Source: Promethearchaeota archaeon (GTDB taxonomy: Archaea; Asgardarchaeota; Hermodarchaeia; Hermodarchaeales; Hermodarchaeaceae). Taken from it: DNA of 64,000 nt. Location: the NCBI GenBank assembly GCA_048938385.1, contig JBHLMG010000002.1:129596-193595 (forward strand). The letters run 5' to 3'. The notes under the pieces were generated by a model. The model was not told where the DNA came from. It worked only from the letters and a program-made list of their open reading frames with translations, and ran no database searches. Below are positions 1-64,000 of this stretch, in pieces; positions within the stretch are counted from its first letter, which is position 1, and every line of letters begins with the position of its first letter. The translations under genes and the position numbers were made by a program.

Positions 1-980
1 TGACTTCGAAGTTTGTCGATTATTTCAATGGCATGATCAACATAATGAAGGTACTCAATTGCCTGTCCTAGATTCATATGGAAGCTATCATAGCTTGGTA
101 ATTTCAAACCGATTTTTTTCACCATATCCTTTGCGTTATCCGATAATTGTTTTTTTGCGACATTCAAGCGTGCGAGGGCTCCAACGACAAAGGGGTTTCC
201 TTGAATCTCACTGAATTTTGCATGCCCATAGGGTACATTACGTTCGATAATCAGATTTTGGTACTCTTTATCAGGAACCTGTAAACCTAGGTCGGTTGTT
301 AATTCTCCATTATAGATCGGGTACTCCCTGGCATGTTTAACTGCTAGGTATTGGCTTTTTCGGACTAATTTAGGTTCAGAAAATGTACTCATTAACTGGA
401 TTTGAGCTTTCGCCTCTGGAATTGCATCGTGGAGGCGTTTTCGGATCGCGTGTAGCTGGGAACTAGTAGGGACATGAGTAAACCCACCCACCACTGCACA
501 TAACGGATGAGTATGTCGTCCACCAATGAGTTCCATAAGATCGTTACCGAGTTTCTTCAGTTGGAGAGCGCGTTTTACTTCGTTGGGGTATTTGGGTAAC
601 ATTTCTACGACATTTTGCGCCTGCAAATAGTCAGGAAGGGCAAGAAAGTTGATGTGAAGCGCGTGGCTTTCGAGCATGTCACCAATCAACATGAGTTTCC
701 GAAGAGCAATCGTTTCTTCTGAGGGCTGAACCTCTAGTGCCGCTTCAACTCCCCGAATCGCTGCGATGGCATGGGAATGGCTGCAGATGCCACAAATTCT
801 TGACATGATGTGGGACACTTCATTGTATGCTTGTCCCTTGAGGAACGATTCAAAAAGGCGCGTGCCCTCTGTTACTTGCATTTCTACGCGAGATCTCCCT
901 TTGTCAGTGACTTCCACGAGGAGATTGCCGTGCCCTTCAACCCGTGCCAAATGATGAATGTCAAAGGTTACTTTAGCCAT
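1..980 (-). CDS. hydA: [NiFe]-hydrogenase large (alpha) subunit, sulfhydrogenase/group-3b-like; truncated by window edge
   Basis: Not in the ORF track because it runs off the window. Reverse translation from the ATG at 980-978 gives MAKVTFDIHHLARVEGHG...MSRICGICSHSHAIAAIRGVE, which carries the N-terminal RxCGxC Ni-binding motif. The frame stays open to position 1. The start overlaps the stop of the upstream small-subunit gene by 13 nt. Confidence 0.85.
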   Translation of the reverse strand, partial: MAKVTFDIHHLARVEGHGNLLVEVTDKGRSRVEMQVTEGTRLFESFLKGQAYNEVSHIMSRICGICSHSHAIAAIRGVEAALEVQPSEETIALRKLMLIGDMLESHALHINFLALPDYLQAQNVVEMLPKYPNEVKRALQLKKLGNDLMELIGGRHTHPLCAVVGGFTHVPTSSQLHAIRKRLHDAIPEAKAQIQLMSTFSEPKLVRKSQYLAVKHAREYPIYNGELTTDLGLQVPDKEYQNLIIERNVPYGHAKFSEIQGNPFVVGALARLNVAKKQLSDNAKDMVKKIGLKLPSYDSFHMNLGQAIEYLHYVDHAIEIIDKLRS

Positions 981-1762
981 TCGATACTCAGCCTCTTGCG
1001 TAACTCATTTACAAAGTCCTCAGATCCAGCATTGAACATTCGGAATTTTCTAACCACCGTATCGAAGCTCGCTCCTTTTACTGAAAACATGTCAATTTCA
1101 GAATCCACATTAGCTTGAGGAACTGGACCCCAACACCCTTCACAAGGAAAGTCAACACTGGGGCACAATGCCCCACAACCTGCTCGCGTGATTGGACCAA
1201 GACACAATTCTCCCTCTTTCAACAAGCACTCATTCTCTTTTAATCGACATTCTACACAAACAGGGTAGTTTTTCTCCCGTGGAGTTGACCCAGAAAGAAA
1301 AGCGGTGATAGCCTCCAAAAATTCAGTCCCGTTAATTGGGCAACCTTGAAGCTCGAAATCAACTTCAACATATTTTTTCAAAGGCAAGATTTCTGGGAGT
1401 GTCTTCACATGAGATGCATCGCCATATACTGATTGTTTTAATTCTTCAACATTCAAGCCATTGCGCATGGCATTTACTCCACCAGTGGTTGCACAGGCTC
1501 CCATGGCGATGAGGATCTTGGATTTCTCCCTCAACTCTTTCAGCTTTGCAAGTTCCGCTTCGTTAGTCACTGATCCTTCAATAAAACATATGTCATAGGG
1601 GCCATCATGTGTTGCCGAACTCCCCATTCGGAACTGAACTAATTCTATTGCTCCAAGAATATCAAGTAAATGATCTTCTTGATTGATGATTTCTAATTGA
1701 CACCCTGCACAACAGGTGAGACCAAACAGAGCCACAACAGGTTTAGCAGCAGGTTCTGACAC
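968..1762 (-). CDS. hydD: [NiFe]-hydrogenase small (delta) subunit
   Basis: 264 aa with the N-terminal CCAGCQ Fe-S cluster motif and further Cys clusters (CVECR, GCGALCPS, CEGCWGP). It lies between the gamma and alpha subunit genes. Confidence 0.85.
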   Translation of the reverse strand: MSEPAAKPVVALFGLTCCAGCQLEIINQEDHLLDILGAIELVQFRMGSSATHDGPYDICFIEGSVTNEAELAKLKELREKSKILIAMGACATTGGVNAMRNGLNVEELKQSVYGDASHVKTLPEILPLKKYVEVDFELQGCPINGTEFLEAITAFLSGSTPREKNYPVCVECRLKENECLLKEGELCLGPITRAGCGALCPSVDFPCEGCWGPVPQANVDSEIDMFSVKGASFDTVVRKFRMFNAGSEDFVNELRKRLSIEWLK

Positions 1763-1782
1763 TATTTATCGCTCTCCTACTC

Positions 1783-2640
1783 CTACACTGCACCTCGAAG
1801 CCCTTTTGCCTCAGCATAACTAAACACAGGACCATCCTGGCAAACAAACTTTGATCCTACAAGGCAATGACTACATTGCCCTACACCGCATTTCATGCGG
1901 CGTTCTAGTGAGAGAAATATTCTGTCATCAGGAAACCCGAAATTGTGTAAATCGCGAATCACGAAACGGTACATAATTGGTGGTCCACATACGAGGGCAT
2001 AGGTATCTTTAGGTTCTACCTTGATTCGGTCAAACAGAGCTGTGACCACGCCAATATTCCCCGCCCAACAGTGGTCGTCATCACGATCAACAGTAGCTAC
2101 ATATTCCACATCATTTCGGTTCGCCCAAAGATAGAGCTCATCCTTGAAGAGCAGTTCCTCGGGACAGCGTGCACCGTACAGGATTTGGAATTTCTCATAC
2201 TGGTCACGATTCTCTAAAATTTCCAAGATAACCGGACGAATGGGAACAAGTCCCATTCCTCCAGCAACTATCATGACATTCTTTCCTCTCAAGGATTGCA
2301 TAGGCCAACCACGACCATACGGACCGCGCAAAGCTACTCGGCTTCCCACAGGAAGTTTTGCTAAAGCATTAGTTAACAGTCCTACTCCTCGAATGGTTAG
2401 TTGAATGCTTTCGGTATGATTAGGAGATGAGCTCAATCCAAAGGGCGCTTCTCCAAAACCAAAAACTGATAGCAACATAAACTGACCTGGCTGAAATTGG
2501 AAATCTTGTTGTTGTTGCTTATTCAGATACCCAAAAGTGTACAAGTTCGTGTCTGGGGTTTGAGGCTCAATTTGCAGTAGTTCTGCAAGGTTATAATGGT
2601 AAGGATTTTGTGCTGTGTCTACAGCGTTGGAAATAGGCAT
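1783..2640 (-). CDS. hydG: Sulfhydrogenase gamma subunit (FAD/NAD(P)-binding oxidoreductase with C-terminal 2Fe-2S motif; PyrK/AsrB-like)
   Basis: 285 aa with a ferredoxin-reductase-like fold pattern (RGPYG, MIVAGGMGLVP) and a C-terminal CGVGQCSHC...C cluster. Its stop abuts the hydB stop/start junction. Confidence 0.8.
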   Translation of the reverse strand: MPISNAVDTAQNPYHYNLAELLQIEPQTPDTNLYTFGYLNKQQQQDFQFQPGQFMLLSVFGFGEAPFGLSSSPNHTESIQLTIRGVGLLTNALAKLPVGSRVALRGPYGRGWPMQSLRGKNVMIVAGGMGLVPIRPVILEILENRDQYEKFQILYGARCPEELLFKDELYLWANRNDVEYVATVDRDDDHCWAGNIGVVTALFDRIKVEPKDTYALVCGPPIMYRFVIRDLHNFGFPDDRIFLSLERRMKCGVGQCSHCLVGSKFVCQDGPVFSYAEAKGLRGAV

Positions 2641-3747
2641 TTACTCCGTTCCTCCTTTTTCTAAATCCAATAGTAACTCGACCATGTCAATGTCTGCAGG
2701 GCAAGTTCGGGTACACCGTCCACAGCCCACACACCCAATTTGGTTAATTTGATCGGGCTCTATTCGGAATTTATGGTATAAGCGAAACCGGATACGCGAT
2801 GCAATTGTGGGTCGGAAGTTATGCCCACCAGCGACTAATGCGAAATCTACCAGCTGACATGAATCCCAAGTACGCACACGTGCACCATTAGCTAAGTCCA
2901 AATCAACTTCATCATGAACATCAAAACAAAAACAAGTAGGACAGACCATCGTACAAGATCCGCATCCGAAACATCGCTTTCCGAGACGATTCCACAATTC
3001 AAATTCATAGCTAGCGTCTAATTGATCGGGGAGTGCATCGAAATCTTCAATGGGATTTTGAAATTTAGATAAACGCTCCGAAAGAAGGACCTTGACTTTT
3101 TTTTTGAGCTTAGGGCTAGCTACCGAGAATAACTCTTGGGCGTATTCAACGACTCTTTGCCCAACAGCTGTTTTGACATCAAACACATAATGGGAACCTG
3201 TATCAGTAATCATGATATCTGCGACTGCTTGGAAATTCCATGTTCCAGCCGAAAGACAAAACGAGTCTTCACAGGGGTTTAGGCAGTTGAGACCGATGAT
3301 GATTCCCTCTAGCCGTCGACGATTTCTAAAGGGGTCTGGATAGATTTGAGTCAGGATCGCATCATGAAACTGGATAGCCGCTAAATCACAGGAATGAACA
3401 CCAAATACTAAAAATGACTTTCCATTCCAAAGGGCATCACTAGACGATTGGATTAAGGGATCATGGATTTCCAGTTGGGGACTGCGTGTAAAAGTCAGGG
3501 TGTTTTGTTTAGGGGGGAAGAAATATTTCTTTGGAGGAAGAATCGTTGTATCATAATCCAGTTTCAGTTGAGAAGCATCTGTGATTTTATCGAATTTAAA
3601 CTGGGATTTTTGTGCGACAGGTCCATAGACTTCGAGCACTTGGGTTAGTTTTTGAATAAAGCCAGGGAGATTCTGCTTCTTCAACACAAAGGCAACAGCT
3701 GGTTTTTTTTGTGGCAAAACATCACCCTTAACCCGATTTAGCACCAA
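2641..3747 (-). CDS. hydB: Sulfhydrogenase beta subunit (4Fe-4S dicluster protein, AsrA-like)
   Basis: 368 aa with CFGCGSCTMVCPTCFC and CVGCGRCTRTCP ferredoxin motifs. It is the first gene of a B-G-D-A order, as in archaeal sulfhydrogenases. The start codon is TTG/GTG. Confidence 0.75.
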   Translation of the reverse strand: MVLNRVKGDVLPQKKPAVAFVLKKQNLPGFIQKLTQVLEVYGPVAQKSQFKFDKITDASQLKLDYDTTILPPKKYFFPPKQNTLTFTRSPQLEIHDPLIQSSSDALWNGKSFLVFGVHSCDLAAIQFHDAILTQIYPDPFRNRRRLEGIIIGLNCLNPCEDSFCLSAGTWNFQAVADIMITDTGSHYVFDVKTAVGQRVVEYAQELFSVASPKLKKKVKVLLSERLSKFQNPIEDFDALPDQLDASYEFELWNRLGKRCFGCGSCTMVCPTCFCFDVHDEVDLDLANGARVRTWDSCQLVDFALVAGGHNFRPTIASRIRFRLYHKFRIEPDQINQIGCVGCGRCTRTCPADIDMVELLLDLEKGGTE

Positions 3748-3986
3748 TTAGCAGGTCTAATCGGTACCGACACAAGGCGATTAAAATGTCTTTGTCTAGT
3801 TCAATTTGTCAACTTATTATACATCAGAAATTACCACAGAAATTCTATCTAGTTCTTGAGGAACTCCTGTCTTTCAAGCCCAAGTAGTTAACAGGTAAGA
3901 TAAAGAGCGATAGAAACATAATTAGGGGAATCCTATGTGTTTAGGGTGCAGTGGCATCCTCCTGATTCGATATCGAGGGATTAGAA

Positions 3987-5882
3987 ATGGAGGCAAACAG
4001 AACTTCGGGACCTGCTTCGAAGCCCCCCTCATCAGTCGCTGATCTTCTACATATTTCACCAGCTGCAGTGAGCTTCTTTTTTGAACTTGCAGCTGATCAT
4101 ACACCCTTCTCCCTTGAAGAAATTCAGACTAAATTTAGTCTCACAAAAAAAACATCCGATCAATACATTACGGAATTATTGGGGTCTGGATTAGTACGGC
4201 GAAATCCAGATGGAACCTTCGAAGCGGTCGCACCTATTGAAGCAACCATGTTAATTCTTACGCGTATTCGAAATCTACTCCGTCAACTCCGTAAAGAGTT
4301 CCCCGAGCAGATGGCTATAGGCGTGCCAGTTGTCAGTCATACCCTGCGACAAAAATTTGATTCGTTACCATATCAACTCGAGACTTTGCGTTCATCCATT
4401 GATGGCTCGCTAGACAGAGCGTTTGAAGAATTTCGGAAGAAGACTGATTCGCTCGAAGGATCACAAACTTTTGACGCTTTCACAGATGGCCTTTATGCTA
4501 AGATCATTGCTGAAGTCGATGAACGAATGATGGAGGCACGGAACCAACTCAATGAATTTGAATCCATTGAAAACTTCATTACCGTACTCAACAAACTCAA
4601 AAATGATGTTTTCGATATCGTTAACATCTCCTTATCCGATATGCGAGAGCAAGCCTTCCGTCTTCATGAATTAGACGAATTCCGCGAAGATCTAACTGAA
4701 CTTTGGAGTGTCACCCCCTCTATTGTCGAGGGCCATCTTTCTGACTTTGAACAGGAAATGAGTACCCTTGAAGCCTCATTGGGAGACCTCATGGAAACAA
4801 AATATCGTCTAGGTGCGTTCAAAGGCGTTATTGAAAACTTTACTAAGGATCATATCATGACTTCAGTTAAGACCCTGAAACATAATTTTCAATTATCTCT
4901 CACTGAAACCATTCAAGATCATCTCCGTCAGACTCAAGATCGCTTCGAAGAGGCGTCTTCAGCGGCTCATCGTGAATTTGATAAGCTGCGGGAACAACTA
5001 GCCGGTTGGGTTCGCAACGCGTTAGATTTAGCCTTCAACGAAGTCATTGAACGCAACCAAAAAACAACATCTGATCTTGCGTCACATCTTGAAGCGCTAA
5101 TGCAGTTTTTCCGTACCCGCTTCCTCGCTGGCCTTGATTCGTCAATAAAAGCCGTTAAACTTCAGGCACGCGAGGTTGATAAAAGCCTTAGCCAAGTTCC
5201 TATAACCTTAGATGCTCTCCGAGAAAAAGAGGTTAATGCACAAATTGACAAGTTGATTGATCAAAGTGAAAAACAACTGAGTGCTATCACTCATGACTTA
5301 CCGAAAGCTTTCACGCAATGGCGAAATGATTATCTCACCACCGTGGATTCCCATGTCTCCTCGCTGTTAGAGGAAGCCGAAGGAAATGTAACTTTAGCTA
5401 CTCAAAGCGTAAACCAATTTTGGCGACGCAGTAAAGAATCTGAGCCCACAACCTTTGACTTGTATCAATTCATCATTGGAGAACGAGAATTCAAATCTTA
5501 TGTGACTCATCTCATAGCTAAGGCACGCAGTCACCTATTGCTGCTCTTGCCCCGTATGACTACTGCAACACGAGTGACGCAGAAGCTGTTGAAGATGATT
5601 CCCGGGGATGTTCGAGTTCGTATTATACTGGCTGATCCTCCTGGTACAAAACCCGTGCAAAGTTTCCAAAAGGTTGTAGAAAAAAATCCGAATTTCCAAA
5701 TCCGCTATGATCCTAGGGGAGATATTTGGGGAGTAATTCGTGACTTCGAAGAAATTATTCTTGGAAACACTGCCAGGGGCACAGCGAATGTTGTTGGTAT
5801 AGCATCAAGTCATGAAGATCATGTGGAACTCTTTCGAGCTGTGATGGAAAATCGGTGGCTTCATGCCCGTGGGTATCCCTGA
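3987..5882 (+). CDS. TrmB-family-like transcriptional regulator with very long central coiled-coil insert
   Basis: The N-terminal winged-HTH-like segment reads FSLEEIQTKFSLTKKTSDQYITELLGSGLVRRNPDGTF. About 380 aa of heptad-like helical sequence follow. The C-terminal module (LLLLLPRMT...DVRVRIILADPP...IRDFEEIILGN) resembles the TrmB C-terminal (PLD-like) domain. Confidence 0.55.
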   Translation: MEANRTSGPASKPPSSVADLLHISPAAVSFFFELAADHTPFSLEEIQTKFSLTKKTSDQYITELLGSGLVRRNPDGTFEAVAPIEATMLILTRIRNLLRQLRKEFPEQMAIGVPVVSHTLRQKFDSLPYQLETLRSSIDGSLDRAFEEFRKKTDSLEGSQTFDAFTDGLYAKIIAEVDERMMEARNQLNEFESIENFITVLNKLKNDVFDIVNISLSDMREQAFRLHELDEFREDLTELWSVTPSIVEGHLSDFEQEMSTLEASLGDLMETKYRLGAFKGVIENFTKDHIMTSVKTLKHNFQLSLTETIQDHLRQTQDRFEEASSAAHREFDKLREQLAGWVRNALDLAFNEVIERNQKTTSDLASHLEALMQFFRTRFLAGLDSSIKAVKLQAREVDKSLSQVPITLDALREKEVNAQIDKLIDQSEKQLSAITHDLPKAFTQWRNDYLTTVDSHVSSLLEEAEGNVTLATQSVNQFWRRSKESEPTTFDLYQFIIGEREFKSYVTHLIAKARSHLLLLLPRMTTATRVTQKLLKMIPGDVRVRIILADPPGTKPVQSFQKVVEKNPNFQIRYDPRGDIWGVIRDFEEIILGNTARGTANVVGIASSHEDHVELFRAVMENRWLHARGYP

Positions 5883-5977
5883 GGATGTGATGGCGTATCC
5901 GACGCGCTTTTAACGAACAGACAATGAGTGTTGACTCGTTCAGATTGAAAGGTATCGTATACTAGGAGGCAACGGCA

Positions 5978-7390
5978 GTGAATGTTCGGAATGTCTTGCA
6001 GGAAATAGATTCACAATTCGATCAGTCTATTCAGGAGTTACAGGAATTTCTCCGTCAGCCGAGCATCAGTGGAACCGGTGCTGGAATCAACCGTACGATC
6101 TATCAAGTGCTCTCTAAGCTCGAGGCATTGGGTTTTCATGCGACCATTCACCCGACACCCAGCAATCCAATTCTTTTTGGTACACACCTTGACGCTGGCG
6201 ATAAAGCACCTATTCTTTTGCTCCAAACTTCTATCGATGTCATGACTACAGAAAATGAAGCTTGGTGGTCAGTACCTCCTTTCGCAGCAGAAATCAAAGA
6301 CACACCTCGTTTCGGTCCCTGTCTTATTGCGCGAGGGGCATACACGCAAAAAGCTACTCTCATGGCACTCCTCCAAGCCTTGACGGTCATCAAGGAAGCG
6401 GGCGAAGAATTCCCCGTTAACCTTATGATCGTTGTTGATAGCGAAGAAGAAAGTGGAAGTCCAAGTCTTGCGAATTTCGTCAAGAGCCATCAAACTGAAA
6501 TTCAAAAGGTGGATGCCGTTTACTACCCTTTTTTTTCTACCGACCGTCGAGGAGTCGCGCGGATGTTCCTAGGCACTAAAGGAATTGTGTTTTTACGCCT
6601 TCGATGTCAAGGTCCTTCCACACGGGATCTTCATTCCGCTGAAGTGGGCTGGATCCGTAATCCTGCACATATTCTCACCAAAGCGCTATCTTTGCTCGTA
6701 GACATCCACGGACATCCTCTTATCCCTGGCCTTCTTGACGATGTGATTCCTCCCTCCCAAGATGATGAACGCCTGCTCGCTCTTCTGGCAGAATCCTTCG
6801 ACCCTGGTATTGCCGCGCTCCAACTGGATGCTCGCAATCTCAGCATTGAAGCCGATTCCTTGCAGGATCTTTTACGGCGATTTCTCTTCAAGCCTACAGT
6901 GAATATTTCGGGTATACAGACAGGTTATGTTGGTAACTCTTACAAGACCATTCTTCCTCGCGAAGCTAGTGCACACGTAGACATCCGCTTAACTCCTAAC
7001 GAAAATCCCCAACAAGTCCATCAAATCGTGAAAGACTACCTCAAAGAACAAGGACTCGCAAATCTTGTCGAAATCGAGCTAGGCTACACCATGAACTGGG
7101 CTAAATCCAGTGACAACACACAAATAGCGAAGGCCTTGATGAAATCGTATTACGATGTGGGTGTCGATAATGTCGAAGTCTGGCCGATGTTTCCTTCCAG
7201 TATCCCACTATATGTCTATGCTGATCCCCCACTCCAGAAACCCTTCGTCATTGGCGGATTAGGTCACGGTGGACATGCACACGGTCGTGATGAATATTTC
7301 GTCGTGGAAGGCATCCGACACTTTCAAAAAGGATTCACATACTTCCTCCACGAGTATAGCCAGTTTCGCAGTGGTAGTAGCAGTGGTTGA
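5978..7390 (+). CDS. M20 family metallopeptidase (dipeptidase/ArgE-DapE-CPG2-like)
   Basis: 470 aa. It has the M20 pattern (VDSEEESGS acid pair, HGGHAHGRDEY C-terminal His motif). GTG start with AGGAGG 9 nt upstream. Confidence 0.85.
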   Translation: MNVRNVLQEIDSQFDQSIQELQEFLRQPSISGTGAGINRTIYQVLSKLEALGFHATIHPTPSNPILFGTHLDAGDKAPILLLQTSIDVMTTENEAWWSVPPFAAEIKDTPRFGPCLIARGAYTQKATLMALLQALTVIKEAGEEFPVNLMIVVDSEEESGSPSLANFVKSHQTEIQKVDAVYYPFFSTDRRGVARMFLGTKGIVFLRLRCQGPSTRDLHSAEVGWIRNPAHILTKALSLLVDIHGHPLIPGLLDDVIPPSQDDERLLALLAESFDPGIAALQLDARNLSIEADSLQDLLRRFLFKPTVNISGIQTGYVGNSYKTILPREASAHVDIRLTPNENPQQVHQIVKDYLKEQGLANLVEIELGYTMNWAKSSDNTQIAKALMKSYYDVGVDNVEVWPMFPSSIPLYVYADPPLQKPFVIGGLGHGGHAHGRDEYFVVEGIRHFQKGFTYFLHEYSQFRSGSSSG

Positions 7391-7392
7391 TC

Positions 7393-8178
7393 ATGGCGCT
7401 TCGAGTTGAACTCCTCATAATCGGAAACGAAATTTTGTCAGGACGAACCCTTGATACTAACTCACAATGGCTTGCACAGCATCTATTTGAACTCGGATTA
7501 CCTGTGGATCGAATTCAAGTTATTAAGGATAATGTAGCCACCATTGCCAAAGCTATCCAAGAAGCACGAGCTCGAAATACAACACTCCTTTTCACTTCTG
7601 GAGGGCTAGGACCAACCTTTGATGATCTTACTGCTAAAGGTTTATCATTGGCAACAAACACTCAACTTAAATTGCATCCCGATGCCTTACGCCTAATCAC
7701 CGATCGTTATGAAGTCCTAAAGGGTCAAGGGTTGGTTGAATCTGCAACAATCACCCCACCACGACAGAAAATGGCTCTCCTGCCCCAGGGTGCAGAACCA
7801 CTCCTAAACCTAGTAGGAACCGCCCCTGGAATACGACTGTCTTTTGAACCAACCACAATTTACTGTTTGCCAGGAGTGCCTGAAGAACTACATTCTATGT
7901 TTCTGCATGTAGTAGCCCCTCAAATTGCTAGCCTAACTGAGAAAATATTCCTGCAAGAAGTAACCAAGGTTACTATTTTCGAGGAGGCCGGGATTGCTCC
8001 TATTCTTGTAAAAATTATGAAAAAGTATCCTGAAGCCTATCTAAAATCCTTACCACATTCCCATCAGAATCATAAACCACTTCAGGTTGCCATAACCGTC
8101 TCTGCTCCAACCCATTCTAAGGCTAAACGGCTAATTCGCCAGGTAATCAAAACCCTCCAGGAATCTACTCAATGCTAG
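7393..8178 (+). CDS. CinA-like MoCF-biosynthesis (MoaB/Mog-fold) domain protein, lacking a PncC-type C-terminal domain
   Basis: MALRVELLIIGNEILSGRTLDTNSQWL...SGGLGPTFDDLT is the canonical CinA N-terminal signature. The ORF track starts at a TTG at 7387, but the ATG at 7393 is more likely. Confidence 0.75.
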   Translation: MALRVELLIIGNEILSGRTLDTNSQWLAQHLFELGLPVDRIQVIKDNVATIAKAIQEARARNTTLLFTSGGLGPTFDDLTAKGLSLATNTQLKLHPDALRLITDRYEVLKGQGLVESATITPPRQKMALLPQGAEPLLNLVGTAPGIRLSFEPTTIYCLPGVPEELHSMFLHVVAPQIASLTEKIFLQEVTKVTIFEEAGIAPILVKIMKKYPEAYLKSLPHSHQNHKPLQVAITVSAPTHSKAKRLIRQVIKTLQESTQC

Positions 8179-8244
8179 GCGTTAGGCCACCTTGGTTCCT
8201 CTAAGAGAATAAATAGAATCATGTCATTGAAGGAAAGGGATTGG

Positions 8245-8472
8245 CTAATCCTCATCAATGCGAAGACCGAGTACTTCATCCAACTTGTGGTGTGTTTTCT
8301 CTTCGAGTTTCTCAAGGGCATTTTGTAGAAAATCTTTCGTTGTCCGATTACTCTCGGGGTGTTCAGCCTTCCAAGCGAGGAAAGACGATATTAACTCAAG
8401 GGCGTCAATCACTCCCCGAAGATATCGAGGATCAAGGTTTTGTTCTAAATTTTTCATTAGCGATTTCACCAA
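8245..8472 (-). CDS. Small helical hypothetical protein (75 aa)
   Basis: Three ORFs overlap here. Only the minus-strand one has protein-like, charged/helical composition; the plus-strand ORFs are low-complexity. Confidence 0.4.
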   Translation of the reverse strand: MVKSLMKNLEQNLDPRYLRGVIDALELISSFLAWKAEHPESNRTTKDFLQNALEKLEEKTHHKLDEVLGLRIDED

Positions 8473-8546
8473 ACGAGAGAATTACTATATGAGGGTCTCG
8501 ATTTCCAAGATAAAACTCTTCTCCATCTCTTGTCACTCTTTTACTA

Positions 8547-9212
8547 ATGTTTCCCGAAACGCAATTTCCTTTTGACTTCTTTGATAAGAAAAGCGATTTT
8601 GTACGGTTTAGAATTCCTTTAAAACGCGTTTTTTCTTCCGAAGGTTATCGGACTACTTATATAAGCTGGAAAAAAAACCTATTCAAGGCATATACTCCAA
8701 ATGGAGCAGGTACGAAAGGGGAATTTACCTTGCTCGACCAAAAGGACCGTAAGATATTACGCGAACTTGAGCGGGATTGCCGTCAACGAACCAATCAAAT
8801 CGCAAAAGCAACAAATGTTCCTGTAACTACGGTCCATAACCGGATTAAGAAACTCTCTTCATCTGGTCATATCACCTGCTTTCGTGCCATTCTTGATCCG
8901 GAGAAACTGGATAAACCACTTGTATCCTTCGTTTTTGTTTCACTCAACCGGAATACCTCTGAACAGCTCGAAGGACAGTCTGACCGAGAACTCATTAATA
9001 AAATCGCGGCCCATCCCGCAATTCAAGAAGTCCACTCAACAACGGGTGATTGGGATCTTCTGTTGAAGATACGAGCCAAGGACATTAGTGAACTCGAAGA
9101 TATCATCATGACACAACTTCGAGAACCTAAACTCATTGAGCGTGCTCAAACCATTTGCGCTATGGCTACATACAAGGAAACCACAAACCTGTTGTATAAT
9201 GGTGTAGGCTAG
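8547..9212 (+). CDS. Lrp/AsnC family transcriptional regulator
   Basis: HTH segment LDQKDRKILRELERDCRQRTNQIAKATNVPVTTVHNRIKKL followed by a RAM/ACT-like domain. The first ~60 aa of the ORF look non-homologous. The likely true start is the TTG at 8730, preceded by AAGGGG, which gives ~160 aa. Confidence 0.8.
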   Translation: MFPETQFPFDFFDKKSDFVRFRIPLKRVFSSEGYRTTYISWKKNLFKAYTPNGAGTKGEFTLLDQKDRKILRELERDCRQRTNQIAKATNVPVTTVHNRIKKLSSSGHITCFRAILDPEKLDKPLVSFVFVSLNRNTSEQLEGQSDRELINKIAAHPAIQEVHSTTGDWDLLLKIRAKDISELEDIIMTQLREPKLIERAQTICAMATYKETTNLLYNGVG

Positions 9213-9216
9213 ACTT

Positions 9217-9828
9217 TTGGTGGCAATGAATCCTCTGTTTTTAGCTTCCCAGTCTCCTCGTCGTGCTGCGTTACTCTCTCAACTTGGCCTCGTCTTTCAA
9301 GTCCTAAAACCCAAAGCGCGGGAATCAAGGATTACTGATTCCACTGATGTTGGAATAATCCAACTAGCGGAACAAAATGCCCTGGAAAAAGCCCAGAGTG
9401 TTCTTGACTCGGTACAAGACGGCCTGATTCTTAGCGGGGACACGATGGTTGTGACCCAAAACAATCAAGTTCTGGGAAAACCGACCACGGCGCAAGAGGC
9501 CTTGGTGATGCTCAAAGGGCTCGTGGGGACTTGGCATCGGGTTATTTCTGCTGTAGCAGTAATATCTGCTAACACAAAAAAAGCAAGAGTGGATCATGTC
9601 TGGACCACAGTCACCTTCCGAAAAGTACCAATAGACGCTCTAAAATGTTATATCGCAATACAAGAACCTCTTGGAAAAGCTGGAGGTTATGCCATTCAGG
9701 GCAAAGGAATGTTTCTCATTGAGAAGATCGATGGCAGCCACTCTGCAGTTATCGGACTTCCATTAGAATTAGTCGTTTCACTATTAATGGACCATGGAGT
9801 TGAGGTTTGGCACTACTGGATGGGTTGA
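9217..9828 (+). CDS. maf: Maf-like nucleoside triphosphate pyrophosphatase
   Basis: LASQSPRRAALLSQLGL...SGDTMV...KAGGYAIQG are Maf family signatures. The probable ATG is at 9226. Confidence 0.85.
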   Translation: MVAMNPLFLASQSPRRAALLSQLGLVFQVLKPKARESRITDSTDVGIIQLAEQNALEKAQSVLDSVQDGLILSGDTMVVTQNNQVLGKPTTAQEALVMLKGLVGTWHRVISAVAVISANTKKARVDHVWTTVTFRKVPIDALKCYIAIQEPLGKAGGYAIQGKGMFLIEKIDGSHSAVIGLPLELVVSLLMDHGVEVWHYWMG

Positions 9829-10412
9829 GGATCCGGAAGGAAACTGGATGCTATCAGATGTGCTACGCGCACAGGTTCGGGAATTCGACTTCTTGTTGCA
9901 GTTTTCTGAACCAATTCCACGGCTTGCTTAAAGGGTAAACCAATCCATTGGAGGAAGATGGGGACTCGTCCAGAGCGTGATTTCACCGCACGAATGGGTC
10001 CCGCTGCCTTAAGCGTCGCCAATTTCTCCTCCCAATGATCAGGACTAATCCGCTGAAACGCTGTTTTCACACGATTCATATCTGGTTTCGAGTCGGATAC
10101 GGCGATTACCGGAAGACCAGTGGATTCTACTAGCCTTGGAAGATGCAAGACATTCACACCAGCAAAAATGGTATCCGCAGTCATTATCACACGGAGCTGT
10201 CCTTGATGGGGAGATTCACTGATCATCCTTGCGAGCTGTTCATTGACATCAGACCCATCTACGCGAATTGGGCCTTGTAGACAACCCTCCATCCATTTTC
10301 CTCCACGAAAGACTACTCCTACAAGACGGGTCCATTCATCCACTCCGCGGCGAAATCGCGCATCATCAACACCAAGAATCCGTATTTCCTCTTTGACCTG
10401 CCGGAACTTCAT
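9813..10412 (-). CDS. DUF99/UPF0215 family protein (archaeal, endonuclease-V-like fold)
   Basis: The EEIRILGVDDARF...VGVVFRGG...IRVDGSDV pattern is typical of UPF0215. It overlaps maf convergently by 16 nt. Confidence 0.75.
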   Translation of the reverse strand: MKFRQVKEEIRILGVDDARFRRGVDEWTRLVGVVFRGGKWMEGCLQGPIRVDGSDVNEQLARMISESPHQGQLRVIMTADTIFAGVNVLHLPRLVESTGLPVIAVSDSKPDMNRVKTAFQRISPDHWEEKLATLKAAGPIRAVKSRSGRVPIFLQWIGLPFKQAVELVQKTATRSRIPEPVRVAHLIASSFLPDPQPIQ

Positions 10413-10565
10413 TCTAATTCACGCTCTTGGTTTCATACAATGTGTCTCTTTATGGGAATTAATTATGTCAAGATTTCGCCTAGACATATTATACAATACT
10501 AAACCTAACCCTTACCGGCTTAAAAAGCGAAAGCCTAAATACCCCAGTCACCTCAGAGCGCCCAA

Positions 10566-11156
10566 GTGCAGAGTGATCTACTGATGCCAGGGTCGAAACA
10601 TCCCCCTGCTATTGAAGATTCAGCGCAAGTACTAGTAATCCGAGCTAGTGAGCTCTCTAACAAACTGGCAAAACTCCCCAAAACTGAGCTGATGTTGCTT
10701 AAGCGAATTTATGAAACCCCTAATGACGAACAAGCCCAAAAGGTCATTAATAAGGCATTTCTCACCGAATATTCTATTCACGAATTACGCGTTGCCCTCG
10801 CTGCTCTCGACGGTGTTCACGAACTACCACTTAGCGAATGCCCTATCGGCTACGCAAACGCCAAACCCTGGAAACCACAAAAGAACACCTCTCCCCTACC
10901 ACCACAACGCATAAAATCCCCCTCCAGTGAGGCACCCCCTCTACCTTCTGCCAAAGCCACCATGGAGATCAGCACAATCCTCACAAGCATGGCTATGGAT
11001 GATTTTCAATGGCTCCTTAAAAACTTCGGAACCCCACGCGATCTTCGATCACGACTGATCATCATTAAACATCGGTTGTATCAATATCGATGGGAAGATG
11101 TCGCGGCAACACTTGCTGCATTACAACGAACCCTCCCATCAGATGAATCTGAATAA
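10566..11156 (+). CDS. Hypothetical protein, paralog A (two related helical domains joined by a Pro-rich linker)
   Basis: 196 aa. It aligns by eye along its whole length with the next gene, for example ELSNKLAKLPKTELMLLKRI against QLSDKLSSLPNDELRLLRKF, and PRDLRSRLIIIKHRLYQYRWEDVAATLAAL against PRDPRSRFLLIRYHLYRFSREDLATTIATL. Confidence 0.6.
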   Translation: MQSDLLMPGSKHPPAIEDSAQVLVIRASELSNKLAKLPKTELMLLKRIYETPNDEQAQKVINKAFLTEYSIHELRVALAALDGVHELPLSECPIGYANAKPWKPQKNTSPLPPQRIKSPSSEAPPLPSAKATMEISTILTSMAMDDFQWLLKNFGTPRDLRSRLIIIKHRLYQYRWEDVAATLAALQRTLPSDESE

Positions 11157-11240
11157 TCTCCTCACCTTTCTTTTTTCCCAAATGGGAATATCTATATCAC
11201 ACGGTGTGTTACTCTCTACATCGCGAGAAGGGATCTAGTA

Positions 11241-11858
11241 TTGAATAATAGAAATCGACCTCCCTATGTACAGTCAAAACGGGTGAAGGTGCATCGAGCC
11301 CGTCAACTTTCCGATAAACTCTCTTCCCTTCCTAACGACGAGTTACGACTCCTTCGAAAGTTCATAAATAATCCTCAAGCGCCAGGTATTCAACAAATCC
11401 TCGCTAAACCCGTCCTAGCTGAATATACTATACAAGAACTCAGCGTTGCCCTAGCCATACTTAGTGGTATGGGAGAGATTTCCCTTCCCGCCATGAGTCC
11501 CCCTACAGGTACGGTTCATATCCGAGATATTAGCTATCCACCTAAAGCTCCATCATTACCGACAGTTAGCCTCATTGATGATCAAAACTCTCATATTCCC
11601 CACCAAATTAACCCCCAAATCGCCCATACGCTATCAACACTTGCGGATGAAGATTTTCTTCATCTGGCCCAGTACATCAATAACCCACGAGACCCACGCA
11701 GCCGGTTTCTTCTGATCCGCTACCATTTATACCGATTCTCTCGTGAAGATCTTGCAACTACTATCGCAACTTTACTTCGACTCCGTCGTCGAAAACGCTT
11801 CGAATCTAGCAAGTCACAACCATCCCGGCTCTCCCTTACATCCCCCAAATTCTCCTGA
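11241..11858 (+). CDS. Hypothetical protein, paralog B of 10566..11156
   Basis: 205 aa with the same two-domain layout, plus a basic/Ser-rich tail (RLRRRKRFESSKSQPSRLS). Confidence 0.6.
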   Translation: MNNRNRPPYVQSKRVKVHRARQLSDKLSSLPNDELRLLRKFINNPQAPGIQQILAKPVLAEYTIQELSVALAILSGMGEISLPAMSPPTGTVHIRDISYPPKAPSLPTVSLIDDQNSHIPHQINPQIAHTLSTLADEDFLHLAQYINNPRDPRSRFLLIRYHLYRFSREDLATTIATLLRLRRRKRFESSKSQPSRLSLTSPKFS

Positions 11859-11938
11859 TATATGCGATCAAAATATGAAAGCACTTTTACCCCTCCTGTT
11901 ATTGAAAACACTACAACCTACAGCGAAGGTGACACGCT

Positions 11939-13201
11939 TTGGAACCCGAACAATGTGAAGAGCCTAATCCCTATCATGTTGCTGTACAACAACTTGAAAT
12001 CGTAGCTGAAAAAATGAACCTTCAAGCTGACATTCTCGAACTGCTAAAACACCCTAAACGCACCCTTATTGTGTCCCTACCTATCCGTATGGACGATGGT
12101 CGCATCAAAGTCTTCACTGGTATGCGTGTCCAACATTGGGATGCATTTGGCCCGTTCAAAGGTGGTATTCGCTATCATCCCAAAGTTTGCCTTGATGAGG
12201 TAAAGGCCTTAGCGATTTGGATGTCAATCAAAACAGCAGTAGTGGGTCTACCATATGGCGGAGCAAAGGGCGGAATTGTTTGTAATCCAAAAGAGATGAG
12301 TGATAATGAGCTTGAGCACTTAACACGCCGGTTTACACATGAAATCATGGAGATTATTGGTCCTTATCGAGATGTTCCCGCCCCTGATGTCTATACTTCT
12401 GAGCGGGAAATGGCCTGGATTTATGATACATATTCGGAGGCACAGGGATATGCAACCCCTGAAGTCGTCACTGGGAAACCCATCGCTGTTGGTGGGAGTT
12501 TAGGTCGAAAGGAAGCGACCAGTCGTGGTGTAGTTATCACAGTTAGAGAGGCTGCAAAACGCCTGAAGCTTCCTCTTAAAGGTGCCACTGTAGCCATTCA
12601 AGGATATGGAAATGTCGGCTATAATGCTGCGGTCCTCATAGCTGAGTATGGGTCCAAAATCGTAGCAGTGAGTGATTCGCAGGGGGGTATTTACAATCCC
12701 GATGGTTTTGCTCCCAATGCTGTGATGGCTCACAAAAACGAAACTGGTTCCGTGGTCGGATATCCTGGCACTCAATCAGTTACCAACAACGAACTCCTCG
12801 AACTGGAAGTTGACATTCTCATCCCGGCAGCGTTAGAAAACCAAATTCTAGCCAAGAATGCTCCTAACATCAAGGCGAAAATTATTGGCGAAGGCGCCAA
12901 TGGACCTACGACACCAGAAGCCGACGAAATCTTGTACAAGAATGGCGTCTTTGTAGTACCTGACATCCTTGCGAACGCAGGTGGTGTCACGGTGAGTTAC
13001 ATGGAGTGGGTGCAGAACCTCACTCGAGAGTCTTGGACTGAGGAAGAAGTAAACTCGAAATTAGAAGCCCGCATGGTAAAGGCATTCGATGAAGTTTTCA
13101 CTGTCCATCAAAAAGAAAAGGTACACATGCGAACTGCTGCTTACATCGTAGCACTCACCCGGATCGCAGAAGCTGTAAAAGCCCGAGGCATTTTTCCCTA
13201 A
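11939..13201 (+). CDS. gdhA: Glutamate dehydrogenase (Glu/Leu/Phe/Val dehydrogenase family)
   Basis: KGGIRYHP, GLPYGGAKGG and GYGNVGY (Rossmann) motifs. TTG start. Confidence 0.9.
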   Translation: MEPEQCEEPNPYHVAVQQLEIVAEKMNLQADILELLKHPKRTLIVSLPIRMDDGRIKVFTGMRVQHWDAFGPFKGGIRYHPKVCLDEVKALAIWMSIKTAVVGLPYGGAKGGIVCNPKEMSDNELEHLTRRFTHEIMEIIGPYRDVPAPDVYTSEREMAWIYDTYSEAQGYATPEVVTGKPIAVGGSLGRKEATSRGVVITVREAAKRLKLPLKGATVAIQGYGNVGYNAAVLIAEYGSKIVAVSDSQGGIYNPDGFAPNAVMAHKNETGSVVGYPGTQSVTNNELLELEVDILIPAALENQILAKNAPNIKAKIIGEGANGPTTPEADEILYKNGVFVVPDILANAGGVTVSYMEWVQNLTRESWTEEEVNSKLEARMVKAFDEVFTVHQKEKVHMRTAAYIVALTRIAEAVKARGIFP

Positions 13202-13326
13202 TCAATGAACCTTCTCCTCTCAGTCCTCTTTGGATATCCACAGCATCTCCAATTGCTAGCTACAAAAAAAGTCAAACTGATAAGCTTGAATTACTCACAC
13301 ATTCCTGAATTAAGGCGGTCTCATCA

Positions 13327-14022
13327 GTGCAACTTGAGATACTCAATGGCATAATCTGGTCAATCTTTTGGGGCGGTTGGCTTGTGTTTATCGCTGCGTG
13401 CATCGCTCAAGCACTCAAAAAGAGTAGGGGTCAAACAAAAAGACCACCACAACCCCCTCCTGCCTATCAACCGTCAGTTCGTCCCCGATATTTACAGACT
13501 CCCTCACGCGGTATTGCTCCGGAAATTAAATTAGCTATGTGCCCTGAATGTGAAGCTACCATCCTTGCCCATGTAACCGTTTGCCCTCACTGTAATACAT
13601 CGCGTCCAATTTGTATGATCTGTCGTTATCCTTTTCCTTTGGATGCTGTGGCTCTTGCATGCCCGAATTGTGGAGGCCTAGCTCATCGTGTGCACATTCT
13701 TGAATACTTAAAAGGAAAGGGGGTGTGCCCCAACTGCCAGCAAACTTTGGATGTCCAAGACCTCGTCGAACAGCGCGTCGGTGCCACTTCTCAACATCCC
13801 CCCTCAACATACCTTCAATTTCTCTGCATCGTATGCCATCACAACCTCCAGAATACCGATCAAATACTTGAATGTCCACATTGTGAAGGCAAAGCACATC
13901 GAATACACTTCCTCGAGTATCTCAAAGTTAAAGGAAGGTGCCCCAGTTGTCTGGCAGAGTTAGATCCACATCAACTTATTTCCAAAATTGGTCTAGATTC
14001 ATCTGATGAAAGTGTGGAGTAA
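13327..14022 (+). CDS. Membrane-anchored protein with one zinc ribbon and two C4H2C2 cross-brace-type (PHD/RING-variant-like) zinc fingers
   Basis: The N-terminal TM helix is IIWSIFWGGWLVFIAACIAQAL, followed by a Pro-rich linker and a CPEC-x10-CPHC ribbon. Two modules then share the spacing C-x2-C-x12-C-x2-C-x4-H-x2-H-x10-C-x2-C (nt 13612-13737 and 13825-13950). Confidence 0.65.
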   Translation: MQLEILNGIIWSIFWGGWLVFIAACIAQALKKSRGQTKRPPQPPPAYQPSVRPRYLQTPSRGIAPEIKLAMCPECEATILAHVTVCPHCNTSRPICMICRYPFPLDAVALACPNCGGLAHRVHILEYLKGKGVCPNCQQTLDVQDLVEQRVGATSQHPPSTYLQFLCIVCHHNLQNTDQILECPHCEGKAHRIHFLEYLKVKGRCPSCLAELDPHQLISKIGLDSSDESVE

Positions 14023-14035
14023 AAAGAAAAACAGG

Positions 14036-14057
14036 GGCTGAGCAGTTTTGCTCAGCC
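14036..14057. terminator. 8-bp GC-rich hairpin between convergent genes (possible bidirectional terminator)
   Basis: GGCTGAGC-agtttt-GCTCAGCC. It is flanked by an A-run upstream and TATTT downstream, and it overlaps the stop of the minus-strand gene. Confidence 0.4.
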
Positions 14058-15650
14058 GAGTATTTGGTCGAAGACATCGGCTTCGACTTCGTGTGGCATT
14101 TGAATTCCTGTGACATCCCTAGCTAGAGGGGTAAGAGCCATCAAATCATTCCGATCCACCAAGTGCAGTTTGAACTTTCGCATACCTGCAATGAGCTGCT
14201 GGATACCGATACGAATGCGTTCAAAGTAGGTGTAGACACCAATCGCGGGCTTCGGAATCTGGTTATATTCGTTTCCAAAATGCCTTTTCAGTTCCGCAGA
14301 GGCAATGAAGAACTTCTCAGGATCATCACCATAATCCTCTACAAAGCTCTTTGGCAAGTTCCCTTCTTTGGCTAACTGCGTGAAGTAGTCGCTTTTCATC
14401 GCTGCCGTTAGGGGTGAACGGGCCACAGCTACAGCTTTGAAGAAGGGGCCGTTTCCAAAGTTACTCATCGCGATTGCTTTCACAATCTGCGCCTCATGGA
14501 TGAAACCGCCAGCAATTGATATGTCAGGGATATGCTTACCCTTCTTCTTCAAAATTTGGCACCCTTTGAGAACCTGGGCTGCAAGATACACTGTTGGTGT
14601 ACTAAGTTCATTCATGTGAGCCATGGGGCTCATACCAGTTCCACCACCTGCACCATCAAGGGTGAGCATATCGACTTTGCCTTCGCTAGCAGCTTTGAGA
14701 GCAAAGGCTGTAGCAGCTGGGCGGTATGCACCCGTTTTGAGAAAGACTTTCTTTGCACCTTGCTCACGGAGCCATTCAAGATCCTCAATGCAGCTCAAAT
14801 CGGGCATACCTACGCGACTGTGCCGTTCAAAGGTCTTGATTGACCCGTTTTTGAAGGCTTCTTGAACAACGGGGTCTTCAGGGTCAGGGAGGACAATGTA
14901 TCCACGACTCTTAAGCAGCTTGGCTCGCTCAAGGGTCTTTAGACGAACTTCGCCACCAATAGACTTGGCGCCCTGGCCCCACTTGCGTTCGATCACATTC
15001 ACTTCGAGCTTGGAAATTGCGTAGAGATCAACACCAAGCCGTTGGTCTTCGACATTGGTTTGAACGACGATATCACCGTGTTTGCCATCCCAGAATTTTC
15101 GATATGCGTCAATACGGAATTGCAGATCAGGTGAATGAGATATTTTTCCACCTGTGCTTTTACTTTCATTGTCCATTCCGCAGACATTCTCGCCAACGGT
15201 CTGAATCGTTCCTGCAATTGCAGAACCCATGGAGATGCCTTCCCAATGATTTTTCGCCACTGCCGTGGAGCCCAATCCTGCGATGAGCATGGGCAGCTTT
15301 AATGGGATACCACCTACCGAGGTGGACGCATCGGCGTTTGGGAAAATGGCAATATCTGAGTTAGCTTCGATTCCTTCAGCGCCTTGGAGTGCTGCCAGCA
15401 GCTGAAAGTTTGACCAATCGAGCCCAAAGTCCTTGTTGGCTGACGCTGTGCTTTGCCCAAAATACTCGTTTGTGGGGTAGAGCACTTCGTGGCCACGAAA
15501 TGCAGATTTACTGATCATACAGAGGACCTTGCAGTCTCGGATGCAGATACCGCACATTCCGCTAACGGGGTTAGGGTCTCTTGTGCGGAGGGCTGTACCG
15601 TCGGTGGATCGTGCGTTACATAGACTATCATCCATCACGATAAACCTCAT
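14052..15650 (-). CDS. FMN-binding glutamate synthase family protein (GltB domain-2-like, archaeal type)
   Basis: 532 aa with an N-terminal Cys cluster (CGICIRDCKVLC). The FMN/TIM-barrel signatures are LDGAGGGTGMSP and ISIAGGF. Confidence 0.85.
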   Translation of the reverse strand: MRFIVMDDSLCNARSTDGTALRTRDPNPVSGMCGICIRDCKVLCMISKSAFRGHEVLYPTNEYFGQSTASANKDFGLDWSNFQLLAALQGAEGIEANSDIAIFPNADASTSVGGIPLKLPMLIAGLGSTAVAKNHWEGISMGSAIAGTIQTVGENVCGMDNESKSTGGKISHSPDLQFRIDAYRKFWDGKHGDIVVQTNVEDQRLGVDLYAISKLEVNVIERKWGQGAKSIGGEVRLKTLERAKLLKSRGYIVLPDPEDPVVQEAFKNGSIKTFERHSRVGMPDLSCIEDLEWLREQGAKKVFLKTGAYRPAATAFALKAASEGKVDMLTLDGAGGGTGMSPMAHMNELSTPTVYLAAQVLKGCQILKKKGKHIPDISIAGGFIHEAQIVKAIAMSNFGNGPFFKAVAVARSPLTAAMKSDYFTQLAKEGNLPKSFVEDYGDDPEKFFIASAELKRHFGNEYNQIPKPAIGVYTYFERIRIGIQQLIAGMRKFKLHLVDRNDLMALTPLARDVTGIQMPHEVEADVFDQILG

Positions 15651-15819
15651 GTTTAATGTGTCGTGGGGGGGTCTTCACAATTGTAAAGAGGACTTGCCGT
15701 TTAGGTGGTCCAGTTAAAAAGACTTTGGTTGTATGGAACGGGCTACAAAGCTTATGTGGCGTTTGGAGATAGAAAGCCTTAAGCTCACTTATTTTCAAAT
15801 AGGATGGGAGGTTTTGTCA

Positions 15820-16032
15820 ATGGGTGTTATCAAAGTCATCGAATTAGTTGGAAACTCGACAAAAAGCTGGGAAGACGCAGCGAATAATGCTGTCAAGACG
15901 GCAGCAAAGACGCTACGTGGACTTGTCGGTGCAGATATTGAAGGCATGACTGCTGTCGTTAAAGATGGCAAAATCATCGAATACCGTGCGACTGTCAAGA
16001 TAGCCTTTATGATCGAAGATGTTAAAGGATAG
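15820..16032 (+). CDS. Dodecin (flavin-binding/storage protein)
   Basis: MGVIKVIELVGNSTKSWEDAANNAVKTAAKTLRGL...EYRATVKIAF matches the dodecin pattern. GGAGG lies 8 nt upstream of this internal ATG. The ORF track starts earlier, at 15733. Confidence 0.75.
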   Translation: MGVIKVIELVGNSTKSWEDAANNAVKTAAKTLRGLVGADIEGMTAVVKDGKIIEYRATVKIAFMIEDVKG

Positions 16033-16044
16033 TTGCCTTCTTGG

Positions 16045-16079
16045 GGGGGACGCTAATGTCCCTCGCCTTTCCTTTTTTA
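16045..16079 (+). terminator. Hairpin plus T-run downstream of dodecin
   Basis: GGGAC-gctaat-GTCCC followed by gcctttccTTTTTT. Confidence 0.4.
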
Positions 16080-16231
16080 TTAGCGACCACCGCTGTGTCT
16101 TCTATTGACTTCTTCTTTTTTAATCCGTCTCAATGGTTTACACGCGAGAATTGTTATTAACATCCTTTCAAATGGAAACACAAATTAAGTTCATTTCGGG
16201 AATTATTTGCCCTACTAATCGAGGGTTTCAT

Positions 16232-17338
16232 ATGGTTGAAGAAGTTGAAGTCTATCGAGCCTTACAACGGCACATGGACACATTTCCCATCCGTTTTCCC
16301 GAAAGGGAGGGTGGTGCTGAAATTCGACTCCTGAAAAGGCTTTTCACACCTCAAGAGGCGAAAATCGCTACAAAACTAAAATGGTCTGTGTCTCCTTCGG
16401 AAACACTGGATATCATCTATCCACGCTTGAAAAACACTGGAATATCAAAAGAGGAATTGGAAGAAACGCTGGATGAAATGGCCAAAAAGGGATTAATTTG
16501 TTATCAAAAAGATGGGGAAACCAAATATTATGCTAATGCCATGTGGGCTGTAGGTATCCTCGAATTCCAGGTGGACAAATTAACAAAAGCACTCGTCACA
16601 GATATGGCGCAATTCTATAAGGCTCGGCCTCTTCAAGAAATTCAGCGAACAGGAATAGGGCAACTTCGAACCATTCCTGTTGGACAGAGTATAAGACGGG
16701 AAGATAGCGTAGCCAATTATGATAATGTTAGACAACTCATTAACAAATCGAATGGTCCCTTCATACTAATCAATTGCGTTTGCCGTCAGACCAAAGATAT
16801 CGTGAATGAGCCTTGCAAGGCAACCGACCGTCGTGATCTATGCATCGGTATCGGTGATTTTACAAAACAATATCTTGACCTTGGTTGGGGTCGAGAAGTT
16901 TCCAAAGAAGAAATATTAGAGACGATTCGACAAAACGAGAACGAAGGATTGATTTTACAGCCTAGTAATTCACAAGATATCAAATTTCTATGTAGTTGTT
17001 GTGGTTGTTGTTGTTTAGGACTTGTGGGGGTAAAAGGTGCTTCTCGTCCTGTGGACTATTTCACAACCAATTACTATGCAGAAGTTGATGCGGATTCGTG
17101 CAGTAATTGTGGCACTTGTGTTGATGTATGTCAAATGGATGCAGTCACGCTTACAAATAATATCGCGAGTATTAGCCTTGATCGATGTATTGGATGCGGT
17201 GTATGTGTGGCGAATTGTCCTTCGGAAGCAGTGAGCTTGGTCAAGAAGGAGAAAGAGCATGTTCCGCCCAAAACGTTTGAAGACTTGTATGCTCAAATTG
17301 AACAAAGAAGAAGGGAATTAGAAAAGGCTACAAAATAG
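16232..17338 (+). CDS. 4Fe-4S dicluster domain protein with Cys-rich CSCCGCCC motif
   Basis: The C-terminus carries CSNCGTCVDVCQ and CIGCGVCVANCP ferredoxin motifs, with CVCRQ...FLCSCCGCCCLG upstream. The probable start is the ATG at 16232; the ORF track gives 16133. Confidence 0.7.
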   Translation: MVEEVEVYRALQRHMDTFPIRFPEREGGAEIRLLKRLFTPQEAKIATKLKWSVSPSETLDIIYPRLKNTGISKEELEETLDEMAKKGLICYQKDGETKYYANAMWAVGILEFQVDKLTKALVTDMAQFYKARPLQEIQRTGIGQLRTIPVGQSIRREDSVANYDNVRQLINKSNGPFILINCVCRQTKDIVNEPCKATDRRDLCIGIGDFTKQYLDLGWGREVSKEEILETIRQNENEGLILQPSNSQDIKFLCSCCGCCCLGLVGVKGASRPVDYFTTNYYAEVDADSCSNCGTCVDVCQMDAVTLTNNIASISLDRCIGCGVCVANCPSEAVSLVKKEKEHVPPKTFEDLYAQIEQRRRELEKATK

Positions 17339-17375
17339 CCTTCCAACTGCTCTCTGTTGCTCTATTTTTCTTTGA

Positions 17376-18062
17376 TTATCCTCGTCCACCACTGATTCGT
17401 CCATCAGACATGGTGAAATGACGATCAGCATACTTGATGAGCTCTTGATCGTGGGTTACGACAAGAAAGGTGATTTTCTCTGTTTTGTTAAGTTGGCGAA
17501 GGAGCTGCATGATGCTAGCTCCAGTCTTGGTATCCAAGTCTCCTGTAGGCTCATCGGCGAAGACGACTTTGGGATTATTCACTAAGGCACGGGCTATTGC
17601 AGTGCGTTGCTGTTCTCCGCCAGAAAGTTGTCGGGGGATGTGGTCTTTGCGTTCGACCATATCCACAGCACGAATGACTTCCATGGTCTTTTGTTCCACT
17701 TCTTTGTTGGTAAGTTTTGTTGGCCACAAAGGAGCTGCAACATTCTCAAATACATTCATTGTAGAGATGAGGTTGAAAAGTTGGAAAATGAACCCAATTT
17801 TTTCTTTGCGGATTTTTGGTAGAATCCTTTCATCAACTACAGTGAGATCCATTTGATCAAAGATCACGCGGCCATCCGTAGGTCGATCAAGACCTGAAAG
17901 CACATTGAGAAGGGTTGTTTTTCCACAGCCGCTTTTCCCTTCGACGACGATGAACTCTCCTGATCGAATGGTTAGATTAATATCACGAAGGGCGTGGATG
18001 ATTTCTCGACCGCGTCGATATTCTTTTTCAACACCTTGTGCAACGATTATTTCGTCTGGCAT
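17376..18062 (-). CDS. ABC transporter ATP-binding protein (MacB/LolD/FtsE-like)
   Basis: Walker A GKSGCGKTT, signature LSGGEQQR, Walker B VVFADEPTGDLD. Confidence 0.9.
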   Translation of the reverse strand: MPDEIIVAQGVEKEYRRGREIIHALRDINLTIRSGEFIVVEGKSGCGKTTLLNVLSGLDRPTDGRVIFDQMDLTVVDERILPKIRKEKIGFIFQLFNLISTMNVFENVAAPLWPTKLTNKEVEQKTMEVIRAVDMVERKDHIPRQLSGGEQQRTAIARALVNNPKVVFADEPTGDLDTKTGASIMQLLRQLNKTEKITFLVVTHDQELIKYADRHFTMSDGRISGGRG

Positions 18063-18080
18063 GTGTATTCATTTCCTCCG

Positions 18081-18668
18081 TTATTCAGGTCTGGTTAACG
18101 CCCTCATGGGACTGATTCGAAGTGTTCGCCAAATAAGAATCAGAATCCCTGGAACTTGAGCGATCATTACTGTGCTGAAGGCCATAATCATGAAGTCTGG
18201 TCGAATTAGTAAATGCCGAATGAACTCGGGAACAAAGACAATACTATTTCCTAAAGGATCTAGACTGAGAACGATCATTGTTGCAAAATAAAATCCTGAA
18301 ATAAGTACGCCTAAAAGAGCGATGGTAACGGTTGCGGCAATTGTATGGAAAATTATCTCTCCGAGCACGAGCTGTTGAATGTCAGTATTCGCCCATCCGA
18401 TGCATTTCAATGTGGCAATGTCGTCTCGCCGCCCATGGGCTAGGAGCCAGGCAAAAATTATTCCCATGATGGCACCAGCAAGAACGCTATAGCTTAGAAA
18501 AAGCATCTGGCTTGCCGCATTGACTGGGTCAAAGAAATAGATGAAGAAGTTTCGAATGATTATGGCAATCCAGGTCAGTAATATTGCATAGGCCACTAGA
18601 AAGACGATAAATCGGCGAGTCGTGCGAATACTGACTCGCCAAGACTTTAAGAAAATCCTCAACACCAT
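18081..18668 (-). CDS. Minimal FtsX-like ABC permease (4 TM, no large extracytoplasmic domain)
   Basis: 195 aa directly upstream of the MacB-type ATPase. The TM2-4 region contains RRDDIATLKCIGW, typical of the FtsX domain. Confidence 0.65.
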   Translation of the reverse strand: MVLRIFLKSWRVSIRTTRRFIVFLVAYAILLTWIAIIIRNFFIYFFDPVNAASQMLFLSYSVLAGAIMGIIFAWLLAHGRRDDIATLKCIGWANTDIQQLVLGEIIFHTIAATVTIALLGVLISGFYFATMIVLSLDPLGNSIVFVPEFIRHLLIRPDFMIMAFSTVMIAQVPGILILIWRTLRISPMRALTRPE

Positions 18669-18758
18669 CTTGTTTTTTCCTCTCGGATTCTTTTCATGTA
18701 GTGATGGTCTATAGATTCATTAGGCAGAAGCCTTATAACAGCTTTTACTCTCTGCTGA

Positions 18759-19358
18759 TTATGTTGATTCTTTTGTAATCCTCTTAACAGTTCGCGTTGC
18801 GTAGCGGCTTACCATACGAGAAGCGAGCTGAATTAAGAATGTAATTACGAGAATGGCTATTGAAAGGATGATGAGACTCGGATATATCGAGTCAGTCAGG
18901 ATCCAAAGGTCAAAAACGAGATACTTCCACAATAAATAGATGGCATAGAGTCCTGCGAGAGTAAAGAAAACGATAGCAACCGCAAAGAGGCTGAGAATGA
19001 ATCCTCCGTCTCGGCTTCCTCGAATGCCTCTTCCGATTTCTTCACCCAAAACGAATCGTTTGACGCGTTGATGGGATCGGATGAAGAATCCAAAAAAGAG
19101 CATCAGGATAGCGAACGCTATAGCGCCTCCACATAGAAGGAGGAACACGAGAATATCTTGACCGTATGGGCTGATTTTAATGAACTCCCAGATACCACTC
19201 CAGACGAAAAGGTATCCAACACTGGATCCAATGAGCACTAATATTGCCAGGAGCTGAATGATGAAAGTTGCAGTGGTGGCTCCAGCAAACAATCGATCGA
19301 GGTTTATCTTGCGTTTTTCTTTCGACATCGTAGGAGGTGACATGAAGATGGCTCCCAT
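18759..19358 (-). CDS. Hypothetical polytopic membrane protein
   Basis: 199 aa with about 4 hydrophobic helices, on the same strand and upstream of the ABC pair. Confidence 0.5.
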   Translation of the reverse strand: MGAIFMSPPTMSKEKRKINLDRLFAGATTATFIIQLLAILVLIGSSVGYLFVWSGIWEFIKISPYGQDILVFLLLCGGAIAFAILMLFFGFFIRSHQRVKRFVLGEEIGRGIRGSRDGGFILSLFAVAIVFFTLAGLYAIYLLWKYLVFDLWILTDSIYPSLIILSIAILVITFLIQLASRMVSRYATRTVKRITKEST

Positions 19359-19488
19359 TATCTATTGATTAGATTCTCCCTTCTCTGCTTATTAAAAGAC
19401 TACTCTTCCCTTCAGAAACAAAGGCTTAAAGGCGGGGGCGGGAACCTGACCATAGAACAGTGGGGTTGTAAGGAGGAACACCTCATCC

Positions 19489-20232
19489 ATGAATTCACCC
19501 CGAAATTTCGCAGCGATCGAGAAAAAAATAACTCACTGGCTTCAGGAGTACCTACTTAAGAGTGGCTCGAAAGGGTTTGTCGTAGCACTCTCTGGAGGGG
19601 TTGATTCCAGCGTCACCGCGGTTCTTTGCCGACGAGTAACCAAATCCACTTTAGCACTCCTCCTTCCTTGTGGTTACTCCTCACCTGATGATATTTCAGA
19701 TGCAATTTTAGTAGTTAAGAACTTTGACATTGATCACCGGACCTATGATCTTACACCCATTTTTGAAACATTTCTCTCTGCATTTCATCTCACTCCAGAT
19801 GTACCAATTACAATTCCGCTAGCAAATATCAAGGCACGACTTCGTATGGTTGCCCTCTATTATGAATCGAATCGACTTCAACGGTTAGTTGTGGGCACTA
19901 GTAATCGAACTGAATTAGCACTAGGGTTCTTCACTAAATATGGAGATGGTGGAGTCGATCTGATGCCCTTAGGAAATCTACTTAAAAGAGAGATCCGCGG
20001 GCTTGCCTCCCACCTGGGCATTCCACAATCTATTATCATGAAAACTCCAAGCCCTGGTTTATGGCCTGGGCAAACTGATGAGGGTGAATTAGGCGCCTCG
20101 TATGATCAATTGGATGACTTGGTAATGGGAAAAACTACTCATGGAATGACTCGTGCCGAAGTGAAACGATTTCAAGAACGAATTGCTAAGAACGTGCACA
20201 AACGAAATCTGCTTCCTATTTGCCCACTGTGA
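19489..20232 (+). CDS. nadE: NH3-dependent NAD+ synthetase
   Basis: SGGVDSSV PP-loop plus the NadE-like remainder (FTKYGDGGVDL). Confidence 0.9.
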   Translation: MNSPRNFAAIEKKITHWLQEYLLKSGSKGFVVALSGGVDSSVTAVLCRRVTKSTLALLLPCGYSSPDDISDAILVVKNFDIDHRTYDLTPIFETFLSAFHLTPDVPITIPLANIKARLRMVALYYESNRLQRLVVGTSNRTELALGFFTKYGDGGVDLMPLGNLLKREIRGLASHLGIPQSIIMKTPSPGLWPGQTDEGELGASYDQLDDLVMGKTTHGMTRAEVKRFQERIAKNVHKRNLLPICPL

Positions 20233-20250
20233 ACTAAGGAAACCTCTCGA

Positions 20251-20763
20251 GTGGTAACAGTGAATCCTCTAAAACGCCTTTTAGGACTGATTTTTTACTT
20301 CTGTGAACATAAAGAAATCCATGCCTTCAAAGTCCAATTAAACGACCGAATCTACTATGTGTGTGCCCGGTGTTCTGGTCTATACCTGGGAATATTCTCC
20401 GGCTTTCCCCTCTCTCTTCTCCTACTATTATCTGCTCCTTTTATGTATCAGCTAGGAGATTTCAGTACCACTATAATAGCTATCCTACTTGCCTTACCTG
20501 CAATGCTCGATTGGACTACCCAGCGTCTTGCCTGGCGAGAAAGCAGGAATGTGATTCGGTTTTGGAGCGCCCTTCCAGCGGGGTTTTCCCTCTCCTGGTA
20601 TCTTCTCTCGCCTATATCGCTTCTTGTAAAAATCTTAGTAATGATTGGCTTGCTATCCTTCCTTGTAATCTTTGGGCGTATTGATCGCCGCCCTCGGCTC
20701 GATGGACCAAAGACACCACAGCATGAGGAAGCTCAATCTATCAAGCTTGCTTCTCTACTTTGA
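20251..20763 (+). CDS. DUF2085-like membrane protein
   Basis: CARCSGLYLG motif followed by several TM helices. GTG start. Confidence 0.65.
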   Translation: MVTVNPLKRLLGLIFYFCEHKEIHAFKVQLNDRIYYVCARCSGLYLGIFSGFPLSLLLLLSAPFMYQLGDFSTTIIAILLALPAMLDWTTQRLAWRESRNVIRFWSALPAGFSLSWYLLSPISLLVKILVMIGLLSFLVIFGRIDRRPRLDGPKTPQHEEAQSIKLASLL

Positions 20764-21613
20764 TTTTTTTCAGTGCCTTACGAGCAGCAGATTGAACAAT
20801 TTCATCGGGATCAAGTATGGCTTCTTCGATATCTTTTACTGCATCTTCAGGAAGGTTACTAATGTGGGATAATGTTAACAGGGCGATAGCTCGTAATTCA
20901 GCTCGATCAGCCCTTAGTACTTCTAAGAGGTTTGAAATAGCTGATGTGCCTATCTGTTCTAACGCTGTTTTTGCTGCGGTGCGAACATCGAGGGTTTTCT
21001 CATCATGGAGAAATTCCTCCTCATCAGTGAGCAAAGCAATCAGTTTAGGAACTGCTTCAGGAACATCAGGGCCCAAGTTTCCAAGGGCTAAAGCGGCTTC
21101 TCCACGGACAACCTCATCGCTATCAGTTAACGCATCAATTAGCGCGTCCTTTGCTTCAATGGCTCCCGAACCCATTTGCGTAAATACGCGAGCAACAGCT
21201 CGGCGCACGTCATCGTCATCGTGGCTAAGAAGAGAAGAAAGGGAGTCAGCCGCTTCGACAGCATCAGATCCTAGAAAATAGAGCGCTTCTGCTGCGTATC
21301 GGTAGAGTTCTTCGTTGTCACTATTGAGTCCACTGATGAGCATAGGCAGGGCTTCTAACAATCGAGGATGGTCTCCAGATTGCGAAACGACTTCAAACGC
21401 TAAACGCTGCATAGCCTCGTCTGAGCCTTCAAGAAATTCAAGTAGGTCTTCCCAGGCATCATCGTCCTCATTGACGAGTTCAAGTGCCTTTTGAATTTCA
21501 CCATCTTCGAGTAACTTTTCTAACTCAGACACACAAGTCGCCTCAATGCGCTGTTCCTGTGTATTCTTATTCATAATTAACTGTTCAAAAAGGTTATCGC
21601 CTGTATGCTGCAT
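20741..21613 (-). CDS. HEAT-repeat (PBS-lyase-type) protein, strongly acidic
   Basis: Repeated ...D.DVR..AA.ALG.IG... units, for example DDVRRAVARVFTQMG, EVVRGEAALALGNLG and LDVRTAAKTALEQIG. It overlaps the previous gene convergently by 23 nt. Confidence 0.75.
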   Translation of the reverse strand: MQHTGDNLFEQLIMNKNTQEQRIEATCVSELEKLLEDGEIQKALELVNEDDDAWEDLLEFLEGSDEAMQRLAFEVVSQSGDHPRLLEALPMLISGLNSDNEELYRYAAEALYFLGSDAVEAADSLSSLLSHDDDDVRRAVARVFTQMGSGAIEAKDALIDALTDSDEVVRGEAALALGNLGPDVPEAVPKLIALLTDEEEFLHDEKTLDVRTAAKTALEQIGTSAISNLLEVLRADRAELRAIALLTLSHISNLPEDAVKDIEEAILDPDEIVQSAARKALKKIKVEKQA

Positions 21614-21744
21614 ATCTTATTGAGAATAAGGGGTTCCCAATTCTAAAGAGGAATTATCCAATCGTGCTTAAAACGCTGTAATGCCAAAGTTACACTCACG
21701 AACTGAATCCCCTCTTTTCCATGAATCTACTTCTCTTAGAATTG

Positions 21745-21790
21745 ATTAAAAGAAAAAGAATCCCGTTAACGTTCGAATGAAGCTAACGGG
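21745..21790 (-). terminator. Hairpin plus T-run downstream of the 7-TM gene
   Basis: The minus strand reads CCCGTTA-(15 nt)-TAACGGG followed by ATTCTTTTTCTTTT. Confidence 0.45.
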
Positions 21791-21816
21791 TATTCAGCGT
21801 GTTGAGGAGCCATGGG

Positions 21817-22527
21817 CTAAGACTTGAATTCAACAAGCAACCAAGCAATGAATATAATAATCCATGCAATAGCAGCGAGTATGAAGGTATAGAGCATAAA
21901 TGGTGCTATAAATTGGACCAGCGCCATGAGCAAGGCAGCGATGAACCATAGGAAGATTCCCAACCAGCCAATCCAGGTCCACATCTTCGCGGCGCCCTCA
22001 CGTTCTTTCGCAAGGCGATAGAGCACGAGGAAGGGTACTAAGAACATGTAGAAGAAGGCTAGCAAGCCACTGTATAATATGAAGTAAAACGGCATAGCGA
22101 GATAGGTAAGCACTCCATCTGAAACAGTCTGCACCGTAACTGGCGTGGCAAGGAACCACAAGAGTGTGAGCCAAGATAGCGTTCCCAAGATGGGGAGGTA
22201 AACAGCCCACATCCGCTTCTTAAACCACTCAAAATCGAGGCAGTAGAACACTAAGCAGAAGGCGTGGAGTCCAACAAAGGTGTATGCTCCAAGGTAGTAC
22301 GGTAATAGTTGAACAGCAGTCGCTACAGCTGGAAGATTGTAAATAGACGCAGCTAAACTCATGAAGGTTAGAAACCCGAAAACAACGGCAAGGAATCCAC
22401 CGAATCCCGATGACGGTGATCTACCTCTCAAGGATCCGATAATTCCAATCAGCGCAAATACCAAAAAGATGATGCAAAGTAGCATTATGGCTCCAAAATG
22501 GATGGGTGTTTCATGTATGTAGAGCAT
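21817..22527 (-). CDS. 7-TM membrane protein, paralog A (unknown family)
   Basis: 236 aa with seven hydrophobic helices. It shares the MLYIHETPIHFG start and the NLPA.ATA.QLLPYYLGA loop with the next gene. Confidence 0.65.
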   Translation of the reverse strand: MLYIHETPIHFGAIMLLCIIFLVFALIGIIGSLRGRSPSSGFGGFLAVVFGFLTFMSLAASIYNLPAVATAVQLLPYYLGAYTFVGLHAFCLVFYCLDFEWFKKRMWAVYLPILGTLSWLTLLWFLATPVTVQTVSDGVLTYLAMPFYFILYSGLLAFFYMFLVPFLVLYRLAKEREGAAKMWTWIGWLGIFLWFIAALLMALVQFIAPFMLYTFILAAIAWIIIFIAWLLVEFKS

Positions 22528-22647
22528 GCTGGAAAAACCCTCCGGGGGAGCTTTTCTTCGTATGTACTATAAAAACACTTGTACTTCAAAAAAGGTGATG
22601 CCCGAGGCTCCTCAATGAAGAGTCTTCGGGCAAGATTCTATGGTGTA

Positions 22648-23463
22648 TTATTTTAACTTCGAAATTGCTCGAGTAGCTATAGTAAGTCCGATGTAACTTA
22701 GGATCAACCCAATGAGTCCAAGTCCGAGCGCATATGGCATGATGGGGGCAGCGAAGAAGACGACTGCCATGCACATTGCTGAGATATCCCACAAGAAAAG
22801 ACCGAACCAAGCTAGCCAATTTCCAGTCTTTAGGCTGCCCCCCTGCTCTTTCGTAACGCGATAGGTATGAATGAAGGGTATGATGAACATATAGATGATG
22901 GCGAGAACGCCACCATAGGTCACAACGACCAGTGGCATGGCGAGCCAATGCATGACTCCGTCAGAGACTACGGTTGTGGTGCCTGAAGTGGTGAATAGCC
23001 ACAACACGACTAGAAACGAGATAGTGCCGATGAGGAAGAGGTACTTGAACCACTGTGGTAATTGAAGTGCCTTTACGCTGAACATTAAGAAAATCCCAAA
23101 AAAGGCGTACAGGGCTACACAAGACCACGCGCCAAGATAATAGGGTAAGAGTTGATCAGCTGTTGCGGTTGCTGGAAGATTGTACATCATGATGGCTAAG
23201 ATAGAGTAAGTGAACAACAGAAAGAATAATGTCAAGAAGGTTAGCCAATTCCATTCCTTCCTTTCTTCGCTGGCAATCATTGCTCGAAAACTAACGAAAA
23301 CGCCGTAAAGCAAAACTATCCAAGTCACAATTACAAGTCCGAAGTGAATTGGTGTTTCGTGAATGTAAAGCATTCCAAAGAAACCCTCCAATGTGCCCTC
23401 CTTTGCATATGTTATATAACGCTTCTGCTCATTCATTTGATTGTATGACGGAAATTCCGCCAA
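22648..23463 (-). CDS. 7-TM membrane protein, paralog B
   Basis: 271 aa as drawn. The internal ATG at 23373 (MLYIHETPIHFG), with GGAGGG 10 nt upstream, is probably the real start, because paralog A has the same GGAGGG-ATG arrangement. Confidence 0.65.
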   Translation of the reverse strand: MAEFPSYNQMNEQKRYITYAKEGTLEGFFGMLYIHETPIHFGLVIVTWIVLLYGVFVSFRAMIASEERKEWNWLTFLTLFFLLFTYSILAIMMYNLPATATADQLLPYYLGAWSCVALYAFFGIFLMFSVKALQLPQWFKYLFLIGTISFLVVLWLFTTSGTTTVVSDGVMHWLAMPLVVVTYGGVLAIIYMFIIPFIHTYRVTKEQGGSLKTGNWLAWFGLFLWDISAMCMAVVFFAAPIMPYALGLGLIGLILSYIGLTIATRAISKLK

Positions 23464-23850
23464 ATTTCAAATGTATTCGTTGAATAATGGGTCGACCCAA
23501 TTTGCGTTTTTTCCGCTTCTCTTTTGTTTTCAGAAAAAACTCTCCATCTTAAAACGGAAAGCGTTTTAAATCTTCATCGTGTATAACTGCATGGATAACG
23601 GGAGACCCCCCGAGGAGGAATAGAGCACACCTAACGCAGCTTCATTCCAATAAGCTAAATCACAATAGACCTGTTCCCTCTCAGCAAGGATTCTCAGTTA
23701 TTCATCCGCAGATACCGAACGAGGTAAAACAGACCATCGGCAACGGAACCTAACAAGGCGAATGGATGGGGTATCCTTCCCTGTGTCTTTCATTCCCCTC
23801 TCCCCCTCTCCTCCTTTATGTCCTCGTTCTGGACACCCCATCCCGTTATA

Positions 23851-23881
23851 GGGTGGCGCGGATTGCGTCACCCATTTTTTT
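23851..23881 (+). terminator. Strong plus-strand hairpin plus T7, in an intergenic region whose neighbours are both minus-strand genes
   Basis: GGGTGGCGC-ggatt-GCGTCACCC (9 bp including one G.U pair) followed by A-TTTTTTT. Confidence 0.45.
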
Positions 23882-23961
23882 ACGAATGGTTTTGGGCAAA
23901 AGGATTGTTTTCAACGATCGGAGTTTTCAAATTTACCTTGATTTTCTGGATGAAGACCCGC

Positions 23962-25398
23962 CTATTCTTCCAGACACATCGTCGGAGGAACCTTCCATAA
24001 TCTCTGGTTTGCTCTCCAAAGGATGTGTCGTTGGAGGGAGGGAAGAAGTGGAAGATTTCGTTTAAATCGTAATATCTTGGTCTTGAAAATTCTTGGAATA
24101 GTAAGGAGTGTTCGCGTTAACTGTTTGATAAGGCTTGGTCCGACAGTTGGGAGACCGATAAGGATAATGGCTCCATCGTCAGTAGGAAAAAGTTGTACCA
24201 TCGGATATTGGGTGATTAATTGATAGAGTATGTTGAGCGTTGGTTTCTCACAACTAATCAAAAGACAAAGAACATCTTCAAAAGCCATCCGGCTGAAGGT
24301 TAGATATGGGAAATAGGCTTCTTTTTGTCGAAGTTTACGAAGATGAGTCCAAATGGTTTTTTCTGATAATGGAAATGCGTTGTGGTGTAAGAGATCTCGT
24401 TGTTCGAATTTAGATAAAAGCCCTTCACAGGTGGTGATGGTTAGGAGCCAATCTGTTGGGTGAAAAGCCATGGGTTCTCCATGATAGATGAATCCTTGGA
24501 GTGGAGTGAACTGTGAACCATGTTCTTCGATGAACCGAAGAACCGCTTCGGTGTGGAGATCTGGTGAAATCTTCCACTGCTGTGAACCGTAATCATAGAA
24601 ATCTAAACTTATGTTCGCGAAGAATCCACGAATTTGATGAATTTCTACATCATCTAAAAACACATCTTTTATCCATTGTATTGTTTGGTGTAGCTGTTTT
24701 AGCCATTGAACTTGATCTGGCACAAACAGAGTGAAGACTCCGGAAATCTGATCGACATCAAACATCGCTCCAGTGAGAAAGGGGAAAGCATCGCCGAAGA
24801 AGAGTTGCTTGTTTAACCATTGTTTGAATCGCAGAGAAGTCTTAAGAGATGGTCCGCTGAAGTAAATTCCAAAATGAGCTAAACCGAATTTCGGGGGATT
24901 AAGGATGCCAGCTACGCGAAGGCCATAACGAGTAAACAGAATTTGGCGATCCCGATTGATGGTCCGTGAACTAGTTTCTAACAACTTCGCAAGTGCCATG
25001 GTCCTTAGTTCTGGTTGAATTCCCTTGTGCTGAATGTATTGAATCTGTTTTCGGTTAAAATGCATAGGACGATACAACTGAAGACCAGCAGTGAGTAATT
25101 CTGAAATTCGTTTTGGACTATGCAAGTGGTATTCTGCAATGATGTTTATCCTGTAAGCTAGTTCAGATGCCAATTCCTCAGAAATGGGCTGATTTTCAAA
25201 ACTAAACAGGGGATGATCAGGCAGATTGAGGTCTGTAAATGTCTGGGCGTGAAAAGCCCGTTTAAGATACAAGGTTATATGGGTAAGTAGGAGTTCAAGA
25301 TCCGATTTTGCGGGGCTTGGCTGAACTTCTTCTAAAATGGCTTGTTTTCGAATGTCAAATGATTGATAGGGATCTGGCACAACAAATCCCACCATCAA
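23962..25398 (-). CDS. Large (~470 aa) putative DNA-binding protein with two HTH + Lrp/AsnC-effector-like modules, paralog A
   Basis: HTH-like segments are LRTMALAKLLETSSRTINRDRQILFTRYGLRV and LSEKTIWTHLRKLRQKEAY. Each is followed by a beta-alpha-beta-like segment. It is collinear with 26111..27511. Confidence 0.55.
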   Translation of the reverse strand: MMVGFVVPDPYQSFDIRKQAILEEVQPSPAKSDLELLLTHITLYLKRAFHAQTFTDLNLPDHPLFSFENQPISEELASELAYRINIIAEYHLHSPKRISELLTAGLQLYRPMHFNRKQIQYIQHKGIQPELRTMALAKLLETSSRTINRDRQILFTRYGLRVAGILNPPKFGLAHFGIYFSGPSLKTSLRFKQWLNKQLFFGDAFPFLTGAMFDVDQISGVFTLFVPDQVQWLKQLHQTIQWIKDVFLDDVEIHQIRGFFANISLDFYDYGSQQWKISPDLHTEAVLRFIEEHGSQFTPLQGFIYHGEPMAFHPTDWLLTITTCEGLLSKFEQRDLLHHNAFPLSEKTIWTHLRKLRQKEAYFPYLTFSRMAFEDVLCLLISCEKPTLNILYQLITQYPMVQLFPTDDGAIILIGLPTVGPSLIKQLTRTLLTIPRIFKTKILRFKRNLPLLPSLQRHILWRANQRLWKVPPTMCLEE

Positions 25399-25735
25399 CC
25401 TTACTTCTTTTAGTTTTGTATAAACCTAGGCTTAATGAGAAAAAATTGCAGAAACTTGCCTCAAGTAAGACAAACCTCTAATTTCTCCTTGGGTAATAGA
25501 TGCAAAACTATCATTATCGCACTGGAAACCAATGATTGACGCAAAATAACCGAGTTTAGAGGGAATAGAAACTGCTCCTGTGATGCCACTCCTATTAATT
25601 CCTCTAGAACTCTCCTTTCTTCTTCTTATAAGGTGGCTTAGTTTACCTGCATTTGGAGAAGATAATTTTCACGAACCCGATATCTCTCTTCTTCTCCCTC
25701 CTCCAAAAGCATACAACTCAAGGAGAAGAAAATCT

Positions 25736-26011
25736 ATGGCAAACGAATTCCCCATTCAGGAACCACAAAGCAAGGAATCGCCCCTCCTCAGCCCTACAGG
25801 CGAAGCGATACCAAACTCAGGGGTGAATGTGTGCTTTCTTTCTGTAGACCAATTCTCCGAGAGTGAAGTCTCTCGTCAACTTGCCGGAGTGTGCGCCCTT
25901 CTCCTTCGTATGCTTGCTCGGGACTTTGATGTACCCCGTCCCAAGGGCGTGCTGATCGTGCCTGCTTCAACATCGGAGAGGGTAGAGTTGAAAATAATAC
26001 GGCGTGATTAG
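25736..26011 (+). CDS. Hypothetical small protein (92 aa from the internal ATG)
   Basis: AGGAG lies 10 nt upstream of the ATG at 25736. The upstream part of the track ORF (from 25580) is low-complexity. It sits between the two paralogous regulator genes, on the opposite strand. Confidence 0.35.
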   Translation: MANEFPIQEPQSKESPLLSPTGEAIPNSGVNVCFLSVDQFSESEVSRQLAGVCALLLRMLARDFDVPRPKGVLIVPASTSERVELKIIRRD

Positions 26012-26110
26012 GCACAAACCTAGATGTCCACGGGGCATTCCTTTATTGGAATGCCCCCAGGGGAGGGATCAAGACTCGTATGAGCCACGCTCCTCCAGTC
26101 CAGTCTTATT

Positions 26111-27511
26111 CTAGATATCTCCGTCAGTGAATTCCCAAAATTGACGGCTTTCGTTCCATCGGCGGAAAAAATCTTGATCTAAACTGTTACCAAAATTTCG
26201 TTCCTGATGCACAGTTAATAAATCCTGAATATCATAGTATTTTATAACATCGCGAATGAGCGTTGCAATCTTGTCTCTCCAGCCTGTAGGGCGTTTAAAG
26301 AAAATCAAAATTCCATCTTCAGATGGGTAAGTAAATGCTGCTGGAAACATCGATGCGAGCCATTGAAGTCGTCGGCGTGTCGGGAGATCACAAAGAATGC
26401 TAATCAGAATGAACTCCTCGAATCCTCCGCCACTGAAGTACATGATTGGAGTTATCATTTCCTCAGCTTTCAAACGCCTCAGATGTAACCAAATAGAGTT
26501 TTTTGAGAGATGAAATTCCCAACTTGCTAGGGTATTCCGAATGTCAGTTAGGGTGTCTTGTGGAGTGATACCGATATTTGCTAGAAGAAAATCGATTTGC
26601 CTAAAATGAACTGGGAATCGAAAATCTTGGTAATGAATATATGCAATATCTTCCAAGCCCTCTTCACCTGGATCCTCAATTCTCTTAATGTCCTCAAATT
26701 CTGGAGGGCTCTGCCAGTTTCCATGTTTTGCATCATACAAGTCAAAGCGAATGTTCCAATACTTTTCTAGGACTCGATGAACATGGACTCGATGCAGAAA
26801 ATTGCGTTTCAACCACTTTACCCGTTTCTCAAATAATTGGAATGCTCGTTGCTGAGATGGAACCGCGAAAGCCATGAATCCGTGAGAGAAGGTGACATCA
26901 AAAACGAAGGCTGTTAGGAAGGGGAGCGAAGTTTGCCGAACCCAAGATTCTAAAGCTTTTGATTCCTCATAAGAGTGGGTTTGAAAAACAACACCGTATG
27001 TAGTGAGCTTAAATTTTCCACGGTTATCAATATAGACTCTTCGTAGACCGTTTTGTTCTTCTAATATTTGTAAGATCCGACTTGCTTTGTAACGCGTTAA
27101 GTTCAAATTCTGGGCTAATTTAGTTATGCTAGCCATGGGGTTCTTTGCCATTTGGTTCAGAATATCGACCTCTATGGTGGAAAATAGACGGTTAGAGCTT
27201 CGTTCCAATCCTATTAGCAACATCTCTTGAATTCTTGACACTGATCGGATACCATATTCATGGATGATGCGGATGCGATCTTTTAATGATTCAGCAAGTT
27301 CTGAAGAGAGCGCCGCTTGGGAGAACCGCATCTTCTGGTGACTTGGGTATTTCCTTTCTTCTGGAGTTAGAGCACCGGTTTCAACTAATTTGATGTATAA
27401 TAATACACTTTCAAATAGGCATTGAAGATTGTCCCGCTCCTCATTTGGAACCGAACGGGCGAGAATCTCATCGGTAATGTGTTTCAGTGGATGCTCAATC
27501 ACTCCCGCCAT
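26111..27511 (-). CDS. Large putative DNA-binding protein with two HTH + Lrp/AsnC-effector-like modules, paralog B
   Basis: ITKLAQNLNLTRYKASRILQILEEQNGLRRV and LSKNSIWLHLRRLKAEEMI, with the conserved SSELAESLKDRIRIIHEY block (SEELASELAYRINIIAEY in paralog A). Confidence 0.55.
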   Translation of the reverse strand: MAGVIEHPLKHITDEILARSVPNEERDNLQCLFESVLLYIKLVETGALTPEERKYPSHQKMRFSQAALSSELAESLKDRIRIIHEYGIRSVSRIQEMLLIGLERSSNRLFSTIEVDILNQMAKNPMASITKLAQNLNLTRYKASRILQILEEQNGLRRVYIDNRGKFKLTTYGVVFQTHSYEESKALESWVRQTSLPFLTAFVFDVTFSHGFMAFAVPSQQRAFQLFEKRVKWLKRNFLHRVHVHRVLEKYWNIRFDLYDAKHGNWQSPPEFEDIKRIEDPGEEGLEDIAYIHYQDFRFPVHFRQIDFLLANIGITPQDTLTDIRNTLASWEFHLSKNSIWLHLRRLKAEEMITPIMYFSGGGFEEFILISILCDLPTRRRLQWLASMFPAAFTYPSEDGILIFFKRPTGWRDKIATLIRDVIKYYDIQDLLTVHQERNFGNSLDQDFFRRWNESRQFWEFTDGDI

Positions 27512-27898
27512 AATGACAACTACCAGATTCTAAGACCCATAAAGGTTACTTCAACATGCTTACAAGATAAATTTGCTCTGAACCTTACAAATTTTAACAA
27601 ACATCACAGTACCTTGCTTTTTTAGGTAAGGAAAAAAAACCTTAGATCGCTTAAAAAGTAAAACCAAGCCCAGATAATCACATTCCTCCCATTTTACCCC
27701 TAAGAATCCGTTTATATGCCAACATCGCTGCTTTACAATCTATTTTCTTTGCTTTTTATTTCTCCACACGAACCATCTTCTTGGTGGTAGCTTGAGCGAT
27801 AGCACACTCATGAATGACCCAAATGGAAGACCTGATCCAATGTAGGAAAAACTTCACACTCTACAGAGGGACAGGATACACTAAACACTCGACATTCT

Positions 27899-27931
27899 AG
27901 AAAAAGAAAGAATGGGCTACTTGCGTAGCCC
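27899..27931 (-). terminator. Hairpin plus T-rich tail downstream of the ferredoxin gene
   Basis: The minus strand reads GGGCTAC-gcaa-GTAGCCC followed by ATTCTTTCTTTTTC. Confidence 0.45.
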
Positions 27932-27981
27932 CCCGGCTCCAGGGTTGGGAAGAGCTCTGAGGAGGGATCCTCTGATTATTA

Positions 27982-28164
27982 TCAGAGTGTTATGGCCTCT
28001 TCAGGACAGTTCTCAACGCAGGATTCGCACTCCACGCAAGCATCAGGGTCAGTAACCTTTGAGATGTTGTCTTGCAGGGTAAAACACTCGCTAGGGCAGA
28101 CATCGACGCAAGTTCCACATCCAGTGCATTTAGCTTCATCTACTTTAGGTGGCATTGTGTTCAT
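27982..28164 (-). CDS. 2x[4Fe-4S] ferredoxin (60 aa)
   Basis: CTGCGTCVDVCP and CVECESCVENCP. Confidence 0.85.
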   Translation of the reverse strand: MNTMPPKVDEAKCTGCGTCVDVCPSECFTLQDNISKVTDPDACVECESCVENCPEEAITL

Positions 28165-28295
28165 CTATCCTATGTGAATCAAGGCTCATCCCTAACCAGA
28201 GACAGGGATGAAAGTATTTTGACAGCAGAGCAGTTATATTTTAACTTTTACACACCTTCCAATTTTTTCCAATCGTAAGTGTAATAAACCCCCTT

Positions 28296-28739
28296 TTGCG
28301 AATCTTCTCTACTTCTCATCAGATGCTAATTGGAGATGATTGTATACCATCAAAGAAAAGCCGGATTTTCACTGAGGATGCCCCATTACCAGTGGGTCCG
28401 TATAGTCAAGCTATCCGTGCAGGTGATTTTCTCTTTGTTGCAGGTCAGGTTCCTGTGGATCCGACAACAGGTGACTTTGTTTTAGGATCAATAACAAACC
28501 AAACCCAACGAGTTATGGATAATATCAAACTGATACTTGAAGCTGCTGGGGCTAGTTTGAACGATGTCGTTCGTACTACCATTTACTTGACCAACATGCA
28601 AGACTTCAACGATGTTAATGAAGCCTATGGAAACTACTTTGACCTCGTTCCTCCCGCTCGATCCACTATTGGCGTGGCAGATTTACCGAAGGGTGTAGCG
28701 ATCGAAATAGATGTCATCGCGTATCACCCGGAAAAATGA
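28296..28739 (+). CDS. ridA: RidA/YjgF/UK114 family enamine/imine deaminase
   Basis: APLPVGPYSQA...FVAGQVP...RSTIGVADLPKGVAIEIDVIA. The likely ATG is at 28323. Confidence 0.85.
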   Translation: MRIFSTSHQMLIGDDCIPSKKSRIFTEDAPLPVGPYSQAIRAGDFLFVAGQVPVDPTTGDFVLGSITNQTQRVMDNIKLILEAAGASLNDVVRTTIYLTNMQDFNDVNEAYGNYFDLVPPARSTIGVADLPKGVAIEIDVIAYHPEK

Positions 28740-28800
28740 TACAACTCAAGAGGCGTTGAATATCTAGACTTATATTCTCACAAGTCTGCATGCTATACTC

Positions 28801-29892
28801 ATGAAGCGATTACATACCGAGCTCTGTGATCTACTGGGAATTCCTTATCCTATAATTCAGGGTGGAATGGGTCCATATAAAACCGAAGATTTGGCAATAG
28901 CGGTCGCGAATGCTGGGAGCCTTGGGATTATCAGTAGCATCGGCATGGCAGCAACACTTCTGCCTAAGGCAGCTCCTCTTGACGCCGTTCGCCTGTTTGG
29001 AGAGGATCCACCCCTAGTTATCCTTCAAAAGTCCATCGAACGAGTAGCGAAGCTCACAAAAGCATCAAGCGGAATCTTTGGTGTAAATGTTCCAGTGGCC
29101 GCAGAGTTTCTCCTTGCATCGGAGATATTCGTCAAACAGGTCATTGAAAGCCGGCAATCAGATTCCGATATTGAACGCCGCTTACGGGTCCTAATTACTT
29201 CAGCAGGCAATCCATCGCCATGGGCTGAAGTGAAAAAGCATGGACTAATTTGGATGCATGTGGTTCCGTCCGTCTATCATGCCAAAAAAGCCGAACGCGC
29301 AGGAGCCGATGTCATCATCGCTTCAGGACATGAAGGAGGTGCCCATGTAGCATGGGATCCGGTGCATTCAATGGTCTTGATACCCGCGGTGGCACAAGCC
29401 GTTAAGACGCCCGTTGTAGCGGCCGGAGGATTTAGTGATGGGGCGTCTCTCGCCGCTGCCTTATGCCTGGGTGCAATCGGCGTTCAAATGGGAACACGCT
29501 TCATTGCTACCCAAGAAAGTGACTTCGAATCTATCTGGAAAGATGCAATCCTTCGATATGAAGAAAGGCAGACTCTAGTGGGGCGTGGACTGTTTGGTCC
29601 AATGCGATTCCTCAGGAATCAAAGGGCAGAACAACTCGTGGATCAAACCCTCAAAGATGTACCCCGCTTCTATTTAGGCAACCCAGTGAATTCCAATGAC
29701 GCTATCCTGAAACTTGAGCAATCAGGATTTATTGATCTCTTGGATAAAAAACCTGACTCAGCTCTCATGTTTGGAGGAGAGGTAACAGGAAGGATTACCA
29801 ACCTACCCACCGTGAAGGACCTAATCATCCAGATCATCGACGAAGCTGTGACGATTTTAAACACTCTTCCTACCAAGTTCCTTCAGAGCTAG
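28801..29892 (+). CDS. Nitronate monooxygenase / FabK-like FMN oxidoreductase (NPD family)
   Basis: PIIQGGMG..., IIASGHEGGAH, VVAAGGF and GVQMGTRF signatures. Confidence 0.85.
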   Translation: MKRLHTELCDLLGIPYPIIQGGMGPYKTEDLAIAVANAGSLGIISSIGMAATLLPKAAPLDAVRLFGEDPPLVILQKSIERVAKLTKASSGIFGVNVPVAAEFLLASEIFVKQVIESRQSDSDIERRLRVLITSAGNPSPWAEVKKHGLIWMHVVPSVYHAKKAERAGADVIIASGHEGGAHVAWDPVHSMVLIPAVAQAVKTPVVAAGGFSDGASLAAALCLGAIGVQMGTRFIATQESDFESIWKDAILRYEERQTLVGRGLFGPMRFLRNQRAEQLVDQTLKDVPRFYLGNPVNSNDAILKLEQSGFIDLLDKKPDSALMFGGEVTGRITNLPTVKDLIIQIIDEAVTILNTLPTKFLQS

Positions 29893-29902
29893 CTCAGCTC
29901 AT

Positions 29903-31309
29903 TTAGCGAAATTGTTGGGTTCGATGCCAACGACGGTGTGCTTCAATCTTATCTTTAGGAACAAAGCGTTTACAGCTAGGACACTTCACAAAGCCTTTCG
30001 TCACCATTTCTAGAACTTGGTTTCGGCGTCGACGCTCCGACACCCGACTAATATAATCTGCGAGTCCAAAGGTGAGAACCGTTGCAGGAATCAACACTAA
30101 GGCAGGTAGTAGAACTGTCTGTCCTGCACGAACCGATCGATCCGAGATATTCGGAACTGCAAGAATTACCGAAAGAGGATGATTTGCCACTATCACTTCT
30201 GATCCTTCACGAGTGAAGTCAAAATTTGCAGTTACCACAACCTCTGGTTGATATATCAAGTTCCAGAGAATCCGTGTATCCCAATAGATCGTATTCCATG
30301 ATTGAATAGTGAGGATAGGACGGTCATTTTCAAAGACAGTTCCGACACCTAAAACCTCATGGCCAGGGCTATAGGGATCAAAATCCTCCACTAAAGTTTG
30401 GCTAATTCCTGCTTTCATGGCAGAACTAGCCCATATTGTATCTGGATCCCACCCACTTGTTGAGTATGATAATATCCATAACTCGTTTCCTTTGACAAAT
30501 GCGATTTCATAACCAGGTCGATCGGCCATTGCGTCACCAATTTCAAGTGAGCGAATTGTATCCTCCCAGAAGAATAGCAGGCTCGTATCCCAACTCCCGT
30601 TCTCGTAGGATAATTGGATAATACCAGTATGATAACCTGCCACAAGTAACTCCTGCCCCATAAAACCCGGGTCTACATCTCCAATAGCTCCACATAGAAG
30701 GGTATTGGTGATTGTGTAGATGTTTGTAAGTGACCAGGTGACATTGTTAAACTGTTCAACGATGACTACACGACTAGTATGTGTGGCTGACGACCAGTTA
30801 TAGTGTTCGCCGATAATGACAATCTCGTAGGCCTCTGATGCTTCGATTAGTTGTCCAGAAATCATTGCCTTGATGGTTAATTCAGGGGGTGTCCAGGGTA
30901 AGACTCCGATGATTTTGTTCTCCCAGGTATCGATTCCACGAGAAATCAACCGCAAGGTCCCATTGTATGAGAGAACTGCAATCTCCTCCCCTTTGTGATC
31001 GCTATCAAAGTCTCCCACAGAAACTGAGACTAAAGGGTCTGTGTCCCATACAGGATTCCTGTAAGTTGTGTTTTCCCATGGAGAGGTTGATAATCCGCCG
31101 ACCACATATACTCCGGCAGGGGTCAGGTACACAATTTCAAGACCTGGTTTGTAGACATCGACATTCCCCACACCGACGCCCTGCACATCTGTGGTTTCGA
31201 TACTACTCGTGACATATCGCTCTCGTAAACCGACCCAGTTGGTAAAAAACAAAGCGATGATGAGAATGAGCCAAATGGGATAAAGATAGTTTTTTCGGAG
31301 TTGAACCAA
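29903..31309 (-). CDS. Bitopic FG-GAP/VCBS-like beta-propeller protein with a cytoplasmic C2H2-type zinc-finger tail
   Basis: N-terminal hydrophobic anchor. Repeated GD.D.D..G.E... loops (GDFDSDHKGEEIAV, GDVDPGFMGQELLVAG, GDAMADRPGYEIAF, ANFDFTREGSEVIVAN). C-terminal TM helix, then CPSC-x11-H-x3-H. Confidence 0.6.
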   Translation of the reverse strand: MVQLRKNYLYPIWLILIIALFFTNWVGLRERYVTSSIETTDVQGVGVGNVDVYKPGLEIVYLTPAGVYVVGGLSTSPWENTTYRNPVWDTDPLVSVSVGDFDSDHKGEEIAVLSYNGTLRLISRGIDTWENKIIGVLPWTPPELTIKAMISGQLIEASEAYEIVIIGEHYNWSSATHTSRVVIVEQFNNVTWSLTNIYTITNTLLCGAIGDVDPGFMGQELLVAGYHTGIIQLSYENGSWDTSLLFFWEDTIRSLEIGDAMADRPGYEIAFVKGNELWILSYSTSGWDPDTIWASSAMKAGISQTLVEDFDPYSPGHEVLGVGTVFENDRPILTIQSWNTIYWDTRILWNLIYQPEVVVTANFDFTREGSEVIVANHPLSVILAVPNISDRSVRAGQTVLLPALVLIPATVLTFGLADYISRVSERRRRNQVLEMVTKGFVKCPSCKRFVPKDKIEAHRRWHRTQQFR

Positions 31310-31492
31310 TTGGGGTCACCCTCACACCGTTGAGGTACTGTAAATAAGTTCAGGCTTAAATATTCTTTATTTCCATAGAGTGAAAACATAACCACAACCT
31401 TAATCCGAGCTCAACGAGCGCAACGCAGTTAGGAATGCGACTCGTATCAAAGAACAAGCTTGCCGAATCGACAAGGAAGCAGCTAAGAAGCT

Positions 31493-32038
31493 ATGAAACA
31501 CACACAACCTCTAAAGGTAGTCTTGATGAAGTCAAATCCAATACGGTTTGAACTTGGTTGTGATGTCAACGAGTTTAAGCAATACTACGAATCGATTCAT
31601 AAAAAACTGACCAACCTCGAGATGAAGATTATCAAACAAGATCCTGAACATTTGATTGTTTGGCGTGAAAATAGTGTGATTGTGGGACATGCCCTGTGGC
31701 ACGAGGCGTCCACGGATGAACATCGTAGAGGTGATCCACGAGATGCAGAAGACAGAGAAATATTACAGAAACTCTTTGACGGAAAAAAGGAAATTGTAGA
31801 ACTCCATGAAGTCTGGCTGAAAAAAGAGCACCGGATGAAGGGATATGGAAAACAATTCTTTGAGTTTTTTGAAACACTCATGCGCCAAAAAGAGCACTAC
31901 GAAATTGCATATTACGCGTATCATCCGGCAGCCCTCAATATTTGCCGAAGCCGCGGTTACAGAGAAGAATGTTGTCTTCAAAGCCCAGGATTTGAGGGAA
32001 CCATTGTGACACAGTATTTATTTCGAATATCATTATAG
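31493..32038 (+). CDS. GNAT-family acetyltransferase-like protein
   Basis: LHEVWLKKEHRMKGYGKQFFEFF resembles the acetyl-CoA-binding motif A (R/Q-x-x-G-x-G/A). Otherwise divergent. Confidence 0.55.
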   Translation: MKHTQPLKVVLMKSNPIRFELGCDVNEFKQYYESIHKKLTNLEMKIIKQDPEHLIVWRENSVIVGHALWHEASTDEHRRGDPRDAEDREILQKLFDGKKEIVELHEVWLKKEHRMKGYGKQFFEFFETLMRQKEHYEIAYYAYHPAALNICRSRGYREECCLQSPGFEGTIVTQYLFRISL

Positions 32039-32054
32039 ATAAGAGGAATTTTTG

Positions 32055-32092
32055 TTTGAATGTCTTTTATTTGAATGTCTTTTATTTGAATA
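32055..32092. repeat. 15-nt tandem repeat, 2.5 copies (TTTGAATGTCTTTTA)
   Basis: Read directly from the sequence, in the T-rich region just downstream of the GNAT gene stop. Confidence 0.7.
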
Positions 32093-32272
32093 AAATTAAA
32101 GCAAAACATACTCTAGATTGCAGAATATCTTTAGTAATTTTGAACTTCTGGATCACTCCATTTAATGCAAGAATACAAATGGGTTATCGTTCATGACCGT
32201 TAATTTTAATACACCATTGGCTAAGCCTAGAAAACAATACCCTTGATTTGTTATTTTAACGGGGCTGAAGTT

Positions 32273-32806
32273 ATGGCACAGGATATTGAACCCAAAATAG
32301 TCTGGCGGCATACATTCTCAATTGCAGTACTAATGTTGGTTGCGTTCATCGCTATTGATGGGTTACACTTTTTCATTTTTGGCACCAAGTTCACCTATCT
32401 CCTCAACCCCGCTTCAGCCACGGCGGTCATCGATTTCTTCTTTTATCTGCTCACCTTCGCAGGAATGGCGTTTCTCGTTGGGTTCTTAGTGAACTTTGAA
32501 ACTAAAGATGTTGTAATTGCGGGCGTACTCGGACCGTACTTGTTTCTCGTTGTTAATGGAGTTATACTCCACATTCTCCTGATGCTTAATCCGGCATATG
32601 CAACCACTCTCATTCCACACTGGCAATGGACATGGGGTCCTACTCCCGATTGGTTTGCCATTCTCGATCAGATCTTGATAACCTATTGGATGCTCTATCT
32701 CCAAAGTTTCCTTCTCTTCACTGTTCTTGCCCTCCCTTTCATTTTAGCCACTAGTTTTACCGGACACGCTATTCGTGTAATGATGGGTTGGAACTTTCCT
32801 GGGTAA
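32273..32806 (+). CDS. Hypothetical polytopic membrane protein
   Basis: About 5 hydrophobic helices. The ATG at 32273 is preferred over the TTG at 32243. Confidence 0.5.
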   Translation: MAQDIEPKIVWRHTFSIAVLMLVAFIAIDGLHFFIFGTKFTYLLNPASATAVIDFFFYLLTFAGMAFLVGFLVNFETKDVVIAGVLGPYLFLVVNGVILHILLMLNPAYATTLIPHWQWTWGPTPDWFAILDQILITYWMLYLQSFLLFTVLALPFILATSFTGHAIRVMMGWNFPG

Positions 32807-32877
32807 TCTCTGACGAAGTAACACAAATAAGGAATGAAATCTTCCCCTGAACCCCATAAAACTTCAAGTGACACATC

Positions 32878-33435
32878 ATGATCAAAGGGGAACGAATCAC
32901 CCTTAGGGGACTCGAACTCGAAGACGCTGAAATAATTTTGCAACACTTCAATGATGTCGAAGTTCGCCGTTATTTGAACGGATTAACTCCCATTGCAAAA
33001 GAGGAGGAAAAGGAATGGATACGAAACACTTGGGAGGACAGAAAAAAGGGAACTGCTTTTACCTTCGGAATTGAACTCACTGACGACCAACAACTCATCG
33101 GTACTTGTAGTCTCTTCTCCATTTCACGAATTCATCGAAACGCAGAACTGGGAATTGCCATTTGGAATAAGCAGTATTGGAATAAGGGGTTGGGTCAAGA
33201 AGCCCTCAAACTCCTACTCAGCTATGGGTTCAATTACTTAAATCTACACAGCGTTTTTCTCCTTGTTCATGAGGGTAACAAAAGGGCGATTCGTGCCTAC
33301 GAAAAAGTAGGATTCAAACAAGCCGCCCGAAGGCGTCAGGCTGTCTTCCAAAACGGAAAATACATCGATTTGTTGACCATGGATGTTCTTGAGGATGAAT
33401 TCCGAAGTTTACATCCCACTCTCAAACTATTTTAA
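32878..33435 (+). CDS. GNAT N-acetyltransferase, RimJ/RimL-like
   Basis: ITLRGLELEDAE...WNKGLGQEALKLLL...GNKRAIRAYEKVGF. Confidence 0.85.
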   Translation: MIKGERITLRGLELEDAEIILQHFNDVEVRRYLNGLTPIAKEEEKEWIRNTWEDRKKGTAFTFGIELTDDQQLIGTCSLFSISRIHRNAELGIAIWNKQYWNKGLGQEALKLLLSYGFNYLNLHSVFLLVHEGNKRAIRAYEKVGFKQAARRRQAVFQNGKYIDLLTMDVLEDEFRSLHPTLKLF

Positions 33436-33487
33436 AAAATGGGCTGAGAATCAAGCGGAACCACTACTAGTGACTATGGGCTGGGAT

Positions 33488-34270
33488 CTAGGCTTGTGCT
33501 CGGGAGAACAAGTAAGTTCCGATACCGATCGTCGCTAAGGTAAAGCCAACAAGGACGCTCAGGGTAATCCATGGACCCATGGGTCCAAGAATGAGGGCCA
33601 TGTTTCCAACGAGACAAAACCGCATGAGTTCTACGCCATAAAAGAGGGGATCAGCGAGCATCACGAGCTGCAATGGTAAAGGTGCTGTGTCAATTGGGAA
33701 AAACACACCACTCAACATGAAGATCGGCCAGAGTATGAAAGTTGAGATGAGCTGGAAGGCATGGAAATCTGTTAGAGCTGACGCTATAGCGACACCTAAG
33801 CCTACGAACCCTGCAGTGATTAGAACCATGACTCCTAATGCAGCGAAAATCCCGATGGCAAATCGGAGATCAATGAGATAGGCACCTAATGCGGTAGATA
33901 CCACCAAAATGAGAATGCCTTGAATTGTGGCTGTAATGGCACCACCAAGGATTTTTCCGACAATCAAGCTAGTACGGCTGACAGGCGCTACAAGCATTTC
34001 TTTTAGAAAACCAAATTGGCGATCAAAAATCACCGAAATACCAGAAAATATTGAAGCGAACAACAATCCCATGGCAATGATGCCAGGAGCAATATAGGAA
34101 AGATAAGTAACTCCGCCAATGCCAAAAATACCACCAATTCCAAATCCAAGGATGGCTAGAAAGAAGAAACTTTGCGCAATTGAGGCAATGATACGGGCTT
34201 TTGCACGCCAAAAGCGCTTCAGTTCACGAAGTAAGACCACATACACTGCTTGTCCTGATATTGGTTGCAT
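33488..34270 (-). CDS. ABC-2 type transporter permease
   Basis: 260 aa with 6 TM helices and an ABC-2 layout, immediately downstream of a DrrA-type ATPase. Confidence 0.85.
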   Translation of the reverse strand: MQPISGQAVYVVLLRELKRFWRAKARIIASIAQSFFFLAILGFGIGGIFGIGGVTYLSYIAPGIIAMGLLFASIFSGISVIFDRQFGFLKEMLVAPVSRTSLIVGKILGGAITATIQGILILVVSTALGAYLIDLRFAIGIFAALGVMVLITAGFVGLGVAIASALTDFHAFQLISTFILWPIFMLSGVFFPIDTAPLPLQLVMLADPLFYGVELMRFCLVGNMALILGPMGPWITLSVLVGFTLATIGIGTYLFSRAQA

Positions 34271-34289
34271 TCTTGATTCACCTTCCTAT

Positions 34290-35516
34290 TTAATGGGGAG
34301 TTCTTTGACCCCTGGCTTGTCGAATCACGCGCCGTTGGCGGACCATCTCCAAAATGCTTCCTTTTTCATCTCGAATACTACGCCCAGTGACTGACAAGAA
34401 TACATCATCAAGAGTGGGCTTGTGCATCTCCACTTTCTCTAATTGCACTCCATTCTTATCTACGAGCATAATGATTTCTGGAATTCGGCGTCCTGCATCA
34501 TCCACACGAAGATTGAGACGGCGGTGAGTCAAAATCTTCTCTTGTAACCCTGTTTCTCCCCCTTCCATCATTTTCTTAAAGGCTGATGTCATGCTAGATT
34601 GCCCACTACCAGGAGAGCCCATTTCAGGCATTATACCTCCCATTCCACCTCCCATTCCACTGCCCATTCTACCTCTCATACTTGTCATTAACGCCATTAT
34701 TCCACCAATCCCCCCGTGATCGTTCGTGGCAGAAACGGGAAGGACCGCAGTAACCCACTTTAGATTTCTAAAGACAGGAAGCAGCTTATGGGCGCTCGGG
34801 GCATCAGGAAATGTTAAGCTAACGATGTCACCCTCCAAACCCGCCTTCAAGTTCTCAGTAGTGTCTAGAGCCACAATCTTCCCAAAGTCAATGATCTGAA
34901 TCCGATTGCAAAGGTAATCTGCTTCAGTTGTGTAATGAGTTGTTAGGATGATCGTGACATTTTGTTCTCTATTTAACCGTTGGATGTATTCCCAGATGGC
35001 GCGTCGGGTTTGGGGGTCCAGACCTAATGTTGGTTCATCGAGGAATAGCACCTTTGGGTAATGGAGTAATCCCCGAGCAATTTCTAATCGGCGTTTCATT
35101 CCTCCACTGTAAGTTTTTACATAGACATCCGCACGTTCGGTAAGCTGAACAACCTCAAGAATTTCTTTAATTCGTTCTTGTCGTTGCTGTTTTGTTAGTC
35201 CGTAAATTCGACCATGAAAATCGAGGTTTTCGCGACCAGTGAGTTCGATATCAAGAGTGGGATCTTGAAAAACGAACCCAATGCTTCGCCGCACATTATC
35301 AGGCTCTTTAAGGATATCAAATCCATTCACGATGGCGGTGCCATTGGTGGGGCGTAGAAGCGTGGCAAGCATGTTGAGTGTCGTGGTTTTCCCTGCTCCA
35401 TTGGGGCCGAGAAATCCAAAGATCTCCCCCTCGTCTACAGTGAAGGAAATGTTGTCAACTGCTGTCAAATTGCCATTGAAGACTTTAGTAAGTTCTTTTA
35501 CCTCAATAATACTCAT
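34290..35516 (-). CDS. ABC transporter ATP-binding protein (DrrA/CcmA-type) with a Met/Gly-rich insert in the C-terminal domain
   Basis: Walker A GPNGAGKTT, signature YSGGMKRR, Walker B LFLDEPTLGLD. The insert is aa ~263-322 (nt 34551-34730): GGIGGIMALMTSMRGRMGSGMGGGMGGIMPEMGSPGSGQSSM. Confidence 0.9.
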   Translation of the reverse strand: MSIIEVKELTKVFNGNLTAVDNISFTVDEGEIFGFLGPNGAGKTTTLNMLATLLRPTNGTAIVNGFDILKEPDNVRRSIGFVFQDPTLDIELTGRENLDFHGRIYGLTKQQRQERIKEILEVVQLTERADVYVKTYSGGMKRRLEIARGLLHYPKVLFLDEPTLGLDPQTRRAIWEYIQRLNREQNVTIILTTHYTTEADYLCNRIQIIDFGKIVALDTTENLKAGLEGDIVSLTFPDAPSAHKLLPVFRNLKWVTAVLPVSATNDHGGIGGIMALMTSMRGRMGSGMGGGMGGIMPEMGSPGSGQSSMTSAFKKMMEGGETGLQEKILTHRRLNLRVDDAGRRIPEIIMLVDKNGVQLEKVEMHKPTLDDVFLSVTGRSIRDEKGSILEMVRQRRVIRQARGQRTPH

Positions 35517-36196
35517 CGATTTTCACTACTTCTTGTATTCAGTTCTTTTGACGAAATGTTTTTCATATTCTGAATCTCGTTCTTAACAAGGTCAATTGCC
35601 CACTTCACCGTTTTTTCATGATCCTTAAGAAGGTTGAGACGGTTCTGGAGTTGCGCAATACCCTTTTCAGGATTTGACGCTAAGCCCTTAGGAAGCATCC
35701 CAACTTCGCTAAGAAATAGCTTAGTGTGTTCCAATTTTGCTAATGCTTTGTCCACATTAAAGCTTGGAGGGTGTGGAAAATCTGGAACACCATGTTCGCC
35801 AAGGATTTTTCTCATTATCGCGACAAATCGTGCATGTTGTAAAGCCGCCTTCTCTAAATCTATCCTGCCCTTCGGACGTAACCAATAGACAATTCGGCGA
35901 CGGCCTTCTTTTTCTTCTTCCCTTTTAGTGATTAAGCCGTTTTCATACAGGTCATGGAGGATTGGATAAATTGTGCCTGGTGAAGGTCGCCATCCATCAC
36001 TTGCTTCCGCCATCGCCTGAAGAATTTCATAACCGTATCGCGGGTGATCTGCTAATAAGGCAAGAATTATGCCTTGCATGTACCCTTTACCTAGCTTCTT
36101 TACAGCGTGTCTTGAGGCTGGCGGATGTTGACTTTTGCTTGGAGTCATAGGGGCATCTCTTTCTATGTCGTTAAGAGAAATATCGGAAAGCGACAC
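35513..36196 (-). CDS. PadR family transcriptional regulator with extended C-terminal helical domain
   Basis: ILALLADHPRYGYEILQAM...GTIYPILHDLYENGLI. 4-nt overlap with the ABC ATPase gene. Confidence 0.8.
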   Translation of the reverse strand: MSLSDISLNDIERDAPMTPSKSQHPPASRHAVKKLGKGYMQGIILALLADHPRYGYEILQAMAEASDGWRPSPGTIYPILHDLYENGLITKREEEKEGRRRIVYWLRPKGRIDLEKAALQHARFVAIMRKILGEHGVPDFPHPPSFNVDKALAKLEHTKLFLSEVGMLPKGLASNPEKGIAQLQNRLNLLKDHEKTVKWAIDLVKNEIQNMKNISSKELNTRSSENR

Positions 36197-36255
36197 TATC
36201 GAATTCCGATATAAAACTTGTGCTTCGTCTAAGGCCCCCTTAATCTCTTAACTGG

Positions 36256-37242
36256 CTAGAGAGGACATTCAGTGGGTCCAGGTTCATTGAGTAGTTGATC
36301 TGTAAATTTACGATTACCAGGAAGGCTCAAAAATCGTCGGAGTCGACTAGTTACCGCTTCTGCATCAGGAAATTCTGTTGGGCCAGGAGTTTCAATGTTA
36401 AACGAAGCCGTAGTGGCTGCAAAAAACGCAGACCATAACGGCCGACCAGTACGCTGGAACTCGAACAAAAAACTAATTGAAAACACATCGCCACTCCCTG
36501 TGTGATCAACAACGGCATATGATGGAATAGTTGGTATTTCTTTAAGGGAGTTTTCTGAGTACAAAAAGGCTCCACGCTGTCCCCAAGTGATAAGGACGAG
36601 TGGGCAACCGGCTTCGAAAACTAGATGTGCTGCATCGTCAAAAGCGGTTTGTTGAGTTAGTTGGCAGATTTCGTTGACATCTGCTTTCAGAATATCAATC
36701 TGAGGTGCTACATCTGAAAAGGACTCCCATGATTGAGCTATGATGCGTGAATCGCGTTCAGATACCCGGTTTCGAATGAATCCCTGTACATCCACTGAAA
36801 CTTTCACACCTCGTCGATGTGCTTCTGGGATAATACAACTATCAACCTCTTTAAGAACGGGACTTAGGTGCATCCATGCTGTATTCCAAAATTGTGATGG
36901 AATATCCTCAACGGTAATAGAAGCTGCCACTTGTTCAGCATGTTGGATTCGGTCACCCTTACCATCATACCGATTGACAAAAAGGGTCGTAGTTGAGGCT
37001 GTGAGAAGACCATCTAAATTTAGACCTGAATCGCGAAGAATCTGTAGATACTCATCGGGAAAATCCCTACCAATTCGTGAAATTATGCCTATTCTCTTCA
37101 TTCCTAATGCTGGTGCTACCATGGCATATGCCGGAGGCCCTCCCATTGCATATCGTGTTTGCCCGTTATATTCAATTTGATCAATAGTAAGGTGACCAAT
37201 TACTACTATTTCAAATCGAGAGAATCCTTCATTGAGTGGCAA
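36256..37242 (-). CDS. PfkB-family carbohydrate/nucleoside kinase
   Basis: The N-terminal GG-containing motif is MGGPPAYA. The C-terminal anion-hole motif is VDHTGSGDVFS. Confidence 0.85.
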   Translation of the reverse strand: MPLNEGFSRFEIVVIGHLTIDQIEYNGQTRYAMGGPPAYAMVAPALGMKRIGIISRIGRDFPDEYLQILRDSGLNLDGLLTASTTTLFVNRYDGKGDRIQHAEQVAASITVEDIPSQFWNTAWMHLSPVLKEVDSCIIPEAHRRGVKVSVDVQGFIRNRVSERDSRIIAQSWESFSDVAPQIDILKADVNEICQLTQQTAFDDAAHLVFEAGCPLVLITWGQRGAFLYSENSLKEIPTIPSYAVVDHTGSGDVFSISFLFEFQRTGRPLWSAFFAATTASFNIETPGPTEFPDAEAVTSRLRRFLSLPGNRKFTDQLLNEPGPTECPL

Positions 37243-37378
37243 AGAAAGAGCATCCTGCTGAATTACTACACTTTCTGTAGTGATAAGGGGCTAAATGGTT
37301 TCTGTCTTTGGAGAACTTCCCCAAAGAGAATTTAGCCAAGCCTTTTAAGCTTCCAAAACGCGCTAAAGGAGTCAAAAG

Positions 37379-37768
37379 GTGACCTTCTCATTGAAACAAA
37401 TCGGTGAAGGCCTGCTAAGCCTCAATAAAAGCGTTGAAGGCATACTCTGTGAAATTAACTCTATCCAAGATGTCCTCTCTCTTCTCAAAGAACTTAAGGC
37501 TGAGGAAGAAAGGGGAACACTTGAAGCTAAAATTGTGCTTGTTGAAGATGCAGGGACGACCACTTTGGCTCCTGTTCTCTCCAAACTTAAAGGCGTCGTG
37601 TGTACTTCAGGAGCCTTGGGTTCGCATTTAGCCATAGTCACAAGAGAATTTGGAATCCCTGCTTTAATGGGGACAACCTTAGATTATGATGGTGAACTTT
37701 CAAATCAACGCGTTCGAATCGAACCACGCGAAGGTACATCTGGTGTATTACTTCTCATCGAAACCTAG
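37379..37768 (+). CDS. Stand-alone PEP-utilising-enzyme mobile (swivel phosphohistidine) domain protein
   Basis: GVVCTSGALGSHLAIVTREFGIPALMG contains the conserved catalytic His context. GTG start. Confidence 0.8.
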   Translation: MTFSLKQIGEGLLSLNKSVEGILCEINSIQDVLSLLKELKAEEERGTLEAKIVLVEDAGTTTLAPVLSKLKGVVCTSGALGSHLAIVTREFGIPALMGTTLDYDGELSNQRVRIEPREGTSGVLLLIET

Positions 37769-37796
37769 CAAGAGGTTTTTGGTTGGCTGACAGCGG

Positions 37797-38807
37797 TTGG
37801 TAAAGATGAATTTCAACCTATCTGGTAAAAACACCCATAAGAGTTTCTCAGTGGTTTTCTTTGAGGATCTCTCTCCTGATCAGGTGCATGATTATGGTGG
37901 GAAAGCCATCAACCTTGCTCGGCTCCATCAATTGGGTGTGCGGGTACCCAAAGGATTTGTTATTCCCTCTCACGGATTTATCCAATTTACGAATCAAGAG
38001 GAGTTTTCTGAGTTCATTAGCTTTCTCCGAAAGGAAGACAAAGATATTGAAACTATTCTAGAATCCACGAAAGTCTTTTTTCACACGGCAAGCCAATTAC
38101 CAATCCCTCCACACATCGTCAAAGAAATAATTCGAGGACTCCATCTACTCGAAAGCGATCAGCTCAACCCTCCAACCAGCTATGCCGTAAGGTCATCAGC
38201 AAGCGTCGAAGATACTCACCAAACTTCCTTTGCCGGCCAAGCAGACTCCTTTCTTTGCGTTTCTGAGATACCTTCAATATTGGAAGCCGTTAAACGCACT
38301 TGGCTCTCTGCTTTTTCTCCTCGATCTATCCTCTATCTTCAAGGCAAAGGAATCCCCTTCCACGAGATTCGAATGGGTGTAATTATTCAAGAAATGGTGA
38401 TTGGGGAAATTTCTGGGGTGATGTTCACGGCTAATGTTAGTACGGGAGACAGGAACCAGCTACTCATAGATGCTAACTGGGGCCTAGGTGAAACCATCGT
38501 CGCCGGAAAGGTCAAACCTGATAGCTTCATTCTCCAAAAAAACCCCCTTAAAGTACTTCACCGACACCTAGGTGAAAAACGCCTTCACAGTACGCCCTCG
38601 CCTCCACATCAACCCCGCTATACGCAATTATCAGAAACCCCTGTAGAAAAACGAAAAATCTTCAGCCTCAGTGAAACCCAGCTTTTCGAATTAGCCCAAT
38701 TAGGATTGCATATTGAACACCTGTTTGGAACACCACAAGATGTCGAATGGACCTTTAGGAATGGACAATTCGTTATCCTCCAAACCCGACCTATTACGAC
38801 AATTTAA
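37797..38807 (+). CDS. PPDK_N-type (ATP-grasp, PEP/pyruvate-binding) domain protein
   Basis: YGGKAINLARLHQLGVRVPKGFVI...VRSSASVEDTHQTSFAGQ...GVMFT...GLGETIVAG...DVEW are signatures of the nucleotide-binding domain of PEP synthase / PPDK / rifampicin-phosphotransferase-like enzymes. Confidence 0.8.
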   Translation: MVKMNFNLSGKNTHKSFSVVFFEDLSPDQVHDYGGKAINLARLHQLGVRVPKGFVIPSHGFIQFTNQEEFSEFISFLRKEDKDIETILESTKVFFHTASQLPIPPHIVKEIIRGLHLLESDQLNPPTSYAVRSSASVEDTHQTSFAGQADSFLCVSEIPSILEAVKRTWLSAFSPRSILYLQGKGIPFHEIRMGVIIQEMVIGEISGVMFTANVSTGDRNQLLIDANWGLGETIVAGKVKPDSFILQKNPLKVLHRHLGEKRLHSTPSPPHQPRYTQLSETPVEKRKIFSLSETQLFELAQLGLHIEHLFGTPQDVEWTFRNGQFVILQTRPITTI

Positions 38808-38980
38808 CACAACAGCTGAGACTAAGTCTCCCTCATAACCTACCCTTGGATAAATATAATCAACGAAAGAGCTATTTGGCATCTTGGAAAGTAACTAATG
38901 GCGTCGGTGAAACCTGGGGACGAAAGGTGTGTACAAAATCAGCAAAAAACCTCGCCACGCCCATCAGATGGTGAAAAGTA

Positions 38981-41900
38981 TTGCCACAGAATGATAAATC
39001 AACTCCCACGAATTTTAAAACTGATTTTCCTATGTTCCAAGAGATCGCTAAAGAATCTCCCTTAGGTATTATCGTACTTCAGGAAGGGAAAATACTCTAC
39101 GCCAACGAAAAACTTGCCCAGCTAATAAATTACACCTTAGAAGAAGTTTGGGAACTGACTGCCTCGGATTTTTTGGCTTTTGTGGAGATTTCTGATAAAA
39201 AGGAAGCTGACAAACGGTTAAAATCAGCTCTTAAAGGCGAGGTGAAACCCCAACTCTACCAACTCCGAGTTAAGAGCAAAGATGCCCAAATAAAATGGCT
39301 TCAAGTTTTACCCCAACTCATAACTTTTGAAGAAAAACCCACACTTCTAGCTCTGGTGCTTGATATCACCGATCAAAAACGCGTCGAACAAGCTTACCGT
39401 GACTTGGTCGATAACTCCCTCCAAGGTCTCCTCATCATTCAGGACATGCAGGTGAAATTTGCCAACCAAGCCTTTGCAAGTATGAGTGGATACACAATCG
39501 ACGAGTTGCTAAACCTTTCTCCTCAACAAGTTCAGGACTCGGTCCATCCCGATTACCAGGCACGAGTTTGGGGACGAATGAGAGATCGTCTTGAAGGCAA
39601 ACCCGTTCCGTCCCATTATGAATTCAAAGCCATTCGAAAGGATGGCATTAATCGTTGGCTAGAAATGTATGTGACCGTAATTCAATTTGATGAACGACCA
39701 GCAGTTCAAGCCACAATTATTGATGTAACTGAACGGAAAGAAGCTGACATCCGGCTTCAAGAATCTCAGGCACGATACCGCGAGTTATTTGATGAAGTTC
39801 CGATTGGGCTCTACCGAACTGCCGTTGATGGTCAAATCATCGATGGCAATCCTGCCCTCATTAAACTTCTTGGTGCAAAGGATAAGGAATCCCTTCTCTC
39901 AAAGAATTCTGCCGACTTCTATGTTAATGCCCAAGATCGAAAACGGTGGAAGCAATTGCTGGCAGAGGAGAGCGTTATTACTGGTCAAGAATCTCAATTC
40001 AAACGTCTTGATGGAAAAATCATATGGGTGAGAGACTCTTTTCAAGCAATCCGTGATGAAACGGGTCAAATAAAATATTACGAAGGATCGCTTGAAGACA
40101 TTACTGACCGGAAAAAGGTCGAACAAGCTCTTAGAGACCGTGAAAAACGGTATCGTGCTCTCTTTGATCACACTAACGATGCTGTCTTCATCATTTCTCT
40201 AGATTTAATACATCTTGAAGCGAATCAACGCGCCGCAGATATGTTAGGGTATACAATTGAGGAACTCATTGGTATCCCTGTAGATCAGGTCGTGGCGGAG
40301 GGGGAGTACGAGGATAGTAAACGCGTCCTCCGGGCATTACTTGCAGGTGAACCGGTTCCTGTCTATGAAAGGAAGTTCCGTAAAAAGACGGGTGAAGAAT
40401 TCCCAGTTGAGATTAACGCATCACTAGTAACTGATGCAGAAGGAACTCCATTACACATTCAAAGTGCAGCACGCGATATCACTGAACGAAAACAAGCTGA
40501 ACACGCTCTAAAAGAAAGTGAAGCACGATACCGAACCCTTGTAGAAACCTCTCCTGATGCCATCACTCTAACTGATCTGGAAGGCAAAATCATCATGGCA
40601 AACCAACAAGCCTTACAGCTTTATGGCGCTGAGGATGAGAAAGATCTGATTGGCGTCAGCGCATTCGAACTTATTGATTCTAAAGATGTTCCTCTCGCCA
40701 TGGAAAATCTACAAAAAACAATACGAGAAGGTCATTCAGGTACGCTCGAATATACTCTCCTTCGCCGGGATGGTACTCCTTATCCTGCAGAACTAAATGC
40801 TTCAGTATTAACCGATGTTAACGGAAATCCAACCGCCTTCATAGGGGTCATCCGCGATATCAGTGAGCGTAAAGAAGCCGAAGCTAGGTTCCGTAGTCTC
40901 TTTGATAGTGTTCCGGTAGGGCTATTCCGAACCACGCCTGATGGAACCATTCTCGATGCTAATCCCACCCTTGTACAGATGCTAGGATTTGAGCAAAAAG
41001 AACAACTATTACAACGCAAAGCCTCGAGTTTTTATATTGACCCAACTGAACGGAAACAATGGGAAGCAGCTGTGGCTCGTCAGGAAGTCGTCACCGGCGT
41101 TCAAGCGCAATTTCGTCGCGAGGATGGCGATATTATCTGGGTAGAATTAACTGCTCGGGCCATCCATGATTCAGATGGAAATGTGGACCACTATGAGGGA
41201 ACCCTCGAGGATATCACTGATAGAAAACAAGCTGAACAGGCTCTAAAGGAAAGTGAAGAGAAATACCGAACTCTCGTTGACCAATCTCTACAGGGACATG
41301 TTATCTATCAAGATGGAAAGATCATTTTTGCTAATCCCCAAATGCTCGACACAATTGGATTAACTCAAAAAGAGGTTCTCACCATGCCCACCGAGGCACT
41401 CTGGGAAAATATCCATCCTGCTGATAGAGAACGAATCCAACAACAGATGCAAGATCGCCTTGCAGGAAAACCAGTACCTGAACGCTACGAACTTCGACTT
41501 ATACGTAAAGATGGAACACCTGTGTGGATGGAGGTCTTTGTCAAGCTAATAAACTATCAAGGGAGTCCTGCCTTACAGATTACCAGTTCGGATGTAACAG
41601 AGCGTAAACGCGCAGAGCAAGCCATCAAGGAATCTGAAGAGAAATATCGCAACCTTGTAGAACAATCCCTATATGGCATAGTAATTTCACAAGGAATACC
41701 TCCACGGATCTATTTTGCCAATGAAGCTTTTGCTAACATCACCGGATATCCAGTTGAAGAACTCCTCGCTATGTCCCCTAAAAAAGTCCGAAACATCATT
41801 CACCCCGCTGATCAGGATGTAGTGATAAGTCGTATAGAGGAACGACTCGCTGGGAAAACTGTCCCACAACAATACGAATATAGAGTCGTTCGAAAAGACG

Positions 41901-42418
41901 GCACGGTTCGCTGGGTCGAAATCTTTGCCAATATCATTGAGTACGAAGGAGAACCCGCCATACAATCTGCATACATTGATATCACAGAGCGAAAAGAAGC
42001 TGAAGCTGCTCTGCTAGAATCAGAGGAAAGATTTCGAGCCTTAGTCGAAGAACTCTCCGACTGGGTCTGGGAAATGGATCTCCAAGGCCACATTATCTAC
42101 TCTAACACAGCGGTCGAGGATATTTTGGGCTTTTCTGCTGGCCAAGTTTTAGGACGCACTCCTTGTGATTTCCTGCGTCCAGAAGATGTAGAAAGGGCCC
42201 AACTCACTTGGCAAGAACTTTTACACAGTCGGCGACCGATCCGCACCCTTGTAATTCAGTTTGTACATCGTGATGGGTCCGATGTGATCTTGGAAGCACG
42301 TGGACGCCCATTAGTTAACGAGAAAAATGTGCTCCTCGGGTACCGGGGCATCTGTCGAGATATTACCGATCGGTTGAAAATGCTTGAACAACTTCGCGCG
42401 CTCGATGAACGTCTTTAA
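38981..42418 (+). CDS. Multi-PAS (about 9 PAS/PAC units) sensor protein with no recognisable output domain
   Basis: There are nine junctions of the type I[TS][DE]RK.[AV]E..L.ESE..YR.L (the last is ITDRLKMLEQLRALDERL-stop). No H-box, HATPase, GGDEF or HTH follows. Confidence 0.85.
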   Translation: MPQNDKSTPTNFKTDFPMFQEIAKESPLGIIVLQEGKILYANEKLAQLINYTLEEVWELTASDFLAFVEISDKKEADKRLKSALKGEVKPQLYQLRVKSKDAQIKWLQVLPQLITFEEKPTLLALVLDITDQKRVEQAYRDLVDNSLQGLLIIQDMQVKFANQAFASMSGYTIDELLNLSPQQVQDSVHPDYQARVWGRMRDRLEGKPVPSHYEFKAIRKDGINRWLEMYVTVIQFDERPAVQATIIDVTERKEADIRLQESQARYRELFDEVPIGLYRTAVDGQIIDGNPALIKLLGAKDKESLLSKNSADFYVNAQDRKRWKQLLAEESVITGQESQFKRLDGKIIWVRDSFQAIRDETGQIKYYEGSLEDITDRKKVEQALRDREKRYRALFDHTNDAVFIISLDLIHLEANQRAADMLGYTIEELIGIPVDQVVAEGEYEDSKRVLRALLAGEPVPVYERKFRKKTGEEFPVEINASLVTDAEGTPLHIQSAARDITERKQAEHALKESEARYRTLVETSPDAITLTDLEGKIIMANQQALQLYGAEDEKDLIGVSAFELIDSKDVPLAMENLQKTIREGHSGTLEYTLLRRDGTPYPAELNASVLTDVNGNPTAFIGVIRDISERKEAEARFRSLFDSVPVGLFRTTPDGTILDANPTLVQMLGFEQKEQLLQRKASSFYIDPTERKQWEAAVARQEVVTGVQAQFRREDGDIIWVELTARAIHDSDGNVDHYEGTLEDITDRKQAEQALKESEEKYRTLVDQSLQGHVIYQDGKIIFANPQMLDTIGLTQKEVLTMPTEALWENIHPADRERIQQQMQDRLAGKPVPERYELRLIRKDGTPVWMEVFVKLINYQGSPALQITSSDVTERKRAEQAIKESEEKYRNLVEQSLYGIVISQGIPPRIYFANEAFANITGYPVEELLAMSPKKVRNIIHPADQDVVISRIEERLAGKTVPQQYEYRVVRKDGTVRWVEIFANIIEYEGEPAIQSAYIDITERKEAEAALLESEERFRALVEELSDWVWEMDLQGHIIYSNTAVEDILGFSAGQVLGRTPCDFLRPEDVERAQLTWQELLHSRRPIRTLVIQFVHRDGSDVILEARGRPLVNEKNVLLGYRGICRDITDRLKMLEQLRALDERL

Positions 42419-42419
42419 G

Positions 42420-42499
42420 ATAAAACCTTGTTGCTTCGAGAACATTGTAAAAGGCACCGAAGCGACATGTAGAGCGCAGCTTAGAAAAAGACAAAAACC
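42420..42499 (+). repeat. Direct repeat R1, copy a (~80 nt, about three-quarters identical to 42795..42874 by eye)
   Basis: ATAAAACCTTGTTGCTTCGAGAACATTGTAAAAGGCACCGAAGC... starts 2 nt after the PAS gene stop. It contains a GCTTCG/CGAAGC hairpin. Confidence 0.65.
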
Positions 42500-42538
42500 G
42501 TAGCCAAAAAAGAAAGAACATCAGCGATAGTAGTAAAG

Positions 42539-42745
42539 GTGATCAAGATGTTAAAGCAAGATTTCGTTGCTATTGCGTTGTATGTCACCGCCATTTGTGT
42601 TGCAGTCTTGTTATGGAGCCTTCAGTTCTACTGGCATGCAGTTCTCATTGCGATGATATCCACAGCACTTGGATGGGGGTACTTCAATTATCGAAACAGA
42701 TGGTGGAAGAAGAAAAACGGGAGAAACAGCGAGGGCGGCGCTTAG
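42539..42745 (+). CDS. Small two-TM membrane protein (68 aa; ATG at 42548)
   Basis: Two hydrophobic helices and a basic tail (NYRNRWWKKKNGRNSEGGA). Its 3' 100 nt are duplicated at 43514..43613. Confidence 0.45.
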   Translation: MIKMLKQDFVAIALYVTAICVAVLLWSLQFYWHAVLIAMISTALGWGYFNYRNRWWKKKNGRNSEGGA

Positions 42746-42760
42746 GCGGGTTTCTCCACA
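42646..42760 (+). repeat. Direct repeat R2, copy a (115 nt)
   Basis: It matches 43514..43628 with 4 mismatches, all in the first 37 nt. The last 78 nt are identical. Confidence 0.85.
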
Positions 42761-42794
42761 TAATGAACCCTTTTACTCACGAAGTGTAGGTAAA

Positions 42795-42874
42795 ATAAAA
42801 CCTTGTTGCTTTGCGAACATGGTAAAAGACACCGAAGCATAATGTAAAACCTGCATTAGATAAGACAAATATCA
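42795..42874 (+). repeat. Direct repeat R1, copy b
   Basis: ATAAAACCTTGTTGCTTTGCGAACATGGTAAAAGACACCGAAGC... The hairpin is retained through a C-to-T change that gives a G.U pair. Confidence 0.65.
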
Positions 42875-42880
42875 TCGACT

Positions 42881-43462
42881 CTAGACCCTAAGCGAGCCAC
42901 GGAACCCCCTAGCGCCGTAGTAAGATTCCGCACTGTTGTGATACACAAAGACATTGCCGTAGCGACGATCACAAAAGATGGCGCCACCAAGTTTTCTAAT
43001 ATCAGAAGGTGTTTTCACCCAGCTCGATGTCTTCGTATCAAAATTTCCAAGTTTCTGCAACTCTCGATATTCTTCTTCCGTTAAAAGCTCAATGCCCATG
43101 GCCGCTGCCATATCAATAGCGGTATTTTTTGGTTTATTTGATTTCCTAGCCTCCAACGCTTCACGGTCGTAACAAAGACTTCTGCGGCCTTGAGGACTTT
43201 CCGCTGAACAATCATAAAAAATGTATTCGCTGGTCTTTTTATCATGACCAACAACATCTGGTTCACCGCCGGTTCTTTCCATTTCGTTGAGTGACCACAG
43301 TTTTTCAGGATTAGCTTCCAGCTTTATTTGGACTTTAGCCCATTCAAGCCCCTTGTGGCGGTTCATGTTGTTCTCAAACCGGGCTTTCAATACTCTGAGT
43401 AGTTCTTCACATTGTTTTGGTGACAATTCTTTTTTCAGCCTGCTCATAATCATAGTAATCAT
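42881..43462 (-). CDS. DUF4256 family protein (bacterial-type)
   Basis: LWSLNEMERTGGEPDVV...SWVKTPSDIRKLGGAIFCDRRYGNVFVYHNSAESYYGARGFRGSLRV matches my recollection of the DUF4256 family pattern. The likely ATG is at 43447. Confidence 0.7.
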   Translation of the reverse strand: MITMIMSRLKKELSPKQCEELLRVLKARFENNMNRHKGLEWAKVQIKLEANPEKLWSLNEMERTGGEPDVVGHDKKTSEYIFYDCSAESPQGRRSLCYDREALEARKSNKPKNTAIDMAAAMGIELLTEEEYRELQKLGNFDTKTSSWVKTPSDIRKLGGAIFCDRRYGNVFVYHNSAESYYGARGFRGSLRV

Positions 43463-43513
43463 CTTGAGTTTATAAACTAAATTAAAAAAATTAGTTCATT
43501 ACCTATGTAGTTC

Positions 43514-43628
43514 CCATTGCGATGATATCTACAACAGTTGGATGGGTGTACTTCAATTATCGAAACAGATGGTGGAAGAAGAAAAACGGGAGAAACAGCG
43601 AGGGCGGCGCTTAGGCGGGTTTCTCCAC
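43514..43628 (+). pseudogene. Direct repeat R2 copy b: orphan 3' fragment of the small TM-protein gene, plus 15 nt of its downstream sequence
   Basis: It encodes ...IAMISTTVGWVYFNYRNRWWKKKNGRNSEGGA-stop (stop at 43611-43613). There is no equivalent of the 5' half of the gene, and an in-frame TAA lies upstream at 43473. Confidence 0.7.
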
Positions 43629-43714
43629 AATAAAGCCTTATACCCAAAATGCGTTCTTCTATCACAATTAAATGTATCAACTTGTACTTTAACCGTTCAA
43701 GGAGTTGAGATTCC

Positions 43715-44881
43715 ATGATTGGTGATATCAGCACTCAGGACGCCAACAGCTTACTTCACAGAGCTAGCGCTGCTAGCACTTATCTACTTTCACAGCGCAC
43801 AGCTCTCGAATCAAAACTCTTTCCCGTCACAGCATACAATAGCGTAGCTTGTGCTCAAATCTACCGTGGTTATCAATATAATATTTTCAAACAACTAGCT
43901 AATCACATCTCTCCAGAGAAAATCGGTGAACGCTGTCGCACACTAGCCGCATATCCTAATGTGTTGGGTATGTGGGCTTTCATCGGGCTTTGGGGGTTGG
44001 GTCGTATGCAAGATCTCTTCGATGCAGGAGGTCCTAAGCATGAGCTGCCTGAACGACGCCAGGAAGCAAAGTTTCTCATAGATTTCTGGTATCGAATGGC
44101 CACGAGCTATTATGCGAGCAATCGACCTTTAGCCGCGGAAAATAATGACACAACCCTTGTGTTACCCGATTCAATTCTCACTAGGGTAAAACAGGAGCTT
44201 CATCCCATCTCTAATGATCAACGTAACCAGCTCAAACGCACAATGGCTCAGCTCTACCTTGCAGAATTCCTTTCTTATTGTGAATGTCGTGCCAGTATTC
44301 ATGAAATGGGTCCTTATCCCTTAAACGACAACGAACATCTCATTTTCCGAGAATTTTCACCCCTTTATGATGGGACACGATTAATTTGGGACTGGCATGA
44401 TACCAAAGCCAAATCTCCTATACCCAATCTCTCGGTAGCACTTGTACTCAAAGATATGGATGAACTAATATTCACTGATTTTGCGACGCTGTTTCCCAAA
44501 CCAGAGGACTACTCTGACCACATCACCCATTTTGCTCTCTTCACGCGATACGGTGATAAAATTGAAACTACCTCCTTTTCTGTGTTGAAGGATTTAGAAA
44601 AGTTTGCAACCGATGTTCAAACCGAACTCTACATGAAATTCGCTGAATGGGACGATGTCAAACGCCTAAAAGCCGGCTCCTCCGTCTTCTTAAAGTGGTT
44701 CTACATCTTCACGGATATGGGCAACATCACGGACCAAGTTCCCATGGATTTATCTGAAGACATCGTTGGCGATTACCTCCAACGAATGCTCAAAGCAATG
44801 GGTCACCCGGCCTGGGCACGCCTCTTCCGCAGCAAGGAAGAATGTGATCAAGACCCAAGCTTCTATACACTCACCGACTGA
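43715..44881 (+). CDS. Hypothetical protein (388 aa), first gene of a tight three-gene operon
   Basis: Good coding composition, but I recognise no family motif. The gap to the next gene is 3 nt. Confidence 0.6.
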   Translation: MIGDISTQDANSLLHRASAASTYLLSQRTALESKLFPVTAYNSVACAQIYRGYQYNIFKQLANHISPEKIGERCRTLAAYPNVLGMWAFIGLWGLGRMQDLFDAGGPKHELPERRQEAKFLIDFWYRMATSYYASNRPLAAENNDTTLVLPDSILTRVKQELHPISNDQRNQLKRTMAQLYLAEFLSYCECRASIHEMGPYPLNDNEHLIFREFSPLYDGTRLIWDWHDTKAKSPIPNLSVALVLKDMDELIFTDFATLFPKPEDYSDHITHFALFTRYGDKIETTSFSVLKDLEKFATDVQTELYMKFAEWDDVKRLKAGSSVFLKWFYIFTDMGNITDQVPMDLSEDIVGDYLQRMLKAMGHPAWARLFRSKEECDQDPSFYTLTD

Positions 44882-44884
44882 TAG

Positions 44885-45811
44885 GTGTATCATTCGATGT
44901 TTCATGAAGTCTCCCCACAACAAGAGGGATTTCATAATCCTACATCAGTATACGATTGGAAGGAATCTTACTATTTTCAGTTCTATGATCCAACGGCTAA
45001 ACTCGCTTCTTTCTTCTATATTTCCGCTTATCCGAATGTCCCCAAACAGGATTACCTCCTAGTCAACCTTACTAAAGGTGAAACTGACATCTACCTTAAC
45101 ACGCTGCCCACTCCAGGTAAGCTCGACCTTCTGGATGATGGCTCACTCCGCTTTGAAATGATCGAGCCCCATGAACACTGGAAAATCCACTTCGACGATG
45201 GTAAACGCTTCGCGCAACTGAATTTTACAAAACGATTCGCCCCCTTTGTCTACGACGCAAAGCAGGCCTACCAGCAGGGAGTTCTTGAACAAGAACACTA
45301 CGAGCAGGCTTGTTTCGCTAAGGGTGCCATCCGTTTGGCTGATGGAAAAGAATATGACATCGACTGTTTGGGTCATCGTGACCATTCATGGGGATTGCGC
45401 GATTACGCTGCTATCGATGAATGGAACTGGATAGCTGCTCAATTCTCGTGGTGTACTATCAGTCTCATCAAACTCCACATTGGAACCAAACGCGAAACTG
45501 CAGGATTCCTCTCAAGCCTTTTGGGGAACCAACGCCTCACTGACATCAGATTCGAAACCCACCTCGAAAACGATGGAATCACGCCTCAAGGCTTCACAGT
45601 GCATTTTAGGGACGAACAACAAAAACCGTGGCAACTCGAATCCACGAAATTACAAAGCATGGTCTATCCGCCACGCCAATCAAAACCAGGACAAGAAACC
45701 AATATCTATGAAATCGTCTCCAACTTCACCCTCCGTGATGACCCAAACCTTGGCTATGGAATTGCCGAATACCTCATTAGCCAAAAAATCACCCAAAAAC
45801 CAGGAGTCTAG
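44885..45811 (+). CDS. Hypothetical protein (308 aa) with GHRDHSWGLRDY motif
   Basis: Composition suggests a beta-rich protein. The H-R-D-H-S-W-G-x-R-D motif is reminiscent of the AttH/CrtC-like beta-barrel hydratase superfamily. This is low-certainty recollection. Confidence 0.55.
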   Translation: MYHSMFHEVSPQQEGFHNPTSVYDWKESYYFQFYDPTAKLASFFYISAYPNVPKQDYLLVNLTKGETDIYLNTLPTPGKLDLLDDGSLRFEMIEPHEHWKIHFDDGKRFAQLNFTKRFAPFVYDAKQAYQQGVLEQEHYEQACFAKGAIRLADGKEYDIDCLGHRDHSWGLRDYAAIDEWNWIAAQFSWCTISLIKLHIGTKRETAGFLSSLLGNQRLTDIRFETHLENDGITPQGFTVHFRDEQQKPWQLESTKLQSMVYPPRQSKPGQETNIYEIVSNFTLRDDPNLGYGIAEYLISQKITQKPGV

Positions 45812-45814
45812 CTT

Positions 45815-46273
45815 ATGCATAACTTCAGTTACCTCATTCCTGGCGTCCTTGCCGGTGCTAGTAAACCTCGCGGTAAACAGGATTTGACTTACCTTGCTAT
45901 GCAGGGAATCAAGGTGTTAGTCACTGCTATGGAGGACTCGCTCGACGAAGAAGCTGTTAAAACCACAGGACTCGAATACCATTACTTTCCAGTTTTACCC
46001 TATGGCACACCTTCACTTCAGCAAATCAACGAGTTTGTCGAGCTAGTAAATAAAAATCGAACCAGGAATCGACCAGTAGCTGTCCATTGTTTTATGGGCT
46101 GGGGCCGTACTGGTACTTTACTTGGAGCGTATCTCGTCAGTGAAGGACTCTCTGCCAGTGATGCGATCGATGAAGTTCGTAAAAAGCGTCCTGGCTCTAT
46201 TGAAACCAGTGGGCAAGAACAGGTATTATATATCTATGAAAAAGCATTAGCTGTCCGAAACAAAACGAAGTAG
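45815..46273 (+). CDS. Dual-specificity / Cys-based protein phosphatase (CX5R)
   Basis: VHCFMGWGRTGT is the HCxxGxxR(S/T) P-loop. The 152-aa size is typical of minimal DSPs. Confidence 0.8.
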   Translation: MHNFSYLIPGVLAGASKPRGKQDLTYLAMQGIKVLVTAMEDSLDEEAVKTTGLEYHYFPVLPYGTPSLQQINEFVELVNKNRTRNRPVAVHCFMGWGRTGTLLGAYLVSEGLSASDAIDEVRKKRPGSIETSGQEQVLYIYEKALAVRNKTK

Positions 46274-46376
46274 CGATCTTTCTAAGTAACTATACTGGCT
46301 TTGGTGTCACAGGGTATTTCAGGAGAACAAGTGTGGCAGAAGGTTACATACAAGGTCTTTTCACCTACAATGATAA

Positions 46377-47207
46377 CTAAAACAGCGTACACCGCAGGAT
46401 AGCCTGAAGTATTTTTGTATGGACTTGTCGCTTCAATTCTACTTTCTGATCCTGAGATTTCCACATTGGTAACCCGTGAAGGGGTAAATCCCCAACGCGG
46501 ATAATGCCTGCAGAACGGAGATTGTAATGGTGAGTCAGTGCGTAGAGCACTGAAAGTTCCATATCTACAGTATATACGCCCTGTCGTTGTAAGCCGAGTA
46601 AGAAGGATTTTGTTTCACAAGTGAGGAATGGTACCGTAGCATGCAACTGGTTGTGAATCGTTATGTCTAAATCAGCCATGGCATCTTCTAAAGTCGTTTG
46701 GATGTACTTTGCTAGATTAGAGTCTGCAATTGCGGGAACATCTTGAGGGAATAGGATTTCTAGGACTTTGTCTAGACGGAGACAAGACGGTGGAATGTTG
46801 ATGTCTACGGTTTGAACCTTATCACTGAGGCCTGCTCCCGTTCCGACAAACAGGATTGTTTTAGTGTTCTGGCAGTTACAGAACACATTAGCGATGTCAG
46901 CAAAAATGGAGGCTCCAATTCCTGTTCGACAGAAGAGCACCTGTTTATCCTTACTTCGAAGGAGAAAACCACATTTTACCTCTTGGTATCTAAGATTTTC
47001 GGCTTTAATGACAGGCAAGAATTCGCTGAAGATCTGATCAACCTTAAAGGGTGTAAGCACCAGGGTCTCAGGGATTTGTTCTTCTTTGAGGCCAGTGATA
47101 GAATCCGTTGCCCACCGCATGACCTCTTGACTGAGCTCACCATAGGTCATTATAGTCACCTTACAGTCATCTTCTAATAGGCATCTTAAAACTTGGTTGT
47201 CTATCAT
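46377..47207 (-). CDS. Nucleoside phosphorylase (PNP_UDP_1) superfamily protein
   Basis: FCRTGIGASI..., ILFVGTGAGL and TVDMELSVLYAL resemble the phosphorylase-fold motifs. Divergent. Confidence 0.6.
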   Translation of the reverse strand: MIDNQVLRCLLEDDCKVTIMTYGELSQEVMRWATDSITGLKEEQIPETLVLTPFKVDQIFSEFLPVIKAENLRYQEVKCGFLLRSKDKQVLFCRTGIGASIFADIANVFCNCQNTKTILFVGTGAGLSDKVQTVDINIPPSCLRLDKVLEILFPQDVPAIADSNLAKYIQTTLEDAMADLDITIHNQLHATVPFLTCETKSFLLGLQRQGVYTVDMELSVLYALTHHYNLRSAGIIRVGDLPLHGLPMWKSQDQKVELKRQVHTKILQAILRCTLF

Positions 47208-47252
47208 GAGGTTTTATCAAGGAAATAAAACCGTTGTACGAGTGTAATCGTT

Positions 47253-48116
47253 ATGTTAGCTCCCACGAATCGTATCTCAGTGATCTTAGAATCAACCATG
47301 GTAGGACCATTATGGGCACGGGCAGAATATAGCAAATTATTTCCAAATATTTTGTATGATCTCCAAGCTATTGATTTAATTGAGAAGGTGAAAAAACAAC
47401 ATCCTGAATCAGAACGGGAATTTCGTGCCATGGAAGGATTTATTGACGAGTTTTATGGGCTTACATTTTTAATTCGAGCTAGACTCTTCGAGGATGCCAT
47501 CAAGGAATTTATTTCGCGAAATCCAGAGGCAACAGTAGTAAACATTGGTTGTGGGTTAGATACAACATACACACGCATAGACAATGGGCAAATTACTTGG
47601 TATGACTTGGATTTGCCTAAAGCGATCGATTATCGTAGAAGGTGGCTCCCAGAAACCGCACGAAACAAGTACATCGCTCAATCCGTGTTTGACCCTTCCT
47701 GGATAAGACAGGTGGACTTCTCAGAAAAGAGGGGCTTATTCTGCTTTGCTGGGGGGTTATTTCATTATTTCTCCGAATCCAAAGTGGCTTCTCTCTTCCA
47801 AGCCCTGGCTGAAGCGTTTCCTCGAAGTGAACTTCTTTTCGATATGGTATCTAAACTGGGTATCCGTATATTGAAGCGACGGTTCAAATCGTATGGTATT
47901 GAGAGTCCTGACATCAAATTTGGGCTCAGGAACCCCCGAATACAAATTCCCTCTTGGACAAAGAAGGCTAAGGTGCTCAAGTGGTTTCCCATGTTTTCTC
48001 GCATACCTCTAAATCCCTATTGGAAATGGAAAACCCGTATTATGATGCGGCTCAGTGATTGGTTTGGAGTTGTAACCTTTATCCATGTTAAATTTCAGTC
48101 TAGCTACAATGGCTGA
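47253..48116 (+). CDS. Class I SAM-dependent methyltransferase (TcmP / Leu-carboxyl-MTase-like)
   Basis: PLWARAEYS... at the N-terminus and VVNIGCGLDTTYTRI (SAM motif I). Confidence 0.7.
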   Translation: MLAPTNRISVILESTMVGPLWARAEYSKLFPNILYDLQAIDLIEKVKKQHPESEREFRAMEGFIDEFYGLTFLIRARLFEDAIKEFISRNPEATVVNIGCGLDTTYTRIDNGQITWYDLDLPKAIDYRRRWLPETARNKYIAQSVFDPSWIRQVDFSEKRGLFCFAGGLFHYFSESKVASLFQALAEAFPRSELLFDMVSKLGIRILKRRFKSYGIESPDIKFGLRNPRIQIPSWTKKAKVLKWFPMFSRIPLNPYWKWKTRIMMRLSDWFGVVTFIHVKFQSSYNG

Positions 48117-48177
48117 TTGAATGCGATGAGGATATTCCTGTTTTGATGAGACATTAAGTAATTGGAATCGGTGCTGG

Positions 48178-49590
48178 TTAATCTTTTTTCCAGGTCTCCT
48201 CTCCGATGTATTGCCCAATTCCACTTGAGTCCTTCGGACCCACCTTCACTGTCCATCCAGTCGCTTCCTCTGTTTCACCACTTAACCGAGCAGCCATCCC
48301 CGGGCTAATCAGGATTTTATGGTTCACTTTCGATTCAACATCGTACTCTTTCAGGGCTTCAGCAATAACATCAGCAGTAAGCTTCCGACCTGCTACTGCG
48401 GACTGGATACTCAATCCTTCCGTATCCACTACTACCAAATAGGCATCGATGCCTGCCTGCTTGATATCACTCTCAACGGTGAAGTAAGTCAGGGCAAAGT
48501 TGGAAGTATACATCACCGGAGAATCCTTGGTTGGCGTACCAAATTCTCTCAATCCTGGTTCAACAGCCACTGGTTTGACCGGATCTGTGTAAATATTAGT
48601 GCGAAGGAAGGTTAACGGTAATTGCACCCACATATCCAAACTATGTAAAACGAGGATATCTGCATACCGAATAATCATCGCTGCCCCCGCAAGAGTTTCC
48701 TGCCATTTCGCCAACTCCTCAGCCTCCCCCTCTTTATGATCACCCCAAACAGAAATCGGCGTAGCAAGCAAGGGAAAACCCACACCTAAGTCGCGCTCAC
48801 GAGTTGCGGCTCGGCGTAACATGGTGAAATCATCAACGGTTGCCCCTAAGGCCGCCTCGAACTCGTTACCTGGATCCAAAACAATATTCAAACCCATCTG
48901 ATCTAGCGTAGACGCCAACGACTTCAAACTTGAGAGATCCCCTGGCGCATACACTACAATCGGGCATTGGTATTTCTCGGCCAAAGCGGAAACTTCTTGC
49001 CAAGTCTCCTTGGTCGCAGCATATAAGAGGGGTCGCCGTGAAGCCAATACTTCAGCGCCAGCAGCCAATATCTTGGGATTCAACGAACACAACATAATTG
49101 GCCATTGAGTAAGCTCACCAAGTCGTTTCGCGGCTTCAGCAAATTTCTTTGGATCACCAGATACAGATCGGAGAGCTATCCCATCTAACCGTAAATTCAT
49201 TCCAATATAGAGATAAGTCCAATTTTCTATGGCTTCAACCCGTTTTTTCATCTCCTCTGGTGCTGCTGTATCAGCAACATCCACAAAGAAAGCAGTCGGA
49301 TGCATGTATCTCAGATCGTGACGGTAAAGGACAAGTTCACCACCAATCGAAACCTTATGCTCTCCTGTTCCTATCACCACTTCTCGGACTGGTGGTCGCA
49401 TGAGTTCATCCAGCTTCTCTCGCTTTTGAGCGTATTCACGTTCTCGATACAGCGGTAAACACGCCTTAATGCCGATAGTATATTCCGCAGCCTTGGTGGC
49501 AAAGGCCATACAGTTTGCTTCGCCACATTCTCCACAGTTCGTCTGAGGGAGTAGAGGATAGATATCCATTGGACCTGCACGTTTAGCCAT
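48178..49590 (-). CDS. cdhE: Corrinoid iron-sulfur protein large subunit / acetyl-CoA decarbonylase-synthase gamma subunit
   Basis: The N-terminal LPQTNCGECGEANCMAFATKAA is the 4Fe-4S motif of CdhE/AcsC. The 470-aa length fits the layout of TIM barrel plus C-terminal B12-binding domain. Confidence 0.85.
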   Translation of the reverse strand: MAKRAGPMDIYPLLPQTNCGECGEANCMAFATKAAEYTIGIKACLPLYREREYAQKREKLDELMRPPVREVVIGTGEHKVSIGGELVLYRHDLRYMHPTAFFVDVADTAAPEEMKKRVEAIENWTYLYIGMNLRLDGIALRSVSGDPKKFAEAAKRLGELTQWPIMLCSLNPKILAAGAEVLASRRPLLYAATKETWQEVSALAEKYQCPIVVYAPGDLSSLKSLASTLDQMGLNIVLDPGNEFEAALGATVDDFTMLRRAATRERDLGVGFPLLATPISVWGDHKEGEAEELAKWQETLAGAAMIIRYADILVLHSLDMWVQLPLTFLRTNIYTDPVKPVAVEPGLREFGTPTKDSPVMYTSNFALTYFTVESDIKQAGIDAYLVVVDTEGLSIQSAVAGRKLTADVIAEALKEYDVESKVNHKILISPGMAARLSGETEEATGWTVKVGPKDSSGIGQYIGEETWKKD

Positions 49591-49725
49591 GAAAACGCCT
49601 CAAATGCACTGAATAGGCTTCAGATATTCAGATTTAGGATAATTAGCTTTTGTGCTTATGACACAATCTAACGAAAAGGCTTTGAAGTCGCAAGTAAGAC
49701 TCTACTCCTCCGAGCAGCTTTTGAG

Positions 49726-50889
49726 GTGCTCTTATTGATTACTGAAATCACCCAAGGCCAGGTAAATGGATTTCGAATGGACCGCCATTTTCTTACAACT
49801 AGGGCTTCGGTAAAGAACCTCGAATCAATGGTTATACGGGTGTGCGGAATTCAAGCACAGATGCCAGCCCCTGCAAGTTTGCAACTCTGGGCTCGAACCG
49901 AGAGGTTGAAACCCAAGGATGTCACCGAGGCCTTGTGGAATTCTAGATCCCTCCTTCGAACATGGTGCATGCGTGGTACTGCACACTATATTGCATCCAA
50001 AGAGTTCCCTACTTATCTGAAGGCAATACTGGAACCTCGCATCCCGCGACACAAGGAATGGCTGACTAAACGAGGCATGCGTGAATTTGGTGAAATTGTG
50101 AAAATAGATCCAATACAACATGATTTTGAAGCCATTCTGACCGCGGTTCTCCATGCGCTCTCAAATGGGCCTGCCACCCGCGATGAGGTAGCTAAGATCG
50201 TTGCAGAAGAAGTCGGACCCGAAGCCCGTCCCTGGGTCGATACAGGTTATTACATCGTCACTAAGCTCCTTGCCTACGAGGGGAGAATCTGTTTTGGCCC
50301 TGATTTGGAAGGGAAGACCTCATTGGTATTGACTGACCAATGGCTCCCCCCACAACCACTCCTCCAAAAAGAAATCGCCGAAGACAGGGTGCTCAGAAAC
50401 TACCTCGGATGTTATGGCCCCGCTACGCCACAAGATTTCTCTGCCTGGTCTGGTCTTAAAATGGCCACAATCAAACCAATTTGGGAACGGAATCTTACAC
50501 ACCTCACTGAAGTTACCCTAAATGAAAAACCTCTTTGGATTCTTCAAACTGACCTTGATGCCCTTTTAGCAACCCAAACTGATGCACGACCAGTTCGGTT
50601 ACTTCCAAACTTTGACATCTTCCTACTTGGACATAAAGACAAAAGCCACATCGTTGATGAAGCCCACTACAAACAAGTTTTCAAAAAAGCTGCTTGGATT
50701 GCGCCAGTCATACTCTGTGATGGACAGGCAATTGGAACCTGGACCCAAAAACGCACCACCCAGAAGGTCACCATCACTCTTGAACCCTTTAAAACACTCA
50801 CTAAATCCCAGCACAACGATGTTGAAACCGAAGCCCACCGTTTAGGAGACTATTTCGAACTTACCCCTGAGGTGCAACTGAGAAAATGA
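49726..50889 (+). CDS. Winged-helix YcaQ/AlkZ-family (DUF1006) DNA glycosylase-like protein
   Basis: The family pattern includes VCGIQAQ (the Q-phi-Q catalytic-type motif) near the N-terminus. The 387-aa length fits. Confidence 0.7.
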   Translation: MLLLITEITQGQVNGFRMDRHFLTTRASVKNLESMVIRVCGIQAQMPAPASLQLWARTERLKPKDVTEALWNSRSLLRTWCMRGTAHYIASKEFPTYLKAILEPRIPRHKEWLTKRGMREFGEIVKIDPIQHDFEAILTAVLHALSNGPATRDEVAKIVAEEVGPEARPWVDTGYYIVTKLLAYEGRICFGPDLEGKTSLVLTDQWLPPQPLLQKEIAEDRVLRNYLGCYGPATPQDFSAWSGLKMATIKPIWERNLTHLTEVTLNEKPLWILQTDLDALLATQTDARPVRLLPNFDIFLLGHKDKSHIVDEAHYKQVFKKAAWIAPVILCDGQAIGTWTQKRTTQKVTITLEPFKTLTKSQHNDVETEAHRLGDYFELTPEVQLRK

Positions 50890-51932
50890 AACCCTTCAAT
50901 GAGCTAAATGCCCGCGGTCGAATTCGAAGAATAAAAAAACAAGCTCAAGCCGCTATTGCAGCCTATGGGCTATCTAAGGCTAAGATGAAGTTCCTCGGTT
51001 ACTCTGGCAACGCCCACTACCAAATTGATTCATCGCAATGTGCTCCACGAGAACCAGACGAAGGAAGATATTGGGAAAATCACTACATTCTCCGGCTACA
51101 CCAACCTAATTATCAAACGGCTGAGGCAATTCGCTCGGAACTACTGTGGCTCCAAGCTATCCTTCAAGACACTGATTTGGTTGTCCCCGAACCTATATAC
51201 AATGCTGAAGGCGAGTTGATGACCTATACAGAGGTTCCAGGGTTACCAACACCTCAATATTCAACTCTCCTTCGATGGGTAAAGGGTCGAAAAACACCTA
51301 AAGAAGTCCGTGCCCACCATTACAAAGCTCTAGGTCGAGTAGCCGCACAATTACACAATCATGCAGCCAGTTGGCACCCTCCACGAGGGTTCACCCGAAT
51401 ACACTACGATTGGAACGGACTATTCAGTGATGGTGGATTATTTGATTTCCCAGCAAGTACGCTTTGGGAGTCAATTCCAAGACGCTTTCAGAAACCCTTC
51501 GAAATCATCACAGACGAGGTCCAAAATCGCATGCATGAACTTGGAACCAATCCCGCTGTGTATGGCTTAATCCATGCCGACTTGAGCTTGGATACTAATA
51601 TGCTCTGGTATCGAGGAGATATGCGTCCTATTGACTTTGACGACTCTGCATATGGTTACTGGATATATGACCTCGCCATTTCTTTAGCTGAACTAAAAGA
51701 CAATAAGACGCAACAACTGTATCGAGACGCTCTACAAGAGGGCTACACGGAGATCCGGACAATGCCCTCTTCTCAATGGAAACACCTTGACCTCTTTATC
51801 GGTGCCTGGCATGCTACAGCGTTATTATATGCGATTAACAGTTGGTTAACGCACCCAATGTTTCGAGCAGGAGCCGAGCGATGGCGCGATCAGGAAGGAG
51901 AATTTTTAATCCAAGCACTCTCACGGTTATGA
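50886..51932 (+). CDS. APH/choline-kinase-family phosphotransferase
   Basis: The Brenner-type catalytic loop is LIHADLSLDTNMLW, followed by IDFDDSAYG (DFD Mg-binding). ATGA overlap with the upstream gene. Confidence 0.75.
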   Translation: MKPFNELNARGRIRRIKKQAQAAIAAYGLSKAKMKFLGYSGNAHYQIDSSQCAPREPDEGRYWENHYILRLHQPNYQTAEAIRSELLWLQAILQDTDLVVPEPIYNAEGELMTYTEVPGLPTPQYSTLLRWVKGRKTPKEVRAHHYKALGRVAAQLHNHAASWHPPRGFTRIHYDWNGLFSDGGLFDFPASTLWESIPRRFQKPFEIITDEVQNRMHELGTNPAVYGLIHADLSLDTNMLWYRGDMRPIDFDDSAYGYWIYDLAISLAELKDNKTQQLYRDALQEGYTEIRTMPSSQWKHLDLFIGAWHATALLYAINSWLTHPMFRAGAERWRDQEGEFLIQALSRL

Positions 51933-52096
51933 TTTCTCTTGGTTGCTTGAAGTGTCCAAAATCCTCAATCTAAACAAAAGCTTTGAAAAAGTGTGTCCCA
52001 ATGATCGTTAAGTGGTGAAGCTCGCTAGAATCAGGCGACCAATGAGTAATCTTAGTATTTTTCTCAGCACTACATTATAGCAATCTTCAACTCAGG

Positions 52097-53596
52097 CTAA
52101 GTGGATTTGAGTTGGCTGATGCGGATTAGCATATCGACGAAGGATTTTTCCATAGTGGCTAGCCCACCAGTAGGTCCGCCTTCATCGATGACGATGTATT
52201 CGTTGGGTGCGTGAGCGCGGGCACCGTGACCAAGTCCGGCGGGGATGAAGGGCAGATTGAAGGGGTCTTGCGCAAACATGGAAAAGGGGGCGCTGCCGGC
52301 GATATTCGGCCAGGTTTCGAGGGGATAACTAAATGATTGGTAGGATTGGATGATTGCTTGTGCTAGGGGATGCTTTATGCTGAGCTTTGCCCAACCATAG
52401 CCACTTTCCATAGAACGAATATTCACTTCAGTAAAGCCCTGTTGATCCAAATGACGACGGATCATGGGTAGAATATCATCAACTTTCATGTTGGGAACCA
52501 ATCGGACATCCACCTTGGCTGTGGCCTTCCAGGGTAAGACGGTTTTGGTGCCAGGTCCAATGTATCCCGACCAGATGCCATCGATGTTCAATTGTGGCTC
52601 AAACAGATACTTGGTTAACGCTTCTCGACCATGTAGATCGTCGAGGAAGCATTCAATTTTCATCAACTCTTTAAAGGCTATTTCATCAAAGGTTTCCGCT
52701 AGTTTGTCGAGAACTTCCTGATCTTCTTTCGAAATAGGTGCCACTGCGTCATAAAAACCATCAATTAACACCTGATTACCATCAGGTGTAGTCATCGATG
52801 CTAACGCCTGCACTAGTCGCCAAGTGGGGCTATCTATGACGCACTTCATACTACCATGAATATCAAACTCTGTGGGTCCATACCCCCAGGATTTTCCATC
52901 TACTTCTAATTCGAAGTAAAGGATCCCTTTCACGCCCAAAAAGTTCTGAACTTTCCCGGTCTGGTCCTGGGTAGTGAATGGAAAGAACACATAATCTGCT
53001 TTCTTTACTAATTTCTCTTCTTTCTGAAGAAATTCAGGGAAATTGCGACTCCCAAGTTCTTCTTCTCCTTCAGCGACAAAAATGAGATTCACAGGCCATT
53101 TTTCACCAGTATCCAAAATGGCTTTACAGGCATTGATGAATCCCATCATGGGTCCTTTACTGTTGTAGGCTCCCCGAGCCATTAGGACACGCCCAAAAGG
53201 TTCTAGTTCAACTAATCTTGCTTCTAGGGGAGGTACAGTCCAACCAGGGTCATCAATAGGCTGCGTATCATACATCATATAAGCTAAAACTGTCTTTTCT
53301 GCGTCCGCATTTAACTCCCCAACAACCACGGGATTTCCAGCGGTTTCGACGAGTTCTGCCCGTTGACACCCCAATTCTTGGAAATACTTGGCCACCAATT
53401 TAGCACAATCACGGACACCAACATCTTGTGGCGATATCGAAGGCTGTTTCACCAGTTCTTGAACCCGTTTTATGTGTTCATCAATATGCTGATCAATATG
53501 CTTGAAAATTGCATCCTTATTCACAACTCGTCCTCCGATCAATTGATATGTAGTTACATAGGCTTGGAAGTCTGGATAAAATATTCCGTTCAGCAA
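52097..53596 (-). CDS. M20 family metallopeptidase
   Basis: YDTQP, AEGEEELGS and GLGHGARAHAPNEY motifs. Confidence 0.85.
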   Translation of the reverse strand: MLNGIFYPDFQAYVTTYQLIGGRVVNKDAIFKHIDQHIDEHIKRVQELVKQPSISPQDVGVRDCAKLVAKYFQELGCQRAELVETAGNPVVVGELNADAEKTVLAYMMYDTQPIDDPGWTVPPLEARLVELEPFGRVLMARGAYNSKGPMMGFINACKAILDTGEKWPVNLIFVAEGEEELGSRNFPEFLQKEEKLVKKADYVFFPFTTQDQTGKVQNFLGVKGILYFELEVDGKSWGYGPTEFDIHGSMKCVIDSPTWRLVQALASMTTPDGNQVLIDGFYDAVAPISKEDQEVLDKLAETFDEIAFKELMKIECFLDDLHGREALTKYLFEPQLNIDGIWSGYIGPGTKTVLPWKATAKVDVRLVPNMKVDDILPMIRRHLDQQGFTEVNIRSMESGYGWAKLSIKHPLAQAIIQSYQSFSYPLETWPNIAGSAPFSMFAQDPFNLPFIPAGLGHGARAHAPNEYIVIDEGGPTGGLATMEKSFVDMLIRISQLKST

Positions 53597-53718
53597 TTAT
53601 CCGGGTTTTACTAGATAGCTAGAACCTACGCTCATGTCATCCCTCCTTAATTCCGTTTTAGTAGTCAGTTATTTATCCCGAAAATCAGCTAGGTTCTAAC
53701 CTTGGAAGCCTGGATGTT

Positions 53719-55074
53719 ATGTTAGAGGATGTCATAGAATTTCTCGAAAAACACACGAGTAACGCTATTGAGCTGTTAAAACGCTTTGTACGAATTCCAT
53801 CGGTGGCTGCAAAAGGTGAAGGAATTGAAGACGCAGCCACTTTTCTACAGACGCATTTTGAAGACCTAGGCCTTGAAACGGTGATCCATCCTACGAAGGG
53901 TTCACCGGTCGTTACCGCACACCTTGATGTGGGTGCAAAGCGAACATTGCTGTTTTACGATCACTACGATGTGCAGCCCGCAGAACCCTTTGAGTTGTGG
54001 GATTCACCCCCTTTTGACGCAGAAATCAGAGAAGGACGGTTGTATGGACGCGGGGTTGCTGATAACAAAGGCGATACCATCTCCCGTATCTGGACTATCA
54101 AAGCATTTCAAGACACTAATACTAAGCTCCCCGTGAATGTGAAATTCGTCGTTGAAGGCGAGGAGGAAATCGGAAGCCTCAATTTACCTGAATTCGTAAA
54201 AGACAACACAAAGTTTCTAAGGGCTGATGGGGGCATCTGGGAATTTGGCGGAGCAGCCCTCGATGGGATCCAAGAAGCCTGGTTAGGTATGAAAGGTGAC
54301 CTCTATGTTCAGCTTGAAGTGGAACGCCTCAACCGGGATGTACACTCCAGCACGGCTGTTTACCTTCCCTCCGCGCCTTTCCGTTTAATCTGGGCATTAA
54401 GTTCGTTGAAGGATGAAACTGAAGGTATTCTGATCCCAGGTTGGACCGATGATGTCAAACCTCTCACTGATGCTGATTGGAAATACCTCAGGCAAGTGGA
54501 CATGCTGGAAGAAGATACCAAAAACTACTATGGCGTCGACGCTTACCTCCTCAACCTGACTGGTGATGCCCTCAAGGAGGCCTACTACAATGGGCCAAGC
54601 TGTTGTATCAGCGGGTTAACTAGTGGATGGCAAGGTGATGGATCGAAGACCGTCTTGCCTGCAAAAGCTTCGGCAAAAATCGACTTCCGGCTTGTAGAAA
54701 ATATGGAACCGCATGATCTGCTTAAAAAACTCCGGGCTCATCTCGACAACCGAGGGTTCACGGATGTGAAAATTGCCTGGTATGAAGCCTATCCTGCTGC
54801 AAAAACTCCACCCGATCATCCCATCGTCGACATTGTAAACCAAGCCAATAATCAAGTCTATGGTCACGACTTACGTGTACACATTACTAGTCCTGCTTCG
54901 GGTCCTCTTTATCTCTTCAAAGATCATGTACCCATGGTGTCAATTGGAGTAAGTGATTATGATGCCCGACAACATGCTCCTAACGAAAGTATCAAAATTG
55001 ATAACTTCCGTTTAGGCATGAAACGGATTGCTCACATTATGGACAAACTGAGTCAGTGGGTAAAACCCGTCTGA
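53719..55074 (+). CDS. M20 family metallopeptidase
   Basis: FYDHYDVQP, GRGVADNKG, VEGEEEIGS and ARQHAPNE motifs. Confidence 0.85.
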   Translation: MLEDVIEFLEKHTSNAIELLKRFVRIPSVAAKGEGIEDAATFLQTHFEDLGLETVIHPTKGSPVVTAHLDVGAKRTLLFYDHYDVQPAEPFELWDSPPFDAEIREGRLYGRGVADNKGDTISRIWTIKAFQDTNTKLPVNVKFVVEGEEEIGSLNLPEFVKDNTKFLRADGGIWEFGGAALDGIQEAWLGMKGDLYVQLEVERLNRDVHSSTAVYLPSAPFRLIWALSSLKDETEGILIPGWTDDVKPLTDADWKYLRQVDMLEEDTKNYYGVDAYLLNLTGDALKEAYYNGPSCCISGLTSGWQGDGSKTVLPAKASAKIDFRLVENMEPHDLLKKLRAHLDNRGFTDVKIAWYEAYPAAKTPPDHPIVDIVNQANNQVYGHDLRVHITSPASGPLYLFKDHVPMVSIGVSDYDARQHAPNESIKIDNFRLGMKRIAHIMDKLSQWVKPV

Positions 55075-55075
55075 A

Positions 55076-56107
55076 TTACTTATCGCTAGAATATGTAAGT
55101 TTGTGTTTCTTCTTTCGTCGTGCCTCCCATCCATGGCAGGCGACAAAACGCTTTTCGCCTACTTGATGGAGCACGGGCTCATCTTCGGAACATAGTTCGT
55201 CAAAATCTTGACATCGTGGGCGGAACCGGCAACCTGGTGGGAGATTTATCGGTGTTGGGGTTTCACCTGGTATATCAATACGTTTCCGGTCTTCAGTGGG
55301 ATCAGGAACTGGAACATTTGAGATAAGAGCCTGAGTATAGGGATGTATGGGGTCCTGTAGAACCGCTTCCATGGGACCCATTTCCATAATTCGACCCAAG
55401 TACAGAATGATGATATATTCACCAATGTATCGGGCTTGGGCGAGATCGTGGGTGATGAAGATGTAAGTTAAACCATATTCTTTTTGCAAATCGCTCATCA
55501 GGTTCATGATTTCCGTCCGGATGCTCGCATCCAACATGGAAACCGGTTCGTCAGCAATAACAAGCGTTGGATTGACAATAAGTGAGCGAGCAATCGCAAC
55601 ACGTTGGAGTTGACCTCCACTTAACTCATGGGGATAGCGTCGGGCAAAGTCTTCGGCAGGAATTAGTCTGACATCTTCTAATGCGCTGAGAACTCGATTT
55701 TCTCGTTCTTCTTCATTTGAACCAGGGTCTAGAATGGCAATAGGTTCGCTGATAATTTCCTTAATTGTATGTCGGGGATCAATGGCTTCAAAGGGATTCT
55801 GGAAAATTAACTGCATTTTTTGGCGGAGGGATCGGAGTTCTTCTGGAGTCATTGCAATAACATTTTCATTTTGAAACTTGATTGATCCTGCAGTGGGTTC
55901 AATCAGGCGGAGGATAGTCCGGGCAAGAGTGGTTTTTCCAGATCCGGATTCACCTGCAATGACTAAGGAATCTCCTGGAAAAACATCGAAGCTTACACTA
56001 TCAACCGCTCGCACATATTTTTGTTCACCTAAGAATGATAGGAAACCTTTGCGGACAGAGAAATACTTCTTCAGATCACGGATTTCCAGGATAGGTGCGC
56101 TACTCAA
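55076..56107 (-). CDS. Oligopeptide/dipeptide ABC transporter ATP-binding protein (OppF/DppF-type)
   Basis: GESGSGKTT, LSGGQLQR, and a C-terminal oligo_HPY-type tail with CRFRPRC. Confidence 0.9.
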   Translation of the reverse strand: MSSAPILEIRDLKKYFSVRKGFLSFLGEQKYVRAVDSVSFDVFPGDSLVIAGESGSGKTTLARTILRLIEPTAGSIKFQNENVIAMTPEELRSLRQKMQLIFQNPFEAIDPRHTIKEIISEPIAILDPGSNEEERENRVLSALEDVRLIPAEDFARRYPHELSGGQLQRVAIARSLIVNPTLVIADEPVSMLDASIRTEIMNLMSDLQKEYGLTYIFITHDLAQARYIGEYIIILYLGRIMEMGPMEAVLQDPIHPYTQALISNVPVPDPTEDRKRIDIPGETPTPINLPPGCRFRPRCQDFDELCSEDEPVLHQVGEKRFVACHGWEARRKKKHKLTYSSDK

Positions 56108-57084
56108 GTTGAGACCTCCTCAAAGTTTAGTTCACCAGCAAAATGGCAGGCTACGAAGTGACCTTTACCCAGATCACGGTACTCTGGGATTTCCTTGTTA
56201 CAGATTGCTTGTGCAAAAGGGCAACGGGGATGGAATCGACACCCCGAAGGGGGGTTCAAGAGGTTTGGTGGAGTTCCCGGAATGAACTCAAGGCGATGTT
56301 TCGGACCAGAAACGCTGGGGAAGGCACCAATAAGTTTGTATGTATACGGGTGTAATGTTTCTTTGAACACTTCTGTTGCGGTTCCCGTTTCCATGAGTAC
56401 CCCTGCGTACATGATACCGACCCGATCACTATTTTCAGCAACTACAGATAGGTCATGGGTAATCAAAAGCACGCCCAGTTTATACTTCTCTTGTAATTCT
56501 TGGAGAAGTTCGAGAATTTTGTTTTGAACGATGACATCAAGAGCTGTTACCGGCTCATCAGCGATGATGAGCTTGGGTTCTAACGCAAGGGCTTGAGCGA
56601 TTATTGCTCGTTGGCGCATCCCACCACTGAATTCGTGAGGATAATCATAGATTCGATTAGGTTCTAGGCCGACTTCTTCGAATAGGGCTTTCACTCGTTC
56701 TTCAGCTTTGGATTTAGCTATGTCTTCCTTATCGCGAATGACTTCAATAATTTGCTTTCCAATTTTAATAACCGGATTGAAGGCATTCATCGCGTATTGA
56801 AATACAATTGAAATATCTCGCCAGCGGATTCTTCGCATTTCTTTTTCAGTCTTCAGCACCAAATCCTCGCCATCAAGGAGGATTTGGCCACTCATGATTT
56901 GTCCATTCTCGGCAAGTAGCTTTAGGATACTATAAGCGACCGTTGTTTTACCACAACCGGATTCGCCTGCTAATCCAAAGGTCTGACCTTGTTCGATTTT
57001 GAAGGATACATCTTCAACGGCACTGACCTCTTCATCACCAAGGAAGTAGTGGGTTATTAGATTCTTGACTTCAAGCATTGCCAT
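56104..57084 (-). CDS. Oligopeptide/dipeptide ABC transporter ATP-binding protein (OppD/DppD-type)
   Basis: GESGCGKTT, FSGGMRQR, HPYT...GCRFHPRCP. 4-nt overlap with the next gene. Confidence 0.9.
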   Translation of the reverse strand: MAMLEVKNLITHYFLGDEEVSAVEDVSFKIEQGQTFGLAGESGCGKTTVAYSILKLLAENGQIMSGQILLDGEDLVLKTEKEMRRIRWRDISIVFQYAMNAFNPVIKIGKQIIEVIRDKEDIAKSKAEERVKALFEEVGLEPNRIYDYPHEFSGGMRQRAIIAQALALEPKLIIADEPVTALDVIVQNKILELLQELQEKYKLGVLLITHDLSVVAENSDRVGIMYAGVLMETGTATEVFKETLHPYTYKLIGAFPSVSGPKHRLEFIPGTPPNLLNPPSGCRFHPRCPFAQAICNKEIPEYRDLGKGHFVACHFAGELNFEEVST

Positions 57085-57085
57085 T

Positions 57086-58648
57086 TTACTTGCGCCTCCT
57101 TCGTAAGCGTGGATTTACGACTTTATCCGCTGCATGGCTTGCGAAGGCAAAACCTAAAGCTGTTAGGAGAATGCACACCCCGGGGGGAACGAACCACCAC
57201 CAGGCACCATTGATTAAGGCGCCTTGTGTTGAGGCAAAGTGAAGGACAATTCCCCAACTAGGTATTCCAAAAATATCACCGAAACCTAAGAATGTAATGC
57301 CAGCTTCCGATAAGATCGCGTTCACGACACCGAGAATCATATTTGCGAGCACCAAGGGGAGCACATTTGGTAATACATGTCGAGAAATAATCCAAATATC
57401 GGAGGCACCTATAGCGTGAGCCGCTTCTGTTAAGGGTCGTTCGCGTAACGATAAGGTTTCGCTTCGCACCATCCGTGCTGTTCCTGTCCACCCTAGGATG
57501 GCTATCACGATGATAATGTTCCAAAGGCCTTGTCCAAGGAAAACTAGGAAAATAAGCATTAATGGTAAAGTGGGAAGTGAAAGAAATACATCCGTTACCC
57601 GCATCAGGATAACATCAATGGCTCCACCAAAATATCCCGCTATAAGCCCCACGGAAGTACCTATTCCTACAGCGATCAAACTTGCAGAGAAACCAACAAG
57701 AAGGGAGATTCGGGCTCCATAAAGGAGCCGGCTGTAAATGTCTTGACCGAATTGGTTGGTCCCGAGAAGGTGAAGGGGACTTGGAGGAAGTAAGTAGGTC
57801 GAAATATCAGGAATCGAGAACCCCCATGTATATGGGGCTAGGATATCTGCTAGAAGTCCTATGAAGACAAACGCTCCAATAATGACGACGCCAACAATGC
57901 CCATCCAATCCCGTGAATACTCCATCCAAAAGGTTTGAATCCGGCTTCGGGCGTTGTAAAATAGTCTCCAAAACCGCGGAATCACCACAAATAAGGGGAT
58001 TACGACTACGAGGCTAATTAGTCCGATAAATCCGAGTCCCAAAGGTAAGAGAAATCCAATCATTGGACTAAGAGCAACTGGTCGAAGTAACACCGCTCCA
58101 ATAATCCCTGAGCCGAGTACGATCTCAACACCCATCCAGACTAGAATAGCACCAATTACGCCAAATCGATAAAGCTTCTGTAACGAAGGTGACCAATGTG
58201 TGCTGAATCGTGGTTTCCAAAGGAAGAGAACGAAGAAATACAAGAGAGCTCCTCCAATGCTGACGCCAAAGAAGATTATCAATCCTATGCTAATCAAAAG
58301 GAACCATGTAAGAAATCGTGCATATTTCCGTTGAAACAAGGGAAATCCAAGGAGTACCATCCATTGGGAAAATATCATCGCTGCAAAACCAATTCCAACG
58401 GCAGCGATTGAAATGATGATACCGGTATAGTAATCGACAAACAGGAGGGAATATCCAAACCAGTTCCCTAACACAGTGACTCCAATGTACAACCCAACGA
58501 TTGTTAATACAACAATCATGATGAGTAAGATGTAGAAGACAAAGGTTGCATGTCGGGGAATCTTTTCCATTCGGGTTAGGCCAGTTAAGTCAGAATCAGC
58601 TGGAGTGGTTTCATGTTCTTCTGTCAGCGGGCGCTCTACGGGTCTCAT
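57086..58648 (-). CDS. Opp/Dpp permease (OppC-type) with a ~250-aa N-terminal polytopic extension
   Basis: The C-terminal ~270 aa form a canonical BPD_transp_1 permease (LLGTNQFGQDIYSRLLYGARISL...). The N-terminal half adds about 6 extra hydrophobic helices. Confidence 0.85.
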   Translation of the reverse strand: MRPVERPLTEEHETTPADSDLTGLTRMEKIPRHATFVFYILLIMIVVLTIVGLYIGVTVLGNWFGYSLLFVDYYTGIIISIAAVGIGFAAMIFSQWMVLLGFPLFQRKYARFLTWFLLISIGLIIFFGVSIGGALLYFFVLFLWKPRFSTHWSPSLQKLYRFGVIGAILVWMGVEIVLGSGIIGAVLLRPVALSPMIGFLLPLGLGFIGLISLVVVIPLFVVIPRFWRLFYNARSRIQTFWMEYSRDWMGIVGVVIIGAFVFIGLLADILAPYTWGFSIPDISTYLLPPSPLHLLGTNQFGQDIYSRLLYGARISLLVGFSASLIAVGIGTSVGLIAGYFGGAIDVILMRVTDVFLSLPTLPLMLIFLVFLGQGLWNIIIVIAILGWTGTARMVRSETLSLRERPLTEAAHAIGASDIWIISRHVLPNVLPLVLANMILGVVNAILSEAGITFLGFGDIFGIPSWGIVLHFASTQGALINGAWWWFVPPGVCILLTALGFAFASHAADKVVNPRLRRRRK

Positions 58649-58664
58649 AGTTTCATTTCTCCTT

Positions 58665-59729
58665 CTAATATCTAATTCGAGGGTCTAGGTAAAGGTATAT
58701 GAGATCTGCAATGAAGTTCGAAATTATGGCTACGGTTGCAAGGAGTAAGAAGATGGCTTGCAAAACTGGCCAATCGTTGGTTATCACGGCGTTGAGAATT
58801 TTTGTTCCCAGTCCGTTCCAAGTAAAGATGTACTCAGTAATTGATGCCCCGCTAATTAAGTAAGGCATGCTTACGGCAATGACGCTGACCATAGGTAGCA
58901 TGGCATTTCGCATGGCATGACTAAATAGAACCTTTCGGGTTTCTAGACCTTTGGCTCTGGCTGCCAACATGTAGTCCTGTGTAAAGACATCTAATACCGA
59001 GTCACGCATAATTAGAAAGAACATTCCTATGAACGAGACCGTGAGTACAATCGTGGGTCCTGTCATGTGCCAGAGATAATCCTGAAGGAAATGGAAGTAA
59101 TTCGCATGCACTAATCCTGGTGTTGTTGTGTCGGCTAAAGGAATCAGGTTGTATACGAATCCAAGATAATAGAGAATCAGTAACCCTAACCAGAAGACTG
59201 GGAAACTGTAGGTCACTAGAAATCCTACAGTTGATGAGACATCAAATATGGAATTGCGCTTCCAAGCTGCTATAACCCCAAAAAGAATTCCAATAATGAT
59301 GGCAATGAGCATAGAGGTACCCATTAGCGCAATCGTGTTCATGAGAGGAGATGGGTGTTGAAATCCAATTACCACGGGTATGCCGAAGATGTACGCAATA
59401 TTCGGGCGTCCAAATATTACATCGGAAACGGTTTGACCAAAATTTGAGAATGACTGTCCCAATTCTCCAATGAAGACATTGCGTAAATAGACAATATATT
59501 GAGTCATTAACGGTTGATCCAAACCGAATCGCGCCACAATAGCTTGAATCAGTTCTGGTGGCATGTTCTCGTTGATCAACGAGGCACGAGGATCACCCGG
59601 CATAATACGGAAAATAAAAAAGTTCAGACTGATGGTCAGGAACCAAACGATTAAGGTTTGGACGATGCGTGAAGCAATATAGCGTTTGATTCCAATTCCT
59701 TCTTCTGTCGGCATCTTGCTCCATCTCAC
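58665..59729 (-). CDS. Opp/Dpp permease (OppB-type)
   Basis: RIVQTLIVWFLTISLNFFIFRIMPGDP at the N-terminus and the ARAKGL EAA-loop region. Confidence 0.85.
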   Translation of the reverse strand: MRWSKMPTEEGIGIKRYIASRIVQTLIVWFLTISLNFFIFRIMPGDPRASLINENMPPELIQAIVARFGLDQPLMTQYIVYLRNVFIGELGQSFSNFGQTVSDVIFGRPNIAYIFGIPVVIGFQHPSPLMNTIALMGTSMLIAIIIGILFGVIAAWKRNSIFDVSSTVGFLVTYSFPVFWLGLLILYYLGFVYNLIPLADTTTPGLVHANYFHFLQDYLWHMTGPTIVLTVSFIGMFFLIMRDSVLDVFTQDYMLAARAKGLETRKVLFSHAMRNAMLPMVSVIAVSMPYLISGASITEYIFTWNGLGTKILNAVITNDWPVLQAIFLLLATVAIISNFIADLIYLYLDPRIRY

Positions 59730-59828
59730 TTAAGAAGTGAATATCACCCTTTTTCTGTCTTTTAGAGTTAAAGCATATCGGTACTAGTAACTAGAAGAAA
59801 AAAAGAAGGGATGGGAAGTGATGGGTAA

Positions 59829-61607
59829 TCACTTCCGCATTCGCATGATGAGGTAGACGACTACCATCCCAACAACGAGGGCGACTATACCCGCAATACC
59901 GATGAGGAGTAAGTTTGGTGGTGGCGCTGGCACTGTGACTCCAGGGAATTCACGGATGCCATCAAGGTCCACATCGAGGTAACCAGCTGCATCGAGCATT
60001 GCGTTGGCTGCTGCAACATCTTCAACCCAAGCTCCTGCTGAATCGTACAGGCTCGGGTAAAATGAGTAAGGAATCGCGCTGTTGGTGACGGTTCCGAATC
60101 CGAGTCGACCAATGTCAACGAGTTGTTGTCGGTTTACAGCTAAAGCCATTGCCTTTCGGACAGTAATATCTTCAAGGCCGTAGCCTGCATAGCCACTAAC
60201 GGTCCAGTTCGTAGCAAATCCGAGCACATAGTCCCATTGGGATGGAAGCCCAGTTACTAGGTCGAGTTCGGGGGCGTTGAGGATAGTGCTTACATACGCA
60301 CCAAAGACTTCGTAGCGTTCGCTGTCTGCCGTACCCTGACGCATTGCAAGAATACGTGCATCCTGTGAATCTATCACTCGAATCATGACGGATTCCATGC
60401 TGGGTAGTTGTGGGCCCCACCAGTTCGGGTTACGAGTAACAATTGTATTGGAGTCGGGCACTCGGGAAGTGTAGATGAAGGGACCAGAACCCATTTGGGC
60501 TGTCACATTCGTGTGGTCTTCCCAACGAGCATCAAGCCAATCGATTCCACCGCGCACATGTTCTGGCAGGATATAGGCATCACCAATCATTTGTACAGCA
60601 AAGGCCTGTGGCTCATCAAGGTTAATGACTAGCGTATTGCCATCAATATCAGTACTAGCAACATGTTGGAAGAAAGGCCAAAGAGTCGAATCTACGGGTG
60701 CATCCTTGTAGTAGTGGATAGTGAAGTTCGCGTCGTTCACGGTGACAGGTGTGAGATCATGCCAGACAGCACCTGACCGAATTGTGAAATTCAGTTGCAT
60801 ACCATCAGCTGCAAGGCTAAAGCTTTCAGCCATCCATGGAATGGGATCCATGTTGATATCATAGCTTATGAAAGGATCATACACCAGGAGGTCATACCAG
60901 TGGGATCGCTCACTGCGGTAGAACAATGGGTTTAGTTCTCCGACATCTGATGGGTAAGCCATGATGAATCGGGTTTCTCCGCCTCGCTCAGCCACATCTG
61001 GGAGATTGGTTTCGTTATACATGTAGATCATGGTCTGAGGATTGAAGGAGGTGAAGACACCACCAGGTTTCATGGTGTAGTTCACCCAATTATTGCGAAT
61101 TGCATGGGTATCGTCGGATAAGAACAATGGGATGTAAGGAACATTGTCCTTTACGATTTGTTGTACTTGGGCTGCTAGACCTGGAAGTGTGGCAGGTGTT
61201 GCACCCATGAAGTTATCAAGAATGGTGTCGACTGTGGCGTTGTTTAGACAATAGCCGTTGCTTCCCCAATCGACGATATTATCTGAGTGCATACGCCACC
61301 AGACATGGTCCGGTACAGGTCCAAAGCCGTGGCTCATTTCGTAGATTTGGAAGGTTCGTGGAATCTCGTAGATTCCCTCATACATTGGATCATCGTCTTT
61401 AATCACTACATCGAAGCGGACGCCAATTTGATTCATCTGAAGAAACAGGCCTTGTCCTGTGGCAACGCTAATGTCGTCCCATGACAGGACCCATAAGGGA
61501 TAGCGTAGTTCAGGTGTAGCGTTATACTGTGCAGAGATTGGAACACCAGAGACAAAGAGACAGAAGAAAACAGCGACAAATCCTAGTGCGATTATTTTCT
61601 TATTCAA
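59829..61607 (-). CDS. ABC transporter substrate-binding protein (family 5, OppA/DppA-like) with signal peptide and C-terminal TM anchor
   Basis: 592 aa with an N-terminal hydrophobic leader and a C-terminal LLLIGIAGIVALVVGMVVVYLIMRMRK anchor, which is the archaeal style. Confidence 0.85.
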   Translation of the reverse strand: MNKKIIALGFVAVFFCLFVSGVPISAQYNATPELRYPLWVLSWDDISVATGQGLFLQMNQIGVRFDVVIKDDDPMYEGIYEIPRTFQIYEMSHGFGPVPDHVWWRMHSDNIVDWGSNGYCLNNATVDTILDNFMGATPATLPGLAAQVQQIVKDNVPYIPLFLSDDTHAIRNNWVNYTMKPGGVFTSFNPQTMIYMYNETNLPDVAERGGETRFIMAYPSDVGELNPLFYRSERSHWYDLLVYDPFISYDINMDPIPWMAESFSLAADGMQLNFTIRSGAVWHDLTPVTVNDANFTIHYYKDAPVDSTLWPFFQHVASTDIDGNTLVINLDEPQAFAVQMIGDAYILPEHVRGGIDWLDARWEDHTNVTAQMGSGPFIYTSRVPDSNTIVTRNPNWWGPQLPSMESVMIRVIDSQDARILAMRQGTADSERYEVFGAYVSTILNAPELDLVTGLPSQWDYVLGFATNWTVSGYAGYGLEDITVRKAMALAVNRQQLVDIGRLGFGTVTNSAIPYSFYPSLYDSAGAWVEDVAAANAMLDAAGYLDVDLDGIREFPGVTVPAPPPNLLLIGIAGIVALVVGMVVVYLIMRMRK

Positions 61608-61720
61608 TTCCTAATTTCCTCCGAGATTGGGAGAAGGAAAACCTCCCAATACCTTCTATCTGGGAAGCTCGTTAGCTAAAAGAGTTACCAAACGGGTCTC
61701 GAATCCCTTTTCTACTCAAT

Positions 61721-62521
61721 TCACAGGCACATTTCATACCGGATATTTAAAGCTAAGAGTCGGGTTAACGCTCGTCCATTCTTGTGGGCAGCCATGAGGT
61801 TTTGGGCTCCCGCAGTTTCTAATGCGATAAAGCGTGTCGATTGATCATCCAAGTGGGTGTATTCAGCGACTAAAGTTCCAACACCAACTCGGTCTTCTAG
61901 GATTCCTCGTTGAATGGAATAGTGCTCGGGACAATTTAACACCAGGGATAGGGCTCGGAGCATGGCTTGATGGTCTTTCCGATCGTCGATTAGCTCACGC
62001 TCACGGTTTCTTCGGGCTGGTGTGCGGGGAACAAAGGCTCCAAAGGCGGTGAGAATACTGGATTGGGTTTCACGAAGTTCGGGAGTAAGGCTCGTGACCA
62101 TCATTTTTGCGATCTTCCAGTCTTCGATTACTTCTGAAATGAACTGATTAAACGAAGCCCCTTCTTCATTGTCTGACCAGGCCTCTGTTCCTTCTGTCGT
62201 CAGCGATTCAGGTTGGAGCTTTATGTAGTTTGGACGCCATAACAATAATCGTTCAACCGGTTCTGTTGATGCCTTCATGCATCGCTCATCGAAATACGAA
62301 TAACAGGGTTTCGTGGTGACACCTTGATCGTTGACGCATTCCCATCGTATACGACGAAACGGTCGCCACTTCATGGAAGAGATCCTTAAGGTTTCAAGAG
62401 CTCGAGGGCGTAAGACGCCTTTTGAACGAATGCGCTTTGAAAAGAACTTCGTTAGGTGGGTTTGGGATACATCAAGCCCTGGAAAAATTTTCAAAACTTC
62501 TCGCGCTCCTGTCTTTCTCAA
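61721..62521 (-). CDS. Hypothetical protein (266 aa as drawn; start uncertain, TTG)
   Basis: Coding-like composition, same strand, 69 nt downstream of the toroid-repeat gene. I recognise no motif. Confidence 0.5.
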   Translation of the reverse strand: MRKTGAREVLKIFPGLDVSQTHLTKFFSKRIRSKGVLRPRALETLRISSMKWRPFRRIRWECVNDQGVTTKPCYSYFDERCMKASTEPVERLLLWRPNYIKLQPESLTTEGTEAWSDNEEGASFNQFISEVIEDWKIAKMMVTSLTPELRETQSSILTAFGAFVPRTPARRNRERELIDDRKDHQAMLRALSLVLNCPEHYSIQRGILEDRVGVGTLVAEYTHLDDQSTRFIALETAGAQNLMAAHKNGRALTRLLALNIRYEMCL

Positions 62522-62590
62522 ACTGATGTGGTGAGATTGACCATATTATCCTTTGCTCAACTGCCTAGATTTGAAGAAGATAGAGTAGTG

Positions 62591-63640
62591 TTAAAATCGG
62601 GGAGGTTTTTTTGGATATGGTTGAAAGGGAGTGCGTGGCTCCATGCTGAACCAATCGGTTTTTTCATCCAAGCGTGATAAGGATCGGAGAATGTCAAAAG
62701 TTATCCAACGAGATGCTTCAGGGTGTGGTTGGTACTCCCAAAGCCCATGAGGCCCTTGAAGTTCTTTCACAAAAGCGAGGTTTTCCGCAATACGGGGATC
62801 TTCGAGGCTAGCCCCGATACGCCAAGATAAATCTAGCATTTGAGCTACATCGTATCGTTGAAAATAGGTGAATCCTCCTCGGAGTGGTTCTACACCAACG
62901 ATGCGCGCGACTTCAAAGCCTAGCGTGTGGGGTTGTCGTTGTTCCTGGACAAGGAGTTTGTCCAAACCTTTACGAGCAGGCTCGCTGCGTCGACGAATCG
63001 GATGAAGGGCTAAGGCATACACTGCTGCTGTAGTATTGGTACGACACCCAAACTTCGAATGGGGAAGACGACGATATCCTGCAGCAAAGATGAGTTTCTT
63101 ACGGTGCCTACCAGACGGCCATCCACCCTCGGGTAACTCTTCTTTTATCAGCCATTCGTAAGCGGCTTCTGCACGGGAGTCTGTAGCAAAACCAGCCCAA
63201 GCAAGCCCCAGTAATGGAAGAGCGGTCTGAACTGGCATTACATGGTATTTCACATCATCCAACCGTCCGACCCCATCTAACACCATACCCTGTGTGACCA
63301 AGGGAAAAGCGCCATTGGATTGCTGATGAGAAAAAAGAAAGTTAGCTCCCCGAATTACAGCAGGGTGGTCCGGGCCCAGTCCGAGATAACCTAAACCCAT
63401 TAACGCTTGAGCTGTTGTTCGAAGACGACCTAAGATAGCCCCTCCTCCTTCTCCACTTCTAAATGACCCGTCTTCTTCTTGCAGGGCAAGAAACTTCTTA
63501 ATCAGAGGATCCGTATGCTGGAGGGCTTTAAGTTCCTGCACTTCCTGATCAGTTTCAGGTCGTTTCAATAAGTCACGCAATACAAGTAACCGTAAACTTG
63601 GCGATGGGTCAGCTAAGAGCAAAGGGGTCCAGAGGGTCAT
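62591..63640 (-). CDS. Prenyltransferase/squalene-oxidase-repeat (alpha/alpha-toroid) protein
   Basis: Repeated Q..DG.F/W units: [29 protein letters not shown]. Confidence 0.7.
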
Positions 63641-64000
63641 GTGGTCACCCCCACTATTTCACGAAGGTAGGGTGCTGTCGGTGTATCCTGCGTAGCGACT
63701 TCTTCAGGTGGACCTGTACTGATGACTTTACCTCCTTCAGGTCCACCTACTGGTCCTAACTCTATGAGCCAATCACAAGCTGCTAGTAGATAGGGATGAT
63801 GCTCAACAATAATGACAGTATTTCCATTATCAACCAGGAGGTGCAGGACATGAATGAGCTGGGCTACATCTTCCATGTGAAGTCCTACAGTGGGCTCATC
63901 GAGAATGTATAATGTGTGTTGGCTGGATTTTTTCCGTAGCTCTTTTGCTATCTTGATCCGTTGAGCTTCTCCGCCTGATAGCGTATAGGCTGGTTGGTTC
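63637..64000 (-). CDS. uvrA: Excinuclease ABC subunit A (UvrA) C-terminal end; 5' part lies outside the window
   Basis: The reverse translation reads ...[44 protein letters not shown]...[10 protein letters not shown]...[23 protein letters not shown]. The stop overlaps the next start (ATGA). Confidence 0.85.

Follow-up and report, generated by a model that had tools for sequence, protein, structure and literature searches.

Introduction

In eukaryotes, membrane-anchored ubiquitin ligases serve ER-associated degradation, the down-regulation of receptors and ESCRT-dependent sorting. RNF24 and the ATLs, for example, carry an N-terminal transmembrane anchor followed by a RING domain of the RING-H2 type, whose ligands are arranged as C3H2C3 (C-x2-C-xn-C-x-H-x2-H-x2-C-xn-C-x2-C). 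On the prokaryotic side, the Prok-RING families were reportedly defined by Burroughs, Iyer and Aravind in 2011; Prok-RING_1 genes are associated in their gene neighbourhoods with Ub-like, E1, E2 or JAB genes.

For Asgard archaea an E1/E2/RING-E3 cascade has been demonstrated (PMC5654768; bioRxiv 10.1101/2023.07.25.550441). Substrates were ubiquitylated in vitro by the E1/E2/RING-E3 of a Helarchaeia operon and by the Caldiarchaeum cascade, and among proteins of the small RING finger protein (srfp) type E1/E2-dependent ligase activity has been shown only for those of the Caldiarchaeum and Helarchaeia operons (PMC5654768; bioRxiv 10.1101/2023.07.25.550441). The srfp of Asgard archaea and Aigarchaeota is a soluble protein of ~80 aa with an N-terminal GxWDW 'N-loop' and Arg, Lys or Gly after the last Cys, and its gene adjoins those of Ub, E2 and E1. 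Studies of ubiquitin in Asgard archaea have so far proceeded through one such small soluble RING of the Ub/ESCRT operon; the operon RING protein also binds directly to the UEV domain of UEV-Vps23 (bioRxiv 10.1101/2023.07.25.550441).

Here we describe a gene whose product carries two modules of this kind behind a transmembrane helix and a zinc ribbon. The gene lies in a 64-kb stretch of DNA, which was analysed as a whole and is referred to as the window.

Results

Architecture and conservation of the protein

As outlined in Table 1, the gene is located between two genes of glutamate metabolism. Its product matches the NCBI MAG protein ACFE89_04765 with 100% identity; this entry is annotated as 'hypothetical protein' and labelled Candidatus Hodarchaeota (Asgard). 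The original prediction had described a transmembrane helix, a Pro-rich linker and a CPEC-x10-CPHC ribbon, followed by two identically spaced C4H2C2 modules with a shared core, the whole flanked by glutamate-metabolism genes. The translated reading frame and the neighbouring genes bear out this description in all of these points.

Table 1 Features of the gene and its neighbours, with their positions in the window, strand and basis of assignment
Feature	Position	Strand	Basis
Glutamate dehydrogenase gene	11939..13201	+	Pfam ELFV_dehydrog 1e-87
Whole gene: 231-aa membrane-anchored zinc ribbon and tandem RING protein	13327..14022	+	GTG start, TAA stop
N-terminal transmembrane helix, about residues 7-29	13345..13413	+	Kyte-Doolittle, AF2
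Juxtamembrane linker, residues 30-71: basic, Pro-rich, variable	13414..13539	+	Low pLDDT, orthologue alignment
C4 zinc ribbon C72-x2-C75-x10-C86-x2-C89	13540..13593	+	Invariant Cys, Pfam DZR
RING module 1 with C-terminal LD..DL extension to residue 146	13612..13764	+	
Inter-RING linker, residues 147-166	13765..13824	+	Variable, partly disordered, low conservation
RING module 2 with LD..L extension	13825..13977	+	Invariant ligands
Short acidic C-terminal tail SKIGLDSSDESVE	13981..14019	+	Read from sequence
Glutamate-synthase FMN-domain protein, convergent	14052..15650	-	Pfam Glu_synthase 5.7e-11

The hydrophobicity of the N-terminal segment reaches a Kyte-Doolittle maximum of 2.09 (best 19-residue span, from residue 9), and the flanks of the helix carry charges of -1 on the N side and +5 on the C side. 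According to the positive-inside rule, an N-out/C-in topology (signal anchor) is predicted from these charges, which would place the zinc domains in the cytoplasm. The helix is kept in full-length orthologues, several database entries being N-terminally shortened, and the Pro-rich linker behind it (KRPPQPPPAYQPSVRPRYLQTPSRG) differs between orthologues in both length and sequence. The ribbon reads C72-P-E-C75-x10-C86-P-H-C89; all four Cys residues (4/4) and the motif CPxCEATILA...CPHC are invariant in the orthologue alignment. Both modules follow exactly the spacing C-x2-C-x12-C-x2-C-x4-H-x2-H-x10-C-x2-C, with the ligands C96, C99, C112, C115, H120, H123, C134 and C137 in module 1 (nt 13612-13737) and C167, C170, C183, C186, H191, H194, C205 and C208 in module 2 (nt 13825-13950), and share the cores HRVHILEYLKGKGVCPNC and HRIHFLEYLKVKGRCPSC. 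The LD..DL extension behind the first module is conserved, the second module has no ribbon in front of it, and the acidic tail is limited to the closest orthologues.

In an alignment of 23 orthologues with 39-60% identity to the window protein, 20/20 Cys/His positions are invariant, including every ligand of both modules. The eight ligands are likewise invariant across 63 non-redundant modules, and the 12/4/10 spacing is exact in 199 of the 204 modules found in 194 related proteins. A search of the six-frame ORFs of the window (>=40 aa) with a relaxed version of the 8-ligand pattern gave no other match. With respect to this invariance, the fixed spacing and the uniqueness within the window, the ligand pattern is not a product of chance.

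Profile comparisons

A profile built from the 63 modules matches the solved domains of RING-H2 E3s, with E-values of 6e-9 for RNF24, 8.6e-8 for EL5 and 1.4e-7 for RNF126; further matches are Arkadia, synoviolin/Hrd1, AMFR/gp78, RNF38 and RLIM. Eukaryotic RING-H2 E3s, above all those anchored in membranes (RNF24, rice EL5/ATL, Hrd1/synoviolin, gp78/AMFR, RNF13, ZNRF3), provide the best profile matches among solved structures. In these alignments the ligands 1, 2, 5, 6, 7 and 8 are in register, together with the conserved Trp/Tyr and Pro. Both groups have a hydrophobic residue flanked by ligands 1 and 2, a His as ligand 5, the Trp/Tyr in the helix, ten residues between ligands 6 and 7 and CP.C at ligands 7 and 8. 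The window modules differ from RING-H2 in being C4H2C2 rather than C3H2C3: Cys-4 of the family falls on canonical Cys-3, canonical His-4 is absent and replaced by a Cys three residues ahead of canonical Cys-3, and a His occupies the position of canonical Cys-6. Furthermore, the window protein has a ribbon directly upstream, a tandemly duplicated RING and no Arg/Lys linchpin (Q138, L209), and its zf-RING_2 score stays below the cut-off.

The Pfam model zf-RING_2 (PF13639), of 44 positions, is matched by residues 96-138 over positions 3-44, with scores of 23.6 for the whole protein and 22.6 for module 1 against a gathering cut-off of 27.3. For the family, 61/63 modules match zf-RING_2 at E<=0.01 and 56/63 match Prok-RING_1 (best 2e-10). 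On Prok-RING_1 (PF14446) the whole protein reaches 30.7 bits against a cut-off of 29.1, a value added up from three partial stretches; the best-scoring one covers residues 166-192 and model positions 6-32 of 54, and a single module of this protein scores 20.8 bits, below the cut-off. Only model positions ~4-33 of 54 align, beginning at ligand 1 and ending shortly after ligand 5, and the C-terminal half of the model is a misfit to the window family. Judged by these sequence comparisons, the nearest relatives of the modules are RING-H2 (zf-RING_2) and Prok-RING_1.

Predicted structure

The AF2 model of the protein has an overall pLDDT of 82.6 and a pTM of 0.42. The N-terminal helix is predicted for residues 2-34 (pLDDT 94-98), and values below 50 are seen for residues 37-57 of the juxtamembrane linker and 156-161 of the inter-RING linker. 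Within the modules the pLDDT is 87-97 per 10-residue block and mostly above 90. Each module is modelled as beta-beta-alpha with the helix starting at ligand 5 (beta 107-111, beta 118-120 and helix 121-131 in module 1; beta 179-182, beta 189-191 and helix 192-202 in module 2). A separate AF2 model of ribbon and RING1 alone (residues 64-152), calculated from a 15-sequence alignment, had a pLDDT of 51.8 and was unusable.

Foldseek searches of the PDB with the model returned nearly exclusively RING/U-box E3s or RING-scaffold proteins, with a probability of 1.0 to RING/U-box structures. The RING1B-BMI1 structure was matched with 2.2e-5, and LubX, Pirh2, LNX1, RNF4 and TRAF6 were found as well; 3lrq superposes on the model with 1.7-1.9 A over 57-60 columns. 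Neither a zinc-ribbon nor a PHD fold was among the top 50 matches. Alignments of the two-module model with the RING1B-BMI1 fusion (6wi7/6wi8), RNF4 (4ap4_A) and LubX extend over 137-180 columns at an rmsd of 17-19 A, and how the modules are oriented towards each other is predicted without confidence. Like the dimeric or tandem RING/U-box E3s RING1B-BMI1, RNF4 and LubX, the protein combines two RING-fold units in one functional entity.

On the basis of the RING-H2 profile homology and the Foldseek matches to RING/U-box E3s, the modules are RING domains, i.e. RING-superfamily zinc fingers, and not PHD or RING-CH fingers. Of the earlier proposal of a cross-brace finger resembling PHD or RING-CH, the RING superfamily is supported and the specific likeness to PHD and RING-CH is not; the AlphaFold prediction suggested at that time gave confidently folded modules and E3-type structural matches. 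An interleaved (cross-brace) pairing of the ligands is predicted, with indirect support from the Foldseek matches and from the homology to solved cross-brace RING-H2 domains. With the cross-brace pairing of RINGs, zinc site 1 of each module would be Cys2His2 (ligands 1, 2, 5 and 6) and site 2 would be Cys4 (ligands 3, 4, 7 and 8).

Relation to the Asgard ubiquitin operons

Four Asgard ESCRT/ubiquitin operons (L057, L063, L064 and L065), in which the gene order is RING-Ub-E2-E1 with a UEV-Vps23 protein close by, encode the same module as a RING protein of 75-82 aa. The four operon RINGs examined have in common the core motif AH..H.LE[WY][LIV]K[VI]KG.CP.C as well as the 12/4/10 spacing. They are 32-44% identical to the window modules (BLASTP E-values of 7e-15 and 2e-11), the highest value being that of window RING2 and the Helarchaeota operon RING (44% identity over 54 aa, E 7e-15). 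One operon RING (L057) scores 27.4 on zf-RING_2 and 29.3 on Prok-RING_1. Ligand pattern and spacing are thus those of srfp, from which the window protein differs by its membrane anchor, a ribbon in place of the N-loop, two RINGs, a lack of GxWDW, and the residues Gln and Leu as its linchpins.

A further difference concerns the genomic context, since srfp adjoins the genes of its cascade and the window gene lies in a glutamate-metabolism setting. The search of the window for genes of Ub, E1, E2 or JAB, with Pfam analysis covering 49 ORFs, found none. The Prok-RING_1-type ubiquitin neighbourhood, seen for the small soluble paralogues in the four operon loci, was not found there. A search with the operon E2 yielded 42 Asgard E2s, none of them traceable to the MAG of the window. 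The original prediction had seen a prokaryotic protein that no ubiquitin-system context explains; this is correct only locally, the Asgard archaea being a group with a demonstrated cascade (PMC5654768; bioRxiv 10.1101/2023.07.25.550441).

The module occurs in many paralogues, and the members matched by the motif belong to Asgard genomes and one Bathyarchaeia MAG. The usual form of the family is a cassette of transmembrane helix, zinc ribbon and RING, in which the ribbon starts ~24 residues (23-26) ahead of the first RING ligand. The cassette often stands behind large ectodomains, including NosD beta-helix, Ig/cadherin-like and solute-binding domains and an uncharacterised domain of ~950 aa. 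Public annotation of the relatives is either 'hypothetical' or 'zinc ribbon domain-containing protein'. A search with the module alignment in a database of 5.8 billion sequences gave nothing at E<=1e-6, the profile being too short for a database of that size. Comparison of RING1 and RING2 with two single-RING paralogues of one locus (L014) gave identities without a clear signal for an origin of RING2 by either fusion or internal duplication.

Putative E2-contact surface

The putative E2-contact positions are I98/V169 (two residues after ligand 1), Y127/Y198 (four after ligand 6) and P135/P206 (one after ligand 7). They are conserved in the 23 orthologues, as V/I, as Y/W/F/H and as Pro, respectively, and also family-wide. 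The linchpin, which directly follows the last Cys, is Q138 in RING1 and L209 in RING2 instead of Arg/Lys; K/R occurs here in 13/23 orthologues for RING1 and in 4/23 for RING2. In Caldiarchaeum, activity is impaired by mutations at the counterparts of I98, Y127 and the linchpin (bioRxiv 10.1101/2023.07.25.550441; PMC5654768). Gln and Leu at the linchpins of the window protein could mean weak or absent E2~Ub activation.

Genomic neighbourhood

The glutamate dehydrogenase (GDH) gene is co-directional with the RING gene and ends 125 bp upstream of it. In all orthologous loci where the contig includes the upstream side, it adjoins the RING gene, and the glutamate-synthase FMN-domain gene is syntenic in most of these loci. 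The full order unkA, unkB, GDH, RING, in which unkA and unkB are two uncharacterised upstream paralogues, is present in 14/19 loci (L001-L019) and kept in every case where upstream sequence is part of the contig; GDH is still adjacent where the downstream gene is PALP rather than the GltS-like one. The genomes with orthologous loci form one closely related clade, with GDH 83-86% identical, and are collinear over a region of ~15 kb (Maf, Endo_dU, AsnC, MoCF, ABC, NadA and others). Where paralogues lie elsewhere in Asgard genomes, the genes around them are unrelated. Scanning the window for Rfam families and tRNAs gave no hits.

Discussion

Since the module is identical in type to the small RING protein of the Asgard RING-Ub-E2-E1 operons, an E3-like role is the best reading of the gene. 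We thus favour a membrane-tethered RING E3 ubiquitin ligase with cytoplasmic RINGs as its candidate activity, at a probability of roughly 55%; the E3-ligase side of the original prediction is supported in this respect by the homology to the ubiquitin-operon RING.

Such a ligase would be a single-pass membrane protein with a short N-terminal stub outside and its zinc-binding domain in the cytoplasm, where one C4 ribbon would be followed by two RINGs of the Asgard srfp type. One or both RINGs may dock a ubiquitin-charged Asgard E2 via the canonical surface, which would be made up of the hydrophobic residue flanked by ligands 1 and 2, the helix aromatic four residues after ligand 6 and the Pro after ligand 7, and may promote the transfer of ubiquitin onto proteins located at the membrane or close to it. 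Together, the two RINGs may form an intramolecular pseudo-dimer comparable to the dimeric eukaryotic RINGs, and the ribbon and the variable loops would supply contacts to partners or substrates.

The strongest rival is a scaffold or membrane adaptor in which the RINGs are real but act as interaction modules without catalysis. It might hold UEV-Vps23 (ESCRT-I), another E2-fold protein or a different partner at the membrane without ubiquitin transfer, and the reported binding of an Asgard operon RING to the UEV domain of UEV-Vps23 fits this picture (bioRxiv 10.1101/2023.07.25.550441). GATOR2 and IFT-A RINGs, which are scaffolds and not ligases, are among the best structural matches, and Q138 and L209 take the place of the Arg/Lys linchpin, which in RING2 is K/R in only 4/23 orthologues. 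Against this, the canonical E2-contact residues (V/I, aromatic, Pro) are strictly conserved, the RING1 linchpin is K/R in more than half of the orthologues (13/23), and the nearest homologues of known function are active E3s. Moreover, a linchpin replaced by Gln, Asn or His can still form hydrogen bonds. With both sides considered, we regard a purely non-catalytic role as rather unlikely.

Compatible with the ligase reading, but improbable in our view, is a regulatory relation to the neighbouring gene products, in which GDH, the GltS-like protein or the two upstream paralogues unkA/unkB would be controlled by ubiquitylation or by binding. The conserved order of unkA, unkB, GDH and RING, the co-directional GDH gene at a distance of 125 bp and the adjacency of GDH that survives the change of the downstream gene speak for such a relation; the restriction to one close clade and the unrelated neighbours of the paralogues speak against it. 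Because the whole 15-kb region is collinear in this clade, the adjacency of GDH may be plain inherited synteny, from which a functional operon with GDH is inseparable.

Alternatively, the protein could be a generic membrane-anchored multi-zinc-ribbon protein with three sequential sites (ribbon, ribbon, H2C2), neither a RING fold nor a role in ubiquitylation. DZR (PF12773) is in fact the top Pfam match of the protein (3.1e-8, 34.1 bits against a cut-off of 27.3, residues 72-116), Zn_ribbon_6 scores 25.2 against a cut-off of 25, and the public label of relatives as zinc-ribbon proteins points the same way. A match to a known zinc-ribbon family had been named in advance as counter-evidence to the RING/PHD proposal, and DZR is such a match; it spans only C72-C115, however, and the H-x2-H...C-x2-C half of the module lies outside. 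In the alignment, ligands 1-4 of RING1 serve as the second 'ribbon', with no role for the invariant ligands 5-8 (H120, H123, C134 and C137), whereas the RING-H2 profile alignments, with E-values down to 6e-9, cover all ligands and the conserved non-ligand residues. The modules of the model superpose on RINGs at 1.7-1.9 A with no ribbon fold in the top 50, and ubiquitin operons encode this very module as their RING, so we consider this alternative highly unlikely.

A role as PHD-like or RING-CH-like reader of a modified peptide or lipid at the membrane is hardly credible: C-x2-C...C-x2-C-x4-H-x2-X does agree with the PHD-type spacing of ligands 3-6, and the PHD structures of KMT2C/KMT2D match the first half of the module weakly (about 1e-3 to 7e-3, module positions 3/4-30 only), but neither PHD nor RINGv, the families for which a profile search had originally been proposed, is among the best 25 Pfam matches of protein or family, the full-length profile matches are RING-H2, the helix from ligand 5 with its conserved aromatic is RING-like and ligand 6 is His, not Cys.

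Several defined zinc-protein classes were rejected individually. A PHD finger proper has the ligand set C4HC3, which disagrees with His as ligand 6, and no PHD structure appears in the Foldseek top 50; in RING-CH/RINGv fingers of the MARCH type ligands 3 and 4 form C-x-C rather than C-x2-C, and ligand 6 again differs from the His found here. RBR ligases have an IBR zinc domain flanked by two RING-like domains, with a catalytic Cys in RING2; this class was rejected for the equivalence of the two modules as copies and for the lack of an IBR, the 29 residues between C137 and C167 containing no Cys or His pairs. An anti-sigma-like zinc protein has the wrong topology, and to our knowledge archaea have no sigma factors.

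Conclusion

The analysis shows that the RING module of the ubiquitin operons is also present in membrane-anchored, ribbon-linked and even receptor-like proteins of many Asgard lineages, and the members of this family provide a concrete set of candidate archaeal transmembrane E3s. More tentatively, and with more doubt than confidence, it is conceivable that the expanded Asgard family of transmembrane helix, zinc ribbon and RING, from minimal tandem-RING to receptor-like forms, comprises active ligases that work with Asgard E1, E2 and Ub. If this is true, membrane-localised and possibly signal-coupled ubiquitylation would be older than eukaryotes, and would follow the same logic as the ATL/RNF24, PA-TM-RING, ZNRF3 and Hrd1 ligases and ubiquitin-dependent ESCRT sorting.

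The Asgard TM-RING family could thus include the evolutionary antecedents of the eukaryotic transmembrane RING-H2 ligases. Should its members be inactive scaffolds, they would represent a record of RING-fold diversification ahead of eukaryogenesis; should they be active, ubiquitylation at the membranes of the archaeal relatives of eukaryotes would become directly testable.

Two RING modules on a membrane-anchored protein

The window protein is built as the original prediction had described it, with a transmembrane (TM) segment, a Pro-rich linker, a zinc ribbon and two identically spaced modules (see table). Its N-terminal segment is strongly hydrophobic (best 19-residue Kyte-Doolittle window 2.09, from residue 9), and the linker between this segment and the ribbon reads as basic and Pro-rich. 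With flank charges of -1 (N-terminal) and +5 (C-terminal), the positive-inside rule predicts an N-out/C-in topology, which would place every zinc site in the cytoplasm. Both modules share the core HR[VI]H[IF]LEYLK[GV]KG.CP.C. All 20 Cys/His positions are invariant across 23 orthologues whose identity to the window protein is only 39-60%, and in the window's six-frame translation even a relaxed eight-ligand pattern matches this ORF alone; consequently, the ligand pattern is not due to chance.

Coordinates of the features of the window protein, its neighbours and its relatives (L numbers, fetched loci; P numbers, related proteins)
Feature	Position	Strand	Details
TM-RING ORF	13327-14022	+	231 aa, GTG start
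Zinc ribbon	C72-x2-C75-x10-C86-x2-C89	+	read from sequence
RING module 1	C96-C137, nt 13612-13737	+	C-x2-C-x12-C-x2-C-x4-H-x2-H-x10-C-x2-C
RING module 2	C167-C208, nt 13825-13950	+	exactly the spacing of module 1
Pfam DZR	residues 72-116		E 3.1e-8; score 34.1, cut-off 27.3 (whole protein)
Pfam Prok-RING_1	three partial stretches		E 3e-7; score 30.7, cut-off 29.1 (whole protein)
Pfam zf-RING_2	residues 96-138		profile 3-44 of 44; E 6.5e-5; score 23.6, cut-off 27.3 (whole protein)
unkA, unkB (tandem paralogues)	10566-11156, 11241-11858	+	35% identity, E 3e-28; about 200 aa each
Single-RING genes	L014 5974-6471, 8613-9074; L016 980-1498, 3638-4102		flank TrpB-like PALP gene and 167-aa gene
ESCRT/ubiquitin clusters	L057 146-3863; L063 1683-5818; L064 1-6586; L065 3525-10453		UEV-Vps23, small RING, ubiquitin, E2, E1
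Receptor-like members	L022 4255-6252; L023 4186-6273; L027 3994-6243; L035 2377-6369; L041 3442-6228; P0066; P0153
1,015-aa family, Heimdallarchaeota MAGs	L024 3214-6255; L033 3199-6264; L040 1021-4077; L042 3220-6273
1,015-aa family, Bathyarchaeia MAG	L043 3166-6204		only non-Asgard genome matched in the scan

An exhaustive profile search yielded 1,514 related representatives, 365 of them with E<=1e-10. Among 194 sequences examined the exact 12/4/10 spacing was present in 199 of 204 modules, with the signature C-x-[VI]-C-x12-CP.C-x3-A-H-[RK]-x-H-[LFI]-L-E-[WY]-[LIV]-K-V-K-G-x-CP.C-x3-L. The original prediction had likened the modules to PHD and RING-variant fingers; neither PHD nor RINGv was among the leading Pfam families of 63 non-redundant modules, which matched zf-RING_2 (61/63) and Prok-RING_1 (56/63) instead. 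Run against all PDB sequences, the profile of these 63 modules matched almost only RING E3 ligases, with RING-H2 types on top (RNF24, 6e-9; EL5, 8.6e-8; RNF126, 1.4e-7; further Arkadia, synoviolin/Hrd1, AMFR/gp78, RNF165, RNF38 and RLIM). Family ligands 1, 2, 5, 6, 7 and 8 align with C1, C2, H5, C6, C7 and C8 of RING-H2 and family Cys-4 with the canonical Cys-3, whereas the canonical His-4 has no counterpart and its place is taken by an extra Cys three residues upstream (CP.C). Compared with the C3H2C3 set of RING-H2 the family is a C4H2C2 variant, and we infer a Cys2His2 site 1 and a Cys4 site 2 in each module.

AF2 modeled the full-length protein with a mean pLDDT of 82.6, the modules reaching 87-97 per 10-residue block (mostly >90), with an uncertain inter-domain geometry (pTM 0.42). 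Each module is modeled as beta-beta-alpha, the helix beginning at ligand 5 (H120 / H191) and bearing ligand 6 and a conserved aromatic residue, which is the arrangement of a RING/treble-clef fold. Foldseek against the PDB returned mostly RING or U-box proteins at a probability of about 1.0, including a RING1B-BMI1 fusion (2.2e-5), the spliceosome-complex chains 8i0r_9 and 7dvq_9, the IFT-A and GATOR2 RINGs, LubX, Pirh2, LNX1, RNF4 and TRAF6; 3lrq superposes with a single module at 1.7-1.9 A over 57-60 columns. From fold and homology, the ligand pairs are predicted to interleave, as in the cross-brace originally proposed.

Relatives in Asgard ubiquitin operons

Scanning one genome per species (185,579 bacterial and archaeal species) with two family motifs unveiled 56 loci, often several paralogues per genome, all in Asgard MAGs (Hermod, Hod, Heimdall, Loki/Promethearchaeota, Odin, Borr, Sif, Freya, Jord) save two loci of one Bathyarchaeia MAG; the motifs are narrow and locate close members, and distant ones may exist elsewhere. 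All 46 database relatives carrying a name likewise come from Asgard archaea.

When the fetched loci were screened by phmmer with ubiquitin, E2 and MoeB as queries, one matched (L057, a Hermodarchaeota MAG). Here an 81-aa protein with an identical module is followed by ubiquitin ending in GG, E2 (UQ_con 7.5e-33) and E1 (ThiF 7.5e-65), and a UEV-Vps23 gene lies divergently upstream. Three more Asgard ESCRT/ubiquitin operons, L063 (Helarchaeota), L064 and L065, were found via E2 homologues, each encoding one 75-82-aa RING protein with exactly the same module; L064 and L065 also carry Vps28 and ESCRT-II genes (EAP30 and ESCRT-II Pfam families), and Vps4 genes occur in the L063 and L064 clusters. 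Ahead of the RING, all these small proteins share the motif GxW[DN]W. The Helarchaeota one is 44% identical to RING2 of the window protein (E 7e-15), and identity of the operon RINGs to RING1 is 32-37%. Both modules very probably have the RING fold and are homologues of the operon E3.

The ubiquitin cascade of a Helarchaeia operon is active in vitro (bioRxiv 10.1101/2023.07.25.550441), as is that of Caldiarchaeum, in which mutating I30, W58 and R69 lowered activity (PMC5654768). By their numbering these residues would correspond to positions C1+2, L6+4 and C8+1 of the window module. The window protein and the orthologues conserve the first three E2-contact positions (I98/V169, Y127/Y198, P135/P206). 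The linchpin position, directly after the last Cys, is Q138 in RING1 and L209 in RING2, and K/R stands there in 13/23 orthologues for RING1 and 4/23 for RING2. Neither phmmer nor Pfam on 49 ORFs found Ub, E1 or E2 genes in the 64-kb window. These non-canonical linchpins and the lack of a local ubiquitin gene are a real weakness of the protein as a ligase candidate.

Orthologues and gene neighborhood

The orthologues comprise two-RING proteins of about 205-233 aa and one-RING proteins of about 150-165 aa. Two loci (L014, L016) contain, instead of one tandem gene, two separate single-RING genes of 165 and 153 aa with TM segment, ribbon and RING; identities do not distinguish fusion from internal duplication as the origin of the tandem form. 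The gene order unkA, unkB, glutamate dehydrogenase (GDH), TM-RING is kept at every orthologous locus (L001-L019) with its upstream side on the contig, i.e. in 14/19, and the TM-RING gene usually faces a GltS-like gene, which encodes a glutamate-synthase FMN domain. The unkA and unkB proteins consist of two helical halves joined by a Pro-rich linker and have no match in Pfam or among PDB sequences.

As these genomes form one closely related clade with a wholly collinear region, the adjacency of GDH and TM-RING cannot be separated from inherited synteny. Among them (window 11939-15650 versus L001-L019) identity is 83-86% for GDH, 87-93% for the GltS-like protein and only about 44-46% for the RING protein, indicating that the latter diverges much faster than its neighbors outside the ligand and core-helix positions. 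A database protein 100% identical to the window protein is a 'hypothetical protein' encoded on a 290-kb contig of a MAG labelled Candidatus Hodarchaeota. Of the nearest orthologous loci labelled down to class, however, most are given as Hermodarchaeota, among them Hermodarchaeum yapensis (GDH 83% identical); the class to which the source MAG is assigned may therefore be unreliable.

Elsewhere in the window, 38981-42418 (+) encodes a 1,145-aa protein in which up to 8 stretches match PAS domains; these make up almost the whole protein, and no output domain was recognized. Three ORFs of about 470 aa (23962-25398, 26111-27511 and 29903-31309, -) match nothing in Pfam; by eye, the first and second resemble each other, and both may include a helix-turn-helix region. 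Three clustered genes at 968-3747 (-) probably encode components of a soluble hydrogenase or oxidoreductase: one product resembles a hydrogenase small subunit (Oxidored_q6), one is an Fe-S protein that binds FAD/NAD, and one is a Fer4_22 protein. The motif MLYIHETPIHFG is shared by two similar polytopic membrane proteins encoded next to each other (21817-22527 and 22648-23463, -), neither of which matches Pfam.

The wider family

Leaving aside the small soluble proteins of the operons, at least one hydrophobic segment is present in most members, and the C4 ribbon begins about 24 residues (23-26) ahead of RING C1. Many are receptor-like: a signal/TM segment is followed by a large ectodomain, then by a TM helix and by a C-terminal, predicted cytoplasmic ribbon and RING. 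The ectodomains include NosD/beta-helix, SBP_bac_5 and PPC types and, with weak matches, Ig/cadherin/PKD-like ones. One conserved family, of about 1,015 aa, has hydrophobic segments near residue 15 and near residue 675 and ends in a ribbon-RING; its ectodomain is an N-terminal region of about 930 aa that has no Pfam match. An LRR fusion also occurs. Public annotation of the named members goes no further than 'hypothetical' or 'zinc ribbon domain-containing'.

Possible function

We favor, at a probability of roughly 0.55, a RING E3 ligase tethered to the membrane. In the cytoplasm, its RINGs would recruit Asgard E2~Ub, membrane-proximal proteins would be the targets, and the two RINGs might act as an intramolecular pair. 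A non-catalytic RING adaptor, e.g. a tether for UEV-Vps23, is a less likely reading, favored by the absence of canonical linchpins and by the fact that some of the RINGs matched in structure are scaffolds. Regulation of the adjoining GDH and GltS-like enzymes is a doubtful, substrate-level guess, for which synteny alone is insufficient support. Sequential zinc ribbons with no ubiquitin connection would agree with the DZR match and are improbable, the Foldseek top 50 containing no zinc-ribbon or PHD fold. A PHD-like reader is very improbable: the spacing of ligands 3-6 is indeed PHD-like, but the homology is to RING-H2, and PHD structures matched the module profile in its first half only (about 1e-3).

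RING domains of this type, and the E3 role they play in the ubiquitin operons of Asgard archaea, are already known. The membrane-anchored architecture of ribbon and tandem RING, the family-wide cassette of TM, ribbon and RING, and the receptor-like members appear to be undescribed so far; a literature search of incomplete coverage, and hence absence of evidence only, found no description of membrane-anchored Asgard RING proteins. On computational grounds alone, the window protein is well supported as a candidate transmembrane ubiquitin ligase of archaea, and a biologically suggestive one.
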